Shown: positions 1 to 51,068 of the stretch, one piece after another
How positions within the stretch are numbered: position 1 is the first letter of the stretch
Layout of the letters: each line of letters starts with the position of its first letter
Assembly (NCBI GenBank): GCA_016840085.1
Contig: JAEOTA010000049.1
Location: 1 to 51,068, forward strand
Length of the DNA: 51,068 nucleotides
Source of the DNA: Promethearchaeota archaeon
Lineage (GTDB): Archaea; Asgardarchaeota; Lokiarchaeia; Sigyniarchaeales; SOKP01
Direction of reading: 5' to 3'
Notes under the pieces: model-generated
The model's database searches: none
Seen by the model: the letters and a program-made list of their open reading frames with translations, nothing else
Told to the model about the DNA's origin: nothing
Translations under genes and position numbers: made by a program

Positions 1-2
1 AG

Positions 3-107
3 CCCTTTATTCCAGGATATAATTACACTTTGCTCATTGGAACTGTGGGTGTCATAACCTTCATAATAGTGTTAGAACGAAGAAAGAAAAAATTCAAAAT
101 CTCTTAA
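3..107 (+). CDS. 3' end of a surface protein with a Loki-CTERM-like sorting tail (partial)
   Basis: Frame 3 reads PFIPGYNYTLLIGTVGVITFIIVLERRKKKFKIS*: IPGY motif, TM helix, basic tail. Confidence 0.75.
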   Translation, partial: PFIPGYNYTLLIGTVGVITFIIVLERRKKKFKIS

Positions 108-177
108 TTTTTTTTTATTTCTTTATTAATTTTAATTTTTAATTAGATATTAGTGAGAATAGCTAGAGATAGACCAT

Positions 178-948
178 ATGACTAGAAATATTACGCTTTC
201 AAAAAGAACTAGAAATATAATATTGATTAGTGTTGTTTTGGTTGTCGTTATTATTGTTATATTCGCTAGACCTATCCCAGAAAAAGTTAGAAAATATGAT
301 AAGGTTCAGATTCATAAAATATATTTAAACTTTAAGATAGTAGAAATTTTAAGATTTTGAGAAAATTTTTTATTTATTCTAGGCCTTATTCGAAGCTACA
401 ACAAGTAAAGCATATAATTCCATTATAGGTACAGCTGCAGCGCACGCAATATCAATACCGACTAACACTCCTAAAGCTAGCGACAACATACATCAAATAA
501 GGTTGTAATTTTCGTTAGAAGGATTCCCACTCCCTTTTCTTTGACAACAGATGCAACTAATCCAGATAAAGATGGCATATTTGAATTAATATGGATTAAA
601 TCTTCATATGCATCATATTATGTGATATACAATTCCTCAACATTTATTTCAGAAATAAATAAATCTGTGTCAGTTCTGCTCAATTTTACTCCTTCTTTAG
701 ATTTGCCTACATATAGATATAATTTGTCTGTTTTATACAATGGTACGTATTATTATAAAATCATTGCTTTTAACCAATATGGAAATTATTCTACAGAGTG
801 TATTCAAGTAAAAGTTGCCATACCTCCTATACCGCAAGAACCAGAAGATAAAGATAGATATGGATTTCCTCAGGAAATTGTAATGCTCATTATATTCATT
901 GTTCTCTTTGAGCTCTTAATCTTTGCGTATATAAAACGTAAAAAATAA
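178..948 (+). pseudogene. Membrane-anchored Ig/Fn3-like surface protein interrupted by a ~0.22 kb insertion
   Basis: ORFs 178-360 and 541-948 join in frame (...PEKVR|RIPTPFSLTTDATNPDKDG...) when the 228 bp between the GTTAGAA direct repeats at 286-292 and 514-520 is removed. The product has N- and C-terminal TM segments. Confidence 0.55.
290..513. mobile_element. Small non-coding insertion (MITE/IS-remnant-like)
   Basis: Flanked by a GTTA(GAA) direct repeat, with short inverted ends GAAAAT...ATTTTC. It interrupts an otherwise continuous reading frame. Confidence 0.4.
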
Positions 949-1129
949 GGGATAAAAAATGTAAGTCTTATTTCATGAACATATCAACTCAAAATAATAA
1001 GATTATTCCTTTTAATAGTTTTAAATGTTTCTAATTCATATTCAATATTAAAAGAATTTGTTTTCTCAGCAAAATTTCATATTTCTCCCATATATTAGTA
1101 TATATATGCTTTTTTTGATTCATAAAACA

Positions 1130-2095
1130 TCATTGAGATTCAATCTTTTTCTGATTAACAATTATGATTATTGATATTACAACTATAATTGTACCTATTA
1201 TATGAAATATTGTATATTGTTCTCCCAAAATAAGAGCAGCAAAAATTGCACTCACAATAGGGGTTGGGGATAATACAATTGTTGCTTTTGAAACCTCGAG
1301 ATATGAAAGGGTTTTATACCAACTAAATAAACCAATTCCGTACACCGTTCCCATAGATATAAAAAAGAAAAGGTTAATAGGAATAAGGAATAACTTAAAA
1401 TTTTCTACAGGAAAAAAGATAAAATATAAGGTAATTAAGATTACTCCACTTAAAATATTTCTTAAGAAAACCATTTGAGTAGGAGTGATTTCATCTCTTT
1501 TAAACAACGGTTTAGTCATTGTATGGCCAAACATCCATAAGCATGTAATAAACAACAAAATTAAAACCCCCATTACTATTTCAAAATTAATTTCAAAAAA
1601 GTAAATGAAAGATCCTTGGGAAATTGCGATCAATAATCCCAAAAATAGAGTTAGTGAAAAGATAATTTGAATTTTAGTAAATCTCTCTTTTAGAATAAAA
1701 TAACCAAATAATAAACCAAAAAAAATACTTGTTTTTTGAGTTAAAGCTCCATTTATTGCACCTGCTAATCCATACCCAATAAAAAATAAAAGCTGATTAA
1801 GTGCAAAGATAATTCCAATAAAAATTAAAAGACCTAAGTTTTTTTTCCAATTATTCCAAACAGAATCTTTGTTTATTTGATTCTCATTATTATTTTTTTT
1901 AAATTTTGAATTATTTACTTTTAACTCTAAACACATTAGAGGAAGAAAAATAGATGCCTCAACTAAACATGTCATTGCTGCGAAAATGAAAGCATCAAGA
2001 GACTCTGGACGAGCATTAGCAACAACGGGCTGAATTCCTACAAAAAAAACCCCCATAGCTCCAAAAATTAATCCTTTTTTTGTATTATTGTCCAA
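1130..2095 (-). CDS. DMT/EamA family transporter
   Basis: About 10 TM helices in two EamA-like halves (LKERFT..., LGEQYT...). Confidence 0.85.
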   Translation of the reverse strand: MDNNTKKGLIFGAMGVFFVGIQPVVANARPESLDAFIFAAMTCLVEASIFLPLMCLELKVNNSKFKKNNNENQINKDSVWNNWKKNLGLLIFIGIIFALNQLLFFIGYGLAGAINGALTQKTSIFFGLLFGYFILKERFTKIQIIFSLTLFLGLLIAISQGSFIYFFEINFEIVMGVLILLFITCLWMFGHTMTKPLFKRDEITPTQMVFLRNILSGVILITLYFIFFPVENFKLFLIPINLFFFISMGTVYGIGLFSWYKTLSYLEVSKATIVLSPTPIVSAIFAALILGEQYTIFHIIGTIIVVISIIIIVNQKKIESQ

Positions 2096-2487
2096 GATAA
2101 TTATAAAGAAATTTAGGGATTAAAAAATTTTAGCAATAGTCTAAGTTTATCATAATTCTAATTATTTGCTTTTAAGATTAATTGTTAATCAAAATTAAGA
2201 TTTTAAAACTAAGAGTTTTAAACTAATTTCTCTTTTAATATAAAATTTAATATCTTGTTAAGGGAAGTTGATTTTTTTTAATAATTAAGTAGAGACAATA
2301 AGATCCGCTATAATGATGTTATCTATGCGATTTTAGATCCAAGAATTAGATATATTTAAAAGTTGAAAAAACAGCAAAAGTAAGGTATTTATTTTTTCTT
2401 TGAATTGTAGCAATTATATGAAATAAGTAAAAAACATTCTAATAGATTAAGATAAAAGTATTATACTCTTAATAAGGATTCTCTAAG

Positions 2488-3330
2488 ATGGCAATAAATA
2501 AAGATTGGTTTGTAAAAAAAATAAATGGTTTCTTGATGAAAGATAATGCCAATAAATTGAGTTTTGATGATAGATCTCTTATATTTAACGCGAATACGAT
2601 AGTAGGGTTTGCTTTGGCAAATGATCCCATTTTTGATAAGTATAAAGAGATAATTGGAGAATTTCATCTCACTCCTATTGAAGCATTTAAAAAATTTTGC
2701 GAGCGAAATAGTCGTGAAAGTACCTTTAAAGATTTATCCGTTGTGGCTTATGTACTCCCTATCAATGAGGAAACTAAAAAAGAAAATTTTGAATATTCCA
2801 AAGAAATGCCTTCTGTACGATGGGCTCATACAAGACTATTTGGAGAACAGGTAAACCAAAAATTACAAAAATACCTCGTAAATGAGTTAGAGAAAGAAGG
2901 AATAAGAGCAGTTGCTCCAATGTTAGAAAAATATATATACAAAGTAAATAGTAATATTTGGGCATCAACATGGAGCCATAGACACATGTTGTATGCTACA
3001 GGATTAGGATCTTTTGGACTATCAGATGGTTTTATAAATCCCCGAGGTAAAGCAATGAGATGTGGAAGCATTATCGTAGAATTGAATTTGCCTTCTGATG
3101 CTTCTAAACGACCTTCGGATCCATACAAATTTTGCACTAAATGTGGTGATTGTATTAAGAATTGTCCAGTTAATGCAATTAGCTTCGAAAAAGGTCATAA
3201 TAAACATAAGTGTTCTGAGCATGTCATAAGTACTATCCCTTATATTAATGAAAAATATGGGATTAATATATATGCATGTGGATTATGTCAAGTTGGAGTT
3301 TCTTGTTCCTCCGGTATACCAAAGCAATAG
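2488..3330 (+). CDS. Epoxyqueuosine reductase (QueG)-like / small reductive-dehalogenase-like 4Fe-4S protein
   Basis: WSHRH...GLGSFG motif, CTKCGDCIKNCPVNAI and CGLCQVGVSC. Confidence 0.7.
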   Translation: MAINKDWFVKKINGFLMKDNANKLSFDDRSLIFNANTIVGFALANDPIFDKYKEIIGEFHLTPIEAFKKFCERNSRESTFKDLSVVAYVLPINEETKKENFEYSKEMPSVRWAHTRLFGEQVNQKLQKYLVNELEKEGIRAVAPMLEKYIYKVNSNIWASTWSHRHMLYATGLGSFGLSDGFINPRGKAMRCGSIIVELNLPSDASKRPSDPYKFCTKCGDCIKNCPVNAISFEKGHNKHKCSEHVISTIPYINEKYGINIYACGLCQVGVSCSSGIPKQ

Positions 3331-3521
3331 TAGGATTGAAAGCTATAAATGAAGAATAGTAAAATTTTACATTTTTTCTTAATTCTTTAAGAGCTTCTAA
3401 TATATCGGGATATTTGGACTCCTATTCTATAAGCAAAAATCTTTTAATCCTCAAGAAAAATTTATTTATTTGGGAAAATTTTAGAAAAGATTAATAAAAG
3501 AAGATATGGATGTGAACGAAA

Positions 3522-4340
3522 ATTTCTGAAAATTATGCAATTATTACTAAAAATCTAACAAAAAAATTTGGGGATTTAACAGCAGTAAATAATCTGAACT
3601 TGAAAATTCCCTATGGCAAGACATATGGACTATTAGGTCCTAATGGTGCAGGTAAGACAACAACTGTAAGGATGTTAAACTCAATTATATCTCCTACATC
3701 AGGTAACGCTCAAATAGTTGGCTTCGATGTTATAACTCAAAGTACAGAAGTGAAACTATACTCTGGTTTTTTACCTGAATCACCTGGATTATATCAAAAA
3801 TTAACTGCTCGAGAATTTTTGGAATTTATAGGAGAATTGTATTATTTACCAAAAGAAGTAATATCTTCAAGAATAGATGAATTACTCGATATTTTTGATC
3901 TTGAAGGACGAGAAAACGACCTTTTGGAAGGATATTCCAGAGGGATGAAACAAAAAGTCTGTTTGTGCGCAGCTATAATTCAAGATCCGAAAATTATTTT
4001 CTTAGATGAGCCAACCTCTAATCTAGATCCTGCTGCTGCTAGAATGGTTAAAGATCTAATCTCTGATCTAGCTAAAAAAGCAGAAAAAACAATCTTTATT
4101 TGTACGCATCTACTAGATGCTGCTGAAGAGTTATGTGATTTAATTGGAATAATTGATAAAGGGATTCTTAAGGTTGAGGGAAGTCCAAAAGAAATAATTG
4201 ACTCTGTAAATGCAAAAGATCTAGAAGAAGCATATCTTAAAATAATGGGGGTGCCAAAAATCGAAGATTTATTAGCTTGGAGAGATGAAATATCAGATAA
4301 TTTAGAACAAGAAAAGAAAGAGAAAAGAAAGAAAAAATAA
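3522..4340 (+). CDS. ABC transporter ATP-binding protein (probable ATT start at 3522)
   Basis: Walker A GPNGAGKTT, signature YSRGMKQK, Walker B IFLDEP. The frame extends upstream through the typical N-terminus AIITKNLTKKFGDLTAV to an ATT lying 6 nt after GTGA. Confidence 0.9.
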   Translation: MSENYAIITKNLTKKFGDLTAVNNLNLKIPYGKTYGLLGPNGAGKTTTVRMLNSIISPTSGNAQIVGFDVITQSTEVKLYSGFLPESPGLYQKLTAREFLEFIGELYYLPKEVISSRIDELLDIFDLEGRENDLLEGYSRGMKQKVCLCAAIIQDPKIIFLDEPTSNLDPAAARMVKDLISDLAKKAEKTIFICTHLLDAAEELCDLIGIIDKGILKVEGSPKEIIDSVNAKDLEEAYLKIMGVPKIEDLLAWRDEISDNLEQEKKEKRKKK

Positions 4341-4352
4341 AGTAAAATAAGA

Positions 4353-5954
4353 ATGTCTCTCTGGAAAATAATAGCGAAGAACGAGCTTAAGCTTAGAACA
4401 AACCGCTTTAGAAATCATAGAATATTATTTTTTATCCTCTTATATTCATTTTTTATACTATGGGCTTTTCTTCTTGCTCCTCTTCTATTTGATTTATTCA
4501 TGCCAACATTGGCAGAACAAAATCCTGATATCTTATTTGCCGTTGCACTCATTATTGAGTATGGAATGATGGCATTCTTCCTGACAGTAATTATTTATCC
4601 ATTGAATAGTATATATAGAAAGACTGAAATTGGATTTAAAGAGATAATATTAGCCTCACCTGCCACTGCGGGTGATATCTTCATTGGTGAATTTATTGGC
4701 AAAATTCCTATATATTTATTAGGTGTTTTGCTTATAGCTCCAATAATTATTGGAATGTTTAATCCTATTATTAATTTGAATTTTGTTCAATACATCGTAA
4801 TATATGTGTGCATTACAGTACTCCTAATGTTTGCAACTTTATTAGGTTCAATTTTAGCATCATGGTTAGAACATAAAATAGCTAAAAGTGAAAGAGCAAG
4901 AGATTGGGGTAAGGTTATATTATTTGTTCTTGCTATAGCTACGGTTGTAATGATTTATTCTCTCCAATTTCTATTTAAGTTTTTAATGGATAATCCAAAG
5001 TTAAGAAACTGGGTGATATTTTATCCATCTCTATGGTTTACTAACATTATCTTGTACGTTATTGATCCTATCTTAATTAGCAGTTACATTTTGAATATTT
5101 GGTGGAGTATTTCTTTATGTATTATCGTACCTTTAGGAATATTGTACATTGCTTTTAAAAAAGCAGAAAGCTTTTTTACTGTTGAAGGAGGGATAGAGAG
5201 AATATCAACAATCATAGAAAAAGAAAATAAATTCTATTTTATTATTCGAAAACTATCTGGTCGTAAATGGGAAGGGTTAATAAATACTCAATTGAAAGAA
5301 TTTTTAAGGAAAAGAGAAAATATTATGAAAATAGTTTACACAACTAGTATAGTAGGAATATTAGGAGTAATGTTTACATTAACGTTTGGTACAGAAATAG
5401 GATTTATTGGTGAATCATTAATAGTTGTAAATTTAATTTATATTGGAGGTATGCTTTATGGAATGCTCTTTGGAAGCTATATTTTTGTTGGTAATAAAGA
5501 TTTATTATGGGTATATAAAAGATCACCAAGAAATATTTCAGCGCTTGTTTATTCATTTTTGATTTCTATGCTTATTTTTAATATCCTTATGGCTTTAGGT
5601 TTAACCCTTTTTTTTACCATATTTATGAATTTTGATATTTTTACCATGCTTTTTTTCTTTTGTTTTTATGTATTGAATTGCGAGATTGTAATTTCTCAAG
5701 CTATTGGGATTCAGTGCTTTAATCCATCATTTGAAGAAAAAGGCCGAATTATGACTACAAATATTTTAATGCTTATGGTCCTTCAAATGGTTCCTTTTCA
5801 ATTCATTTTTATTATTATAATATTATTTTTTCCAAGACCTTCAACACATATTGCAGCAAAATTTCTCTATTTAACACCTCTATTACTAGTTTCTCTATCA
5901 ATAACTATTCCATTATTATATTTTGGTATAAAAAATTTGAGTAAAAGAGAATAA
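4353..5954 (+). CDS. ABC transporter permease (multi-TM)
   Basis: About 12-14 TM helices, 12 bp downstream of the ABC ATPase. Confidence 0.75.
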   Translation: MSLWKIIAKNELKLRTNRFRNHRILFFILLYSFFILWAFLLAPLLFDLFMPTLAEQNPDILFAVALIIEYGMMAFFLTVIIYPLNSIYRKTEIGFKEIILASPATAGDIFIGEFIGKIPIYLLGVLLIAPIIIGMFNPIINLNFVQYIVIYVCITVLLMFATLLGSILASWLEHKIAKSERARDWGKVILFVLAIATVVMIYSLQFLFKFLMDNPKLRNWVIFYPSLWFTNIILYVIDPILISSYILNIWWSISLCIIVPLGILYIAFKKAESFFTVEGGIERISTIIEKENKFYFIIRKLSGRKWEGLINTQLKEFLRKRENIMKIVYTTSIVGILGVMFTLTFGTEIGFIGESLIVVNLIYIGGMLYGMLFGSYIFVGNKDLLWVYKRSPRNISALVYSFLISMLIFNILMALGLTLFFTIFMNFDIFTMLFFFCFYVLNCEIVISQAIGIQCFNPSFEEKGRIMTTNILMLMVLQMVPFQFIFIIIILFFPRPSTHIAAKFLYLTPLLLVSLSITIPLLYFGIKNLSKRE

Positions 5955-6028
5955 GGTAAATAGAAAATTATGTTACTTCTGGTATCAATAATATGAAATT
6001 ACTTCCTTTAAAAACTTCTTCTTTAACT

Positions 6029-6388
6029 CTATTTTCCGTTAGGTTTCTTTTCTTTTCTTCTTTGGATTAATTCAACAATTCCAGCCCCTAATAATCGAAT
6101 AATACAGCTACTCACAATTATAGTTATGATAATAGGCCACAAAAAGGCAACCCATTCCTCAAAAAAAGCATATAAAATAATCAAAACAATGATCCCCGCG
6201 ATGATGATAATGCAACCTATTGCATCTGTTATATCATCCTTTGAATATTTCTTTTTTTGCTTTTGTACTTGCACTTGATTAGGCACTTGAGGTGTCAATA
6301 TTCCTAAGCTAGGTTGTTTATGACCACATTTGGCACAGAAATCCGCATCATTTACAATTTTTTCTCCACATTTTACACAATATTTCAT
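6029..6388 (-). CDS. Zinc-ribbon membrane protein
   Basis: CVKCG...FCAKCG followed by two TM helices. Confidence 0.7.
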   Translation of the reverse strand: MKYCVKCGEKIVNDADFCAKCGHKQPSLGILTPQVPNQVQVQKQKKKYSKDDITDAIGCIIIIAGIIVLIILYAFFEEWVAFLWPIIITIIVSSCIIRLLGAGIVELIQRRKEKKPNGK

Positions 6389-6458
6389 ACGTAATATCCC
6401 AATTATTGCTCAAATGTTAATAATAATATCTAGAAAAATGGAATTAACTATCTAAAAT

Positions 6459-8276
6459 TTATTTTTCATATGTTCCAAATTGCGGAAAAGCGCGCAAGCT
6501 TTCAGAGTTAAAAATAGGACCTTCTTTACAGATAGATATATCATTATTTGATCCGATGCAACAAGAACCGCACAGTCCAATACCGCATTTCATTTTCCTT
6601 TCTAAGGATGCTTGAATTTCAATATTTTTAGATTCAGTTATATCTAGTATTTTTTTCATCATTACTTCAGGACCACATGTCATAATTAAATCTATTTTAT
6701 TCCTTTCAAGAATTTCTTCAAGTGTATCAGTAACATAACATTTTTTACCTATTGATCCATCATCTGTGGAACATATAGTATTTGGAATCATTTCTATTAA
6801 GCGATCAGCGAAAATTAAAGAAGATTCATCTTTTGCGCCAATAGTGACAACAACATTCTTTTTATTTTTCTTTAGAGGTTCTACTAATGAAGTTAACGCT
6901 GCAATTCCCATACCCCCGCCAACTAAAAGAATATTAGATGCATCTTCATAATTCCAAGTGTTTCCAAAAGGACCTCTAATTCCTATGGTATCTCCTTCTT
7001 TCAAATCAAATAATTTAGCTGTTCCCTCTCCAATTTTTTGGACTGTTATCTCAATTAAACTCCCATTTATATCTGATATTGACATGGGTAAAAAGTCTAT
7101 ATCTGGAAGCCACAGAATAACGAACATACCAGGTCTATAGCTTTTAGCAATTCGTTCGCTTCTAATAATAAAACTTTTAATTTCAGAAGAATGTGTAATG
7201 ATAGATTCTATTTTAACCATGTCTGTTTTATGTCGAGTAATATCAAGTACTAATTCTTCATCATCTTTTGTTAATGTCTTTTGTTCTAGAATTCCCTTTT
7301 CAATTGCTAACTCATAAATTTGTTTTCCTTTTTCTGTTCTGATTATTAATGTCCTCCAGCCCTCGTTGCTACCTACATTTCCTACAGAAATATCTGCAAA
7401 GGATGCAGTATAATCCGAACATGAAAAACAAGCATTTCTAATAGCATTATCATAAATAGAATTAAGTGGGATTTCTTTAAGAGTATTATTTGAAATAATT
7501 TTCATTTTAAAGTTACCTTTATCAGTGGCAATTTTAGAAATCTCATTTGGTTTCACCTCATATTCCTTAAAATATTCAGATAATAACTGATTATAATAAG
7601 TTCCAAAACAAAACGTTCCAATAGCAAGAGTAACTAGATCAAATACTTCAAAATCAAATCGAGGATGATTCTGCATTTTCCTTAGAGCTTGAATTTGACA
7701 AGGTGTCCCCACTAGAGCAATATCAGTAAACTCTTTATTTATAGCATCTCCAATCAAAGAAAGTGTTGGACTTTGACTTGGTTTATATCCTACACTTTTA
7801 AATAGTTCTTTACTATTAGTTGCTAAGATAGGAAATGGTCTAAAATTTTCATCTTTATCAGTGACAATTGAACAATCAATTAGTCCGGCATCCATCGCTG
7901 TGGTTAATAAAGCTGTTATTGGACCGGCTTCTATTGGCAACATTTCTTTAGCCTTATCTGTAAGTTGAACTGATACAATATCTATATAATGTCCTAATAT
8001 TCGATTATTTTCTTTTCCAAATACCCATTTATCTAATAACGATACAGAAATTTGATCGATTCCTGTTTTTGGGCAAATATTATAGCATAAACCAAAACCA
8101 TCACGGCATGTATTCGCATCTTTACAAGATCCATCCTCAATTGGTATTTCTTTTTCAAAATCAAATTTAATATTTGCACAAAATGCTCCACATGCTCCAC
8201 AATATACACATTTTCCTGTCTTAATTATCTCAGAATCTAATTCTTGCCAACCTTTTTTCACTTGATTAATATACAT
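6459..8276 (-). CDS. Fusion of an F420-reducing hydrogenase beta (FrhB/FdhB)-like domain and a PyrK/NfnA-like FAD/NAD(P) [2Fe-2S] electron-transfer domain
   Basis: N-half: CVYCGACGAFC, VGTPCQ, GTFCFG, ACFSCSDYTASFADISVG. C-half: RGPFGN, GGGMGIA, CGPEVM, MKCGIGLCGSC...CKEGP. Confidence 0.85.
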   Translation of the reverse strand: MYINQVKKGWQELDSEIIKTGKCVYCGACGAFCANIKFDFEKEIPIEDGSCKDANTCRDGFGLCYNICPKTGIDQISVSLLDKWVFGKENNRILGHYIDIVSVQLTDKAKEMLPIEAGPITALLTTAMDAGLIDCSIVTDKDENFRPFPILATNSKELFKSVGYKPSQSPTLSLIGDAINKEFTDIALVGTPCQIQALRKMQNHPRFDFEVFDLVTLAIGTFCFGTYYNQLLSEYFKEYEVKPNEISKIATDKGNFKMKIISNNTLKEIPLNSIYDNAIRNACFSCSDYTASFADISVGNVGSNEGWRTLIIRTEKGKQIYELAIEKGILEQKTLTKDDEELVLDITRHKTDMVKIESIITHSSEIKSFIIRSERIAKSYRPGMFVILWLPDIDFLPMSISDINGSLIEITVQKIGEGTAKLFDLKEGDTIGIRGPFGNTWNYEDASNILLVGGGMGIAALTSLVEPLKKNKKNVVVTIGAKDESSLIFADRLIEMIPNTICSTDDGSIGKKCYVTDTLEEILERNKIDLIMTCGPEVMMKKILDITESKNIEIQASLERKMKCGIGLCGSCCIGSNNDISICKEGPIFNSESLRAFPQFGTYEK

Positions 8277-8281
8277 TATAC

Positions 8282-8878
8282 TTATTTCTCCTCTTGTAGT
8301 TGTTTTTGGAAATCTTGTGCTTCCTTCTTTCCAAGCTCAAAAGCCTCTAAATTCTTATCTAATGTAGAACTAGGAACAAATCGTTTTAATGTTTCAATAG
8401 CAGATTCTTCAGAAATGATCCCTGAAAGCATAACAAATGCCCCAAATAAGATTGAATTGCCGAATACAATGTTTCCAAAATTTTCAACTGCTAATTTTTG
8501 AACAGGAAGGCTTAACGCTTTTTCAAATCTTTGCGTTGCTCTAAATTTCTTTATTGTTGAAGGATCCCAAATTAAAAATCCAGTATTACTTCCTTTTTTT
8601 AGATTGTCAGGTTTTACGCGATTAGCAGATTCTTCAGAAAGTATTATTAAAAAATCATAAGGACTTAAAGCTTTAGGATAATCAATGGTCTTAACATCTT
8701 TATCTAAATCTGCCACTACTTCAGCCCAACAGGCCCCTCCTCTCGCTGATGCGCTATATGCTTCGGTTTGGGTTGCTGCTAAATTTTCATATAGTGAACA
8801 TGCTGTTATTATCATCTTACTTAATGTAATCACACCTTGTCCACCAAACCCTGAAATTCGAATTTCATATCGGTTCAC
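8282..8878 (-). CDS. korC: 2-oxoacid:ferredoxin oxidoreductase gamma subunit
   Basis: EIRISGFGGQGVI...YSASARGG. Confidence 0.85.
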   Translation of the reverse strand: MNRYEIRISGFGGQGVITLSKMIITACSLYENLAATQTEAYSASARGGACWAEVVADLDKDVKTIDYPKALSPYDFLIILSEESANRVKPDNLKKGSNTGFLIWDPSTIKKFRATQRFEKALSLPVQKLAVENFGNIVFGNSILFGAFVMLSGIISEESAIETLKRFVPSSTLDKNLEAFELGKKEAQDFQKQLQEEK

Positions 8879-8880
8879 TT

Positions 8881-9798
8881 TTACTTTCCCTCCATAGCTA
8901 ATTTTTGAATTTTTATGTATTTTTCTGAATATTCTGGCTTATCTTGATCGTATTTGAATTCACCAATAATATATTTATTAAACAATTCCTCTTCAGTCAT
9001 GAATTTTGCTTGATTCACACGAACACTATTTCTTCTTATCCAATCAAGCATTTTAAGGGTATTATCCATTTTTTCACCCTCTAATCCTAAATTTTCAGCG
9101 CCTAAATTATTCAAATTTCTCCTCCCAAAATATGTTACGCAAGGAGTTATCACTTCAATTACAGAAGTGCCTTTATGTTTTAAAGCTTTTTTAAAGTATT
9201 TCATAAAAGTTCGTGGATGTGCTACCGTTATTCTTGCGATATATGATGCCCCTGCAGCTAAAGCTAATTTGACACCATCACTTCTATTTTCAAACATCTT
9301 ATATGGTGTAGTTGTGCTTTCTGCTCCATACAATGTGGTTGGAGCACTTTGACCACCTGTCATACCATATATACTATTATTAAAAATAAGGATAACACAA
9401 TCGATATTTCTACGGCAAATATGAATAAAGTGATTTCCCCCAATTCCTAAGCAATCTCCATCGCCGGAGAAGATAATAGGTTTTAATTTAGGATTTGCTA
9501 TTTTCATACCTGTAGCTAATGCTGGTGCTCGACCATGAAGTGCAAAAACCTTTTGAGAAGCGTGATGCACTAATGTTATTAATTGAGTATAACAACCGAT
9601 TCCTATAATTAATGGAAATAATTTAGGATCTATTTTTTCATCCTCAAATACACGGGTAAAAAGATGACCTATTATACCATACCCACATCCTGCACAAAAA
9701 AGGGAATTATAATTACCAAAAAGATATCCTCCCATAGAGAATTGGACATATGGATGATCTGGTTTCTCTGTTGGATATCGTGGACCTAAACCTGACAT
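8881..9798 (-). CDS. korB: 2-oxoacid:ferredoxin oxidoreductase beta subunit
   Basis: FCAGCG, GIGC, LHGRA, TPP motif GDGD...NNSIYGMTGGQ, PCVTYFGR. Confidence 0.9.
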   Translation of the reverse strand: MSGLGPRYPTEKPDHPYVQFSMGGYLFGNYNSLFCAGCGYGIIGHLFTRVFEDEKIDPKLFPLIIGIGCYTQLITLVHHASQKVFALHGRAPALATGMKIANPKLKPIIFSGDGDCLGIGGNHFIHICRRNIDCVILIFNNSIYGMTGGQSAPTTLYGAESTTTPYKMFENRSDGVKLALAAGASYIARITVAHPRTFMKYFKKALKHKGTSVIEVITPCVTYFGRRNLNNLGAENLGLEGEKMDNTLKMLDWIRRNSVRVNQAKFMTEEELFNKYIIGEFKYDQDKPEYSEKYIKIQKLAMEGK

Positions 9799-10970
9799 TA
9801 TTTTGATACCTCCTTAATAATTTTTAATATATCATCTGGATGATGAAACACACCTACTTTGGGAATTTTTATTATTGGGATTTCAAGTTTCTTAACTCTT
9901 TCTACCTGTTCAGCGATAAATCCTGTATAGTTTAATTCAGGTATAATAATAGCTTTGGCATTTTTAACTACCTTCTTTACTTTTTCATCAGGAAACGGCC
10001 ATACTGTTATTAACCTAAAGATTCCAACTTTAATTCCCTCTCTCCTGGCTATATCAACTGCACGATAACTTGTTCTTACAGGTAAACCATAAGCGATGAT
10101 AATTATATCCGCATCGTCTAATTTATATTCCTCAGTTATAGAAATTTTATCCATATTAGACTTTATCTTTTCAATTAGTGTTTCCATAAATTCTAATGCA
10201 TTAGATATTGGAAGTCCTTCAGAATTATGAGGCAGCTGAAGAGACATAAGGGGAAAATAATCTGTACCGATTATTGGAGGTTTTGGGATAACGTATTCTC
10301 CAGTTTTACCATCCTTATAAGAGAACTTTTTAGTATAATCTTGAGGTAATTCACGATTAATAACTCTCTTAATTATTTCTTCTTTTGGAGGAATATAAAC
10401 AGGCTCATGAAGATGTCCTAAATAAGCATCAGAGAGAATAAATACAGGACATCGATAAGTTTCAGCAAAATTGAAAGCTTTTATCGTTAAATCAAAAAGC
10501 TCTTGGCAGTTCATTGGAGCTAATGCAATAACTTGAAATTCTCCGTGACCCGCAAAGCGTATCAATCCTAAATCGTTGTGATGTGGTGCAGTTACAGGTC
10601 CATGACTACCAGGACCAACGCGCTGAACATCACATAAGACAAAAGGAATTTCAAGATTTGCTGCCATTGAAATTGTTTCAACCATTAAAGAAAGACCTGG
10701 TCCAGAAGTAGCCGTCATTGCTTTTGCACCAGCTAAAGATGCGCCCATGACTGCGTTTATTGATGCTATTTCATCTTCCATTTGCATACAACCTCCTCCA
10801 ACTTCTGGTAACCGTTTAGCAAGATGTTCTATAACTTCAGTCGAAGGTGTTATAGGATAACCTCCAAAAAAATTCAAACCTGCAGCCAATGCACCTTCTG
10901 ACATCGCAACATTACCCATCATTACATACTTACCTTCTGGCAAATATCTTTTACCATTCTTTATACTCAT
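9798..10970 (-). CDS. korA: 2-oxoacid:ferredoxin oxidoreductase alpha subunit
   Basis: GYPITPSTE, QMEDEIAS, TATSGPG, QRVGP. Confidence 0.9.
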   Translation of the reverse strand: MSIKNGKRYLPEGKYVMMGNVAMSEGALAAGLNFFGGYPITPSTEVIEHLAKRLPEVGGGCMQMEDEIASINAVMGASLAGAKAMTATSGPGLSLMVETISMAANLEIPFVLCDVQRVGPGSHGPVTAPHHNDLGLIRFAGHGEFQVIALAPMNCQELFDLTIKAFNFAETYRCPVFILSDAYLGHLHEPVYIPPKEEIIKRVINRELPQDYTKKFSYKDGKTGEYVIPKPPIIGTDYFPLMSLQLPHNSEGLPISNALEFMETLIEKIKSNMDKISITEEYKLDDADIIIIAYGLPVRTSYRAVDIARREGIKVGIFRLITVWPFPDEKVKKVVKNAKAIIIPELNYTGFIAEQVERVKKLEIPIIKIPKVGVFHHPDDILKIIKEVSK

Positions 10971-10985
10971 TTTTTTCTCACCTTA

Positions 10986-11258
10986 TTATGTTTTAGCTTT
11001 TTCCGTTTGTATTTCTTCCTCATCCAGAACATAAATACACCAATCAGGACAACAATATTCACACCTACGACATCCAACACAATATTTTTCTTTTCCTTCC
11101 TTTACTTTAGGGATGTAAGCAATTCTATAATTGAGCTCATCACTAATTTCTAAGATACCCGTAGGACAAATTGCGATACAAGCATAACAGCCTCCACATC
11201 TGTCCTTATTTAAAAAAAGGGAGAATTTCTTTTCTTTATTCTCGATTAGTTTGGGAAT
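10986..11258 (-). CDS. korD: 2x[4Fe-4S] ferredoxin, delta subunit (absent from the ORF track; ATT/ATA start)
   Basis: My translation: IPKLIENKEKKFSLFLNKDRCGGCYACIAICPTG...CVGCRRCEYCCPDWCIYV...KT*. There is no ATG/GTG/TTG between the upstream in-frame stop and the Cys motifs. Confidence 0.85.
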   Translation of the reverse strand: MPKLIENKEKKFSLFLNKDRCGGCYACIAICPTGILEISDELNYRIAYIPKVKEGKEKYCVGCRRCEYCCPDWCIYVLDEEEIQTEKAKT

Positions 11259-11423
11259 TATTTATCAACTTACTTAATATTTGATTAATGTAAGAAAATA
11301 CTCTAACAATTATAAATTTCAGTCAATAACATTTTAAGGTTTTCTCGAATTTCGAAAACAATATAAAAAAGACAAAAAAGTATACTATAAAGATTTAAAA
11401 TTAATGACAAAAATAATTATGTA

Positions 11424-12143
11424 ATGTATAGAAAAGCAATGGAACCTTTTGGTTTAGCTCTTAAAGAATTCTTTGAAGGAAATAAATATGCGAAAATCAT
11501 TTTTCATCGAGATGATGGATTAAAGGAGGAAACTTCACTCCTTTTTTATTTCAGAAGTGAAAATAACTTCACATCAATCGAAAGACAAGCACTCGCATTA
11601 TGTCAAGGAAGAGTATTAGATATCGGAGCAGGCATTGGTCCACATAGTTTAGCACTTCAGAAGTGTGGATTGGAAGTTTTAGCAATCGATATTTCTCCTT
11701 ATGCATGTGAAATTATGAGGAAAAGAGGGGTAAAAAACGTAAAATGCTCTACTATTTATGAATTAAAAGAAGAAAGATTTGATACCATTCTTCTTATGGG
11801 TAGATCAATAGGATTTGTAGAGAATTTATCTGGGCTTACAAAATTCCTTATTTATTGTAAAGATCTATTAAATCCCAGGGGATTAATATTGTTCGACTCT
11901 ATTGATGTCCGATTGACAAAAAAACCAATTCATTTGACGTATCAAGAAGAAAACATTAAACGAGGACGTTATTTTGGAGAAATTAGACTTCAAATAGAAT
12001 ATAAAGATATTTTAGGAGAAAAATTTCAAATTTTGCACATTGACCCTCAAACATTAAAGAATTCTGCTAATAATTTAGATTGGTCTTGTGAGATTTTGCA
12101 TATGGAAAACGATGGGTCTTATTTAGCTAAAATTTTCAAGTAA
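11424..12143 (+). CDS. Class I SAM-dependent methyltransferase
   Basis: VLDIGAGIG motif I, AIDISP. Confidence 0.85.
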   Translation: MYRKAMEPFGLALKEFFEGNKYAKIIFHRDDGLKEETSLLFYFRSENNFTSIERQALALCQGRVLDIGAGIGPHSLALQKCGLEVLAIDISPYACEIMRKRGVKNVKCSTIYELKEERFDTILLMGRSIGFVENLSGLTKFLIYCKDLLNPRGLILFDSIDVRLTKKPIHLTYQEENIKRGRYFGEIRLQIEYKDILGEKFQILHIDPQTLKNSANNLDWSCEILHMENDGSYLAKIFK

Positions 12144-12148
12144 TTTCT

Positions 12149-12688
12149 TTAATTCTTCAACTCCTTTAGGAGTTGTTTTTCTAATCCTCCAGCTTTAAGA
12201 AGTTTTAAGAGTATCGGATGAATTTTTTTGCCAACATATTTTTTCCCAGTAGTTAAATTTGAAACTATTGCTTCTGGAAAATTTATTTCAATTTCATCTC
12301 CTAAGTTAAAATGCTTTGAAATTCCCTCAATTTCCAAAAGAGGGAGTCCACGTGCACAAGATGACCTATAAAATATTCTTGCAAATGACTCTGCTACAAT
12401 AGCAACAATACCTTTTTCCCGAAGGATTGTAGGGGCCGTTTCTCGACTTGAACCACAGCCAAAATTCTTTCCTGCTACAATAATATCCCCATCTTTAACT
12501 TCACTAGGAAATTTTTCATTGATTGTTTCACATGTATGTTCCAATGTCGCTTTTAAATTATCTAAGTATTGACCTGGAGAGATAGCATCTGTATCAACAT
12601 TATCTGGAAAAAGCCATATCTTTCCTTTAATAATATCTCTATATTCGTTAACTTTCTTACTTTTATCCATTACCATCTTCTTTATCAC
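12149..12688 (-). CDS. 3-isopropylmalate dehydratase/homoaconitase small subunit (LeuD/HacB family)
   Basis: DNVDTDAI, GKNFGCGSSRE, AESFARIFYR. Confidence 0.85.
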   Translation of the reverse strand: MIKKMVMDKSKKVNEYRDIIKGKIWLFPDNVDTDAISPGQYLDNLKATLEHTCETINEKFPSEVKDGDIIVAGKNFGCGSSRETAPTILREKGIVAIVAESFARIFYRSSCARGLPLLEIEGISKHFNLGDEIEINFPEAIVSNLTTGKKYVGKKIHPILLKLLKAGGLEKQLLKELKN

Positions 12689-12691
12689 CCA

Positions 12692-13966
12692 CTAAAAGTT
12701 CCTAGGATCTATAATTTCACCTGTTAATGCTGAAGCTGCTACAGTAGCAGGAGATCCAAGATATATTTCAGAAGAATTGCTCCCCATGCGACCTTTAAAA
12801 TTTCGATTTGAACTTGAAATACATCTCTCCCCAGGAGCAAGTACACCTCCATGTGCTCCAAAGCAGGCTCCACAATTGGGGTTTGTAATTATAGCTCCAG
12901 CATTAATTAACACTTCTGATATTCCGGATTTAGCTGCTTTTAACCAAATCTCTTGAGAAGCAGGGGTAACTATCATGCGAACATCTGGGTGTATTTTCTT
13001 CCCTTCTAATATTTTTGCAGCAATTTCAAGATCTTCTAATCTTCCATTTGTACATGAACCTAAAAAAGCTTGATTGATCTTAAGTCCTTTTACTTCTGTA
13101 ACAGGTTTTACATTATCTACTGTATGTGGACATGAAACTTGCGGCTCTAATTCAGATATATCTAGTTTATATATATTATCATAAACAGCATCAGGATCAG
13201 GCTTAATTAATTTAAAAGATTCATTTGTTCTTTCTTTTATCCAATCTATTACTTTTTGATCTGGAATACCAAATGCAAATTTCGCCCCTAATTCAAGTGC
13301 AAAGTTAGACATGGTCATTCTTGATGCAATGCTCAAATATTCCATGGTTTCTCCAGCGAATTCTATTGATTTATATCTGGCAACTTCAGCAGTATAATCT
13401 CCTGCTATTTTTATAATGATATCTTTGCTCATAACATTATAGGGTAGCTTACCAGTGATATTAAATTTAATAGTATGAGGTATCTTAAACCATAATTCTC
13501 CCTTTACATAGGCATAAAATAGATCTGTATTTCCCACACCGCAACTTGCTGCGTTGAATGCACCATATGTGGTTGTATGGCTATCTCCACCTACTATTAG
13601 CATTCCAGGTTTTATATGTCCTTTTTCAGGCAAAACTTGATGACAAATACCTTCTCTGATATCGTAAAAGTTGGTGATTCCCTGCTTTTTGACAAATTTA
13701 CGAATCATATCATGTATCATAGCCCATCTTTCGGTTGGAGCAGGATTATAATGATCAAATAATATAACAATTTTATTAGGGTCAAAAACTTTTCTCTTCC
13801 TTGCGGGCTTTATCTTATTAAAATCTAAAGCAACTTTTGCTGTACCAAAATGGCTCATTACCAGATCAAGCTTTGCATTTATAATATTACCAGGTTTAAT
13901 ATCACTTTCTGAAAGATTGTGTTCTGATAAAATCTTTTCTGCTATAGTTTTACCCGACATCTTCAA
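12692..13966 (-). CDS. 3-isopropylmalate dehydratase/homoaconitase large subunit (LeuC/HacA family)
   Basis: GICHQV, DSHTTTYGA, GSCTNGR, CGACFG, NRNFKGRMG. Confidence 0.9.
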   Translation of the reverse strand: MKMSGKTIAEKILSEHNLSESDIKPGNIINAKLDLVMSHFGTAKVALDFNKIKPARKRKVFDPNKIVILFDHYNPAPTERWAMIHDMIRKFVKKQGITNFYDIREGICHQVLPEKGHIKPGMLIVGGDSHTTTYGAFNAASCGVGNTDLFYAYVKGELWFKIPHTIKFNITGKLPYNVMSKDIIIKIAGDYTAEVARYKSIEFAGETMEYLSIASRMTMSNFALELGAKFAFGIPDQKVIDWIKERTNESFKLIKPDPDAVYDNIYKLDISELEPQVSCPHTVDNVKPVTEVKGLKINQAFLGSCTNGRLEDLEIAAKILEGKKIHPDVRMIVTPASQEIWLKAAKSGISEVLINAGAIITNPNCGACFGAHGGVLAPGERCISSSNRNFKGRMGSNSSEIYLGSPATVAASALTGEIIDPRNF

Positions 13967-14009
13967 TATCTTAAAATAATATTTTATAAAAAAGATAAAC
14001 TAATAAAAA

Positions 14010-15452
14010 CTACATTAAATGAGTTCTAGCAATTTTATCCAATTCTTTTTGAAGTGATGCATCAATAGGTTTTATAGGGGATTTATCTAACATTTTTGAA
14101 GCTAATTCTTTTGCTCTTTTTCTAGCGGATTTTGAGCCTAATGCTTTCCATGAATCTCGAGTCATTCTATCTATAATAATGCTCGGAAAGAATAATTCTT
14201 TTCTAAAATATTTTAGAGTAGAAGGATGGGATAATAATTCTTCCTTATCTCCATAATCCTTCAAAATTTCTGAAGCATATGGAGTTCCATAATCCTCAAT
14301 ACCTTCTAAAAGTCTTTTAACCATTCCTATTATTTCATTATCAATTATTAATTTTTCAATACTTTGAGTTGATTCAAAGTCAAGCATACCTGGACCTGAA
14401 ACCATATTAATTCCCCCTAAACCAGCTAATAATGCCCCCATTCCAGCTTCAAGACCAGCTTGACTATCAGGGATCTTTGAATCACTTAAAGACATATATG
14501 CGTGTGTAGGTAAATTCAAAAATTTTCCAATTTCAATATCACCTAGATTAATCATCATTGTTTCTATTGCGCCCATTGGTGTAGTTCCTTGTTTCATATC
14601 AAATACTGCTGGAGAACCACCCCATATTAACGGAGCACCTCGTTTTGTTAATTGAACAATAACAACTCCCGCAAGACATTCAGCACAATGTTGAGTAATT
14701 GATCCAATTAAGGTTATTGGAGCATTTGCGCCAGCTAATGGCATTGATACAAATTCAGAGGGGATCATACTTTTAGCAGCGTCTATTAATGATTGAGTTG
14801 TCAGGTCTGACCATTTTAAAGGAGGACTGGGACACGCATCAAATATTGCTAAGGGTTTCTGGGCAAGATCATCTTCAGAATTCCTGCAAGCTAGAAGGAT
14901 TTCACGCATGATTGAGAAGCTTTCCTTCCGAAATGTTCCTGTTACTATAGGTTTATAACAATTTGATAATGCTAAATATAATCTATGCCAATCTTGGGCA
15001 TCTTTTGGCACGTCTTGGTATATTAATGCTGTACTTTGAGCTTCTATATACTTCAATTGTTCTACTATCTTAGAAAATTGTATAAAATCTTTTGACAAAC
15101 CCTCTCTTATTTCTCCCGTGTTTTCATCAAGTATGAAAATAGCAGCAGACCCGGGATCAAAGTGGACCTGATCCTCTTCTAAAGTAATGTGTTCATTCCC
15201 TTCCCGATCAAATAGAGTGATTTTATTGGGAACTGAACCCAAACATTTATCTACCAAATCTGATGGTATATAATAACGCAAATCTTTATGATTTAAGCCA
15301 TGTTGATTAAAAATATCGGTTGCTTCTTTGTTTTCAATGAAGATACCTTGAGTTTCTAATATTGATTTCGCTTCTTCAAGAATTAATTTCTTATGTTCTT
15401 TATCTAATATTTGAATTTTTGGTCTAATTATAGTCATATATAAATCCTCCAT
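14010..15452 (-). CDS. MttB-superfamily (trimethylamine/quaternary amine) corrinoid methyltransferase, non-pyrrolysine
   Basis: SPPLKW, PLAGANAPITLIGS, DSKIPDSQAGLE, GMLDFE...IDNEI. No in-frame amber codon. Confidence 0.85.
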   Translation of the reverse strand: MEDLYMTIIRPKIQILDKEHKKLILEEAKSILETQGIFIENKEATDIFNQHGLNHKDLRYYIPSDLVDKCLGSVPNKITLFDREGNEHITLEEDQVHFDPGSAAIFILDENTGEIREGLSKDFIQFSKIVEQLKYIEAQSTALIYQDVPKDAQDWHRLYLALSNCYKPIVTGTFRKESFSIMREILLACRNSEDDLAQKPLAIFDACPSPPLKWSDLTTQSLIDAAKSMIPSEFVSMPLAGANAPITLIGSITQHCAECLAGVVIVQLTKRGAPLIWGGSPAVFDMKQGTTPMGAIETMMINLGDIEIGKFLNLPTHAYMSLSDSKIPDSQAGLEAGMGALLAGLGGINMVSGPGMLDFESTQSIEKLIIDNEIIGMVKRLLEGIEDYGTPYASEILKDYGDKEELLSHPSTLKYFRKELFFPSIIIDRMTRDSWKALGSKSARKRAKELASKMLDKSPIKPIDASLQKELDKIARTHLM

Positions 15453-16330
15453 TAAAGTGAATCTATTATTTTACGAATCTCATATATAGTTTTCGGAGAT
15501 GTACCACAACACCCTCCGACAATTTTCGCGCCTAACTTTATCATTTCATGAATATCTTTAACAAAATCTTCTATAGGTTGTTCATATGAAGTTGTAAGAC
15601 CTTCCAATCTTGGTTTTCCGGCATTTGGTTTAACTGAAAGGGGTTTATTAGTTAGTTCAATAGCTTGTTTTAATAATTCAAGCATTTCATTTGAACCTAA
15701 TGTACAATTTGTTCCAATAACATCTACATTTTCATTCTCCAATAATCTAATACACTTCTCCAATGAATCTCCCATAATTGTAAAAAATCCTCTTTTAGTT
15801 TTATTGTAGGTTATTGAAGCAATAATAGACTTATTAGAAATATCTTTTATCGCTCTTACTGCCGTTAACATTTCTTCAATATCAGAAATAGTTTCAATAT
15901 GCCAAAGATCAATCCCATTTTCTAATAATTTTGCTTGAGCAGAAAAACTTAAATACCAATCTTCACTCGAAGCATTCCCCACAGGAGGTCTAAATTCTCC
16001 AGTTGGTCCAATATCTCCAACAATGAGACGACCAGGAGGGCAAGTTTTTTTTATATTATCTAAAGCATTCTCAATTATTTCTTTAATTCGATCTTCAAGG
16101 TCGTGACGCTTCAAGTTTAATGGTGTTGCACCAAAAGTATTTGTTTGGCACATATCTGAACCTGCATCATAGTAAGACTTATGAATTTCAACAATAGTAT
16201 CTGATTTTTCGATATTTAACATATCTGGAACTTTTCCTGGTTCCAAACCTCGTTTAATTAATTCACTACCCATAGCCCCATCAAACAGGATAATCTTCGA
16301 ATCATCATCTAGCCAATTTTGAAATGTCAA
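15452..16330 (-). CDS. Homocysteine S-methyltransferase domain protein (stand-alone MetH N-terminal module)
   Basis: DGAMGSEL, TNTFG, GTNC, PNAGKP, GGCCGTSP Zn ligands. Confidence 0.9.
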   Translation of the reverse strand: MTFQNWLDDDSKIILFDGAMGSELIKRGLEPGKVPDMLNIEKSDTIVEIHKSYYDAGSDMCQTNTFGATPLNLKRHDLEDRIKEIIENALDNIKKTCPPGRLIVGDIGPTGEFRPPVGNASSEDWYLSFSAQAKLLENGIDLWHIETISDIEEMLTAVRAIKDISNKSIIASITYNKTKRGFFTIMGDSLEKCIRLLENENVDVIGTNCTLGSNEMLELLKQAIELTNKPLSVKPNAGKPRLEGLTTSYEQPIEDFVKDIHEMIKLGAKIVGGCCGTSPKTIYEIRKIIDSL

Positions 16331-16352
16331 AACTAATATCCACTCTCCAAAT

Positions 16353-17000
16353 TTATTTTTCTAGTAGTGATTTAACTAGTTTAACAGCTTCCACTGCGTT
16401 GCCAGCAAAACCATCGGCATCACATTCTTCAACCCAAGAATTTGTAACAGGTGCTCCCCCAAGAATAACTTTAAATCGATTAGTCAATTTTTTCTCCTTT
16501 AAAATATCAATTATTTTTTTCTGGCCAATCATAGTAGTTGTTAAAAGTGCAGAAATTCCAATAACATCAGCATCTTTTTCAATTGCCACATCAATAATTT
16601 TCTCTGCAGGCACATCTGCCCCTAAATCATAAACCTCAAATCCATATGCTCTAAGCATCGTACTAACAATAGTCTTTCCTATAGAATGAATATCACCTTC
16701 TATTGTTGCAATTACAACCGTACCTAATGATAATTTATCTTTCCCGCTCTGAAGATGAGGAATGAGAATATCCAAACAATTCTGCATGATTTGTGCCCCT
16801 AGCATTAATTCTGGTAAAAAGTATTCACCTTCTTCCCATAATTCTCCAACTTTTCGTATTCCAGCTGCAAAACCTTGTTCAATAACTTTAAGTAAATTCA
16901 GTTTTTCTTTTATTGCTTTTTTTGCTAATTCAATTGCTTTATCTTCATCCAAATCGACTATAGCTTCAGTCATTTCTTTAAAAATTTGGTTATTGGACAA
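16353..17000 (-). CDS. Corrinoid (cobalamin-binding) methyl-carrier protein, MttC/MtbC-like
   Basis: DIHSIGK B12-binding motif, SALLTTTM, GGAP. Confidence 0.9.
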   Translation of the reverse strand: MSNNQIFKEMTEAIVDLDEDKAIELAKKAIKEKLNLLKVIEQGFAAGIRKVGELWEEGEYFLPELMLGAQIMQNCLDILIPHLQSGKDKLSLGTVVIATIEGDIHSIGKTIVSTMLRAYGFEVYDLGADVPAEKIIDVAIEKDADVIGISALLTTTMIGQKKIIDILKEKKLTNRFKVILGGAPVTNSWVEECDADGFAGNAVEAVKLVKSLLEK

Positions 17001-17146
17001 ACAAATCTCTCCTTTATTTTAGTTAAATCATTAAATAAAACATTTTAGCTAAAAATTAAAATTACACTTAATTACATAAAAGAAATAAGAAAAATATAAT
17101 TGTTGAATATAATAAATAAGAATTAAAAAAAATTAGAAAATTTTAG

Positions 17147-17524
17147 TTATAACATAGCTATAGCATTAATTTCAATTAACATGCTAGCTATTGGTAAATT
17201 GGAGACTTCAACTGTAGTCCTTGTAGGATAGTTTCCAGATATTTTGTTATCATCAAAAAATTTCTTATATATTTTATTCATTTTGGCAAAATCTTTAATA
17301 TCCCTTAAAAAAACGGTGATATTTACTACATTTTTTATTTTTCCTCCCGTGTTTTCTAAGATTGATTTTATCTTTTCCAAAGCAGAATAAGTTTGATCTT
17401 CTATAGTTTTTGTTGCTTGTTTAGGACCTTGACCGGATATAAATAAAATATTTCCAGCTAGCACTCCCGGAGTATAAGGACCTGCAACAGGAGTACCAGG
17501 ATTAACATATTTGATATCTGTCAT
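17147..17524 (-). CDS. RidA/YjgF family protein
   Basis: GPYTPG, FISGQGP, PTRTTVEV, LIEINAIA. Confidence 0.85.
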   Translation of the reverse strand: MTDIKYVNPGTPVAGPYTPGVLAGNILFISGQGPKQATKTIEDQTYSALEKIKSILENTGGKIKNVVNITVFLRDIKDFAKMNKIYKKFFDDNKISGNYPTRTTVEVSNLPIASMLIEINAIAML

Positions 17525-17808
17525 AATAATTATAACAACTCTATTTTTTTTAATAATTTTTTCCTCTTGCTAAAATATCCCATTTGTATTAAATCAAGAG
17601 CATTTGATTATTTAAATATAAATGATGGTTAAAATAAAAGAGATATCATTTCCTCCTTAAAAAAAATAAAAATTAAAATCCTTTTCATTGATGTAATGAA
17701 TAAAATAACTTCTATTATTATCATACTTTAATATAAAAATAGAAAATAATATTTGTTTTCATTCTTATTTAATTGTAATTATAGTTTTAAAAAAATACAA
17801 GTGATTTA

Positions 17809-18123
17809 ATGCCCAAGAAATTTTCAAAAGAGCCACTCAAAGGAATGAAGGACTATTATCCTTCAGATTTAAGAATAGAAAATTGGATTATTGATACAAT
17901 AAGAGATGTTGCAGAGAGATATGGTTATGAAGAATATGAAACTCCACAATTAGAACCAATTGAAATTTTTGCTGCTAAGTCTTCTGATGAATTAATTAAT
18001 GAACAATCATTTATTATAGAAAAAAAAAAAGGAGAGAGACTTTTATTAATCCCCGAGCTAACGCCCTCCTTAGCTCGAATGGTTGCGAAAAAAAGTCAAG
18101 AACTTAAAAAAACCATTTTATGA
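17809..18123 (+). pseudogene. hisS: Truncated, diverged 5' copy of histidyl-tRNA synthetase (~100 codons)
   Basis: Collinear with the first ~100 aa of the protein at 27336. Similarity stops after ELTPSLARMVAKKSQELKK. The upstream leader/RBS (AAGTGATTT) is also duplicated. Confidence 0.9.
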
Positions 18124-18174
18124 TTAAATTTTAAAGTCTTCTAATTAGATGACTATATACCAAAAATCTCATTT

Positions 18175-19641
18175 CTATGGAAGATTTTTGGAGGTTTTAA
18201 TAGGGTAATAATAATCATATATTTTTCCTAATATGTCAGAGAGATTTAACCCATAAGATTTTAATAATTTGATAATATCTGAATTTTTACTCTTTTTATG
18301 AGCAATCATTATTCTAAGAAGATTTACATCCTTAAATCTTTCTGTAAATTCATTAGAATTCTTAAAATTTGAGAAGTATTTTTGAAATATATCATCCCAG
18401 TTAGTTTGTTTACCAATGATTTTTGATATTGCTCCAAAATAAGAATATGATAATAATTCCATAATCATATGGTTATTCACAATCTTTTCATAATTCAATT
18501 CAATGAGATTTTTTGATAATCTATTAATTTTAGATTGATTACTTATATAATTGAATTTAATGCTCTTTCTTACATTTTTTGGAATTCTATTAAACCATAT
18601 TTTTTCAATTTGTTCATTTTCAATTAATTTTGTAAAAATAAAATTTTTTAATTCTGGCTCTAATATGTTTAGAATAAAAGACTGTAATTCAAAATATATT
18701 ATTTCGTCCCTTTTTTCAATTCTTAACGGTTCTGGAAAGATGTTATATAAGATTAAATTATAATTTAATATTGATTTTAAATATTCTCTGGTTTGAGGAA
18801 TTAATGTTTGGATATCATTCATTAAATCCTTTAAAAAAATGATCTCCTTCAAATGGATTTTTTTAGTAATTAATAATAAAAGATCGATTAATGAAGAAAT
18901 TATGTCATAATTCTTAAACAAATTAATTCTTTTATTTCCAAATCTAATATACTTCTTATCAATTAAATGGATTCTTTCAAATTTTTTTATAACTTCATTA
19001 ATTCTAAAATCCTTCTTCATCAAATCTAGATCATTTATTCTTGAGATTTTATTTTTTATTGAATCTATTAATTTATCATATAATAGCCCTATATTTTGTT
19101 TATAATCCCACCCCATTATTTTTTTGATATACTCCAGTCCCTTCTTAGTCAATAAGATTTTTGTATTTTTCATACCTTTTCTAATGAGATGACCTTGAAA
19201 ATTGTTTGTAAGATTATTGGCTATTTCAAAAGGTTGAGTCAATTTAGGATTAATTTTTTTTCTATGTATTGTAATAATTCCATTCTTCCAAAGAAATTGA
19301 AGAACTTTTATATAATCCTCTTTGAATAGATATATAATTGTTTGATACTTTATAGATTCGTGTTTAAAAAATTTCTTTAAAAGACTGTTAAGATTTATAT
19401 CTAAATCTTTAAGATCAAAATAATCTGGTATTGTATTGAAATAAACTTCTTCACTAATTAAAAATTGAGATTTAATTTTAATAAAATTTTTACACTCTTC
19501 GCAGAAATATCCTCTAATATCAAGAATCCTTACCCAAACAAAATCATTTTCTTTAATAATATCTTTTTTTTTATATTTTTGAAAAATAGAATTTTTAATT
19601 TTACATTTACAAATTTCTAAATTAGAATAACCATCATTAAT
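18175..19641 (-). CDS. Putative effector: Cys-rich N-terminus, winged-helix-like segment, C-terminal Swt1-like HEPN domain (~488 aa, probable ATT start)
   Basis: The frame is open about 135 codons upstream of the listed 19242 start (CKC...CEEC). The C-terminus reads LLSYSYFGAISKII...NWDDIFQKYF...LRIMIAH (R-x4-H at 18298-18315). Confidence 0.65.
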   Translation of the reverse strand: MNDGYSNLEICKCKIKNSIFQKYKKKDIIKENDFVWVRILDIRGYFCEECKNFIKIKSQFLISEEVYFNTIPDYFDLKDLDINLNSLLKKFFKHESIKYQTIIYLFKEDYIKVLQFLWKNGIITIHRKKINPKLTQPFEIANNLTNNFQGHLIRKGMKNTKILLTKKGLEYIKKIMGWDYKQNIGLLYDKLIDSIKNKISRINDLDLMKKDFRINEVIKKFERIHLIDKKYIRFGNKRINLFKNYDIISSLIDLLLLITKKIHLKEIIFLKDLMNDIQTLIPQTREYLKSILNYNLILYNIFPEPLRIEKRDEIIYFELQSFILNILEPELKNFIFTKLIENEQIEKIWFNRIPKNVRKSIKFNYISNQSKINRLSKNLIELNYEKIVNNHMIMELLSYSYFGAISKIIGKQTNWDDIFQKYFSNFKNSNEFTERFKDVNLLRIMIAHKKSKNSDIIKLLKSYGLNLSDILGKIYDYYYPIKTSKNLP

Positions 19642-22511
19642 TAAATTGAATCACCGTTTCTTTTTATCATTAAATAATAATCTATATCTTCCTCTTCTGA
19701 AAGCAACAATTTATTGTATAACTCAGAAGATATTTTACTGATCTTTTTGTCTATTATTGCTATTATCTCATCAAAAAATTCGGGTGGAATTGGATTGGGA
19801 GTTAATAAAATTATTTGAACGTCCATTTCACTAAATAGTTTTAAAATAAAAGAATTGTTTAAAGGATCCAATGTAGGGGTAGGTTCATCTAATACATAAA
19901 AATTCGTTGAGATTTTTAAAGTCTTTTGGATGGCTAATAAATACGCTAGCATTATTAAAGCTTTCTGACCTCCCGAATGTCTTGATGAGACCTTACCTTT
20001 TGAATTAAAAAACTTTAAAAAGTTCTTATCTCCCGGCTTCTTCATTCTAATATCAATACCATAAAATGTGTCATTATCCATTATAATATCGGGTGTTTCT
20101 TCAATAACCTTTAATACTCTTTTGCGATCTTCAAAACGATATAATTTTCTTAAGACCTTTCCATCATAGTCTATCCCTCTCAGAATTTTAGAAAAATTTT
20201 TTTGAATATCTTTTAGTATTTTTTCTATAAATTCTTTGAATTCAATTTGGTATTTTTTCAAATAAATAATTTTATTGTTTAAATCTTCATCTGCTTTAAG
20301 TAGTTTCTTTAATATCGTATGATATGCATCATTTTTTAGCTCATATTCTTTAACTGCATCATAATTAATTATTCCTATTTCTTTTAATTCTATATTTAAT
20401 TCACTCAAAAACTCCTTTAGTATATTAATTTCTCTTGGTTCTAAAAATTTCAAAATAAGGTCTTTTTTCTCTTTTTCAAGTTGTTCTTTTTTATTATTTA
20501 GATTAGTGAAATCTTTTTGAAATTGATTTAATTTATTAAAAAAACTTTTAACTAACTCAGAATTTTGCTCTAATAGTAGTTCTTTTTTTGCTTTTTCCTC
20601 TGTAAGGTTTTTTATGATTTTATCACTTTTATCTATTTCACCCTTTAAATTTGATATTTCTAATTGTAACGTTTTAATCTGTTCATCTAATTCTTTCTGA
20701 AGTTTTAAGGAATCACTGATCTTCAATTTTAGATTGGATTCTTCCTTTATTGCTTCTAATTGATTGATTTGTTTTGAAATATCCTCAATTGTACGTTTTA
20801 TTCCCTTAAATTCTTTAGTCAATTCATTAATTTCATTCCTGCATGTCTTTTTATTAATTTTTAGTCGGTTTATGAGATCTTCACGATTTATAGTTAATGT
20901 CAGCGGATTCAACAAAAAATATTTTACAGAATTATGATAATTTATAATACCTTCATCTAACTTAATATCCTGATTGTTAAAATCATTAATAACATTTTCA
21001 AGGAATTTCATTACTGAATAAGACTTGGTTTTAAACGAAATATTATGAAATTGTAAGTTGCTTTGATACCCTACTTTTTGAATATCTTGATGTATTAAAA
21101 AATCATTAAAATGGTTATTTTTGGCTAGATCTATTGCTTCTTGAAATTCATCTTGAGTTCCATATACTACTATAGTCCATCTAAAAGTATTGATATTTGA
21201 TTCAAACATCCTTATATCTTCAGATTGAGGCAAAGTCAAGTTAATTGCTTTATTTAATGATAATGCATTAATTAGTAAATCTGATTTAATTCCTTTTTTT
21301 TCTAATATCTTTAAGAATTTTTGTGACTCTTCAGGACCAATGGATTTCCCCTTTTCTAATATTTTTAAATCCCTATCAAAAGATTTCATTAAATCCTTTT
21401 TTTTTTCTATTTTAGTGTTTAATGTGAGATATTGTTCTTCAAGATTTTCTTTTTTTCTTATTATTTGTTCTGGGTCAATCTTTTTTAATCTGTTGATCTC
21501 TTCTAGTTGTTTGGAATAATCTCTAAACGATTTTGTTTCTCTTTCCAAATTATTTTCTATTTTAAATAATTGTTTATTAAATTCCTTTTCATTGTTCCTA
21601 AGTTCTATATTATGATTTTCCATCTGTTGTAAAGAATTAAGAAGCAGGTCTAATGATTCTGATAATTCTTTGTTTTTAATTTTTATTTTATTGAACTTAT
21701 AAGTAGTCTCTTCAATTGATTTTTCATTTTCTCTAACTTCACGACATATATTTTTATACTGACTTGAAACTACTTCATCTTGTAATTGTTTAATTTTTAG
21801 ATTTAATTCTTGAAACTTTTTATCTTTATCATATTCTTTCTTTAAATTATCAACCTCTAATTTTAATTTGTTCATTTCTCCATATAACTGATCATATGAC
21901 TTTTGTGAATCATAATATGATTCTTGTGCATTATCCAAATTATCTCTAATTTCTTTAATGTCTAAAATATCCTCTAAAGCTTCTAAAAGACCAATTGGAC
22001 CTCTTTCTAATAAGGAAATTGTTTTGTTTTGCTCCAAAAATAGGAAAGGATTGTCAGGATTTATTGAACAATTGCTTAATGCTTCTCTTAATGCTTTCTT
22101 TTTCCAATTACGACCATTTACAAAGTATTTGACGGCACCAGATGGATTGATTATTGTTCTGATATTTATCTCATCCATCTCATTATCAATAATATAGAAT
22201 GGTCTTACTCCATCTTCCTTTTCATTATTAAGTATAATTTTAATTTCAGCATTTAGGTTTTTCTGCAATTCATCAGAATCAATATTTTCTTCTGTTTGTG
22301 GATAATGGATCACTCCATTTTCAGATCTTACCCCCATTTCTCTGGGTATATCTCCTGTTAATCCAATTTTTATAGCTAACCATAAAGAAGTTTTCCCCTT
22401 TCCATTATTTGCTATAACTTGTGTAAATCCTCCTCCAAATTCAAAATCTCTTGGACTTTCATCAAAAAGTCTAAAATTCTTTATTATTACTCTTTTAATT
22501 ATCTGTTTGAT
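19641..22511 (-). CDS. SMC-family ATPase, SMC5/6- or JetC-like (~956 aa, probable ATC/ATA/ATT start)
   Basis: The upstream in-frame extension contains IKNFRLF and Walker A ANNGKGKTS. Q-loop NPFLFLEQNK, long coiled coils around a central hinge-like region, signature SGGQK, Walker B/D-loop YVLDEPTPTLD. Confidence 0.9.
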   Translation of the reverse strand: MKQIIKRVIIKNFRLFDESPRDFEFGGGFTQVIANNGKGKTSLWLAIKIGLTGDIPREMGVRSENGVIHYPQTEENIDSDELQKNLNAEIKIILNNEKEDGVRPFYIIDNEMDEINIRTIINPSGAVKYFVNGRNWKKKALREALSNCSINPDNPFLFLEQNKTISLLERGPIGLLEALEDILDIKEIRDNLDNAQESYYDSQKSYDQLYGEMNKLKLEVDNLKKEYDKDKKFQELNLKIKQLQDEVVSSQYKNICREVRENEKSIEETTYKFNKIKIKNKELSESLDLLLNSLQQMENHNIELRNNEKEFNKQLFKIENNLERETKSFRDYSKQLEEINRLKKIDPEQIIRKKENLEEQYLTLNTKIEKKKDLMKSFDRDLKILEKGKSIGPEESQKFLKILEKKGIKSDLLINALSLNKAINLTLPQSEDIRMFESNINTFRWTIVVYGTQDEFQEAIDLAKNNHFNDFLIHQDIQKVGYQSNLQFHNISFKTKSYSVMKFLENVINDFNNQDIKLDEGIINYHNSVKYFLLNPLTLTINREDLINRLKINKKTCRNEINELTKEFKGIKRTIEDISKQINQLEAIKEESNLKLKISDSLKLQKELDEQIKTLQLEISNLKGEIDKSDKIIKNLTEEKAKKELLLEQNSELVKSFFNKLNQFQKDFTNLNNKKEQLEKEKKDLILKFLEPREINILKEFLSELNIELKEIGIINYDAVKEYELKNDAYHTILKKLLKADEDLNNKIIYLKKYQIEFKEFIEKILKDIQKNFSKILRGIDYDGKVLRKLYRFEDRKRVLKVIEETPDIIMDNDTFYGIDIRMKKPGDKNFLKFFNSKGKVSSRHSGGQKALIMLAYLLAIQKTLKISTNFYVLDEPTPTLDPLNNSFILKLFSEMDVQIILLTPNPIPPEFFDEIIAIIDKKISKISSELYNKLLLSEEEDIDYYLMIKRNGDSI

Positions 22512-23100
22512 TTATCTCACCTTTTTCATTTTTTAATTCACTCTCAACTTCTTCAATGTTTTTTATAAAAAATTCTGTAAAAGCTTTTAGTTCAGGACTG
22601 TTTTGTAATCGCCATCCTATATCTAGAAACTTTTTTCCTTGTATTCTTATAAAACCTAATTTCTCTAAACTTTCTAAATCTCTATTTGAATATTCAATCC
22701 CATATTTATCTTTTAATTCAATTCTTATTTTTTCTTTGGAAATCGGGTGATCTTTCCCTTCAGAAATGAAAATTGATAATATTCTCGATAAAATTTCTTT
22801 TTGATTCTTTGTAAGAACTTGAAATTTCTTAGTTAAATTGTAATTATTCAATTGAATGAAAAAATCATTACTAGGAACGATGTAGGCTATATTTTGAATT
22901 GCATTTTCTCTTAACTCAATTCCAAGATTAATTAATAATTTTCTTGCTTCCTCTAGAAGTGTTATATTATCTGATCCAAAAATATTAGCAAAAATTGCGA
23001 TAGGGATTCCTTTACCTCCACTGAAGATTAAACATCTAATAATAAATTTTAAATCCTCTCCAATTACTTCATTATTAAAATTATTAATTTTACATTTCAC
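22495..23100 (-). CDS. Tandem winged-helix KITE-like subunit (JetB/MksE/ScpB/Nse1-3-like)
   Basis: About 200 aa with a C-terminal wH pattern (LESLEKLGFIRIQG...IGWR). Overlaps both neighbours and lies directly upstream of the SMC gene. Confidence 0.55.
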   Translation of the reverse strand: MKCKINNFNNEVIGEDLKFIIRCLIFSGGKGIPIAIFANIFGSDNITLLEEARKLLINLGIELRENAIQNIAYIVPSNDFFIQLNNYNLTKKFQVLTKNQKEILSRILSIFISEGKDHPISKEKIRIELKDKYGIEYSNRDLESLEKLGFIRIQGKKFLDIGWRLQNSPELKAFTEFFIKNIEEVESELKNEKGEINQTDN

Positions 23101-24517
23101 CCTTCTGAAGATATATAATACTTTCTTTTATCTTAAAATTTTTCAATTCTTTTGATTTTCGCAAGGGAATACAATTGATTTTATATTTATCGATAATTGT
23201 TGGGATACAAGAGACGAGATCTCCTGTGGTATTCCAATTTAAATTCCAATCTTTAATAATATTTGATAAATAAACTTGACCTTTTTCCAACTTATAAATT
23301 CTTTTCGCGAAAATTTTATAGGAAGGAATAAACTTTTCAATAGTTTCTGAAGCTTCTAACAATGATAAATTTTGGGTTTGGATTGAATTTTCATAATTTT
23401 CAGGAGGTTCTTTATTCTCAGAATCATTTTCACCTAAAACTTGAATCATCTCTGATGATGAAGCAGGCAGTATCGAAGTAGAAGCAAAATGATCAAAAAA
23501 ATTTTCTAACTGCATCCAATTATTACCTTTAAAAAGATTTAAACAAGATTTCATTCTTTTTGAATAGAAACCTCGTTCTATTAAAGATAAATTTTGTTTC
23601 ATCAAGAATTTTGAAGCTTCATGAAATCTTGAAAATTCATATGAAAGTTTTGATTTGGTCTTGAGAAGAATTTGCTGAATATGTGGTTGGTCTTCATACT
23701 TTTCTGTAATAATATCAAATTCTTTAATAATTTGATCAAATTTATCTATATAATCCAACCAATCTAAAACTTCTTCTTTCTCTATACTATCTCTTACTAT
23801 TCCTTGTATCAAAAATCCCAGTTGTTGAACGTGTTGATAAGACCTAATATCTAATCCTTTTTCCTCATAAACAGCATGCATCAGAATAGCACGTGATATC
23901 TGTTCTAGAAGATCGGGTTGTAAATCTTGTTCTAATCGTAATATAGCTGCGAAAAAAGTTGTACCAAATTTTGTTAAATGATACCTTATACCATTTCTTC
24001 TTATTAATCCGTAAACTTTTAATTTATACAAATCAGTCTTTAGATTTTTAGTAGAGTCTCCAAGTAAGTGAGAAAGTTTATCTTCTAATTGTGATCTTGT
24101 AAAAAAAGAATCAACATTCTGTTGAAATATATTCAAAATATTATAATAACGGAAATATGTACTCCTATTAGATACTAATCTAAATATTCCAAAAAGTCGT
24201 TCTAAATTTGCTGGTAGTTTTGAATAAATATTATATTTCTCTGTTAAAATCATGAAATTTTCAAATATATCTTTAGATCGTTCTAGGACTTCATGATATT
24301 CTTTTAAAAATTGTACAAAATTTGATGAAAAATTGAAACTTGATCTTAATTCTTCATGTTTATTTATTAAATATTGATAGAATTCTCTAGTTATCTTTTC
24401 CTTTTTTTGTGGAGACTGCTCCATTTCAATAAATTCAGCAAACAATATATTGAATTTTTTAAAAAAAAGATCAAAAATAATTTTAAGTTCACGATTAGTT
24501 ATAGCATTCTTAGTCAT
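23090..24517 (-). CDS. Kleisin-like subunit (JetA/MksF-like)
   Basis: wH segment (FFTRSQLEDKL...LYKLKVYGLI...YHLTKFG), helical bundle, acidic linker and short C-terminal domain. First gene of the SMC operon. Confidence 0.5.
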   Translation of the reverse strand: MTKNAITNRELKIIFDLFFKKFNILFAEFIEMEQSPQKKEKITREFYQYLINKHEELRSSFNFSSNFVQFLKEYHEVLERSKDIFENFMILTEKYNIYSKLPANLERLFGIFRLVSNRSTYFRYYNILNIFQQNVDSFFTRSQLEDKLSHLLGDSTKNLKTDLYKLKVYGLIRRNGIRYHLTKFGTTFFAAILRLEQDLQPDLLEQISRAILMHAVYEEKGLDIRSYQHVQQLGFLIQGIVRDSIEKEEVLDWLDYIDKFDQIIKEFDIITEKYEDQPHIQQILLKTKSKLSYEFSRFHEASKFLMKQNLSLIERGFYSKRMKSCLNLFKGNNWMQLENFFDHFASTSILPASSSEMIQVLGENDSENKEPPENYENSIQTQNLSLLEASETIEKFIPSYKIFAKRIYKLEKGQVYLSNIIKDWNLNWNTTGDLVSCIPTIIDKYKINCIPLRKSKELKNFKIKESIIYLQKGEM

Positions 24518-25244
24518 TCAGTGTACTCACATTTGGTAAAAATTAACTGATTTGTATAGGATTTTAAATCTATATAAATAATAATAGATATTAAATTTAT
24601 AAATGTAGATAAGAAAGGTCTAATAATACCACTAAATCATTAATATATTTTCAAAGATTAAGCATTAATTTAAAATCAAAATTAATTTTAAAACAATTTT
24701 AAAAATTTAAATTTTTACTAAAAAAAAATTACTAAATGAATGAATAGAAAAATAATTTTACTAAAAATATGATTTATTAATTATAAGAGAATCAATAGTG
24801 TACATAAAGCCTAATGTGGTTTGCAAAAAATAATAATTGTTTAATTATAAAATATTAAAAAAATAATTTTTCTTTATTTTTTTAAAAAAGTGAATAATTT
24901 GGCAAAGAGAACCAATTTTTTTAGATACAAAATCAATTTAAAATCTACTTTTGCATAGAAAAATTATATATTTATAAATACAAAAACATAATAGATATTT
25001 AAGAAGGATGGATAACTTAGTAATTAGGAAAATTACCGCTTCCATTTAAAGGTTATCTATAGGTTTGATAATTTCAATTTCATCCATCAACGATGTGAAA
25101 ATGAAATTTATTTCAATTTATTACACTATTTCAATTAAATAAAGGAAAATCATAAATCTAATAACAAATAGGAATGAAATTTTAAAAAATCACTAAATTG
25201 GAAAGAACTAACAATTATTAGATATAATTACATGATGTATTATT

Positions 25245-27122
25245 ATGATTGAAAAGAAAAGGGATGGAATTAAAGATAAAACTAATTATATGGAGTATGT
25301 AGGTTCAAAAAATCCAAATAATTTTAAGGCTGTTAGGAATAACGATCTTTCATGTGATAGGTTTACAATTCAGAGATATCCTTGTGAAATATCAGAGGAA
25401 TTTAAATATGTTAGCGAAAATCAGAATAATGATGAAAAATATGATAAACCCTTTATGTCTAGAGATTCAAGAATAGACCGCAATAATTGTAAATATAATT
25501 CTTTATATGATGAAAATGTCCAGTTTAATAATTTAAAAGCAACATATCTAAAACTAAACGAAATTGGTGTTTTTCCTATTCGTAAATTCTGTGAAGAAGA
25601 TGTTAAATATTGGAAAATTTTATTTGAAAGCTATGGTAATTTTTCTAAAGTTGTCAAAAAATTTAGAGAACAGACTGGGAAAGTTGTCTCAGATTTTACA
25701 GTTAGGCGAAGACTAAAAGATCTTCTTACTCATAATTATGAAAACTGGGTTAAAAAATATCAATTATCTGGTAAATATTCATGGGAAGATGCTCGTTTAT
25801 GGAAGCAACTTTATGAATCATTGCATTCTTTTAAAAAAGTTGAGATTTTTATTAAAGAGAATGTCGATCCAAATGGACCATTTGAGAAGACAATTAGGGA
25901 GTATCTAAAAAAATACTTTAAGCTTATCTTAGGAGGAAATTATAATAAATGGCTAGAAAGATATCATAAAACTGAACCTTACAAATATAATGAAGAAGAT
26001 TATATTTATTGGAAAAAATTATATGAAAAATTAGGAAGTTTAAAAGGTGTAAAAGAACATTTAGTTAAGGAGTTAATTGATGGTGCTCCTGATCATTCTA
26101 CAATCAGAAATGGGTTGAGATCAATTTTAGGAAAGGAATATGAAATTTGGAAGAAAAAATTTTCAGAAAAACCATTTACAGAAAAAGAAATAATCGGTTG
26201 GAAAACTATATATGAAAAAGAGGGTTCTATTGGAAAGGTTTCAGAATTAACTGGTCATGATGTTAAAGCTATTAAGAAGCATTTCGGTAGGCTAATGGGA
26301 AAAGATTTTAATTGCTGGTATGACAAATACTATATCCATCATTCCACGATCTATACAGATTCTGATGTTTCTGATTGGAAATCTTTATTTGAAGAATTAG
26401 GGAGTTATCCTGCTGTAAGTAATGAAATTAGAGATATATTAGGGATTAATATTAGACCAAGCGTAATTCGAAGAAGAGTAAAAAAATATCTAGAAACAAA
26501 ATGCATAAATTATAATAATTGGTTAAATGAGTTTTCTCTGAGTGATAATATTGTAGATATTGGAAAGAAAATTCATCAGATAATTGAATATTATTTCATG
26601 TTAAACTTTAATAACACTGATATTTTTGCATTCTATGAAATAACACCATCTATAAATGCTGGACTTTCTAGAATTGATAATTCCATAATATATCCAAAAT
26701 CTATAGGAAAAAAAGTTTTTAATAAATTAATTATAAATATTGATTACTTATTCTCAACTAATCTTGCTCGATTATATCCTAAAATGTATAAGGGTTATCA
26801 TAGTGAAGATATGCTTTTATTAATTGTTATGCTTATTGATAAACCAAAAAATTATTCAATTCCCTTAGATGTGCCGTATAAAGAGAATATCAAATTAATT
26901 GATGTCAATACCTTCTTGAAAATTTTCGATTTTGAAGATTCTTTAAAAGAAAATTTTTTTTATGCTATTAGGTTGGCTAAAAAGGGCCCCTATAGTCTAA
27001 GTGCATTTAATGAATTAAAGGAAATAGCAAATTCCGCAAAAATAGAATTAAAACTCAATTTTGGTAATAGAAAAGACCAACAGTTAAGTTATAGCGATAT
27101 AATGAAAAAATATTCAATTTAA
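25245..27122 (+). CDS. Protein with five tandem HTH-like repeats and a C-terminal restriction-endonuclease-like domain
   Basis: Repeat consensus (Y/F)xxxDxxxWKxL(Y/F)ExxGS...V...IR......W occurs five times. The C-terminus reads GKKIHQIIE...E...RID...IDY...K..KGY. Confidence 0.6.
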   Translation: MIEKKRDGIKDKTNYMEYVGSKNPNNFKAVRNNDLSCDRFTIQRYPCEISEEFKYVSENQNNDEKYDKPFMSRDSRIDRNNCKYNSLYDENVQFNNLKATYLKLNEIGVFPIRKFCEEDVKYWKILFESYGNFSKVVKKFREQTGKVVSDFTVRRRLKDLLTHNYENWVKKYQLSGKYSWEDARLWKQLYESLHSFKKVEIFIKENVDPNGPFEKTIREYLKKYFKLILGGNYNKWLERYHKTEPYKYNEEDYIYWKKLYEKLGSLKGVKEHLVKELIDGAPDHSTIRNGLRSILGKEYEIWKKKFSEKPFTEKEIIGWKTIYEKEGSIGKVSELTGHDVKAIKKHFGRLMGKDFNCWYDKYYIHHSTIYTDSDVSDWKSLFEELGSYPAVSNEIRDILGINIRPSVIRRRVKKYLETKCINYNNWLNEFSLSDNIVDIGKKIHQIIEYYFMLNFNNTDIFAFYEITPSINAGLSRIDNSIIYPKSIGKKVFNKLIINIDYLFSTNLARLYPKMYKGYHSEDMLLLIVMLIDKPKNYSIPLDVPYKENIKLIDVNTFLKIFDFEDSLKENFFYAIRLAKKGPYSLSAFNELKEIANSAKIELKLNFGNRKDQQLSYSDIMKKYSI

Positions 27123-27335
27123 GAAATTATTATAGATTCTTTATCTTATTTTTTAATAAATTTTGCAAATAAAAAATTTACATATCACTAAAAATTTAGT
27201 TAAATCATCTTAAAATTTCATTTCAAATATAAAATATTTACAGATAATAAATTAAAACCTTGTTATTGAATGGAAAAAAATATTTGTTAACCTTCTTTTT
27301 AGAATTTAGTTTGTAATTAAAATAAATCAAGTGAT

Positions 27336-28685
27336 TTGATGTCAAAGAAGTTTTCGAAAGAACCCATTAGAGGTATGGACGATTATTACCCCGGTGATTT
27401 AAGAGAAGTAAATTGGATAATTGAAACGATAAGGGATGTAGTAGAAAGATATGGCTATGAAGAATATATGACCCCACAAATAGAACCTGTTGAAATTTTT
27501 GCAGCGAAATCTTCGGATGAATTAGTTAATGAACAATCATTTATTGTTGAGAAACAAGAAGGAGAAAGACTTATTTTGATACCAGAACTTACACCGTCCT
27601 TAGCTAGGATGGTTGCAAAAAAAAGTCAAGAATTAAAAAAACCTATCCGTTGGTTTTCTGTTCCAACTTGCTTTAGATACGAACGCCCCCAACGTGGGCG
27701 CCGACGGGCCTTTTTTCAACCGAACGTTGATATCTTAGGTGAGGAAAGCCTTTATGCGGATCTCGAAATATTTAACATAGTTGTGGATATATTTACTGAA
27801 TTTGGAGCTACAGCAGAACAATTTCAGATTTATTATAATAGTAGACGATTCATGGATTCAATTAGTAATTATTTGCTTGAAATAGACAAAAATAAGATTC
27901 CTTTAGTTTATAAGGCTTTAGATAAGTCAGATAAAATGGATGAGGGAGAATTTGAAAAATACTTAATTGATACATTTCAAGATGAGATAATCATCCAAGG
28001 AATTTTTAAATTAAAAGATGCCAAAAGTGTTGATGAATTATTAAGGAAATTTGATAATATCCCAGAAGAATTTTATAAATCTGAAGGATATCTAGAAATA
28101 ACTAATTTTACCAGACTATTAAAAGAAGCAAATCTTTCAAATTATTGTAATTTTTCTTCTGGGACAGTAAGAGGACTGGATTATTATACAGGAATAATTT
28201 ACGAAGTATTTGATACTGGAAAAGAAAATATTCGTTCAATCTTTGGAGGCGGAAGGTATGATGACCTTTTATCCTTGTTCTCAGATGATATAATAACTGG
28301 TACAGGATTTGGTATGGGAGTTTATACACTTTCTTTATTTTTAAAAACTTACAACTTAATTCCAGAAGAAATTCGAGAAAAAGATTATACTGACACAATT
28401 TATATCGCATCTATTAATGAAGAAGTTTCTAGTTATACCTTCAAAATAGCTAGAATTGTTCGCAATGAAGATTTTCCATGCTTAATTGATTACCGATTCA
28501 AAAACTTAAAAAACCAATTAAGTAGAGCAAATGAACTCGGTGTATTAATCACATTAATAATAGGACCGAAAGAAATGAACGAAAAGGAAGTTACTATTAG
28601 AAATATGAAGACTGAAGAGCAAAAAACCATTAAAAGAGATAATCTTATAGAAGAGATTTATAATATTATAGAAGAGTTTGGATAG
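27336..28685 (+). CDS. hisS: Histidine--tRNA ligase (start may be ATG 27339)
   Basis: RGMDD, PELTPSLAR, FRYERPQRGRRRAFFQ, VRGLDYYTG, GGGRYD, anticodon-binding domain. Confidence 0.97.
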   Translation: MMSKKFSKEPIRGMDDYYPGDLREVNWIIETIRDVVERYGYEEYMTPQIEPVEIFAAKSSDELVNEQSFIVEKQEGERLILIPELTPSLARMVAKKSQELKKPIRWFSVPTCFRYERPQRGRRRAFFQPNVDILGEESLYADLEIFNIVVDIFTEFGATAEQFQIYYNSRRFMDSISNYLLEIDKNKIPLVYKALDKSDKMDEGEFEKYLIDTFQDEIIIQGIFKLKDAKSVDELLRKFDNIPEEFYKSEGYLEITNFTRLLKEANLSNYCNFSSGTVRGLDYYTGIIYEVFDTGKENIRSIFGGGRYDDLLSLFSDDIITGTGFGMGVYTLSLFLKTYNLIPEEIREKDYTDTIYIASINEEVSSYTFKIARIVRNEDFPCLIDYRFKNLKNQLSRANELGVLITLIIGPKEMNEKEVTIRNMKTEEQKTIKRDNLIEEIYNIIEEFG

Positions 28686-28724
28686 TAAAAAGGAATATAT
28701 TTTTTTAGCTATTTTGGTTATAAT

Positions 28725-28869
28725 TGTAACTTTCGATAATAAATGAGACTTAAAGCCTTAATTTTTTAATAGCTTATGCTAATTTTAAATCTTTGTTTTC
28801 AGAAATAAATGAGAAAATTTTCAGAAATAAATGAGAAAAAGTTCTCACTTTGCAAGAATAAATGAGAAA
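28725..28869 (+). repeat. hisS-proximal transposon end with four ~20-bp putative transposase-binding sites
   Basis: TTTCGATAATAAATGAGACT (28731), TTTCAGAAATAAATGAGAAA (28797 and 28819), TTGCAAGAATAAATGAGAAA (28850). Confidence 0.85.
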
Positions 28870-29203
28870 AATGTGTTCAGTTAGGTAAAGAAGATGAATT
28901 AGGAAAGTCAGAAAAGTATAAAATTGGTATAGGATTAAATTGTATTTCAATATAAACATGCAGGTTATTTTCTGATTATTTATCTTGATTTCTATTATTT
29001 GATTACTAATTTTTGATTTTTTATTTTCATAATATGATAAAGAAATTATATTTAAAGTTATTTTAAAGCAAAAAGTTTTAATAAATAAGCAGATCTTTCC
29101 CCGTTTTTCCCGATACTTGGTTTCTTAAGCAATTGTGTCTTCTTTAGTGCAAATTAATAAGATTTATTATAAAATTACAGTCAATGGATTAATGAAAGCT
29201 ATA

Positions 29204-32200
29204 TTATTCTTTTTTTTTCTTTTTTCTTGGTGTAACTACAAAATTAGGAACTCTGATAACAATAATTTTTGGTTTTTTAATATCTTCTCTCTCTTCTTCA
29301 TTCAAGACATAACCCTCCTTAAAATCAAAAAAATCAATTAAGAATTTATCAGGATCATAATAATTTACATTATCATAAATAATTAAAAGCCCTACATCCG
29401 CATTTCGAGTAGTACAATATTGAGATATTTGTCCAAGCCATTGATCAATAAATTCTTTCCAGTTTTTATCTTTTTTTTCTCTCATTTTAATCTCAATAGG
29501 GTAGTTCTTTAATAGTAAATCCATTCTATTATCTTGCACTTCTGATTCCTTTGTTATTTTATAGTCGAAGAATCTCCTATAATGTTCATAAAATCTATAT
29601 TGAAAATGTTTTTCGAGTTTAGTAATATCTAATTGATATTCCGCTTTTTTAACCATCCGATATATTGGATATTCCATAAAAGTTTCTATTAATTGTATAG
29701 TTCGAATAATCAATTCTTCAAAATCAAGATCTTTTTTTAATTTAGAAAATAACTCTGTTCCAAAAAAAGACTGTAATTTTTCCCAAATTTTGTCTGCTTT
29801 TTCTTTACTGGATGTTAAGTCTGTTAAAAATAACTCTCTAGAAATTACCAGCTTTATATATAATAAGTAATGAAAGATTCTACGAGACATTTCTTTCCTT
29901 TTAATAAATAATTTTTCCAATAATGGGATCTCATCTCTCATTTTTTTTGTTAATTGGACTTCCCAAAAATCAGATAATTTTTTTATATATTCGCCCAATA
30001 ATGCTTCAATATTCATAATATTTTTCTTATATAACTCTCTATTCCAATCTGTTTTTAAAGTAAGCTTTTGGGAAATTTTATCACTTAATTCTTTCAAATT
30101 AGTTATTCCAGACATCTCTTTCTTCAAATAATTACTTGTGCCTGTTTCTCCAAAAGATAATTCAACTATACTTTTTACTTTAGGATTTCCTTTTTCTTGT
30201 TTTGCGATTTTTGATTTTAATTCAGAAAATATTTCAAATTCAGGTAATAATAAATCCTCGAAAGAAGCAGTTTCTAAATATTTTTCAAAAATTTGATAGA
30301 AATTGATATCTTTAAAATCCTTATCCATTGAAATCCCAACATTCATTGTCATTTTATCTTCAATTTTACGAGCATATCGTTGTTTTATTTCATTTAATGG
30401 GCTATATTTTTCACTACTCTCTATTCTATGTATTCCATCATCATCAGATAGTAATTGATATATCATAATATGAAAGGGTTTTAGAAAATCTTCAATTAAG
30501 TTCTCCGCACCAGGATATTTATTATATTCAAGAAATTTTTTTAATGAATCAAATAATATCTTCCTTTGATTGTAATCTCTTATTTCTACTGATTCATAAT
30601 AAATTTTTTCTAAAATCTCATAATTTATATCCTCAGTCCTCTTAGCTTCCATTACGGCATCCCACATCCTTCTTAAAACATAATCGAATTTATTCTCATA
30701 ATCATCTTGAGGCATATCTTTTACTAATCGCCTATCAACTCCCTCTTCAATGAAGTTTCTTAATTTTTTTAATTCTTTAAATTCTTTAGAGGCAATCCCA
30801 ATTCTAGTGCTGCGAGTATATCGTGTCCAGTAAATCTTTTTTTTATTTTGTAGTTCAGTTAAAATTTCATCAATATAATTTTGAATATTATCAAAAGTAA
30901 GTAAAAAAGGTGTGTAATTTTGGGGAGCAACTGCTGAAAGTATCTTTAAAAAATGATTATTCGAGACTAATTTTAAAAAAACAGCATTTAATAGATATTT
31001 AAAATCAATATCACCAAATTTTGAAAAGATGTTTTCAATAATAACTGAACCTTCTTTCATATTTCTATAAAATTCACTAAATAACCTTTTTTCATCTAAA
31101 ATAATAATACCATTTAGCAAATTTTCCTGAAATATAGAAATGATGTGATCTTCAACTTTATAAGATAAATCTTTGAATTTTTCGTCAATGAATTGTACCA
31201 ATGGAATTTTAGTTCCTTGATATTCTAAAATGAAAGATTTAGAATCATTTTCAAAGATTTTCAATATTTTCCATAAAATTATTGTTAAATTTTTATTTTT
31301 AGCTATATCTATGCAATAATATTTGAATATTTCATTAAAATAATCTCTGCCTATTAAGAAGCCTAAAATTTGAAAGAAATCTTCATTGTAAATATATAAA
31401 TCGTCTTCAATTTCTTTATTTTTTAAATAAAATAATTCTTTTAAAATGGCGATGCACATATCATAATCCATTTTAAGGATTGGGTTTGAATTTATTATCT
31501 CTGCAAACATTATTCGATGATCAGTATGAATTTTTAACAGTTCTATATATTCAGTAATTTTATTTATATTGGTAGAAAAAGAGTTATACAATTTAGTGAA
31601 CGATTTAATAACAAAGAAGTTAAATTCACTTATTAAACTTAAAATATAATTTAAATCCTCTATTGTTATTATATAATTTTGAAAAAAATCAGTTTTAATT
31701 AAATTTTTTGAAAGATTCTCAAGTTTAGAATTATTTTTTTTTATTACATTCCATAATTCTTTATTATTTAAACCATAATGAGTTCTAAATAAAAATTTTA
31801 AAACAACATTATCCATTGATGTTAAATTGGCTACTCTTTGAGTAATTTTATGATAAAATTCCTTATAATCTCTATTATTTATTTCTTTCTCAAGGTTTTC
31901 AAGAAGTAATTGATAATGATTTTCAGTTAGAGAAATATGGTAATTTTTTAAAAAATTTTTCAATTCAAGAATGTATGTATAACCTTTATTTAAGAACTCC
32001 AATCTTATTTCAGAAGAATTTCTAAGTTTGTCAAAAAACATAAATTGCTTATTGAGAGCAATTGTCTGAGACATATTCGATTTATAAATTAATTTATCAA
32101 AATCATTATCTAATTTTTTAGGTAGAGCGTCTAATTCTGATTTAATTTTATTTATAGTCTTTTCTATATTCGATAAAGGTTTATAAATGACATCTAAATT

Positions 32201-32593
32201 GAACTCCTTAAAAAATTTAATATTGAATATGACAGGAAAGAATTTATTTGAGTTATAATAGTAATGTAATAAAATAACAGAAAGAATTATTATAAAAAGA
32301 GATAAAATTAAAAATACCAAAAAGGAGAGATTTAAAGTTTGAATTAAAAGAATTATGCTTAAAACAAAAAAAAGTATTAATTGAGCAAAATTTTGAAGAA
32401 TAAAGATCTTTAGATGGTTTTTTGATTTAAAATTATCTGAGTGTAACCTATTTCTAAAGCTTTCTATATTTCTAATTTCGTTATGAATTTTCTTTATAAA
32501 AGAAACTTCTTGATTTGGGTCAATTTTTTCTAATTGCTTAGTTATAGGATTAATATATATTTTGGTATTTGGATTGAAATCTTCATCATTCAT
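29204..32593 (-). CDS. Large protein with two N-terminal TM helices and a C-terminal PD-(D/E)XK nuclease domain
   Basis: Hydrophobic hairpin at about aa 63-110. The C-terminus reads EKHFQ...KESEVQDNRMDLL...IEIK...GQISQY...GLLIIYD. Confidence 0.7.
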   Translation of the reverse strand: MNDEDFNPNTKIYINPITKQLEKIDPNQEVSFIKKIHNEIRNIESFRNRLHSDNFKSKNHLKIFILQNFAQLILFFVLSIILLIQTLNLSFLVFLILSLFIIILSVILLHYYYNSNKFFPVIFNIKFFKEFNLDVIYKPLSNIEKTINKIKSELDALPKKLDNDFDKLIYKSNMSQTIALNKQFMFFDKLRNSSEIRLEFLNKGYTYILELKNFLKNYHISLTENHYQLLLENLEKEINNRDYKEFYHKITQRVANLTSMDNVVLKFLFRTHYGLNNKELWNVIKKNNSKLENLSKNLIKTDFFQNYIITIEDLNYILSLISEFNFFVIKSFTKLYNSFSTNINKITEYIELLKIHTDHRIMFAEIINSNPILKMDYDMCIAILKELFYLKNKEIEDDLYIYNEDFFQILGFLIGRDYFNEIFKYYCIDIAKNKNLTIILWKILKIFENDSKSFILEYQGTKIPLVQFIDEKFKDLSYKVEDHIISIFQENLLNGIIILDEKRLFSEFYRNMKEGSVIIENIFSKFGDIDFKYLLNAVFLKLVSNNHFLKILSAVAPQNYTPFLLTFDNIQNYIDEILTELQNKKKIYWTRYTRSTRIGIASKEFKELKKLRNFIEEGVDRRLVKDMPQDDYENKFDYVLRRMWDAVMEAKRTEDINYEILEKIYYESVEIRDYNQRKILFDSLKKFLEYNKYPGAENLIEDFLKPFHIMIYQLLSDDDGIHRIESSEKYSPLNEIKQRYARKIEDKMTMNVGISMDKDFKDINFYQIFEKYLETASFEDLLLPEFEIFSELKSKIAKQEKGNPKVKSIVELSFGETGTSNYLKKEMSGITNLKELSDKISQKLTLKTDWNRELYKKNIMNIEALLGEYIKKLSDFWEVQLTKKMRDEIPLLEKLFIKRKEMSRRIFHYLLYIKLVISRELFLTDLTSSKEKADKIWEKLQSFFGTELFSKLKKDLDFEELIIRTIQLIETFMEYPIYRMVKKAEYQLDITKLEKHFQYRFYEHYRRFFDYKITKESEVQDNRMDLLLKNYPIEIKMREKKDKNWKEFIDQWLGQISQYCTTRNADVGLLIIYDNVNYYDPDKFLIDFFDFKEGYVLNEEEREDIKKPKIIVIRVPNFVVTPRKKKKKE

Positions 32594-32920
32594 AAAATCT
32601 ACCTGTTATGATATTTTTTTTTTAAAAAAAGGATTAATTTTGTCTTATTTATATAAAAGTGTATTGAGTATAATAAAAAAAAGACTCTCGAAAATTATTA
32701 AGGAATTAATGTTTATTTTTGCTTTGTAACCCATTTATATTCTTTTCTATCGCTGGTCTCCTGCCGTGTGCCCTCCTCATTACTTGGGAACAAGGGATAG
32801 GAGAAGCTAGCCCAAGGGATACAAATGGAAAGGATATTTTTAGGGTAGGGGCGATAAGACACCTAGTATTGCTGCACTTATAGGAAAAATGATTGTAATT
32901 TTAATGTTGCATCCAAATTT

Positions 32921-34021
32921 TTAAATATTCTTTCTTTTACGGAGAAAATTTACGATCTTTTTCTCATATTGATTTATTCTCTCAAAAATAGTTTTTAGAA
33001 AATATTCTTTACCATATTTCATAATAAAATTAATGAAAAAGCTTATATTTTTTTCTTCAGCTTTTAATAACTCTATCCAAGCATTCATTTTATATCGGCT
33101 TAAATGAGCAAATATGAACGAGAGTAAATAAATTACGAATAAAGTTGATGGAAATATTATGCTTGGTTCCTCATAACCAAATTGATCCCTGAATTTCTCC
33201 CTAATTTCATTTGGAATTGATATAAAATCACTATGCCTTCTACCTATTGATTTTTTTGCGAGAAAAAAATTTTTAAGTAAATCTTCTAAGGAAACTTTTT
33301 CTTGATTTTTACAATAATCTAAAAGTGGCATATAGAAAGTTAAAAGGAATCTTGAACATAATCCATGTTTTTTTAAAAAAATTCTCTTCTTTAATAAAGA
33401 ATTAACAATATTTTCATTTTCTACTAGATCTATTTGGTCAAATTCTCCTGAACCTATACCATGATTTCGTAAAATTTTTCTCTTACGACCCTTTAAGACC
33501 TTTTCCCAACTATTCTTATTCGTAAAATTAAAATGTAAATTAAAAAAGAATGCCGCTAAATGCTCAATACCATAGAATAATAATACTGGTTTGTTAATGT
33601 CAATAATTTCATCAACTTTTTCTAAAAAACTAAATCCTGATTTTCCTTGATTAGCTATTATTCTACTTATTTGACTAAAATTATCATCTTTAGAATACTT
33701 AAGCATATCCATTTCAAAATTTTGATCTTCTCTTTTGAATACCTTAACATCTTCATAGAATTGCTCATAAATATTTTTTGATACTGGATAATAATGTTGC
33801 TTTGAATTTGTTTGAGTTATTGATAAATTATTCAAATATCTTTTTATTGTCGCAGGAAAAAAGTATATTTTGTATTTTTCTATTTCAATATTTTTTTCCT
33901 CTAATTCTATTATTTTCCATTCACTACTATCTATTCGATCATCCAAATCACTAATCTGGGATTCTAAATCATCCAATTCCCCTTCTATGTCCTCAATTTT
34001 ATCCTCTAGTTCATTCTTCAA
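32921..34021 (-). CDS. YaaC-like protein with an N-terminal acidic coiled coil
   Basis: KPVLLFYG...HGI...YLLSFIFAHLSRY...W pattern typical of the YaaC family. Confidence 0.65.
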   Translation of the reverse strand: MKNELEDKIEDIEGELDDLESQISDLDDRIDSSEWKIIELEEKNIEIEKYKIYFFPATIKRYLNNLSITQTNSKQHYYPVSKNIYEQFYEDVKVFKREDQNFEMDMLKYSKDDNFSQISRIIANQGKSGFSFLEKVDEIIDINKPVLLFYGIEHLAAFFFNLHFNFTNKNSWEKVLKGRKRKILRNHGIGSGEFDQIDLVENENIVNSLLKKRIFLKKHGLCSRFLLTFYMPLLDYCKNQEKVSLEDLLKNFFLAKKSIGRRHSDFISIPNEIREKFRDQFGYEEPSIIFPSTLFVIYLLSFIFAHLSRYKMNAWIELLKAEEKNISFFINFIMKYGKEYFLKTIFERINQYEKKIVNFLRKRKNI

Positions 34022-34115
34022 CTTTTAATCACTTTATTTGAAACAGATTTATATGCACATTATTATGCTATTTATCTATGGGTTATTTTCTTCGATTAAT
34101 TTCTAAATAATTTTT

Positions 34116-34220
34116 ATCTTATCCTATAATAAACACAACAGAAATATATCTTTTTCCTCATTCTCTCCTATTATTAGTTTCACTCACCCAATGATGTCTC
34201 TTCTAATTAATTCGGGAAAG
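34116..34220. repeat. Degenerate intergenic repeat, copy A
   Basis: TCTTATCCTATAATAAACACAACAGAAATATATCTTTTTCCTCATT...TAATTAATTCGGGAAA matches 39162-39257. Confidence 0.6.
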
Positions 34221-34326
34221 AATTTTATAAAGTATTATTTTTCAATAATATTTGCTATACTCAGACTATTTTTTTACCTCTCTAATAATTAATTTTTTAT
34301 TGACAATTAACATATTTTTATACATT

Positions 34327-35058
34327 ATGAAGTACTGTTTTGTCGCCATGTTAGATATCTTAGGTTTTAAAAGCTTATTAGAACAAAGAGGTATTGAATC
34401 AATTCACCAGTTAATGAGAGATCTATTTACATCAGCAAGAGCAGGTACAAGGAGAGATTACAGAATTACAATCGATGGAGTAACAAGTAGCCATCCTGCA
34501 GTAAGACTCAATTATTTCATTTTTAGCGATACGATACTAGTCTGGAAAGATTATGAAGATGCTACTAATGAAAATCAAGAAATTATTGGCAGATGTGAGC
34601 TATTCAGAGAACTTAATCATGGGATTTCAATGCTCTTAGAGACTGCCTTATTAAGAAAGATACCCCTTCGTGGAGGTATTGCATTTGGTGCTACAATCAT
34701 CAATATTGACCCTAATGAACAAAACAATGAAATAATAGGGCAACCTATTGTTGATTCATATTTAGTAGGAGAAGCACAAAATTGGGTAGGTATTGCTTTT
34801 CATTCCTCCTGTTTACCTTTTATTGAACAAAAATGTGATCCTATGGTTATTGAGTATCCTATACCATATAACAGAGAAAAATTAAAGAAACTTTATAATG
34901 GGAGAGAAACTAATTATTCTCTTGAATGGGGTGGAAATATAAAAGAAATCCTAAAAGAAATTTTAGAAGAGTTAAAAGTTAAAGAGGTCTCAAATAGCAT
35001 TTTAAAGAAATATACCAATTCTATTGAATTTTGTAAAGACCATGAAGTCTATCTATAA
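34327..35058 (+). CDS. Stand-alone class III nucleotidyl-cyclase-like protein
   Basis: MLDILGFK, FSDTI, LRGGIAFG, GQPIVDSY motifs. ATG 34327 is preferred over TTG 34252. Confidence 0.65.
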   Translation: MKYCFVAMLDILGFKSLLEQRGIESIHQLMRDLFTSARAGTRRDYRITIDGVTSSHPAVRLNYFIFSDTILVWKDYEDATNENQEIIGRCELFRELNHGISMLLETALLRKIPLRGGIAFGATIINIDPNEQNNEIIGQPIVDSYLVGEAQNWVGIAFHSSCLPFIEQKCDPMVIEYPIPYNREKLKKLYNGRETNYSLEWGGNIKEILKEILEELKVKEVSNSILKKYTNSIEFCKDHEVYL

Positions 35059-35110
35059 ATAGTGTTATAAATAATTTAATTTGTATTGAAAACTTCTAAA
35101 ATGATGAAAG

Positions 35111-36010
35111 CTAAAATATAATCAATGAATTCTCTCTATTTTTACAGAGTAGTAATAAAAGAAAATGGTTTTTGTTTCTAGTTAAAATGTTACGACTATT
35201 ATTAATAATCGAAGAAATAAAGAGATCGCCCATTCGTTTACAATCCTTGACTCCAATTTTTTTAGTTTTATTATTTTTAATGTTCTGAAGAACTGAAATT
35301 AAATCTTTATCATAATCAGTTATCTTTTTTTCAATACTCAATTTAATATAGTTTTCTAAAATTTGATTAATATATTCTTGATTTTCATCTAAAAAATTCA
35401 AGATTTTCTTTTTTATATCAAAACAAATTTTAGAACATGTTCTTTTCTCCTTTAGAACAAATTCATCCTTATCTGCATTATAATTATATTCCCATTTATA
35501 TAAAGAACAATTAAAATCACTTATTACTTCATAATTTGTTATTTCATCATATACATTTTTCAATCGTAAATTGAACTCCCATATTATCGTTTCGAGCCTA
35601 TTTAATAGAAATAATTTTAGATTCTTATTCTTATCAAGACCTTTAATCATAGTGTTAAAAATCTCTTGATGAAAATTTTCCAATATCTTTTGGTAGATCA
35701 TTCTCAACCTTCCAAGTTGCTGTGTCTTTTTAAAATACTTTCGAGATATCTCTTCTAATAATCTCGAAAATGATACTTTTATGTCTATTTCATTATTTTC
35801 AATCTTTTTTATTATAGATTTATAGATCTCTATAAAAATGAAGAAATCTAAATATATATTCCTGAATTCATATCGTATTATTTTCGTAAGACATTTTTTT
35901 TCATAAGGAGAGATTATTGCTTTAATCTTTTCTGATGTTTTATAATCCCCAAAAAAGAAATGGATTAATGTAGAGGTATCTAAAACTAAATCCAATTTAT
36001 TTCTCTCCAT
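35111..36010 (-). CDS. PIN-domain ribonuclease-like protein
   Basis: VLDTSTLI, YEF, GDLFI, ILTRNKNHF acidic/PIN motifs with a helical insertion. Confidence 0.7.
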   Translation of the reverse strand: MERNKLDLVLDTSTLIHFFFGDYKTSEKIKAIISPYEKKCLTKIIRYEFRNIYLDFFIFIEIYKSIIKKIENNEIDIKVSFSRLLEEISRKYFKKTQQLGRLRMIYQKILENFHQEIFNTMIKGLDKNKNLKLFLLNRLETIIWEFNLRLKNVYDEITNYEVISDFNCSLYKWEYNYNADKDEFVLKEKRTCSKICFDIKKKILNFLDENQEYINQILENYIKLSIEKKITDYDKDLISVLQNIKNNKTKKIGVKDCKRMGDLFISSIINNSRNILTRNKNHFLLLLLCKNRENSLIIF

Positions 36011-36057
36011 TTAATTCATAGTAAATTACATATTTAATAAATTTATTAATGTTAAAA

Positions 36058-37164
36058 TTAGATTTCTTCTATTAAATCAAATAGGTCTTCAATATTTTCT
36101 TCATTTTCCTCTGATGGGAGTATTAAATCTTTTTCTAGATCTAAACCCAATCTCTGAATATCTTCTTCCATTGCACTTTTTTTTTCTAAAACTGAAAATT
36201 TGTCTTCAGGTGAATAAAAATATTTATAGTTTTGATATAACTTTGAAGTTATCGAAATAAATTCACTACGATCGTCAGGGGAATCTAATGACCAATCAAA
36301 ACAGAGAGCTTTTAAAATATAAATAAAAACCGAAATTATAATTTCATTATCCCAATCATCATCGCGATTTTTTAAAAACAAATCTAATAATGCTATTTTC
36401 AATTTATGATATTTTTTATCCTCCAAAGACATATTATCTAACATTTGGATGATGTCTTTTGAAATTGTTAAACAATTATTTCTTAGACTCTCTTGAAAAA
36501 CTTCAATTAAATAAAAGAATACGGAAAAATCAGATTCATTACTAGTGATATTGATAATATTCAATATTTCATTTTTATAATTAAGAAAAATAATTATATA
36601 ACGAACTCGAAGTTCTTTTAAAATCTCTATAACCTTATTCTGTAATGCTTTTTTAGGACGATTGAAAACATCTTCTTTAATTATACTCTGTATTGTAAAA
36701 TCTTGTTTTATATAATAGACAAATTGCATTAAAACAGAATTTTCATAATTTGGGAAGAGATTACAAATGTTTTCTATTAATTCTATTTTATATTCTGGTT
36801 TTTCTGGTATAAGTTTATTTTTAATCATTTCAATTATTTCATTTCTATTTTTTTCTCTAATTTTAATCCTTTCCATTGTGTAGTTTTTTACTTCTTTTTT
36901 TTCTACTTCAATGGTATTATAATTTTTCAAAGTAGCGATCATTAATTCGTAGTCTTCATACTTAATTGAAGGACCATAATTATAAGGGAAGAAATCTAAA
37001 TCTAAATCAAATTCATCATTTATTGGAAAAATTTTATGAAAAACAAATAATAATTTTATTAAACGGGTTTTTAAGGTGTTATAATTTTCCGAATAATATA
37101 GTATTAAAAGAATTAATTCTTCATTTTCAATTATTTCTTCATTATTAAATTGTTTAACTTCCAT
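36058..37164 (-). CDS. SocA/Panacea (DUF4065)-like antitoxin domain plus a C-terminal helical extension
   Basis: KTRLIKLLF...FFPYNYGPS N-terminal pattern. Confidence 0.6.
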   Translation of the reverse strand: MEVKQFNNEEIIENEELILLILYYSENYNTLKTRLIKLLFVFHKIFPINDEFDLDLDFFPYNYGPSIKYEDYELMIATLKNYNTIEVEKKEVKNYTMERIKIREKNRNEIIEMIKNKLIPEKPEYKIELIENICNLFPNYENSVLMQFVYYIKQDFTIQSIIKEDVFNRPKKALQNKVIEILKELRVRYIIIFLNYKNEILNIINITSNESDFSVFFYLIEVFQESLRNNCLTISKDIIQMLDNMSLEDKKYHKLKIALLDLFLKNRDDDWDNEIIISVFIYILKALCFDWSLDSPDDRSEFISITSKLYQNYKYFYSPEDKFSVLEKKSAMEEDIQRLGLDLEKDLILPSEENEENIEDLFDLIEEI

Positions 37165-37168
37165 ATTC

Positions 37169-38512
37169 TCACCTTAGATCTATTTTTTTGGCAATATCAG
37201 GATATTTTCTAATAAAAGCATCTAATTTTAAAAAAATAAGACTATCTGCAGTCTCAAAATTATGAATTTTTCTAAACATTGCTTGATACCTTCTTAATTT
37301 TCTAAATTTATATTCCTCTTCATCTTTTACATTTCTCTTAGGGGATAATTTTTCAGATAAATCGGGTTGATTTATAAGCTCATCAGAATAAAACCAATTA
37401 ATTACGTCTTTATAAGTTTTAATCCCTTTCTCACTACAGAAACTGCAACTACAATGAAAATCTGAATCTTCATCCATCTTTAAAAGATCTTTATCATTTT
37501 TATGCTTAATATCATTAGGGTCTAATAGATTTCTTGTTTTTTTATGTTTTGCGGATCTCCGAATATTAATATTATAACCAGAATAAGCATCTTCACGAAA
37601 AATAATCGAGACATTTTTCATTGATTTCTTATATTTTTGTAATTGTTTAATTCCAATATATTTAACATATATTTGATATTTTTTTCTTAGAACATCGATA
37701 AAATTAAAATATAACTGCATTTTTTCTCTACTACTATAGAGTTCATTTGAATCAATTATCCAGATAATAATCGTTTTAAATTCTTTTAAATATTCAAATT
37801 GAGTGTTAAAAAATACATTTTTATCTTCAAGATCTTTAGTCATTAATGTTAAGGGGTATATGAAATCTTTGGATTTTTTTTTACATAAAATAACTAATTT
37901 ACTATTGATTTTATTTATAGACTCTTGAATTGATTTAAGATAAGGATCAGTTGATTCTTCTATTGGAAAATTAGCAATTATTGGAACTTCAAATCCGATT
38001 ATTTTTGTTCTCTTACGATTGGAACTTTTCATAAATCGATCTAAGCCTTCGTATTCTAAATATTTTTTAATAGCAAGATAAGCATTATGAATTTCATCAA
38101 ATGCAGAGATACAATTTGCTTCTTTTTCTAAATTTTTTAATTCTTTTATTTTATCTTTGTTTCTTTTTAATATTAATTCAAATGACTCTATATCGTCATT
38201 ATATTCCTGTTTAGAAATGTCTCCATTATACAATTTTTGTTTGAGTTGCTTTTTATTAGATTCTTGTATATTTGGAGAGTAATAAAAAGGTCTATTTAAT
38301 TTTGTATTGAAATCAAAACTTAAAATTATATTTTTTTTAAGAGATTTAATTGTTTTAAGGTAGTTTTTACTTTTTTTATCTAAAGTTAATTTTTTACCAT
38401 GTATTTTAATATTATCTATAAATAAGTAGAATCCACTAAATGAACTTCGAGAAAAGCTATCATTTAAGTCTGCTAAATCTGTTGGGGATTTAAGTCTATA
38501 AAAACTATTCAT
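37169..38512 (-). CDS. Uncharacterised protein with a TGT/DpdA-like Zn-binding motif
   Basis: C-terminal CSCSFC...HN resembles the CxCxxC...H site of tRNA-guanine transglycosylase-fold proteins. Confidence 0.45.
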   Translation of the reverse strand: MNSFYRLKSPTDLADLNDSFSRSSFSGFYLFIDNIKIHGKKLTLDKKSKNYLKTIKSLKKNIILSFDFNTKLNRPFYYSPNIQESNKKQLKQKLYNGDISKQEYNDDIESFELILKRNKDKIKELKNLEKEANCISAFDEIHNAYLAIKKYLEYEGLDRFMKSSNRKRTKIIGFEVPIIANFPIEESTDPYLKSIQESINKINSKLVILCKKKSKDFIYPLTLMTKDLEDKNVFFNTQFEYLKEFKTIIIWIIDSNELYSSREKMQLYFNFIDVLRKKYQIYVKYIGIKQLQKYKKSMKNVSIIFREDAYSGYNINIRRSAKHKKTRNLLDPNDIKHKNDKDLLKMDEDSDFHCSCSFCSEKGIKTYKDVINWFYSDELINQPDLSEKLSPKRNVKDEEEYKFRKLRRYQAMFRKIHNFETADSLIFLKLDAFIRKYPDIAKKIDLR

Positions 38513-38585
38513 TATATTATTTTTATAAGTACTTGATATAAATGTATTTTAATTCTCTATAAAAGAATTAGGGTTCGATTAAAAA

Positions 38586-39008
38586 CTAATTTACGAATGT
38601 TTGTGGATATAGATTCTTAATATTTTCAAGAATATATTGATATTTCCTTTGATTGAGTAATTTATTTCTTTTTGGAACAATTTTTTGTTCATAATCATTA
38701 TCGTACATGATTATTAAACCAATTCCATACTTGGAAAGCTTGCTAATGTTGACATTTTTCTCATATTTATAATATAGTGCTAAAGAATTATAGGGAACTA
38801 ATATTCTATTGCCTAAACACTGTTTTAAACCAAGTTTCCAATTATAAATCTTGAATTCTATACCGTGAAAATATAATTTTGATTTAATATTCACCTCAAT
38901 AATATCGATTTTTTTTTGTCGGTAACCTCTCTCTTTTATGATAATAACATTTGATTCTGGCTTTTTTCTAATTGAGATATATTTATCAATTAATTCTGTT
39001 TCTTTCAT
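38586..39008 (-). CDS. Small PD-(D/E)XK nuclease-fold protein
   Basis: E...IDII...IEFKIYNWKLGLKQC...GIGLI. Confidence 0.65.
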   Translation of the reverse strand: MKETELIDKYISIRKKPESNVIIIKERGYRQKKIDIIEVNIKSKLYFHGIEFKIYNWKLGLKQCLGNRILVPYNSLALYYKYEKNVNISKLSKYGIGLIIMYDNDYEQKIVPKRNKLLNQRKYQYILENIKNLYPQTFVN

Positions 39009-39161
39009 TAATTAAAAATATATCTTCATTTTATTTAATTATACGGTGCTATAACTTATTATGAATTATTAAAATAGAATTAAAAATAACTTGATAATAA
39101 ATAGTTTATGTGAGCAAAGGTTTAGCAGATGATGATAATACTGATGAAAAATTAATTCTTG

Positions 39162-39257
39162 TCTTACCTATAATACATACAACAGAAATATAATCTTTTT
39201 CCCCATTTTCCTCGATATTCGATATCCCGCTGTGTGCTTTTAATTGCTCGGGAAAAA
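39162..39257. repeat. Degenerate intergenic repeat, copy B
   Basis: TCTTACCTATAATACATACAACAGAAATATAATCTTTTTCCCCATT...TAATTGCTCGGGAAA. Confidence 0.6.
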
Positions 39258-39385
39258 TAGAATATATACAATATGGGAATGGTAAATTGAACTATTAAAG
39301 ATCAATAATACTTATTTAATAGTTATTCCACTATATGTTTGAAGAAAATAATCTAGGAAATTATTATAAAAGAGTGAAGTAATAA

Positions 39386-40735
39386 ATGAAGCTATCTCAG
39401 AATAATAATAATTTGACATATAGTTATAATAGTATTGATATAAAACAAGCACTTACAAAATTTTCAAACTTAATAAGACTTTTTCCGTATCATCCAACGA
39501 AATCTAAAACTGAAAATATAGGATGGTTAACGCCTCAAAAATTCTTTCGTATTAGTGACATTCCAAAAAGACCATTTTGTGGAATTATTGAAACACTTCA
39601 CAGAAGGGGTTTTCCATTGTATGGTGATTGGCTTAATCATATAGAAAATCTTAAATTAGAGAAGAAAAACACTATTAAAATAAGAAACAAATTGGTAAAT
39701 CATTTAAGTGAACTTTTAAAAAACATCGTATATGACGAAGAAAATGGACGAATTACTGTCAATAATCAATTCAAGGAGTTAAGTATATGGATTAAGGTAA
39801 TTTATGAGAAAATTAACTATCTAAATGAAAAGGGAGGTTGGAATTTAGAATTCTTAAAGCAAGTAAGAAGAAGGAAAGAAATAGGGGATGCTTATAAGCA
39901 ATATCGTAAGACCAAAGCTAAAAGGATGGAGAAAAAAGTAGATCAATATCATAAAAGATTGAAAGAATTAATGAATGTTGAGGGAAATGATAATTTAATT
40001 CCAATCAGTTTTAGATATTATGAGAAAAAGAGGAAACTACCTAAAAATCCTTCAGAAGAAACAAAACTAAGATGGAAATTAGAAAGAATGGAATATAATT
40101 CAGATCTTACAAAATCTCTTTATAATGAGAAATTACCATTAGAATTATTATTTACTAAGATATTTCGTTTTAAACATAACTTAAATGAAACAAATATCAT
40201 ATCCCCTGAAGAATTTGATAATCTATTTAATAAAATATTAGTACTAATGGGCTATGATTGGATATCTTGTATTAATGGGGAATTAATGCTTATAGGATAT
40301 AGTACAGAGGAAAAAGAGGAAAAAGAAGTTTTTAGATATTTAAAGATATATCCAAAAGTAGTCGAGAATCTTGAAAAGTCAAAACAGCATTTACTGGAAG
40401 CAGATTGGAATAGTGTTATTTTATATTGTTGTAAAGCTATTGAACACTTTTATAAAAATCTCTTAGGAAATGAAAAGAGATATAAAAAGCTTAGTTTATC
40501 AGATTTAACCAAAGAAATGAGGAAGGAAAAGGAAAATCTTTTTAAAAAATCAGATAGTGCCGTAATGGATGGAATAAATCATTTGCTTTTATCTGGGATT
40601 AATGTAGTTGGAACCATAAGAAATACACGAGATTCGGGACACGGTAATGATAGAGATGTTATCGAATGGGAAGCAAAAATGGGTTATAGTTATGTAATTC
40701 TTCTGTTAAGAACAATATTAGAAATAAAGAAATAA
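39386..40735 (+). CDS. Protein with a C-terminal Abi_C/HEPN-like domain
   Basis: CKAIEHFYK...IRNTRDSGHG...EAK pattern of the abortive-infection C-terminal HEPN family. Confidence 0.65.
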   Translation: MKLSQNNNNLTYSYNSIDIKQALTKFSNLIRLFPYHPTKSKTENIGWLTPQKFFRISDIPKRPFCGIIETLHRRGFPLYGDWLNHIENLKLEKKNTIKIRNKLVNHLSELLKNIVYDEENGRITVNNQFKELSIWIKVIYEKINYLNEKGGWNLEFLKQVRRRKEIGDAYKQYRKTKAKRMEKKVDQYHKRLKELMNVEGNDNLIPISFRYYEKKRKLPKNPSEETKLRWKLERMEYNSDLTKSLYNEKLPLELLFTKIFRFKHNLNETNIISPEEFDNLFNKILVLMGYDWISCINGELMLIGYSTEEKEEKEVFRYLKIYPKVVENLEKSKQHLLEADWNSVILYCCKAIEHFYKNLLGNEKRYKKLSLSDLTKEMRKEKENLFKKSDSAVMDGINHLLLSGINVVGTIRNTRDSGHGNDRDVIEWEAKMGYSYVILLLRTILEIKK

Positions 40736-40847
40736 TAGATGATAAAAATATAAATTCTCTTTTTAAACAATTAAAGAATGAGATTAAAGTTGGAATTAAA
40801 AATCTAATAAATGTCCTTTGTTATTACTAAGGAGATAAAGATTAGGA

Positions 40848-41236
40848 TTAATTTCTTATTCTTCTAGTAAATTTATAAATTTTGTATGGTTTTGAACCGT
40901 CCATTTCTGAAGAACCTGAAAAACTCCCAATACTGCTATAGAGAGCATCCCCCTCAGAGTCTATCACTTCTTTTTTCAGAATATTACATAACAAATCATA
41001 ACCAAAACATATTGTAGTATATTGATCAAATTTCAAATCTTTCCCTTTAGTTTCTAAACTTTTAGCGTAATTGGCTGCACCACCTACAATTATTAGTTGA
41101 CTCTTTTTTTTTTTACCAATTTTCTCAATTCTAATGGTTCCAAAATCAATTCCAATTCTTACATTCATTATTTTGTAGTTTTTCGCTTGGAAATAAGGAT
41201 TTAAAATTTCATTAAGAATTTGAGATATTTTTTTTT
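40848..41236 (-). pseudogene. C-terminal fragment of a class III adenylate/guanylate (nucleotidyl) cyclase
   Basis: ILNPYF...VRIGIDFG...IVGGAANYAKSLE. The N-terminal catalytic Asp region is missing. Confidence 0.65.
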
Positions 41237-41239
41237 AGG

Positions 41240-41810
41240 ACCAGGCAAATAACCATCTAAAAATCTTCGAGTATATCGATCAGCATATTTATTTTTTCCA
41301 ACTCGTATCATTGGATCAGAATACCAAAGAAACAGACCATTCTTTTTTTAGTAATCTTCTTATCATTAAAATTAAACAAATACGTTCAACTGGAATCGGC
41401 ATAACTGTTGGAACATTTAATAATAGAATAATATCAAAAAAATTTTGTTTAATATTATAAATCTCTTTTGGAAATATGAGTTGATGGAAATTTTTTTTCT
41501 TTCTCAACTCTAACAATCTTTCTTCAGTCTTACTTCCTTCTTTGTATAAATCTTTAAAATCTGCACAATATACTTGAAAACCATTATCAACAAAAAATTT
41601 TGTATTCCTTAATCTAGCAACTCCTAAATCTAAAACAGTTGTAGATGAAGGATCTTTTCCATTCATAATATGGTTAAAAACATTTACTAATTGTTTACCT
41701 GGTTTGGATTTATTAAGAGCTGATCTTGTTTACATCAATAACAACATTCTTATAGCTAACGTGTCTAAATCCTTTTATAGGGTTAAAATCATAAATAGGA
41801 GTCTTCCATA
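41240..41810 (-). pseudogene. Frameshifted SAM-dependent methyltransferase-like gene
   Basis: VLDLGVARLRN motif. Coding-like sequence continues in other frames upstream (VVIDV/TRSAL) and downstream (NGLFLWYSDP) and abuts the cyclase fragment. Confidence 0.55.
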
Positions 41811-41966
41811 TTTTTCGTAAAAACTGACATTTTTATCAACTATATTAAATTTAGTATTATTAAGTTCTTAAATAACAGTATTAATTATTGAATAAAACAG
41901 AGAAAAAATTAGTATTACTTATTTCAAGATTTAAATAGATAGCGAAAATTAATTATTTTAACTAAT

Positions 41967-42260
41967 GTGAGCAAATTTATGGTAGAAATAAGAGAAGGAA
42001 TTAAACACGAGATATCTCTTGGAATTGCTTTAATAAAACAAATAGTACAAAATAGAGGACATCCTTTAGATATTATTAGAGAGGCTTTATCGAATTCATG
42101 TGCTAGAGAAGTAAAAGCATCATTTTTCAAAATAACAATATTTTATGATGGGATGTATGGTTGGTCTTTTATTTTTGAAGATGACGGGATAGGGATGGAT
42201 TACACTGGTGAAAAGGAGCCAGAAAAACAGGGTAGATTGGATAGATTTTTAGAGGTATAA
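41967..42260 (+). pseudogene. N-terminal fragment of a GHKL (HATPase/MORC-like) ATPase
   Basis: IIREALSNS (N-box) and EDDGIGM (G1 box), truncated before the G2 box. Confidence 0.7.
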
Positions 42261-42422
42261 AAAGGAATTAATTTTTAATTCAAAAAGGATCGTATGATTC
42301 AATAAAAACTAATTTTACAATCATTTAAATTTGATAAAATAAGAAATAAGAAAAAATATATACTTGAATATTACTTTAAATATATAAGAAATAAAACAAA
42401 TTTAAACAATATAAAAAACATT

Positions 42423-42761
42423 ATGAAAACGAGAAATTTGCAAAAATGGGAGAAGTTTGAAAGTGATATATGCAAATTTTTGGATATGGATCATATTGGC
42501 GGGTCTGGAAAGCCCGACTGTAAAAATCCAAATGATCCAACTGAAATAGCGGAAGCAAAAAGTTATAGTAGAGACTTCAATGCTTATGACTTAAAGAGAG
42601 AATTAAAAAACGCAAAAAAACATGGTGGAAAGAAGATACAGATTATGGTAAAACATGAATGCACTGAAAATGCCAAAAAGTTAGCTGAACAATTACCAGA
42701 AGTAGTTCTTAGGTGTAATTGCAGTGACCTTTTTAAAAATAAGAAGACAAACACTTCATAA
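42423..42761 (+). CDS. Small restriction-endonuclease-like (Mrr/PD-(D/E)XK) protein
   Basis: WEKFE...GGSGKPD...AEAKS. Confidence 0.6.
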   Translation: MKTRNLQKWEKFESDICKFLDMDHIGGSGKPDCKNPNDPTEIAEAKSYSRDFNAYDLKRELKNAKKHGGKKIQIMVKHECTENAKKLAEQLPEVVLRCNCSDLFKNKKTNTS

Positions 42762-42789
42762 TTAAAGAGAAGAGGGATTGTAACTTGAT

Positions 42790-42858
42790 TTTCTCATTTA
42801 TTTTTGAAACTTGTCTCAATTATTTTTGCAAAATTCTCATTTATTATTGAAAGTTACA
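42790..42858 (-). repeat. pyrF-proximal transposon end with three near-contiguous ~20-bp sites
   Basis: The minus strand reads TGTAAC-TTTCAATAATAAATGAGAAT-T-TTGCAAAAATAATTGAGACA-AG-TTTCAAAAATAAATGAGAAA. Confidence 0.85.
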
Positions 42859-42888
42859 ATAATAATTAAATATGAATTTATCCTCACT

Positions 42889-43809
42889 ATGTATTTTATT
42901 GAGCAATTAGTTCAATTAATTAAAGAAAAACGAAGCGTTGTTTCTATGGGACTTGATCCCAGGATGGATAAAGAGGGGGAAATTCCCAAATATTTAATTG
43001 ATGAATATGATAATCCTGACAAAATTATTTTGGAATTTAACAAAGAACTAATCGAAGATACGTGCGATTTAATTCCAGTTGTAAAACCTCAAATCGCTTT
43101 TTATGAAAAATATGAAGCCTTAGATGCATTAAAAGAAACTATAAAATATGCTCATAAAAAGGATTTACTAGTTATTTTAGATTCAAAAAGAAATGATATT
43201 GGATCTACTTCTGAAGCGTATGCTTATTCTACGTTTAAAAATTTTAATGCGGATGCGTGTACTATAAATGCATATTTAGGAATTGATTGTGTTAAACCCT
43301 TTTTAGAATATAAAGAAAAAGGTTTGTTTGTCCTTGTAAAAACATCAAATCCAAGCAGTAGTGATTTTCAAAATCTATTTAGCACTAGAATTGAGGATGT
43401 CCCTGATGAAAAATTCGAATATAAAGTCGAAAATAAGATTTTAAAAAGAAATTATATTAATATGGCCGAATTAGTACGAGAATGGTCAATACCTTTACAA
43501 AAATTTAACTCTTTTGGCAATTTAGGAGCTGTGGTTGGAGCTACCTATCCTAATGAATTAAGAGAAATTAGAAATATTATGAAAAGTTCATTTATTTTAA
43601 TACCGGGTTATGGAGCACAGGGAGCTCAAGCAAAAGATATTAAATATGGATTTTTTGAAAAAGGATTTGGGGGAATAGTAAATTCATCACGAGGAATAAT
43701 ATATGCTTATAGTAGAAGTAAAAAATTTACCGAAAAGGAATTCACTAAAGCAGCTAGAGATGAGATAATTGATATGAATCAAAAAATAAATAAAGAAATT
43801 GGAATCTAA
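42889..43809 (+). CDS. pyrF: Orotidine-5'-phosphate decarboxylase
   Basis: GLDP, KPQIAFYE, DSKRNDIGST, VKTSNP, VVGATYP, PGYGAQG, NSSRGIIYA. The TTG at 42811 lies inside the transposon end, so ATG 42889 is used. Confidence 0.95.
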   Translation: MYFIEQLVQLIKEKRSVVSMGLDPRMDKEGEIPKYLIDEYDNPDKIILEFNKELIEDTCDLIPVVKPQIAFYEKYEALDALKETIKYAHKKDLLVILDSKRNDIGSTSEAYAYSTFKNFNADACTINAYLGIDCVKPFLEYKEKGLFVLVKTSNPSSSDFQNLFSTRIEDVPDEKFEYKVENKILKRNYINMAELVREWSIPLQKFNSFGNLGAVVGATYPNELREIRNIMKSSFILIPGYGAQGAQAKDIKYGFFEKGFGGIVNSSRGIIYAYSRSKKFTEKEFTKAARDEIIDMNQKINKEIGI

Positions 43810-43825
43810 GGGAATTTTTTAAATT

Positions 43826-44215
43826 TTACCTTAATACACTTCCTCCTGAAAATAAAATAGCCATTGCAAAAGATATAGGGGCAAGAATTAATAACATTAC
43901 TACAAAAGAACGTTTTATACCAATTTTATGAATCACGTTTATGACGTGTGTAACTATGAATGCTGAAAAGATTATGACCAAAGCTATTATACCTCCTGGT
44001 GGACCTTCTTCAAAAGAGGACATAGACAAGGGTAAACTAATAAATAGAATAATACCAAATTGTATTCCAAAACTCGTAGCTACCCATTTCATATTTGTTT
44101 TTTCTTGAGCTTTTGTTACTATTAATCCAATTTTGAAAATTAAAATACTGCCCAGAATTAAGACTAATGTGATAATAATAATCTGAATTCCTCCCATTCT
44201 ATCTTGAAAAATCAT
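43826..44215 (-). CDS. Small 4-TM membrane protein
   Basis: Four hydrophobic segments. Confidence 0.65.
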   Translation of the reverse strand: MIFQDRMGGIQIIIITLVLILGSILIFKIGLIVTKAQEKTNMKWVATSFGIQFGIILFISLPLSMSSFEEGPPGGIIALVIIFSAFIVTHVINVIHKIGIKRSFVVMLLILAPISFAMAILFSGGSVLR

Positions 44216-44424
44216 ATAAACATCAACTGCAAATTTTATTTTAACCCGAGGTTTTAAAAATTATATTTATTTTTGAAATTACTTTTAACTAATTATATTA
44301 TAAAAGATATAAGAAAGATTTTTGATATAAATTTATTTAATCAAAACAGAGTAGTTAGATTTATAAAATTAACATAAAATATTGGAGGAATTTACAAATA
44401 AAGTTAAAAAAGATGTGATTTGCA

Positions 44425-46386
44425 ATGGAAAATGATAACAGTGAAGAAATACGGATTTTCGTTGCTATATGCGATTGAGGTCTAAATATTGCTGAAATTA
44501 TTGACACTAATTCCTTAGTAGAGTTCTCAAAAACACTTCCGAATGTGGTTGCGGCAGATAGATATATTAGTCTTTGTACAGAGCCAGGAGCTGAATTTAT
44601 TAAAGAAAATATGATCGAAAATAATGCAAATAGATTAGTAGTTGCATCATGTACTCCTATAACGCATGAACCTGTGTTTAAAAGTGTATTAGAATCTATG
44701 GAAATAGATCCTTCCTACTTAGAATTTGTAAATATTCGCGAACATTCTAGTTTTGTTCATCGAAAAGATAAACCAGGTGCTCAAAGGGTTGCAGAAGACC
44801 AAATAAAGTCAGGAGTGGCAAGAGCAGCTGTTTTAGAACCTATTCTAATAAAAGAGGTCGATATCACGAAAAAAGCACTGATCATTGGTGGTGGTGTCTC
44901 AGGATTATCTGCGAGTATCGATTTAGCTGAAGAAGGATTTGAAGTGCATTTAGTGGAAAAAAGTCCTACAATTGGAGGAAAAATGGCAAAATTAGATAGA
45001 ACATTTCCTACAGATGATTGTAGTATATGAATACTGGGACCAGTTATGCTCCAAGCATCAAGAACACCTGGATTAAATTTATACACATATAGTCAAGTAG
45101 AAGAAGTCAGTGGATTTGTTGGAAATTTTGATGTTAAAATTCGAAAAAAAGCGCGATATGTCAATAACGATTGTAATGGTTGTGGCGCATGCTTTGACGT
45201 ATGTCCAGCATATGGATACAATGAATTCAATGAAGGAATGGATTCAAGAAAAGCAATATACCTAGCTTTTGCTCAAGCAGTTCCTTCACTAGCACAAATT
45301 GATATGACAAAATGTATAAAATGTGAACTATGTAAAGGCGCTTGCGAGCTAGATGCGATAGATTTTGATCAAGAAGATGAAATCATAGAATTACAAGTTG
45401 GTTCAATTATAGTAGCTACAGGATGGGATGAATTTGAGCCACCAATAGGATATTTAGGATACAACAAATATCCTAACGTTATAACACAATTAAAACTAGA
45501 AAGAGTGTTAGCACCAAACGGACCAACTTTTGGACATCTTGTTCGCCCATCTGATGGAAAGGAGCCAAAAAAAATTCTCTTCATCCAATGTGTAGGTTCT
45601 AGGGATTTGAACATGAATACGTATTGTAGTTCTGGTGTATGTTGTATGATATCGATAAAAAATAGTAAACTAATAAAACAACACTCTCCTGAAGTAGATA
45701 TTACTGTTGCGTACATGGATATGAGAGCTGCCGGGAAAGATTACGAAGAATATTTCACTCTTTCAAGAAAAGAAGGTATTAAATATATCAGAACAAATAT
45801 TAGCCGTATTAAAGAAGATCCAGAAACTCATAACTTGAAGATTGTAATGCAGAATACTCTAGGGTCGGGAGGCTTAAAAGAATTAGAATTTGATCTGGTT
45901 ATACTCTCTGCAGCATTGGTACCAGCTAAAGGTGTAGAAACGATTGAAAGGATGCTAAAACTTGAAACTAGTCAAGATGGATTTTTCAAAGAATTCCATG
46001 CGAGACTTAACCCAATCGACACAAAGATTCCTGGAATAGTTCTTGCTGGGGTTAGTCAAGGTCCCAAATCGATTGTAGAATCTATTGCCCATGGTCGAGC
46101 GGCTGCATCTTCATTAGCTAGACTTATGACAAAAGATAAATATCGCATTCTTTTAATCCGAGCAGCAGTTGAAGATAAAGAGAAGTGTGCAAAATGTGGA
46201 TTATGTGAATTGAATTGTCCATATAATGCTATTACACTTATGGATGATGGAGCTGAAGTGAATGAGATTTTGTGTAGAGGCTGTGGATCTTGCTTAGCTA
46301 ATTGTCCTTCTGAAGCAATTACTCTAAGATACTATAGGGAACCTCAATATGAAAAACAAATTGATGCAATCTTGGAAGAGACATAG
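44425..46386 (+). CDS. hdrA: Heterodisulfide reductase subunit A, selenoprotein with two Sec (653 aa)
   Basis: One frame from ATG 44425. In-frame TGA at 44476 (ICD-U-G, normally CHCG) and 45028 (DCSI-U-IL, normally DCxxCIL). FAD motif IIGGGVSG and ferredoxin motifs are present. Confidence 0.93.
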
Positions 46387-46399
46387 AGAGGTGACAGAA

Positions 46400-46858
46400 A
46401 TGGCTGAGGTTTCAGATAATGATGTTAAAATTTTAGCATTCCTATGTTGGAAATGAGGATATGGTGCAGGAGATATGGCAGGTACAATCCGAGCTCAATA
46501 TCCCGCTACATTAAGACCAGTAAGGATTAATTGTTCGGGAAGAGTTACTCCAAGTTTAATGATGCGCGCCATAGGGAAAGGAGCTGATGGAGTAGCAATT
46601 GGTGCTTGATACCGCGGTGAATGCGATTATGAAACGGGTAATTTAGTGGCTGAACGTAATGTAGCGTATGCAAAGGAAATATTAAAATCAGTAGGGATTT
46701 CACCTGCGAGGATACAAATGTTTCATTGTAGTGCTGCTGAGGGACAAAAATTTCAGAATGAAGCAACTCGGATTACTGAGATAATCCAAAAATTAGGTAA
46801 CAATCCTTTAAAAAATTCAAATCCTTCTAAAAAGGGAGGAAAAAATAAAACCGAATGA
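46400..46858 (+). CDS. mvhD: Methyl-viologen-reducing hydrogenase delta subunit (MvhD/VhuD), selenoprotein with two Sec
   Basis: ATG 46400 follows GAGGTGA. FLCWK-U-GY (TGA 46454), CSGRV, GADGVAIGA-U-YRGECDY (TGA 46607). Confidence 0.92.
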
Positions 46859-46918
46859 ATGAATCTTGTGAATAAATTTTAGTCACAAGGCGACAAATCA
46901 TTATGTAATGGTTTCGGT
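46850..46918 (+). promoter_or_regulatory. Eukaryote-like SECIS element in the 3' UTR
   Basis: AUGA (46859-62), stem UCUUGUGA/UCACAAGG (46864-71/46883-90), A-rich apical region, GA (46892-93). Lower pairings AAUGA/UCAUU and ACCGAA/UUCGGU. Confidence 0.8.
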
Positions 46919-46983
46919 AATTAAATTAATAAATAATAATAAAAATAAAAAAAAATTTTATATAATTTTAACAAAGGCTTATT

Positions 46984-47490
46984 TTAAATTGATTCTCCGC
47001 GTCCAAAGATTTTATCTCCAAATTTTTCAAATACAAATGCGACAATACATATAATACCTGAAATGAGAATCCCAATAGGAGCGAAACCAATAGTAACTTC
47101 ACCGAACATATCAGTGTCTGAATCAAATACCATCATTAAGATTGGAAATATAATCAGTGCAATTCCAACTAGTGCATAGACTAACCAATCCCATTTAAAA
47201 TCCATACCTTTCATATTATGGATTCCATAAAATAATAGTATTGCAATTGACATACAAGTTATTCCTAAAGTCCAAATACTTGCAGCTCCACCACCAAACC
47301 AGGAGGGGTCTGCGTCTTCATTATACGCTATAATTGAAGACCACCAGAGGGTAGTGTCTGGAAAATCTGCTCCTAGTAATGTATCAGTAGTTCCTACTGG
47401 AGTGAAAATCGATATGAGCGCAAGGACAGCAGCAATTAAAATATATAACCAAATGTCTTTTTTAAAATCTATACTTACCATATTTTTCAA
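46984..47490 (-). CDS. 4-TM membrane protein
   Basis: Four hydrophobic segments. Confidence 0.65.
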   Translation of the reverse strand: MKNMVSIDFKKDIWLYILIAAVLALISIFTPVGTTDTLLGADFPDTTLWWSSIIAYNEDADPSWFGGGAASIWTLGITCMSIAILLFYGIHNMKGMDFKWDWLVYALVGIALIIFPILMMVFDSDTDMFGEVTIGFAPIGILISGIICIVAFVFEKFGDKIFGRGESI

Positions 47491-47950
47491 CTCATTCTAT
47501 TTTTTATTAATATATTAGTTTTTGGAAAATTCGGTGTTAAGTTCATTTTATTCTCAGATTATTTAAATTTTATTGAATTTCATAATATTTTCAATTTTAA
47601 AATCCAATAACATTAAAATGAATCATCTCAACCATTAAACTAAACTCATTGATTATAAATAATTCTTTTTAAAAACTTAGTATTCCTTAAATTTTTTAAA
47701 ACCATTTGAGCCTTGGTCGGTCTTTCATCCATTTATTAATAATTTAATAATCAAGAAATAGTAGAAAAGAAGAATACTGTAAATATTGATTATATTTCTT
47801 AATTTTATTTTTCATTTTAAGGAGTATATTAAATATTTAATTCTTTTTTTTTATTTTATCAATTAAAAAGTCATAAGATAATTATTTGCTTAATTTTTAA
47901 TTTTAAAATAAATTATTAGAAGTAATATTATTTATCGAAGTGAGTTTAAG

Positions 47951-49249
47951 ATGGGAAAAGACGCTGAAAAGCTATTATTAAAAGCAGATAAACTAAATAA
48001 AGCAATGCAATATAAGAGAGCAGCTAAAGTTTACAGTTCTGCTGGTGCTTCTTATCTAAGTTTAGGTGATTATACACTGGCAAGAGATTGCTTTTTTAAT
48101 GCCGCTTTATGTTCTAATAATGAAGAGAAATATCAAGTAAGTCTAGAATTTTTAAGGAATGCTGGAAATGCCTCACTTCTAGATTCTGATTTTTCAGAAG
48201 CTTATCAAATTTTTCGGAAAAGTCTAGAATATATCCCTAGCTTAAGAAGTGCTTCAGATCGAAATTATAATTACATTTTATTTTCAAGTTTATCCTATAT
48301 GTGTTTATTTCTCGAGGGAAAACAAGAAGAAGGCCTCAATTTAGTTAAGAAATACAAAAGTAATGTTGATAATATGTATTTTAAAGATCATCCTTTGGTT
48401 CATTACATCACAAATTTAACACTTGCAATAAAAGAAAAAAACGATAAATATCTAGAAAGAATTAAAAATGATTTTGATAACCTTAAATTCAAAGAAGGTG
48501 AAATTATCTTAGCTAAAAATGTATTAGTTTTAGCAAAATCTAATATTTCATTAATAAATAGATTGAATTTTGATAAAGATTTATACACCACTAATGATAC
48601 TATAAACTTAATTTTAGAAATTGATACAAATCCTTTAACAGAAATTTCTAATAACAAATTCTATGATTATACCATAGAAGATATAGAAATATCAAAAATT
48701 AGTATTACTCTTTCTGATAATTTGACTTCGCAAAAGCACTCGGATCTTCCAATTCTAATAAAACTAGGAAAGATTCACAAAACAGATCTTTTTATTAAAC
48801 CTCATTTTCAAATGGAAAACCCTTTTATTGGACCAATTTTGTTATCCTGTAAATTGAATGGAAATTTAATATTTTATCATGAAATTTCTCAAGTATTAAA
48901 ACCAAATTTAATATCACCACCTCCCTCCCTAGAAATTTCTGTGGATACTCTACGAACTCCACTCATAGATACAACTTTTCCCCTCGAAGTTCTCATAGAA
49001 AACAAAAGTGATGGAGAAGCACTGGATTTAAAAGTAAATGTAGAGTTTCCAGAACAAATTAAAGTTATGAGAGGTACATTAGAAAAGCAAATATATTCAC
49101 TAAGAACAAATGAAAATATAAAATGGGAAATAAATATTAAGCCTATTGAAGCAGGAGATTATATTATTAAAATTAATACAATATTCAACGACCCAGATCA
49201 AAATATTATTGAAGAGAACAAAGAGTTTCCCCTGTCAATAAAACTGTAA
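47951..49249 (+). CDS. TPR/alpha-SNAP-like solenoid followed by two Ig-like beta domains
   Basis: N-terminal A/Y-patterned helical repeats (YKRAAKVYSSAG...ARDCFFNAALC). C-terminal beta-rich segment (LEVLIENKSDGEALDLKVNVEFP...IKPIEAGDY). Confidence 0.55.
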   Translation: MGKDAEKLLLKADKLNKAMQYKRAAKVYSSAGASYLSLGDYTLARDCFFNAALCSNNEEKYQVSLEFLRNAGNASLLDSDFSEAYQIFRKSLEYIPSLRSASDRNYNYILFSSLSYMCLFLEGKQEEGLNLVKKYKSNVDNMYFKDHPLVHYITNLTLAIKEKNDKYLERIKNDFDNLKFKEGEIILAKNVLVLAKSNISLINRLNFDKDLYTTNDTINLILEIDTNPLTEISNNKFYDYTIEDIEISKISITLSDNLTSQKHSDLPILIKLGKIHKTDLFIKPHFQMENPFIGPILLSCKLNGNLIFYHEISQVLKPNLISPPPSLEISVDTLRTPLIDTTFPLEVLIENKSDGEALDLKVNVEFPEQIKVMRGTLEKQIYSLRTNENIKWEINIKPIEAGDYIIKINTIFNDPDQNIIEENKEFPLSIKL

Positions 49250-49288
49250 AAGAAAAATATTGAAGATTCCAAGGAAATTTGGTATTTT

Positions 49289-50428
49289 TTAAATTATAAT
49301 CGGATCTTTATGATTATAGGTTACTTGTTCGCATTCTTCTTTTCCAATGATCACATCATCCTCTTGTCTGATCCCCCATTTACCAGACCAATATAACCCT
49401 GGTTCATTTGTGTAAACCATATTTTCCTTTAGTCTATATTCTTTTGGTGATTTCCACCTAATTCTAGCACCAATATCATGTGCTTCAAAGCCCAAAGAGT
49501 GTCCTAACCCATGAAAGAACAATCTTTCATGGTCATAACCTTTCTCAGCTAAAAAATCTCTGCACATTTTCGCAGGTAAGTAATTTGGTATATCGGCAAT
49601 AAAATATTTATTTGCCACTTCTTTTGATTCATAAAGAATTTGATATGCTTGTAAGAATTCATCAGATGGATTATTCCCGACCCAAAAGGTCCATGTTATA
49701 TCAGAACACATCTGATCAATTTGAAGTCCCGTATCGATTAATAAAACCCCTGGTTCTATTTTTTTAGTTGAAGTATTATGATGGGGATCAGCAGAATGTG
49801 CTCCTGATGCTACTATTGCTTCAAACGAAGGCTTTCCTATTTTCGTATACTCATATTCTAATTTCGCTTGAATTTCCTTCTCTGTCATACCGATCTTTAC
49901 CCAATCTGGTATAGTCTCTAATAATTCTAAAGTAGCTTTACATACATTGCGTAAATCATCTAATTCTTCTGGAGTTTTTACACTCCTTAATTCCTCTATG
50001 ATTGGTGCTGCTGAGAAAAACTCTGTATTTGGAACTAATTCTTTAATAGAAAAAAAGTCACCAACTCTTATGTGGTCAGCATAAGCGGTTCCCTCCTCTG
50101 TTAGAACATTTTCTCCAAAATTCAGAGCAATCCTAGGTTTATTAATTATTGGCTTTAATTTTGGAACTAAATCCTCAATTGTAGTATAAAAAATCACTTT
50201 TGCATCCACGCCCTTTTTTTCAAGAGCTTTCTTAATCATACCGGCTTCCATTTCAACAGAAAGTACCTTATGTTGTCCATTTGCTGCGACATAAATGTAA
50301 TGTCGTGCGTGAGACGCGACTCCTAATAAGAATCGAGAATGAATATCACTATCTTCATTACATATTATTAACCAACCGTCTCCATTTAAGTCGTTTAGTA
50401 GTTCTTGTGCTTTTTCAAACTTATTCAT
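49289..50428 (-). CDS. M24B Xaa-Pro aminopeptidase family protein
   Basis: DPHH, IDTG...SDITWT, HGLGHSLGFEAHD, NEPGLY, GIRQEDD. Confidence 0.9.
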   Translation of the reverse strand: MNKFEKAQELLNDLNGDGWLIICNEDSDIHSRFLLGVASHARHYIYVAANGQHKVLSVEMEAGMIKKALEKKGVDAKVIFYTTIEDLVPKLKPIINKPRIALNFGENVLTEEGTAYADHIRVGDFFSIKELVPNTEFFSAAPIIEELRSVKTPEELDDLRNVCKATLELLETIPDWVKIGMTEKEIQAKLEYEYTKIGKPSFEAIVASGAHSADPHHNTSTKKIEPGVLLIDTGLQIDQMCSDITWTFWVGNNPSDEFLQAYQILYESKEVANKYFIADIPNYLPAKMCRDFLAEKGYDHERLFFHGLGHSLGFEAHDIGARIRWKSPKEYRLKENMVYTNEPGLYWSGKWGIRQEDDVIIGKEECEQVTYNHKDPIII

Positions 50429-50660
50429 ATTGCTTAACTCTAAATTTGCTTTTTTATTTTTATCTAAATATTCATTAGTTTATTTTAATTATGATTTTCT
50501 TTTTCAAATTGTTGAGAATATTTCTATATATATTTATAAAAATATTAGAAAAAGAATTATGAATTTACAACAAAATTATTAATTACTTTTGTTTTATATC
50601 TGTAGGTTATTTTTAATTTCTCTTCATGAAATTAAAATTGTATTCTATATTTTATTACAG

Positions 50661-51068
50661 CTATGAAATAGCAATAGAATATGGGTGTAACCCTACACCC
50701 TCTATCCCATCTGCTGATATGGTTTTTGGGACTGCTTTTTTAAGGATATTATATGCTCCATTCACGTCCGCATTGATAATGATCCCTTCTTGACTCTGAT
50801 ATAACCCTCTGCAAATACGCTTTCCCTGATATTTTTCATGCATTTTTATAGATTCATTATCTAAGAAACTACATCTCGAAGTATAATGTTCTGGCATTAG
50901 AAAAACATCAATCCCGACTAACTCTGATTTGTATTTAATTTGGGACACTAATTTGGAAAAAGGAATTTGGACAAAGTTCTGGTTATTACGCTTTCCAATT
51001 TTTATTTTATGTTTCCAAGTTTTATTATAACCGATGACTATCGTTCCAAAATCGTGGTTAATGCAATA
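50661..51068 (-). CDS. tnpB: IS200/IS605-family TnpB, C-terminal part (runs off the window)
   Basis: Open to the window edge: GTIVIGYNKTWK...GKRNNQNFVQIPF...EHYTSRCS...INADVNGAYNILKK. Confidence 0.9.
   Translation of the reverse strand, partial: YCINHDFGTIVIGYNKTWKHKIKIGKRNNQNFVQIPFSKLVSQIKYKSELVGIDVFLMPEHYTSRCSFLDNESIKMHEKYQGKRICRGLYQSQEGIIINADVNGAYNILKKAVPKTISADGIEGVGLHPYSIAIS

Follow-up and report, generated by a model that had tools for sequence, protein, structure and literature searches.

A rare, Wadjet-like SMC cassette of archaea with a predicted Swt1-like HEPN domain in place of the Toprim nuclease

Four minus-strand genes lie between positions 24517 and 18175 of the window, the whole 51,068-nucleotide stretch of Promethearchaeota archaeon DNA analysed here (contig JAEOTA010000049.1). 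Stop-to-stop frames confirmed that, as the first-pass annotation had proposed, they form a coupled series in which each gene abuts or overlaps the next. Gene 1 (23090–24517) encodes a 475-aa probable large kleisin of MukF/JetA type; gene 2 (22495–23100, or 22495–23127 from stop to stop) a KITE-like protein of about 195–200 aa with tandem winged helices; gene 3 (19641–22511) a 956-aa SMC ATPase whose arms are short and whose centre resembles a hinge; and gene 4 (18175–19650) a protein of about 488 aa (491 codons from stop to stop). Gene callers truncate genes 3 and 4 because their extended starts are not ATG, GTG or TTG, and the sole standard start of gene 2 is a GTG within the GGTGA motif that ends gene 1. 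Since homologs of genes 2–4 carry Met at the matching positions, we take the extended readings to be right. Genome-wide, 62 of 2369 long frames have no standard start in their first 40 codons, and in such frames of the host ATA or ATT most often follow a ribosome-binding-like GGTGA motif. This motif precedes the non-standard starts of genes 3 and 4, and perhaps that of gene 2 (window positions 22511, 19650 and 23100, respectively).

Together with a 625-aa passenger ORF (25245–27122, plus strand), the cassette sits between an orphan hisS 5′ part on the left (17737–18123, plus strand; upstream region and 104 codons) and an intact hisS on the right (27268–28685, plus strand). The two copies (17737–18123 versus 27268–27643) share 377 bp at 79% DNA identity and differ by 33 synonymous and 19 non-synonymous codons. 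Because the intact gene resembles another species more in its first 104 aa (93% identity to genome G062) than in the remainder (84%), the island would have arrived by replacing the hisS 5′ end: the first 104 codons of the intact gene appear to have come in with it, and the orphan part, whose identity to relatives matches that of the hisS 3′ part, is probably the host's original 5′ end. No integrase was found inside the island. A hisS fragment in genome G073 (L131) is cut at the same codon, and this may be a recurrent insertion site. The passenger ORF consists of repeated helical units and falls outside the conserved cassette; its C-terminal domain has two paralogs in the genome (C60 and C81), and the ORF as a whole gave no family match above threshold and was not detected beside the seven other cassettes tested. 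Elsewhere in the window, a 1129-aa ORF downstream of hisS (29204–32593) combines an N-terminal membrane segment with a C-terminal nuclease-like region (PD-(D/E)XK by eye), and positions 12149–17000 hold, by eye, ordinary metabolic genes: a corrinoid protein and homocysteine S-methyltransferase-like, trimethylamine methyltransferase-like and isopropylmalate dehydratase-like genes.

The identification of gene 3 as an SMC ATPase with intact Walker A, signature and Walker B was upheld by a Pfam SMC_N match (E 9e-22) and by the motifs themselves (Walker A, Q-loop LEQ, signature SGGQ and Walker B DE), which are invariant in alignment A8. Its relative P0016 shows a faint SMC_hinge and matches the JetC1 profile over the arm and hinge (E 6e-19), and the best structure matches of the SMC profile are Smc, SMC3, SMC2 and SMC5/6. 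ClsN-like proteins and a single SMC5/6-like row from Cryptosporidium joined the island SMCs in a first tree of the heads (97/88); in an enlarged tree with long branches, no outgroup (Rad50 and MukB absent), three JetC rows and one eukaryotic row, the island SMCs shared an open polytomy with the Asgard second SMC, ClsN-like proteins and canonical Smc, and JetC and bacterial look-alikes split from them at 99/97. Because the SMC head groups apart in this way, simple descent from a bacterial Toprim look-alike is not supported. The His-switch of the island SMCs is changed to Pro, as in the ClsN-like and SMC5/6-like rows and also in JetC type I. Sequence comparison would thus place the island SMC head outside JetC and in a polytomy with the Smc, ClsN-like and SMC5/6-like groups, with a possible link to SMC5/6 and to the origin of its antiviral function.

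For genes 1 and 2, the kleisin and KITE folds that had been claimed did emerge as the top matches, but below threshold. Gene 1 comprises an N-terminal helical extension, a winged helix at about residues 100–200, a helical bundle and a probable C-terminal winged helix, and its closest fold is MukF/JetA, at the top of the matches but weak. Gene 2 has faint ScpB matches; over residues 14–170, the profile of its family scores 17.7 bits with the KITE of a ClsN-like operon (best shuffle 11.8), and it barely matches the KITE of the host's own C19 operon (3.4 bits). When the kleisin profile was run across 221 Bacillota genomes, only trigger factor matched, a false match.

What does the fourth gene encode? 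The protein (P0004) is without a Pfam, NCBIfam or PADLOC match. From its N-terminus, it is composed of a Zn-knuckle β-hairpin whose CxxC cysteines (C47 and C50) are invariant in alignment A11, a winged helix (72–177), a helical arm and a C-terminal Swt1-like HEPN domain (about residues 315–470; 18232–18699, minus strand). An AlphaFold model recovers the long β-hairpin, winged helix and helical arm of the N-terminal part at pLDDT of about 60–75, and the winged helix is also backed by winged-helix matches; an Atlas feature search with residues 1–300 returned no match. Across the HEPN domain, the model (4-row alignment) is poor (pLDDT < 50) and gave nothing usable from Foldseek, so the HEPN call rests on profiles. 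A profile built from 16 independent, unrelated PF18731 matches in Lokiarchaeia scored 13–29 bits against the C-terminal domain in six members, with about 1200 shuffles at or below 4.2. HHalign aligned the domain to Swt1-like HEPN at 98.4% over 113 columns (E 4e-15), and ESM Atlas features for gene 4 gave HEPN_Swt1 clusters at 0.92. The L042 homolog matches PF18731 directly (E 5.6e-4) and also matches Swt1-family HEPN proteins on plasmids. Toprim is absent, with no DUF2220/DUF2399 match and no conserved DxD. These results bear out the original proposal that a HEPN stands in place of the Toprim: by its sequence, the gene-4 C-terminal domain is a Swt1-like HEPN and not a Toprim, with putative RNase activity. 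The gene-4 profile also matched a protein in G399, which is a separate HEPN protein with no cassette nearby.

The R443-x4-H448 motif (18298–18315, minus strand; RIMIAH in the window) is present in 9 of 9 complete fourth genes; neither R443 nor H448 varies in alignment A11 or in P0009, and an upstream glutamate, E328, is likewise constant in alignment A11. The polar residue, usually Asn, that is expected after the Arg is Ile in the window and three relatives. Asn (RN) occupies this position in five of the nine genes, all distant members, and Ile (RI) in the other four, so that the RI noticed in the window is real and common to a subclade (the window, P0008, P0009 and L037), the members of which are 34–40% identical to the window protein. 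Because almost all stand-alone Swt1-like HEPNs of Lokiarchaeia have RN, the window copy may be weak or inactive.

Ten distinct loci, the most divergent with about 22% SMC identity, keep the same order, likened from the outset to jetABCD, and gene 4 lies beside the SMC gene in every homologous locus found. Cassette loci include L003, L007 (G073), L011 (G006, Helarchaeota), L036, L037 and L039 and, at about 22% SMC identity, L042, L050 and L058 (G235, another Asgard class). A HEPN domain closes each of the nine fourth genes that are complete, and the tenth, truncated at a contig end, matches the family. With SMC and kleisin profiles, the cassette was detected in 4 of 400 Asgard genomes, many of these MAGs being incomplete. 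The SMC has a small family, with five close relatives among 1.84 billion representatives and, further off, one distant branch. Scanning collections of genomes, metagenomes and viruses for sequence patterns revealed no further family members, tblastn of plasmids with P0016 gave no match, and two candidate members, P0161 and P0215, were ordinary Smc genes.

Flanks differ at every locus. Neighbours are Tn7-like genes, a DNA methylase and AlbA_2 at L037, Tn7-like genes at L058, McrBC-like and DpnI genes at L042, a DNA methylase at L011, and HNH and archaeal TFIIB genes at L050. At L037 (10176–16002) and L058 (16410–18997), Tn7-like TnsA/TnsB and TniB-like genes and long repeat proteins adjoin the cassette, suggesting that these two cassettes are transposon cargo. 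The cassette is patchy, rare, mobile and defence-like in its distribution. It is probably not restricted to Asgard archaea: the distant L042 and L050 have unassigned hosts, and an archaeal TFIIB gene adjoins the cassette at L050.

The host, whose genome is Lokiarchaeial and of the same genus as a Promethearchaeia MAG, also has Smc (C85) and a second SMC (C19, 1160 aa), both widely conserved: Smc occurs in 46 of 46 near-complete Lokiarchaeia and the second SMC in many. C19 belongs to a separate SMC–kleisin–KITE operon with a small, 223-aa kleisin and no effector gene, and we infer that C19, not the island, is the published Asgard SMC5/6-related complex.

What could the cassette do? With somewhat better than even confidence, we read it from its genes and distribution as a mobile defence system of Wadjet architecture with an RNase-type HEPN output. 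By what is known of the family, the products of genes 1–3 would form a dimer-of-motors kleisin–KITE–SMC complex able to load on DNA and extrude loops, with motors that would stall in a special state on small circles or abnormal DNA such as a plasmid or an excised virus. Gene 4 would dock on the stalled motors via its winged-helix/helical arm, like the aCAP of JetD, and two HEPN domains would be brought into an active dimer that cuts RNA (tRNA, rRNA or transcripts). The outcome would be dormancy, death or invader silencing in place of DNA cleavage. A structure prediction of the N-terminal region of gene 4 together with the halves of the SMC head scored 0.00, which counts neither way.

Alternatively, gene 4 could clamp and not cut. 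The HEPN would then be chiefly a dimerisation module that bridges two motors through the arms, like the JetD Toprim dimer, and circular DNA would be trapped, silenced or mis-segregated, as eukaryotic SMC5/6 silences episomes. RNase activity would be missing or lost, at any rate in the RI subclade. That HEPN domains dimerise obligately and that the RN-to-RI change is fixed in four members both speak for a clamp, as does the restriction of extrachromosomal DNA by SMC5/6 (PMC10586767). However, the invariant R, H and E328 and the five distant members with a full RN-x3-H have the look of a catalytic site, and we consider a clamp rather unlikely. The islands and the Tn7-like neighbours could also point to selfish maintenance, in which the SMC trio, in the manner of MksBEF, compacts or segregates the element or the host chromosome and keeps gene 4, an addiction toxin, inactive, so that a cell losing the island dies; HEPN domains are indeed common toxins. 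This we judge decidedly improbable, because no MNT antitoxin or partition genes lie beside any cassette, the loci look chromosomal and stand among defence genes, and gene 4 has a large DNA-binding-like arm and is not a bare toxin.

Least probable, in our estimation, is a third housekeeping complex of condensin or SMC5/6 type that organises or repairs the chromosome and has gene 4 as an accessory subunit or RNA-processing partner (e.g., clearing R-loops or nascent RNA). The structure matches of the SMC profile, the resemblance of the KITE to that of the ClsN-type operon and the position of the head outside JetC would all suit such a role, but a complex present in 1% of Asgard genomes, in unrelated contexts and in a host that already has Smc and the C19 operon does not look like housekeeping.

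Beyond the preferred reading of an RNase-type defence system, a broader proposal is possible, though we hold it doubtful: the cassette might be a fourth, archaeal kind of loop-extruding immune SMC complex, derived from the Smc/ClsN/SMC5-6 side and not from JetC, in which DNA-shape sensing by kleisin–KITE–SMC switches on a HEPN RNase. If true, loop extrusion would here be coupled for the first time to RNA cleavage and abortive immunity, and this in archaeal relatives of eukaryotes. A conserved kleisin–KITE–SMC–HEPN unit breaks the split by which Wadjet equals Toprim and effector variety equals Lamassu, and it allows a test of whether the stalled loop-extrusion state is a general switch, able to drive an enzyme whose target is not the trapped DNA. 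With RN and RI forms both occurring in nature, active and possibly inactive effectors can be compared within the family. Because all but its ATPase is invisible to PADLOC, Pfam and NCBIfam, the cassette is missing from Asgard defence counts. In the literature searched, with few subscription papers in it, no Wadjet-type operon with a HEPN is described.

In Wadjet (JetABCD/MksBEFG/EptABCD, types I–III), JetA, JetB, JetC and JetD are a kleisin, a KITE protein, an SMC and a CAP-Toprim nuclease, and effector variety has been assigned to Lamassu, which has neither kleisin nor KITE (PMC10586767). The cassette shares with Wadjet the order kleisin–KITE–SMC–effector, a large kleisin probably of MukF type (by a weak fold match), a hinge SMC, a sporadic occurrence in defence contexts and a fourth gene with an N-terminal winged-helix/helical arm. 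It differs in that its effector is a Swt1-like HEPN, no cassette gene matches JetA, JetB or JetD in PADLOC, and its SMC is shorter (913–960 aa), with a head that groups apart from JetC. Because no Toprim was found, the cassette is not Wadjet as defined, though built alike. JetD docks on the JetC larynx via its aCAP arm (bioRxiv 10.1101/2023.11.03.565488). An Atlas fold search with gene 4 put JetD/DUF2399 clusters at rows 1 and 5 (TM 0.27 and 0.25), and the arm elements of gene 4 are collinear by eye with those of these JetDs; no sequence test of the N-terminus (HHalign and HMM) against JetD types I–III and two look-alike JetDs was significant, but such tests were no more successful in control comparisons of one known JetD type with another. 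The fold match, together with the Toprim end of the bacterial look-alike operon described next, hints at an effector swap on a JetD-like arm, a possibility that makes a good lead.

A bacterial operon (L124, 616–6763), which adjoins AbiEi/AbiEii, encodes proteins of 431, 268, 917 and 429 aa, the last a JetD_C/DUF2399 Toprim, and its SMC matches the cassette family profile over the arm and hinge (E 8e-38). Its gene sizes and order are near-identical to those of the cassette, and its JetD likewise opens with a Cys/CxxC hairpin before the winged helix; unlike the cassette, however, it ends in Toprim and its SMC head goes with JetC, and the arm similarity is not statistically significant. A remnant of an L124-type operon lies on a Variovorax plasmid (L126, 4072–6623), and SMCs of the L124-type family (P0061, P0082 and P0104) branch together next to types I and II of JetC. 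The L124-type operon may be a Wadjet type missed by current profiles.

Like the second SMC complex of TACK and Asgard archaea (SMC5/6-related, ClsN-like), the cassette is an archaeal SMC–kleisin–KITE operon with the His-switch changed to Pro and a KITE moderately similar to the ClsN type. In contrast, the published operons of that complex have three genes, are widespread and lack an effector (bioRxiv 10.1101/2024.01.07.573240). An SMC5/6-related archaeal complex would be expected to have an Nse4-like small kleisin and an Nse1/3-like KITE; the kleisin of the cassette is large and probably MukF-like. L123 (5001–9438) encodes a ClsN-like 928-aa SMC and, after it, a winged-helix protein of 384 aa and a KITE of 173 aa, which makes it a ClsN-type operon whose kleisin is large and possibly MukF-like.

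With Lamassu (LmuABC/DdmABC/ABC-3C), the cassette would have in common an SMC-superfamily DNA sensor tied to a non-Toprim, probably abortive effector. LmuB is a short, Rad50-like protein that often carries a zinc hook, and the LmuA effectors listed do not include HEPN (PMC10586767). Where LmuB has about 650 aa and is accompanied by LmuA and LmuC, the cassette has a 956-aa SMC with a hinge-like centre and two winged-helix partners, and LmuB matches to this SMC cover only generic ATPase and coiled-coil parts. RloC and PrrC use an ABC/SMC-like ATPase as a DNA sensor that activates a HEPN RNase; unlike in the cassette, their ATPase and HEPN lie in one polypeptide, with a Rad50-like zinc hook or none and without kleisin, KITE or hinge. 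The cassette may be a mosaic in which the SMC head and the KITE are of archaeal type, the kleisin is of MukF type and the arm is JetD-like.

Follow-up and report, generated by a model that had tools for sequence, protein, structure and literature searches.

Known Tn7-family elements and the present locus

Tn7-family elements of archaea, Asgard archaea included, have been published by Thesier, Hsieh, Schargel, Wingo and Peters (2025; bioRxiv 10.1101/2025.07.27.667033). The sites given there are nrdD, tRNA, a methylase and a radical-SAM gene, and the main text contains no pyrF, hisS or "non-autonomous". Gene-less elements were invisible to this survey because it began from TniQ. Two bacterial systems are also close. 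Tn7 of E. coli (TnsABC+D, attTn7/glmS) combines asymmetric TnsB arrays, TGT/ACA termini, a 5-bp duplication, orientation control and an intact coding sequence (PMC11406308), and its engineered mini-Tn7 derivatives can be moved in trans as mini-elements. At Acinetobacter comM, one site is reused by related Tn7-like elements, the Tn6022/AbaR islands, with multiple insertions, deletions and variable cargo (PMC11014353).

The locus described here shares these features, mobility in trans being the one that it would share with mini-Tn7. With the Thesier elements, especially TnsAB-TnsC-TniQ Clades VIII-X, it shares the Asgard host, tgt ends, a 5-bp duplication, a single orientation and an adjoining conserved gene. 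It is probably a natural non-autonomous mini-Tn7-like element, inserted before pyrF, that may belong to the Asgard fused-TnsAB clade.

Boundaries, ends and empty alleles

The window (i.e., the whole stretch of DNA analysed) was 51,068 nucleotides long (contig JAEOTA010000049.1, assembly GCA_016840085.1) and came from a Promethearchaeia (Loki-type) Asgard archaeon, in agreement with the Asgard-type host of the preliminary description. The element proper was 14,134 bp long (28725-42858), from a TGT starting at 28725 to an ACA ending at 42858. Its terminal inverted repeat was identical at 23 of 24 bp, the two terminal 24-mers differing by one base. Allowing up to three mismatches, exactly two copies of the terminal 24-mer were found in the window versus 0.00 in shuffles; allowing one, a scan of the whole host genome (G000) returned just the two element ends. 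The 11-bp core AATAAATGAGA was observed six times versus 0.26 expected. Core sites lay 13, 79, 101 and 132 bp inward at the hisS-side end (four, spaced) and 13, 34 and 56 bp inward at the pyrF-side end (three, compact), an asymmetric arrangement of putative transposase-binding sites that is expected of the Tn7 family. The termini, repeat, ATAAT duplication and four-plus-three layout reported earlier were thus all confirmed from the sequence. The right end is conventionally the one lying upstream of the tns genes, which here makes it the four-site end. The conserved non-coding segment within the four-site end (Table 1) is possibly an old tnsAB promoter or leader. Logan contigs from the probable source runs tiled the element and are not independent support. 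Among the Logan contigs listed, none carried a joint skipping the element; contigs drop rare variants, and this has no bearing on excision.

An empty hisS-pyrF junction with a single ATAAT, which the preliminary description proposed to look for in relatives, was present in three genomes as a 67-bp spacer (Table 1). These empty alleles aligned gap-free to the reconstructed pre-insertion site, and the spacer measured 62-80 bp in most empty hisS-pyrF alleles. The empty alleles also bear on a reading in which the repeats are pyrimidine-regulator sites upstream of pyrF and the cargo came by another route. Three phased repeat copies do lie 31-84 bp upstream of pyrF in several genomes, but close relatives with an empty allele lack the repeats. 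Where present, the repeats finish in an ACA that never varies although its distance to pyrF does; they have a mirror image 14 kb off, with a TGT and a 5-bp duplication, and they match the ends of transposase-encoding elements. That reading is contradicted by these observations and extremely unlikely, and element ends could act secondarily as promoter or regulator sites.

Flanking genes and cargo

The homologous Met of pyrF was at 42889, 30 bp after the ACA. The ORF caller's start at 42811 was rejected; it lies inside the element end, and homologues begin at 42889. Between the ends was about 13.8 kb of cargo, probably of defence type (Table 1).

Table 1. Coordinates of the element, its ends, its cargo and the flanking genes in the window.
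Feature	Position	Strand	Evidence or remark
hisS, host neighbour gene, not target	27336..28685	+	PF13393 E 9e-36; stop at 28685
Target-site duplication, left copy ATAAT, 5 bp	28720..28724	+	single copy in empty alleles G012, G063, G101
Spaced end, TGT terminus and four putative TnsB sites	28725..28870	+	cores 28738, 28804, 28826, 28857
Conserved non-coding segment in spaced end	28860..28990	+	blastn 74-94% to L033, L040, L056, L084, L085, L087
Cargo, 1129-aa protein	29204..32593	-	hydrophobic N-terminus; weak C-terminal PD-(D/E)XK signal, PF08011 E 0.036, below cut-off
Cargo, YaaC-like protein	32921..34021	-	PF14175 E 4.5e-6, 26.7 bits vs cut-off 27
Intergenic repeat copy 1, about 55-65 bp, between cargo modules	34104..34169	+	nhmmer
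Cargo, protein with LDILGF motif	34252..35058	+	no Pfam match; two unnamed PHROG matches
Cargo, four-gene operon ending in PIN-like gene	35111..39008	-	PIN E 0.0016, below cut-off
Intergenic repeat copy 2	39149..39214	+	nhmmer
Cargo, one 449-aa ORF plus several ORFs that are short or fragmentary	39386..42761	.	sequence
Compact end, ACA terminus and three near-contiguous putative TnsB sites, toward pyrF	42789..42858	-	cores 42835-45, 42814-24, 42792-802
Target-site duplication, right copy ATAAT, 5 bp	42859..42863	+	sequence
pyrF (OMP decarboxylase), inferred target gene	42889..43809	+	PF00215 E 2e-26

Searches of PADLOC, NCBIfam, PHROG and the atlas yielded no name for a cargo system. Atlas rows for the 1129-aa protein were all under 0.9 and serve as a lead only. 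The LDILGF-motif protein presumably resembles class III nucleotide cyclases. The four-gene operon, with no PADLOC or NCBIfam match, had a 70%-identical copy elsewhere in G000 (C85:24015-27938; blastn). A 447-aa cargo protein gave no significant alignment with the similar-sized protein of L088. The intergenic repeat had nine matches in G000 and none in the reversed genome (nhmmer, with a profile built from several of these copies). Toward pyrF, the segment 42236-42858 was 95% identical to the element of G047, and most of it was also found in L089.

Insertion before pyrF

The compact end faced pyrF in all informative cases. For ends of family A, the distance from the compact end to the pyrF Met was 3, 15, 17 (five loci), 18 (two loci), 19, 26, 30 and 36 bp; nine of the 13 insertions were therefore 15-19 bp before the start and four outside this range (mode 17), the G000 copy at 30 bp being off the mode. 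Three more end families (A2, B and C) were found at the same spot. Altogether, the four families occupied 41 of 108 pyrF upstream regions versus 1 of 2,362 control windows. This occupancy, though not the distances, is inflated, since four family-A loci (of 13) were metagenome contigs fetched by the end motif. The median distance for all families was 17 bp, with 28 ends within 15-21 bp. Target-site duplications were matched for family B in one genome only and for A2 and C in none. Of two further duplication-matched elements, one (G120, CTAAT, ends on two contigs) lay 1678 bp from hisS and 18 bp from pyrF, and the other (G109, TTTTT) 1700 bp from hisS and 16 bp from pyrF. L085 carried both ends with non-matching flanks (GAAAT/ATTTC). 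On a pyrF tree built from 198 nt, short and weakly resolved, the 13 tips with the family-A state required 13 changes (mean of 12.5 in shuffles), so that the family-A insertions look independent.

Insertion positions also showed a 13-bp step (about 3-5, 17-18 and 30; L082 vs L086). One TnsC ring more or fewer could account for it; the numbers are too small for a claim.

The preliminary description placed the insertion about 40 bp past the hisS stop (39 bp as measured from stop to TGT) and took the 3' end of hisS for the attachment site, by comparison with Tn7 and glmS. Gene 3' ends do hold the majority of known Tn7 sites (PMC11406308), and six distinct spaced ends lie 42-68 bp from hisS codon 449. 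The second claim was contradicted when constancy of the hisS distance was tested: the values were 42, 49, 50, 60, 62, 68, 1119, 1678 and 1700 bp, tracking each host's spacer length and reaching 1.1-1.7 kb, also in the two duplication-matched elements above, whereas distances to pyrF cluster at 15-19 bp. In relatives inserted at nrdD and PCNA, the target is faced by the end type that in G000 points to pyrF and away from hisS. An attachment signal in hisS is thus very unlikely. Since related elements landed repeatedly, mostly about 17 bases before its start, pyrF and not hisS marks the landing site.

What recognises pyrF admits a second reading: insertion steered by the transcription-initiation complex, open promoter DNA or A/T-rich DNA at pyrF rather than by a selector reading coding sequence. 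The site probably falls between the start codon and a TATA-like box, and the duplicated ATAAT is part of the TATA-like TTATAATA about 32 bp upstream of the pyrF Met, roughly where a promoter would be expected in archaea. The spread of 3-40 bp is also wider than that of Tn7. However, the 25 exact end-motif matches in two collection scans, all inspected, mostly flank pyrF or the hisS-pyrF junction, not many promoters; orientation at pyrF is fixed; and the selectors encoded by related elements, TniQ or zinc-finger proteins, are sequence-specific. For an Asgard element, TniQ has been shown to bind on one side of the site (10.1101/2025.07.27.667033). We regard steering of this kind, for which some yeast retrotransposons might offer a parallel in targeting by the initiation complex, as unlikely; a selector acting on pyrF sequence is preferred.

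Part of the pattern, the 33-40 bp class, could instead reflect elements targeting the ends of other elements. In L185, L251 and L210 an end of one family directly adjoins the final 12-23 bp of an end from a different family, and in L080 two ends are 5 bp apart. Against this, most insertions, including the G000 copy, are in naive spacers that align with empty alleles, and a pyrF-side selector with some spread covers the nested cases too, which makes targeting of ends highly improbable.

Transposition genes and autonomous relatives

Neither the element nor the rest of G000, an assembly 98.8% complete, yielded a TnsAB, TnsC or TniQ, and searches of other genomes with such ends found no tnsAB, tnsC or tniQ either. 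With the Pfam models for TniQ and Mu transposase, G000 gave no match, but neither did the controls, so the negative result for G000 rests on tblastn and an HMM of Asgard TnsAB that recovered all known loci. Both agree with the earlier reading that no ORF inside looks like a DDE transposase, TnsC or TniQ; with no transposition genes found in the element or G000, it lacks its own transposase and is not an autonomous Tn7-family element. Weak matches of about 400-aa proteins to the TniB model occurred in nearly every genome and were taken as AAA proteins with housekeeping roles rather than as TnsC. Nine selector proteins showed no similarity to three of the cargo proteins or to the 625-aa repeat protein at 25245. 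Nor is the element a CAST (no Cas family match in the cargo ORFs, no regularly spaced repeat array in the element) or a member of the Tn5053 family (tniABQ with tniR/res, insertion at res sites), no tni or resolvase gene having been found and the target being the pyrF 5' region. The end motif was absent from the viral collection searched.

TnsAB matches were found in only three of 134 family genomes, none of them at pyrF; G124 held a tnsAB fragment only, without these ends. Homologue searches and contig look-ups aimed at a helper turned up TnsAB elements from Asgard archaea; none sat at pyrF, and their ends were related to the present ones without being identical. These relatives encode a fused TnsAB, TnsC and a C2H2 zinc-finger TniQ, and the spaced end type lies upstream of their tnsAB. 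In the TnsAB element L143, whose flanks do not match, the offsets were 12/75/97/129 versus 13/79/101/132 at the spaced end and 12/33/55 versus 13/34/56 at the compact end. The TnsAB-TnsC elements L150 and L146 matched 20 of 24 terminal bases. The compact end of L146 faces nrdD at 11 bp and that of L090 faces PCNA at 21 bp; G000 itself holds an empty PCNA allele with a 5-bp overlap.

Beside tns genes, where the preliminary description proposed to look for the end motif, related ends were seen on TnsAB-TnsC elements (up to 20/24 terminal identity in L150 and L146, the same spacing in L143); no element with exactly these ends plus tns genes was found. The spacing of its sites is that of Asgard elements with genes for TnsC and a fused TnsAB, so the element is read as a non-autonomous member of the Tn7 family, its tie to TnsAB being suggested by end architecture and the 20/24 identity rather than by a cognate element. 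Family membership, as first proposed, is supported by TGT/ACA termini, a 5-bp duplication with an empty allele, asymmetric arrays of putative binding sites and recurrent oriented insertion at a set distance from pyrF.

Proposed mechanism

The element would have kept its two cis-acting ends, while tnsAB, tnsC and the selector were lost. If Tn7 and the reconstituted Heimdall element are a guide, the selector may have been either a TniQ whose C-terminus binds DNA, through a zinc finger or otherwise, or an array of zinc fingers lacking TniQ. It would bind on the side of pyrF, in the simplest case to about the first 20 codons, and load TnsC, which would recruit TnsAB sitting on the end arrays; insertion would follow with a 5-bp stagger just outside the pyrF reading frame. 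The transposition proteins may have been encoded on the element at arrival and then deleted, or supplied in trans by a helper absent from the assembly. Through repeated use, several end types would have come to share this position upstream of pyrF as a landing site across the family.

A broader scenario, which we hold to be doubtful, is one of convergence in Asgard archaea of the Loki type: several lineages of Tn7-like elements would have come to use the gap that separates the promoter of pyrF from its start codon, would persist mostly as gene-less cargo carriers with a rare or transient helper, and would supply from their target-facing ends the promoter that pyrF loses on insertion. If true, promoter supply by the end would tie host pyrimidine synthesis to end retention.

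Comparison with known systems

Literature searched by title and abstract, with few subscription papers in scope, held no report of the pyrF site or of gene-less Tn7-like elements. An attachment site 5' of a biosynthetic gene, not found in those papers, extends the short list for archaeal Tn7 elements. With ends at 41/108 pyrF regions versus TnsAB in 3/134 genomes, much of the gene flow that Tn7 elements drive in Asgard archaea escapes surveys based on genes. The pyrF site is a defined place for studying cargo turnover. Should a cognate selector turn up, the site would also be a candidate for gene-sparing insertion in a lineage without genetic tools.

The Thesier elements land after a stop codon or inside a gene, whereas this element lands before a start codon; L146, after nrdD, occupies the target reported for Clade IX. 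The Tn6022/AbaR islands interrupt comM, have for the most part retained tns genes and rely on TniQ together with TnsF (PMC11014353), whereas at pyrF the gene is intact, several distinct end families are present and a transposase gene was found in none of the occupants surveyed. In Tn7, TnsA and TnsB are separate and the position 3' of glmS is nearly fixed; here, by contrast, natural mini-elements are inserted 5' of the gene with a wider spread.

Element ends and the empty site

Tn7-family ends bounded an insertion between hisS and pyrF, the genes flanking the element. As set out in the preliminary description, the window sequence contained TGT...ACA termini, an ATAAT duplication, four putative TnsB sites on the hisS side (spaced end; offsets 13, 79, 101, and 132), and three on the pyrF side (compact end; offsets 13, 34, and 56). 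The two terminal 24-mers differed at one base. The terminal motif occurred twice in the window (0.00 in shuffles) and an 11-bp core six times (0.26 expected). GC content was 24.8% in the element and about 31% in the host stretches on both sides. Most records with an identical end motif were labeled Promethearchaeota or Promethearchaeia.

An empty junction, anticipated in relatives, was present in G012, G063, and G101: the hisS-pyrF spacer there is 67 bp long, has ATAAT once, and aligns gap-free to the window minus the element and one ATAAT. In total, 23 of 108 distinct pyrF upstream regions were empty.

Coordinates of the element and of the 55-65-bp A/T-rich repeat (window genome, G000; C, contigs; L, other loci)
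Feature	Position	Remark
Target-site duplication ATAAT, two copies	28720-28724 and 42859-42863	window sequence
Element, 14,134 bp	28725 (TGT start) to 42858 (ACA end)	window sequence
Repeat, window copies	34104-34169, 39149-39214	degenerate tail near 29080-29120
Repeat, G000	C69:177561-179955, C9:3005-3071, C57:4125-4185, C84:3305-3351	four copies in C69
Repeat, other loci	L077, L081, L084	

The pyrF start as probable target

End-motif scans of two collections returned 25 loci, mostly beside pyrF or at the hisS-pyrF junction, and pyrF upstream regions were then surveyed across the family. Thirteen insertions with the window element's end type (family A), from nine genomes (three genera) and four metagenome contigs, ended 3, 15, 17 (five cases), 18 (two cases), 19, 26, 30, and 36 bp upstream of the homologous pyrF Met; the window copy (30 bp) belongs to the tail of this distribution. 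All informative cases had the compact end toward pyrF.

Distances from the spaced end to hisS codon 449 were 42, 49, 50, 60, 62, 68, 1119, and 1678 bp. The short ones are as expected for a constant pyrF distance within spacers of 62-80 bp. The clearest cases for pyrF over hisS as the reference were G120 (duplication CTAAT, ends on two contigs; hisS 1678 bp away, pyrF 18 bp) and the family-B element of G109 (duplication TTTTT; hisS codon 449 1700 bp away, pyrF 16 bp). The probable target is therefore pyrF. The hisS 3' end, previously read as the attachment site, lay at no fixed recurring distance (42 to 1700 bp), while the pyrF distance clustered around 17 bp.

On a weak tree of 198 nt of pyrF, explaining the 13 tips with family-A ends took 13 changes (shuffled mean 12.5), and the nearest neighbors of occupied tips were usually empty or held another end family. 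This weak tree argues for repeated insertion, not one inherited event.

Several end families at one site

Three other end types occupied the pyrF spot: A2 (three cases), B (21), and C (four), of which only B had a duplication-validated example. Altogether, families A, A2, B, and C accounted for 41 of 108 regions, at a median of 17 bp and with 28 of them within 15-21 bp. This occupancy is approximate, since the patterns came from the same regions and a motif search had supplied four of the family-A loci. Among 2,362 control windows, the end patterns matched one. Three loci had one end family abutting the tip of another, 33-40 bp from pyrF.

Some family-B ends finished in TGA/TCA instead of TGT/ACA. 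Inserts of about 0.9-1.1 kb before pyrF, each with one DUF4256-type gene, were seen in L004, L005, L011, L014, and L254 (Pfam-confirmed in L254). L085:1499-4654 held a complete 3.2-kb element with non-matching flanks, and L080:1403-1409 two back-to-back ends with 5 bp between them. Compact ends also lay 20 bp upstream of a roughly 16-codon pyrF stub (L089:6210), within an HD-domain-like gene (L088:2410), and at a second, non-pyrF site (L034, L038, L075, L083; from G005, G047, and two metagenome contigs). In L038 the end preceded the metallophosphoesterase cargo that L040 and L085 carry at pyrF.

Transposition genes and autonomous relatives

The earlier claim that the element lacks its own transposase was borne out: no cargo ORF matched a transposase, AAA+, or TniQ family. 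An Asgard TnsAB HMM found nothing in G000 or the end-carrying loci searched, though it recovered every known locus, and tblastn gave no match to TnsC, TniQ, zinc-finger selectors, or an element-borne integrase. Of 134 genomes of the family, three gave TnsAB matches (G067 and G089 with intact genes, G124 with a fragment), and TniQ matched in G043, G067, and G089; none of these matches was found at pyrF or in a genome with family-A ends, in assemblies that are incomplete. The complete copies (the window element, the 3.2-kb element of L085, and the 1.1-kb family-B element of G109) had no tns genes.

Following TniQ into Asgard-like contigs led to autonomous TnsAB-TnsC elements with the same end design. 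In L143 the end upstream of tnsAB had sites at 12/75/97/129 and the opposite end at 12/33/55, and L150 and L146 shared 20 of 24 terminal bases with the window element. No element with both tns genes and exactly the window element's ends was found, so the Tn7-family (TnsAB-TnsC) assignment rests on end architecture and near-identity. As the right end is by convention the end upstream of the tns genes (PMC11406308), the spaced end is the right end.

The compact end faced the target in the two relatives with an evident target. In L146 it lay 11 bp after the nrdD stop. In G067 an intact 8.1-kb TnsAB-TnsC-TniQ element (L090:11454-19571, contig C14) lay 21 bp past the stop of PCNA; it had a TTTTC duplication, and the matching empty allele was at G000 C4:45288-45292. 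The main text of Thesier et al. (10.1101/2025.07.27.667033) does not list PCNA among insertion sites. In G032 a broken tniQ and a PCNA-like gene were about 7 kb apart. In L142 and L143, two to four genes encoding C2H2 zinc-finger arrays came after TnsAB-TnsC, and TniQ gave no match, so the selector need not be TniQ. L143 also had a tyrosine integrase near the compact end, and its flanks formed no duplication.

Cargo, repeats, and a neighboring island

The cargo looks defense-like by its domain signals (PD-(D/E)XK, PIN, and YaaC, all weak); no named system was matched. A four-gene operon (35112-39040) had a 70%-identical partial copy at G000 C85:24015-27938, without these transposon ends. The A/T-rich repeat gave nine matches in G000 and none in the reversed genome. 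It sits between gene modules of mobile-looking regions and may serve in cassette recombination or as a shared promoter.

In run X6, from a second study, window 28873-34185 had a depth of about 110, and a contig joined 34185 back to 28873 with the transposon tip absent. The join is compatible with a circle or a tandem array, or with a loop in the assembly graph through a repeated segment. Upstream of hisS lay a second low-GC island (17809-27335) with an SMC-like operon; a duplicate of the hisS 5' part (aa 1-105, 81% identical) bounds the island, and similar hisS fragments occurred in G003 and G014.

Proposed mechanism and comparison with known systems

In a reconstituted Heimdall element, TniQ is bound on one side of the site, and insertion by TnsAB and TnsC takes a single orientation and leaves a 5-bp duplication (10.1101/2025.07.27.667033). 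By analogy with this element and Tn7, a selector would bind the pyrF side, probably the first codons, and direct insertion just outside the reading frame; the chemistry is presumably that of ordinary Tn7. The transposition proteins would have been lost after arrival or supplied in trans; the data fit both routes. With an insertion at about -17, a TATA-like box would probably be cut off from the start codon, and a promoter in the compact end may then drive pyrF.

Published targets of Asgard Tn7-family elements include nrdD, tRNA, methylase, and radical-SAM genes; the main text does not mention pyrF, hisS, or non-autonomous elements (10.1101/2025.07.27.667033). In the literature searched, three features appear to be new: an insertion site 5' of pyrF, occupation of this site by several end families throughout a family of Loki-type archaea, and occupants without the genes that surveys rely on. 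The pyrF spot resembles the comM islands of Acinetobacter, where one site is reused by related elements (PMC11014353).
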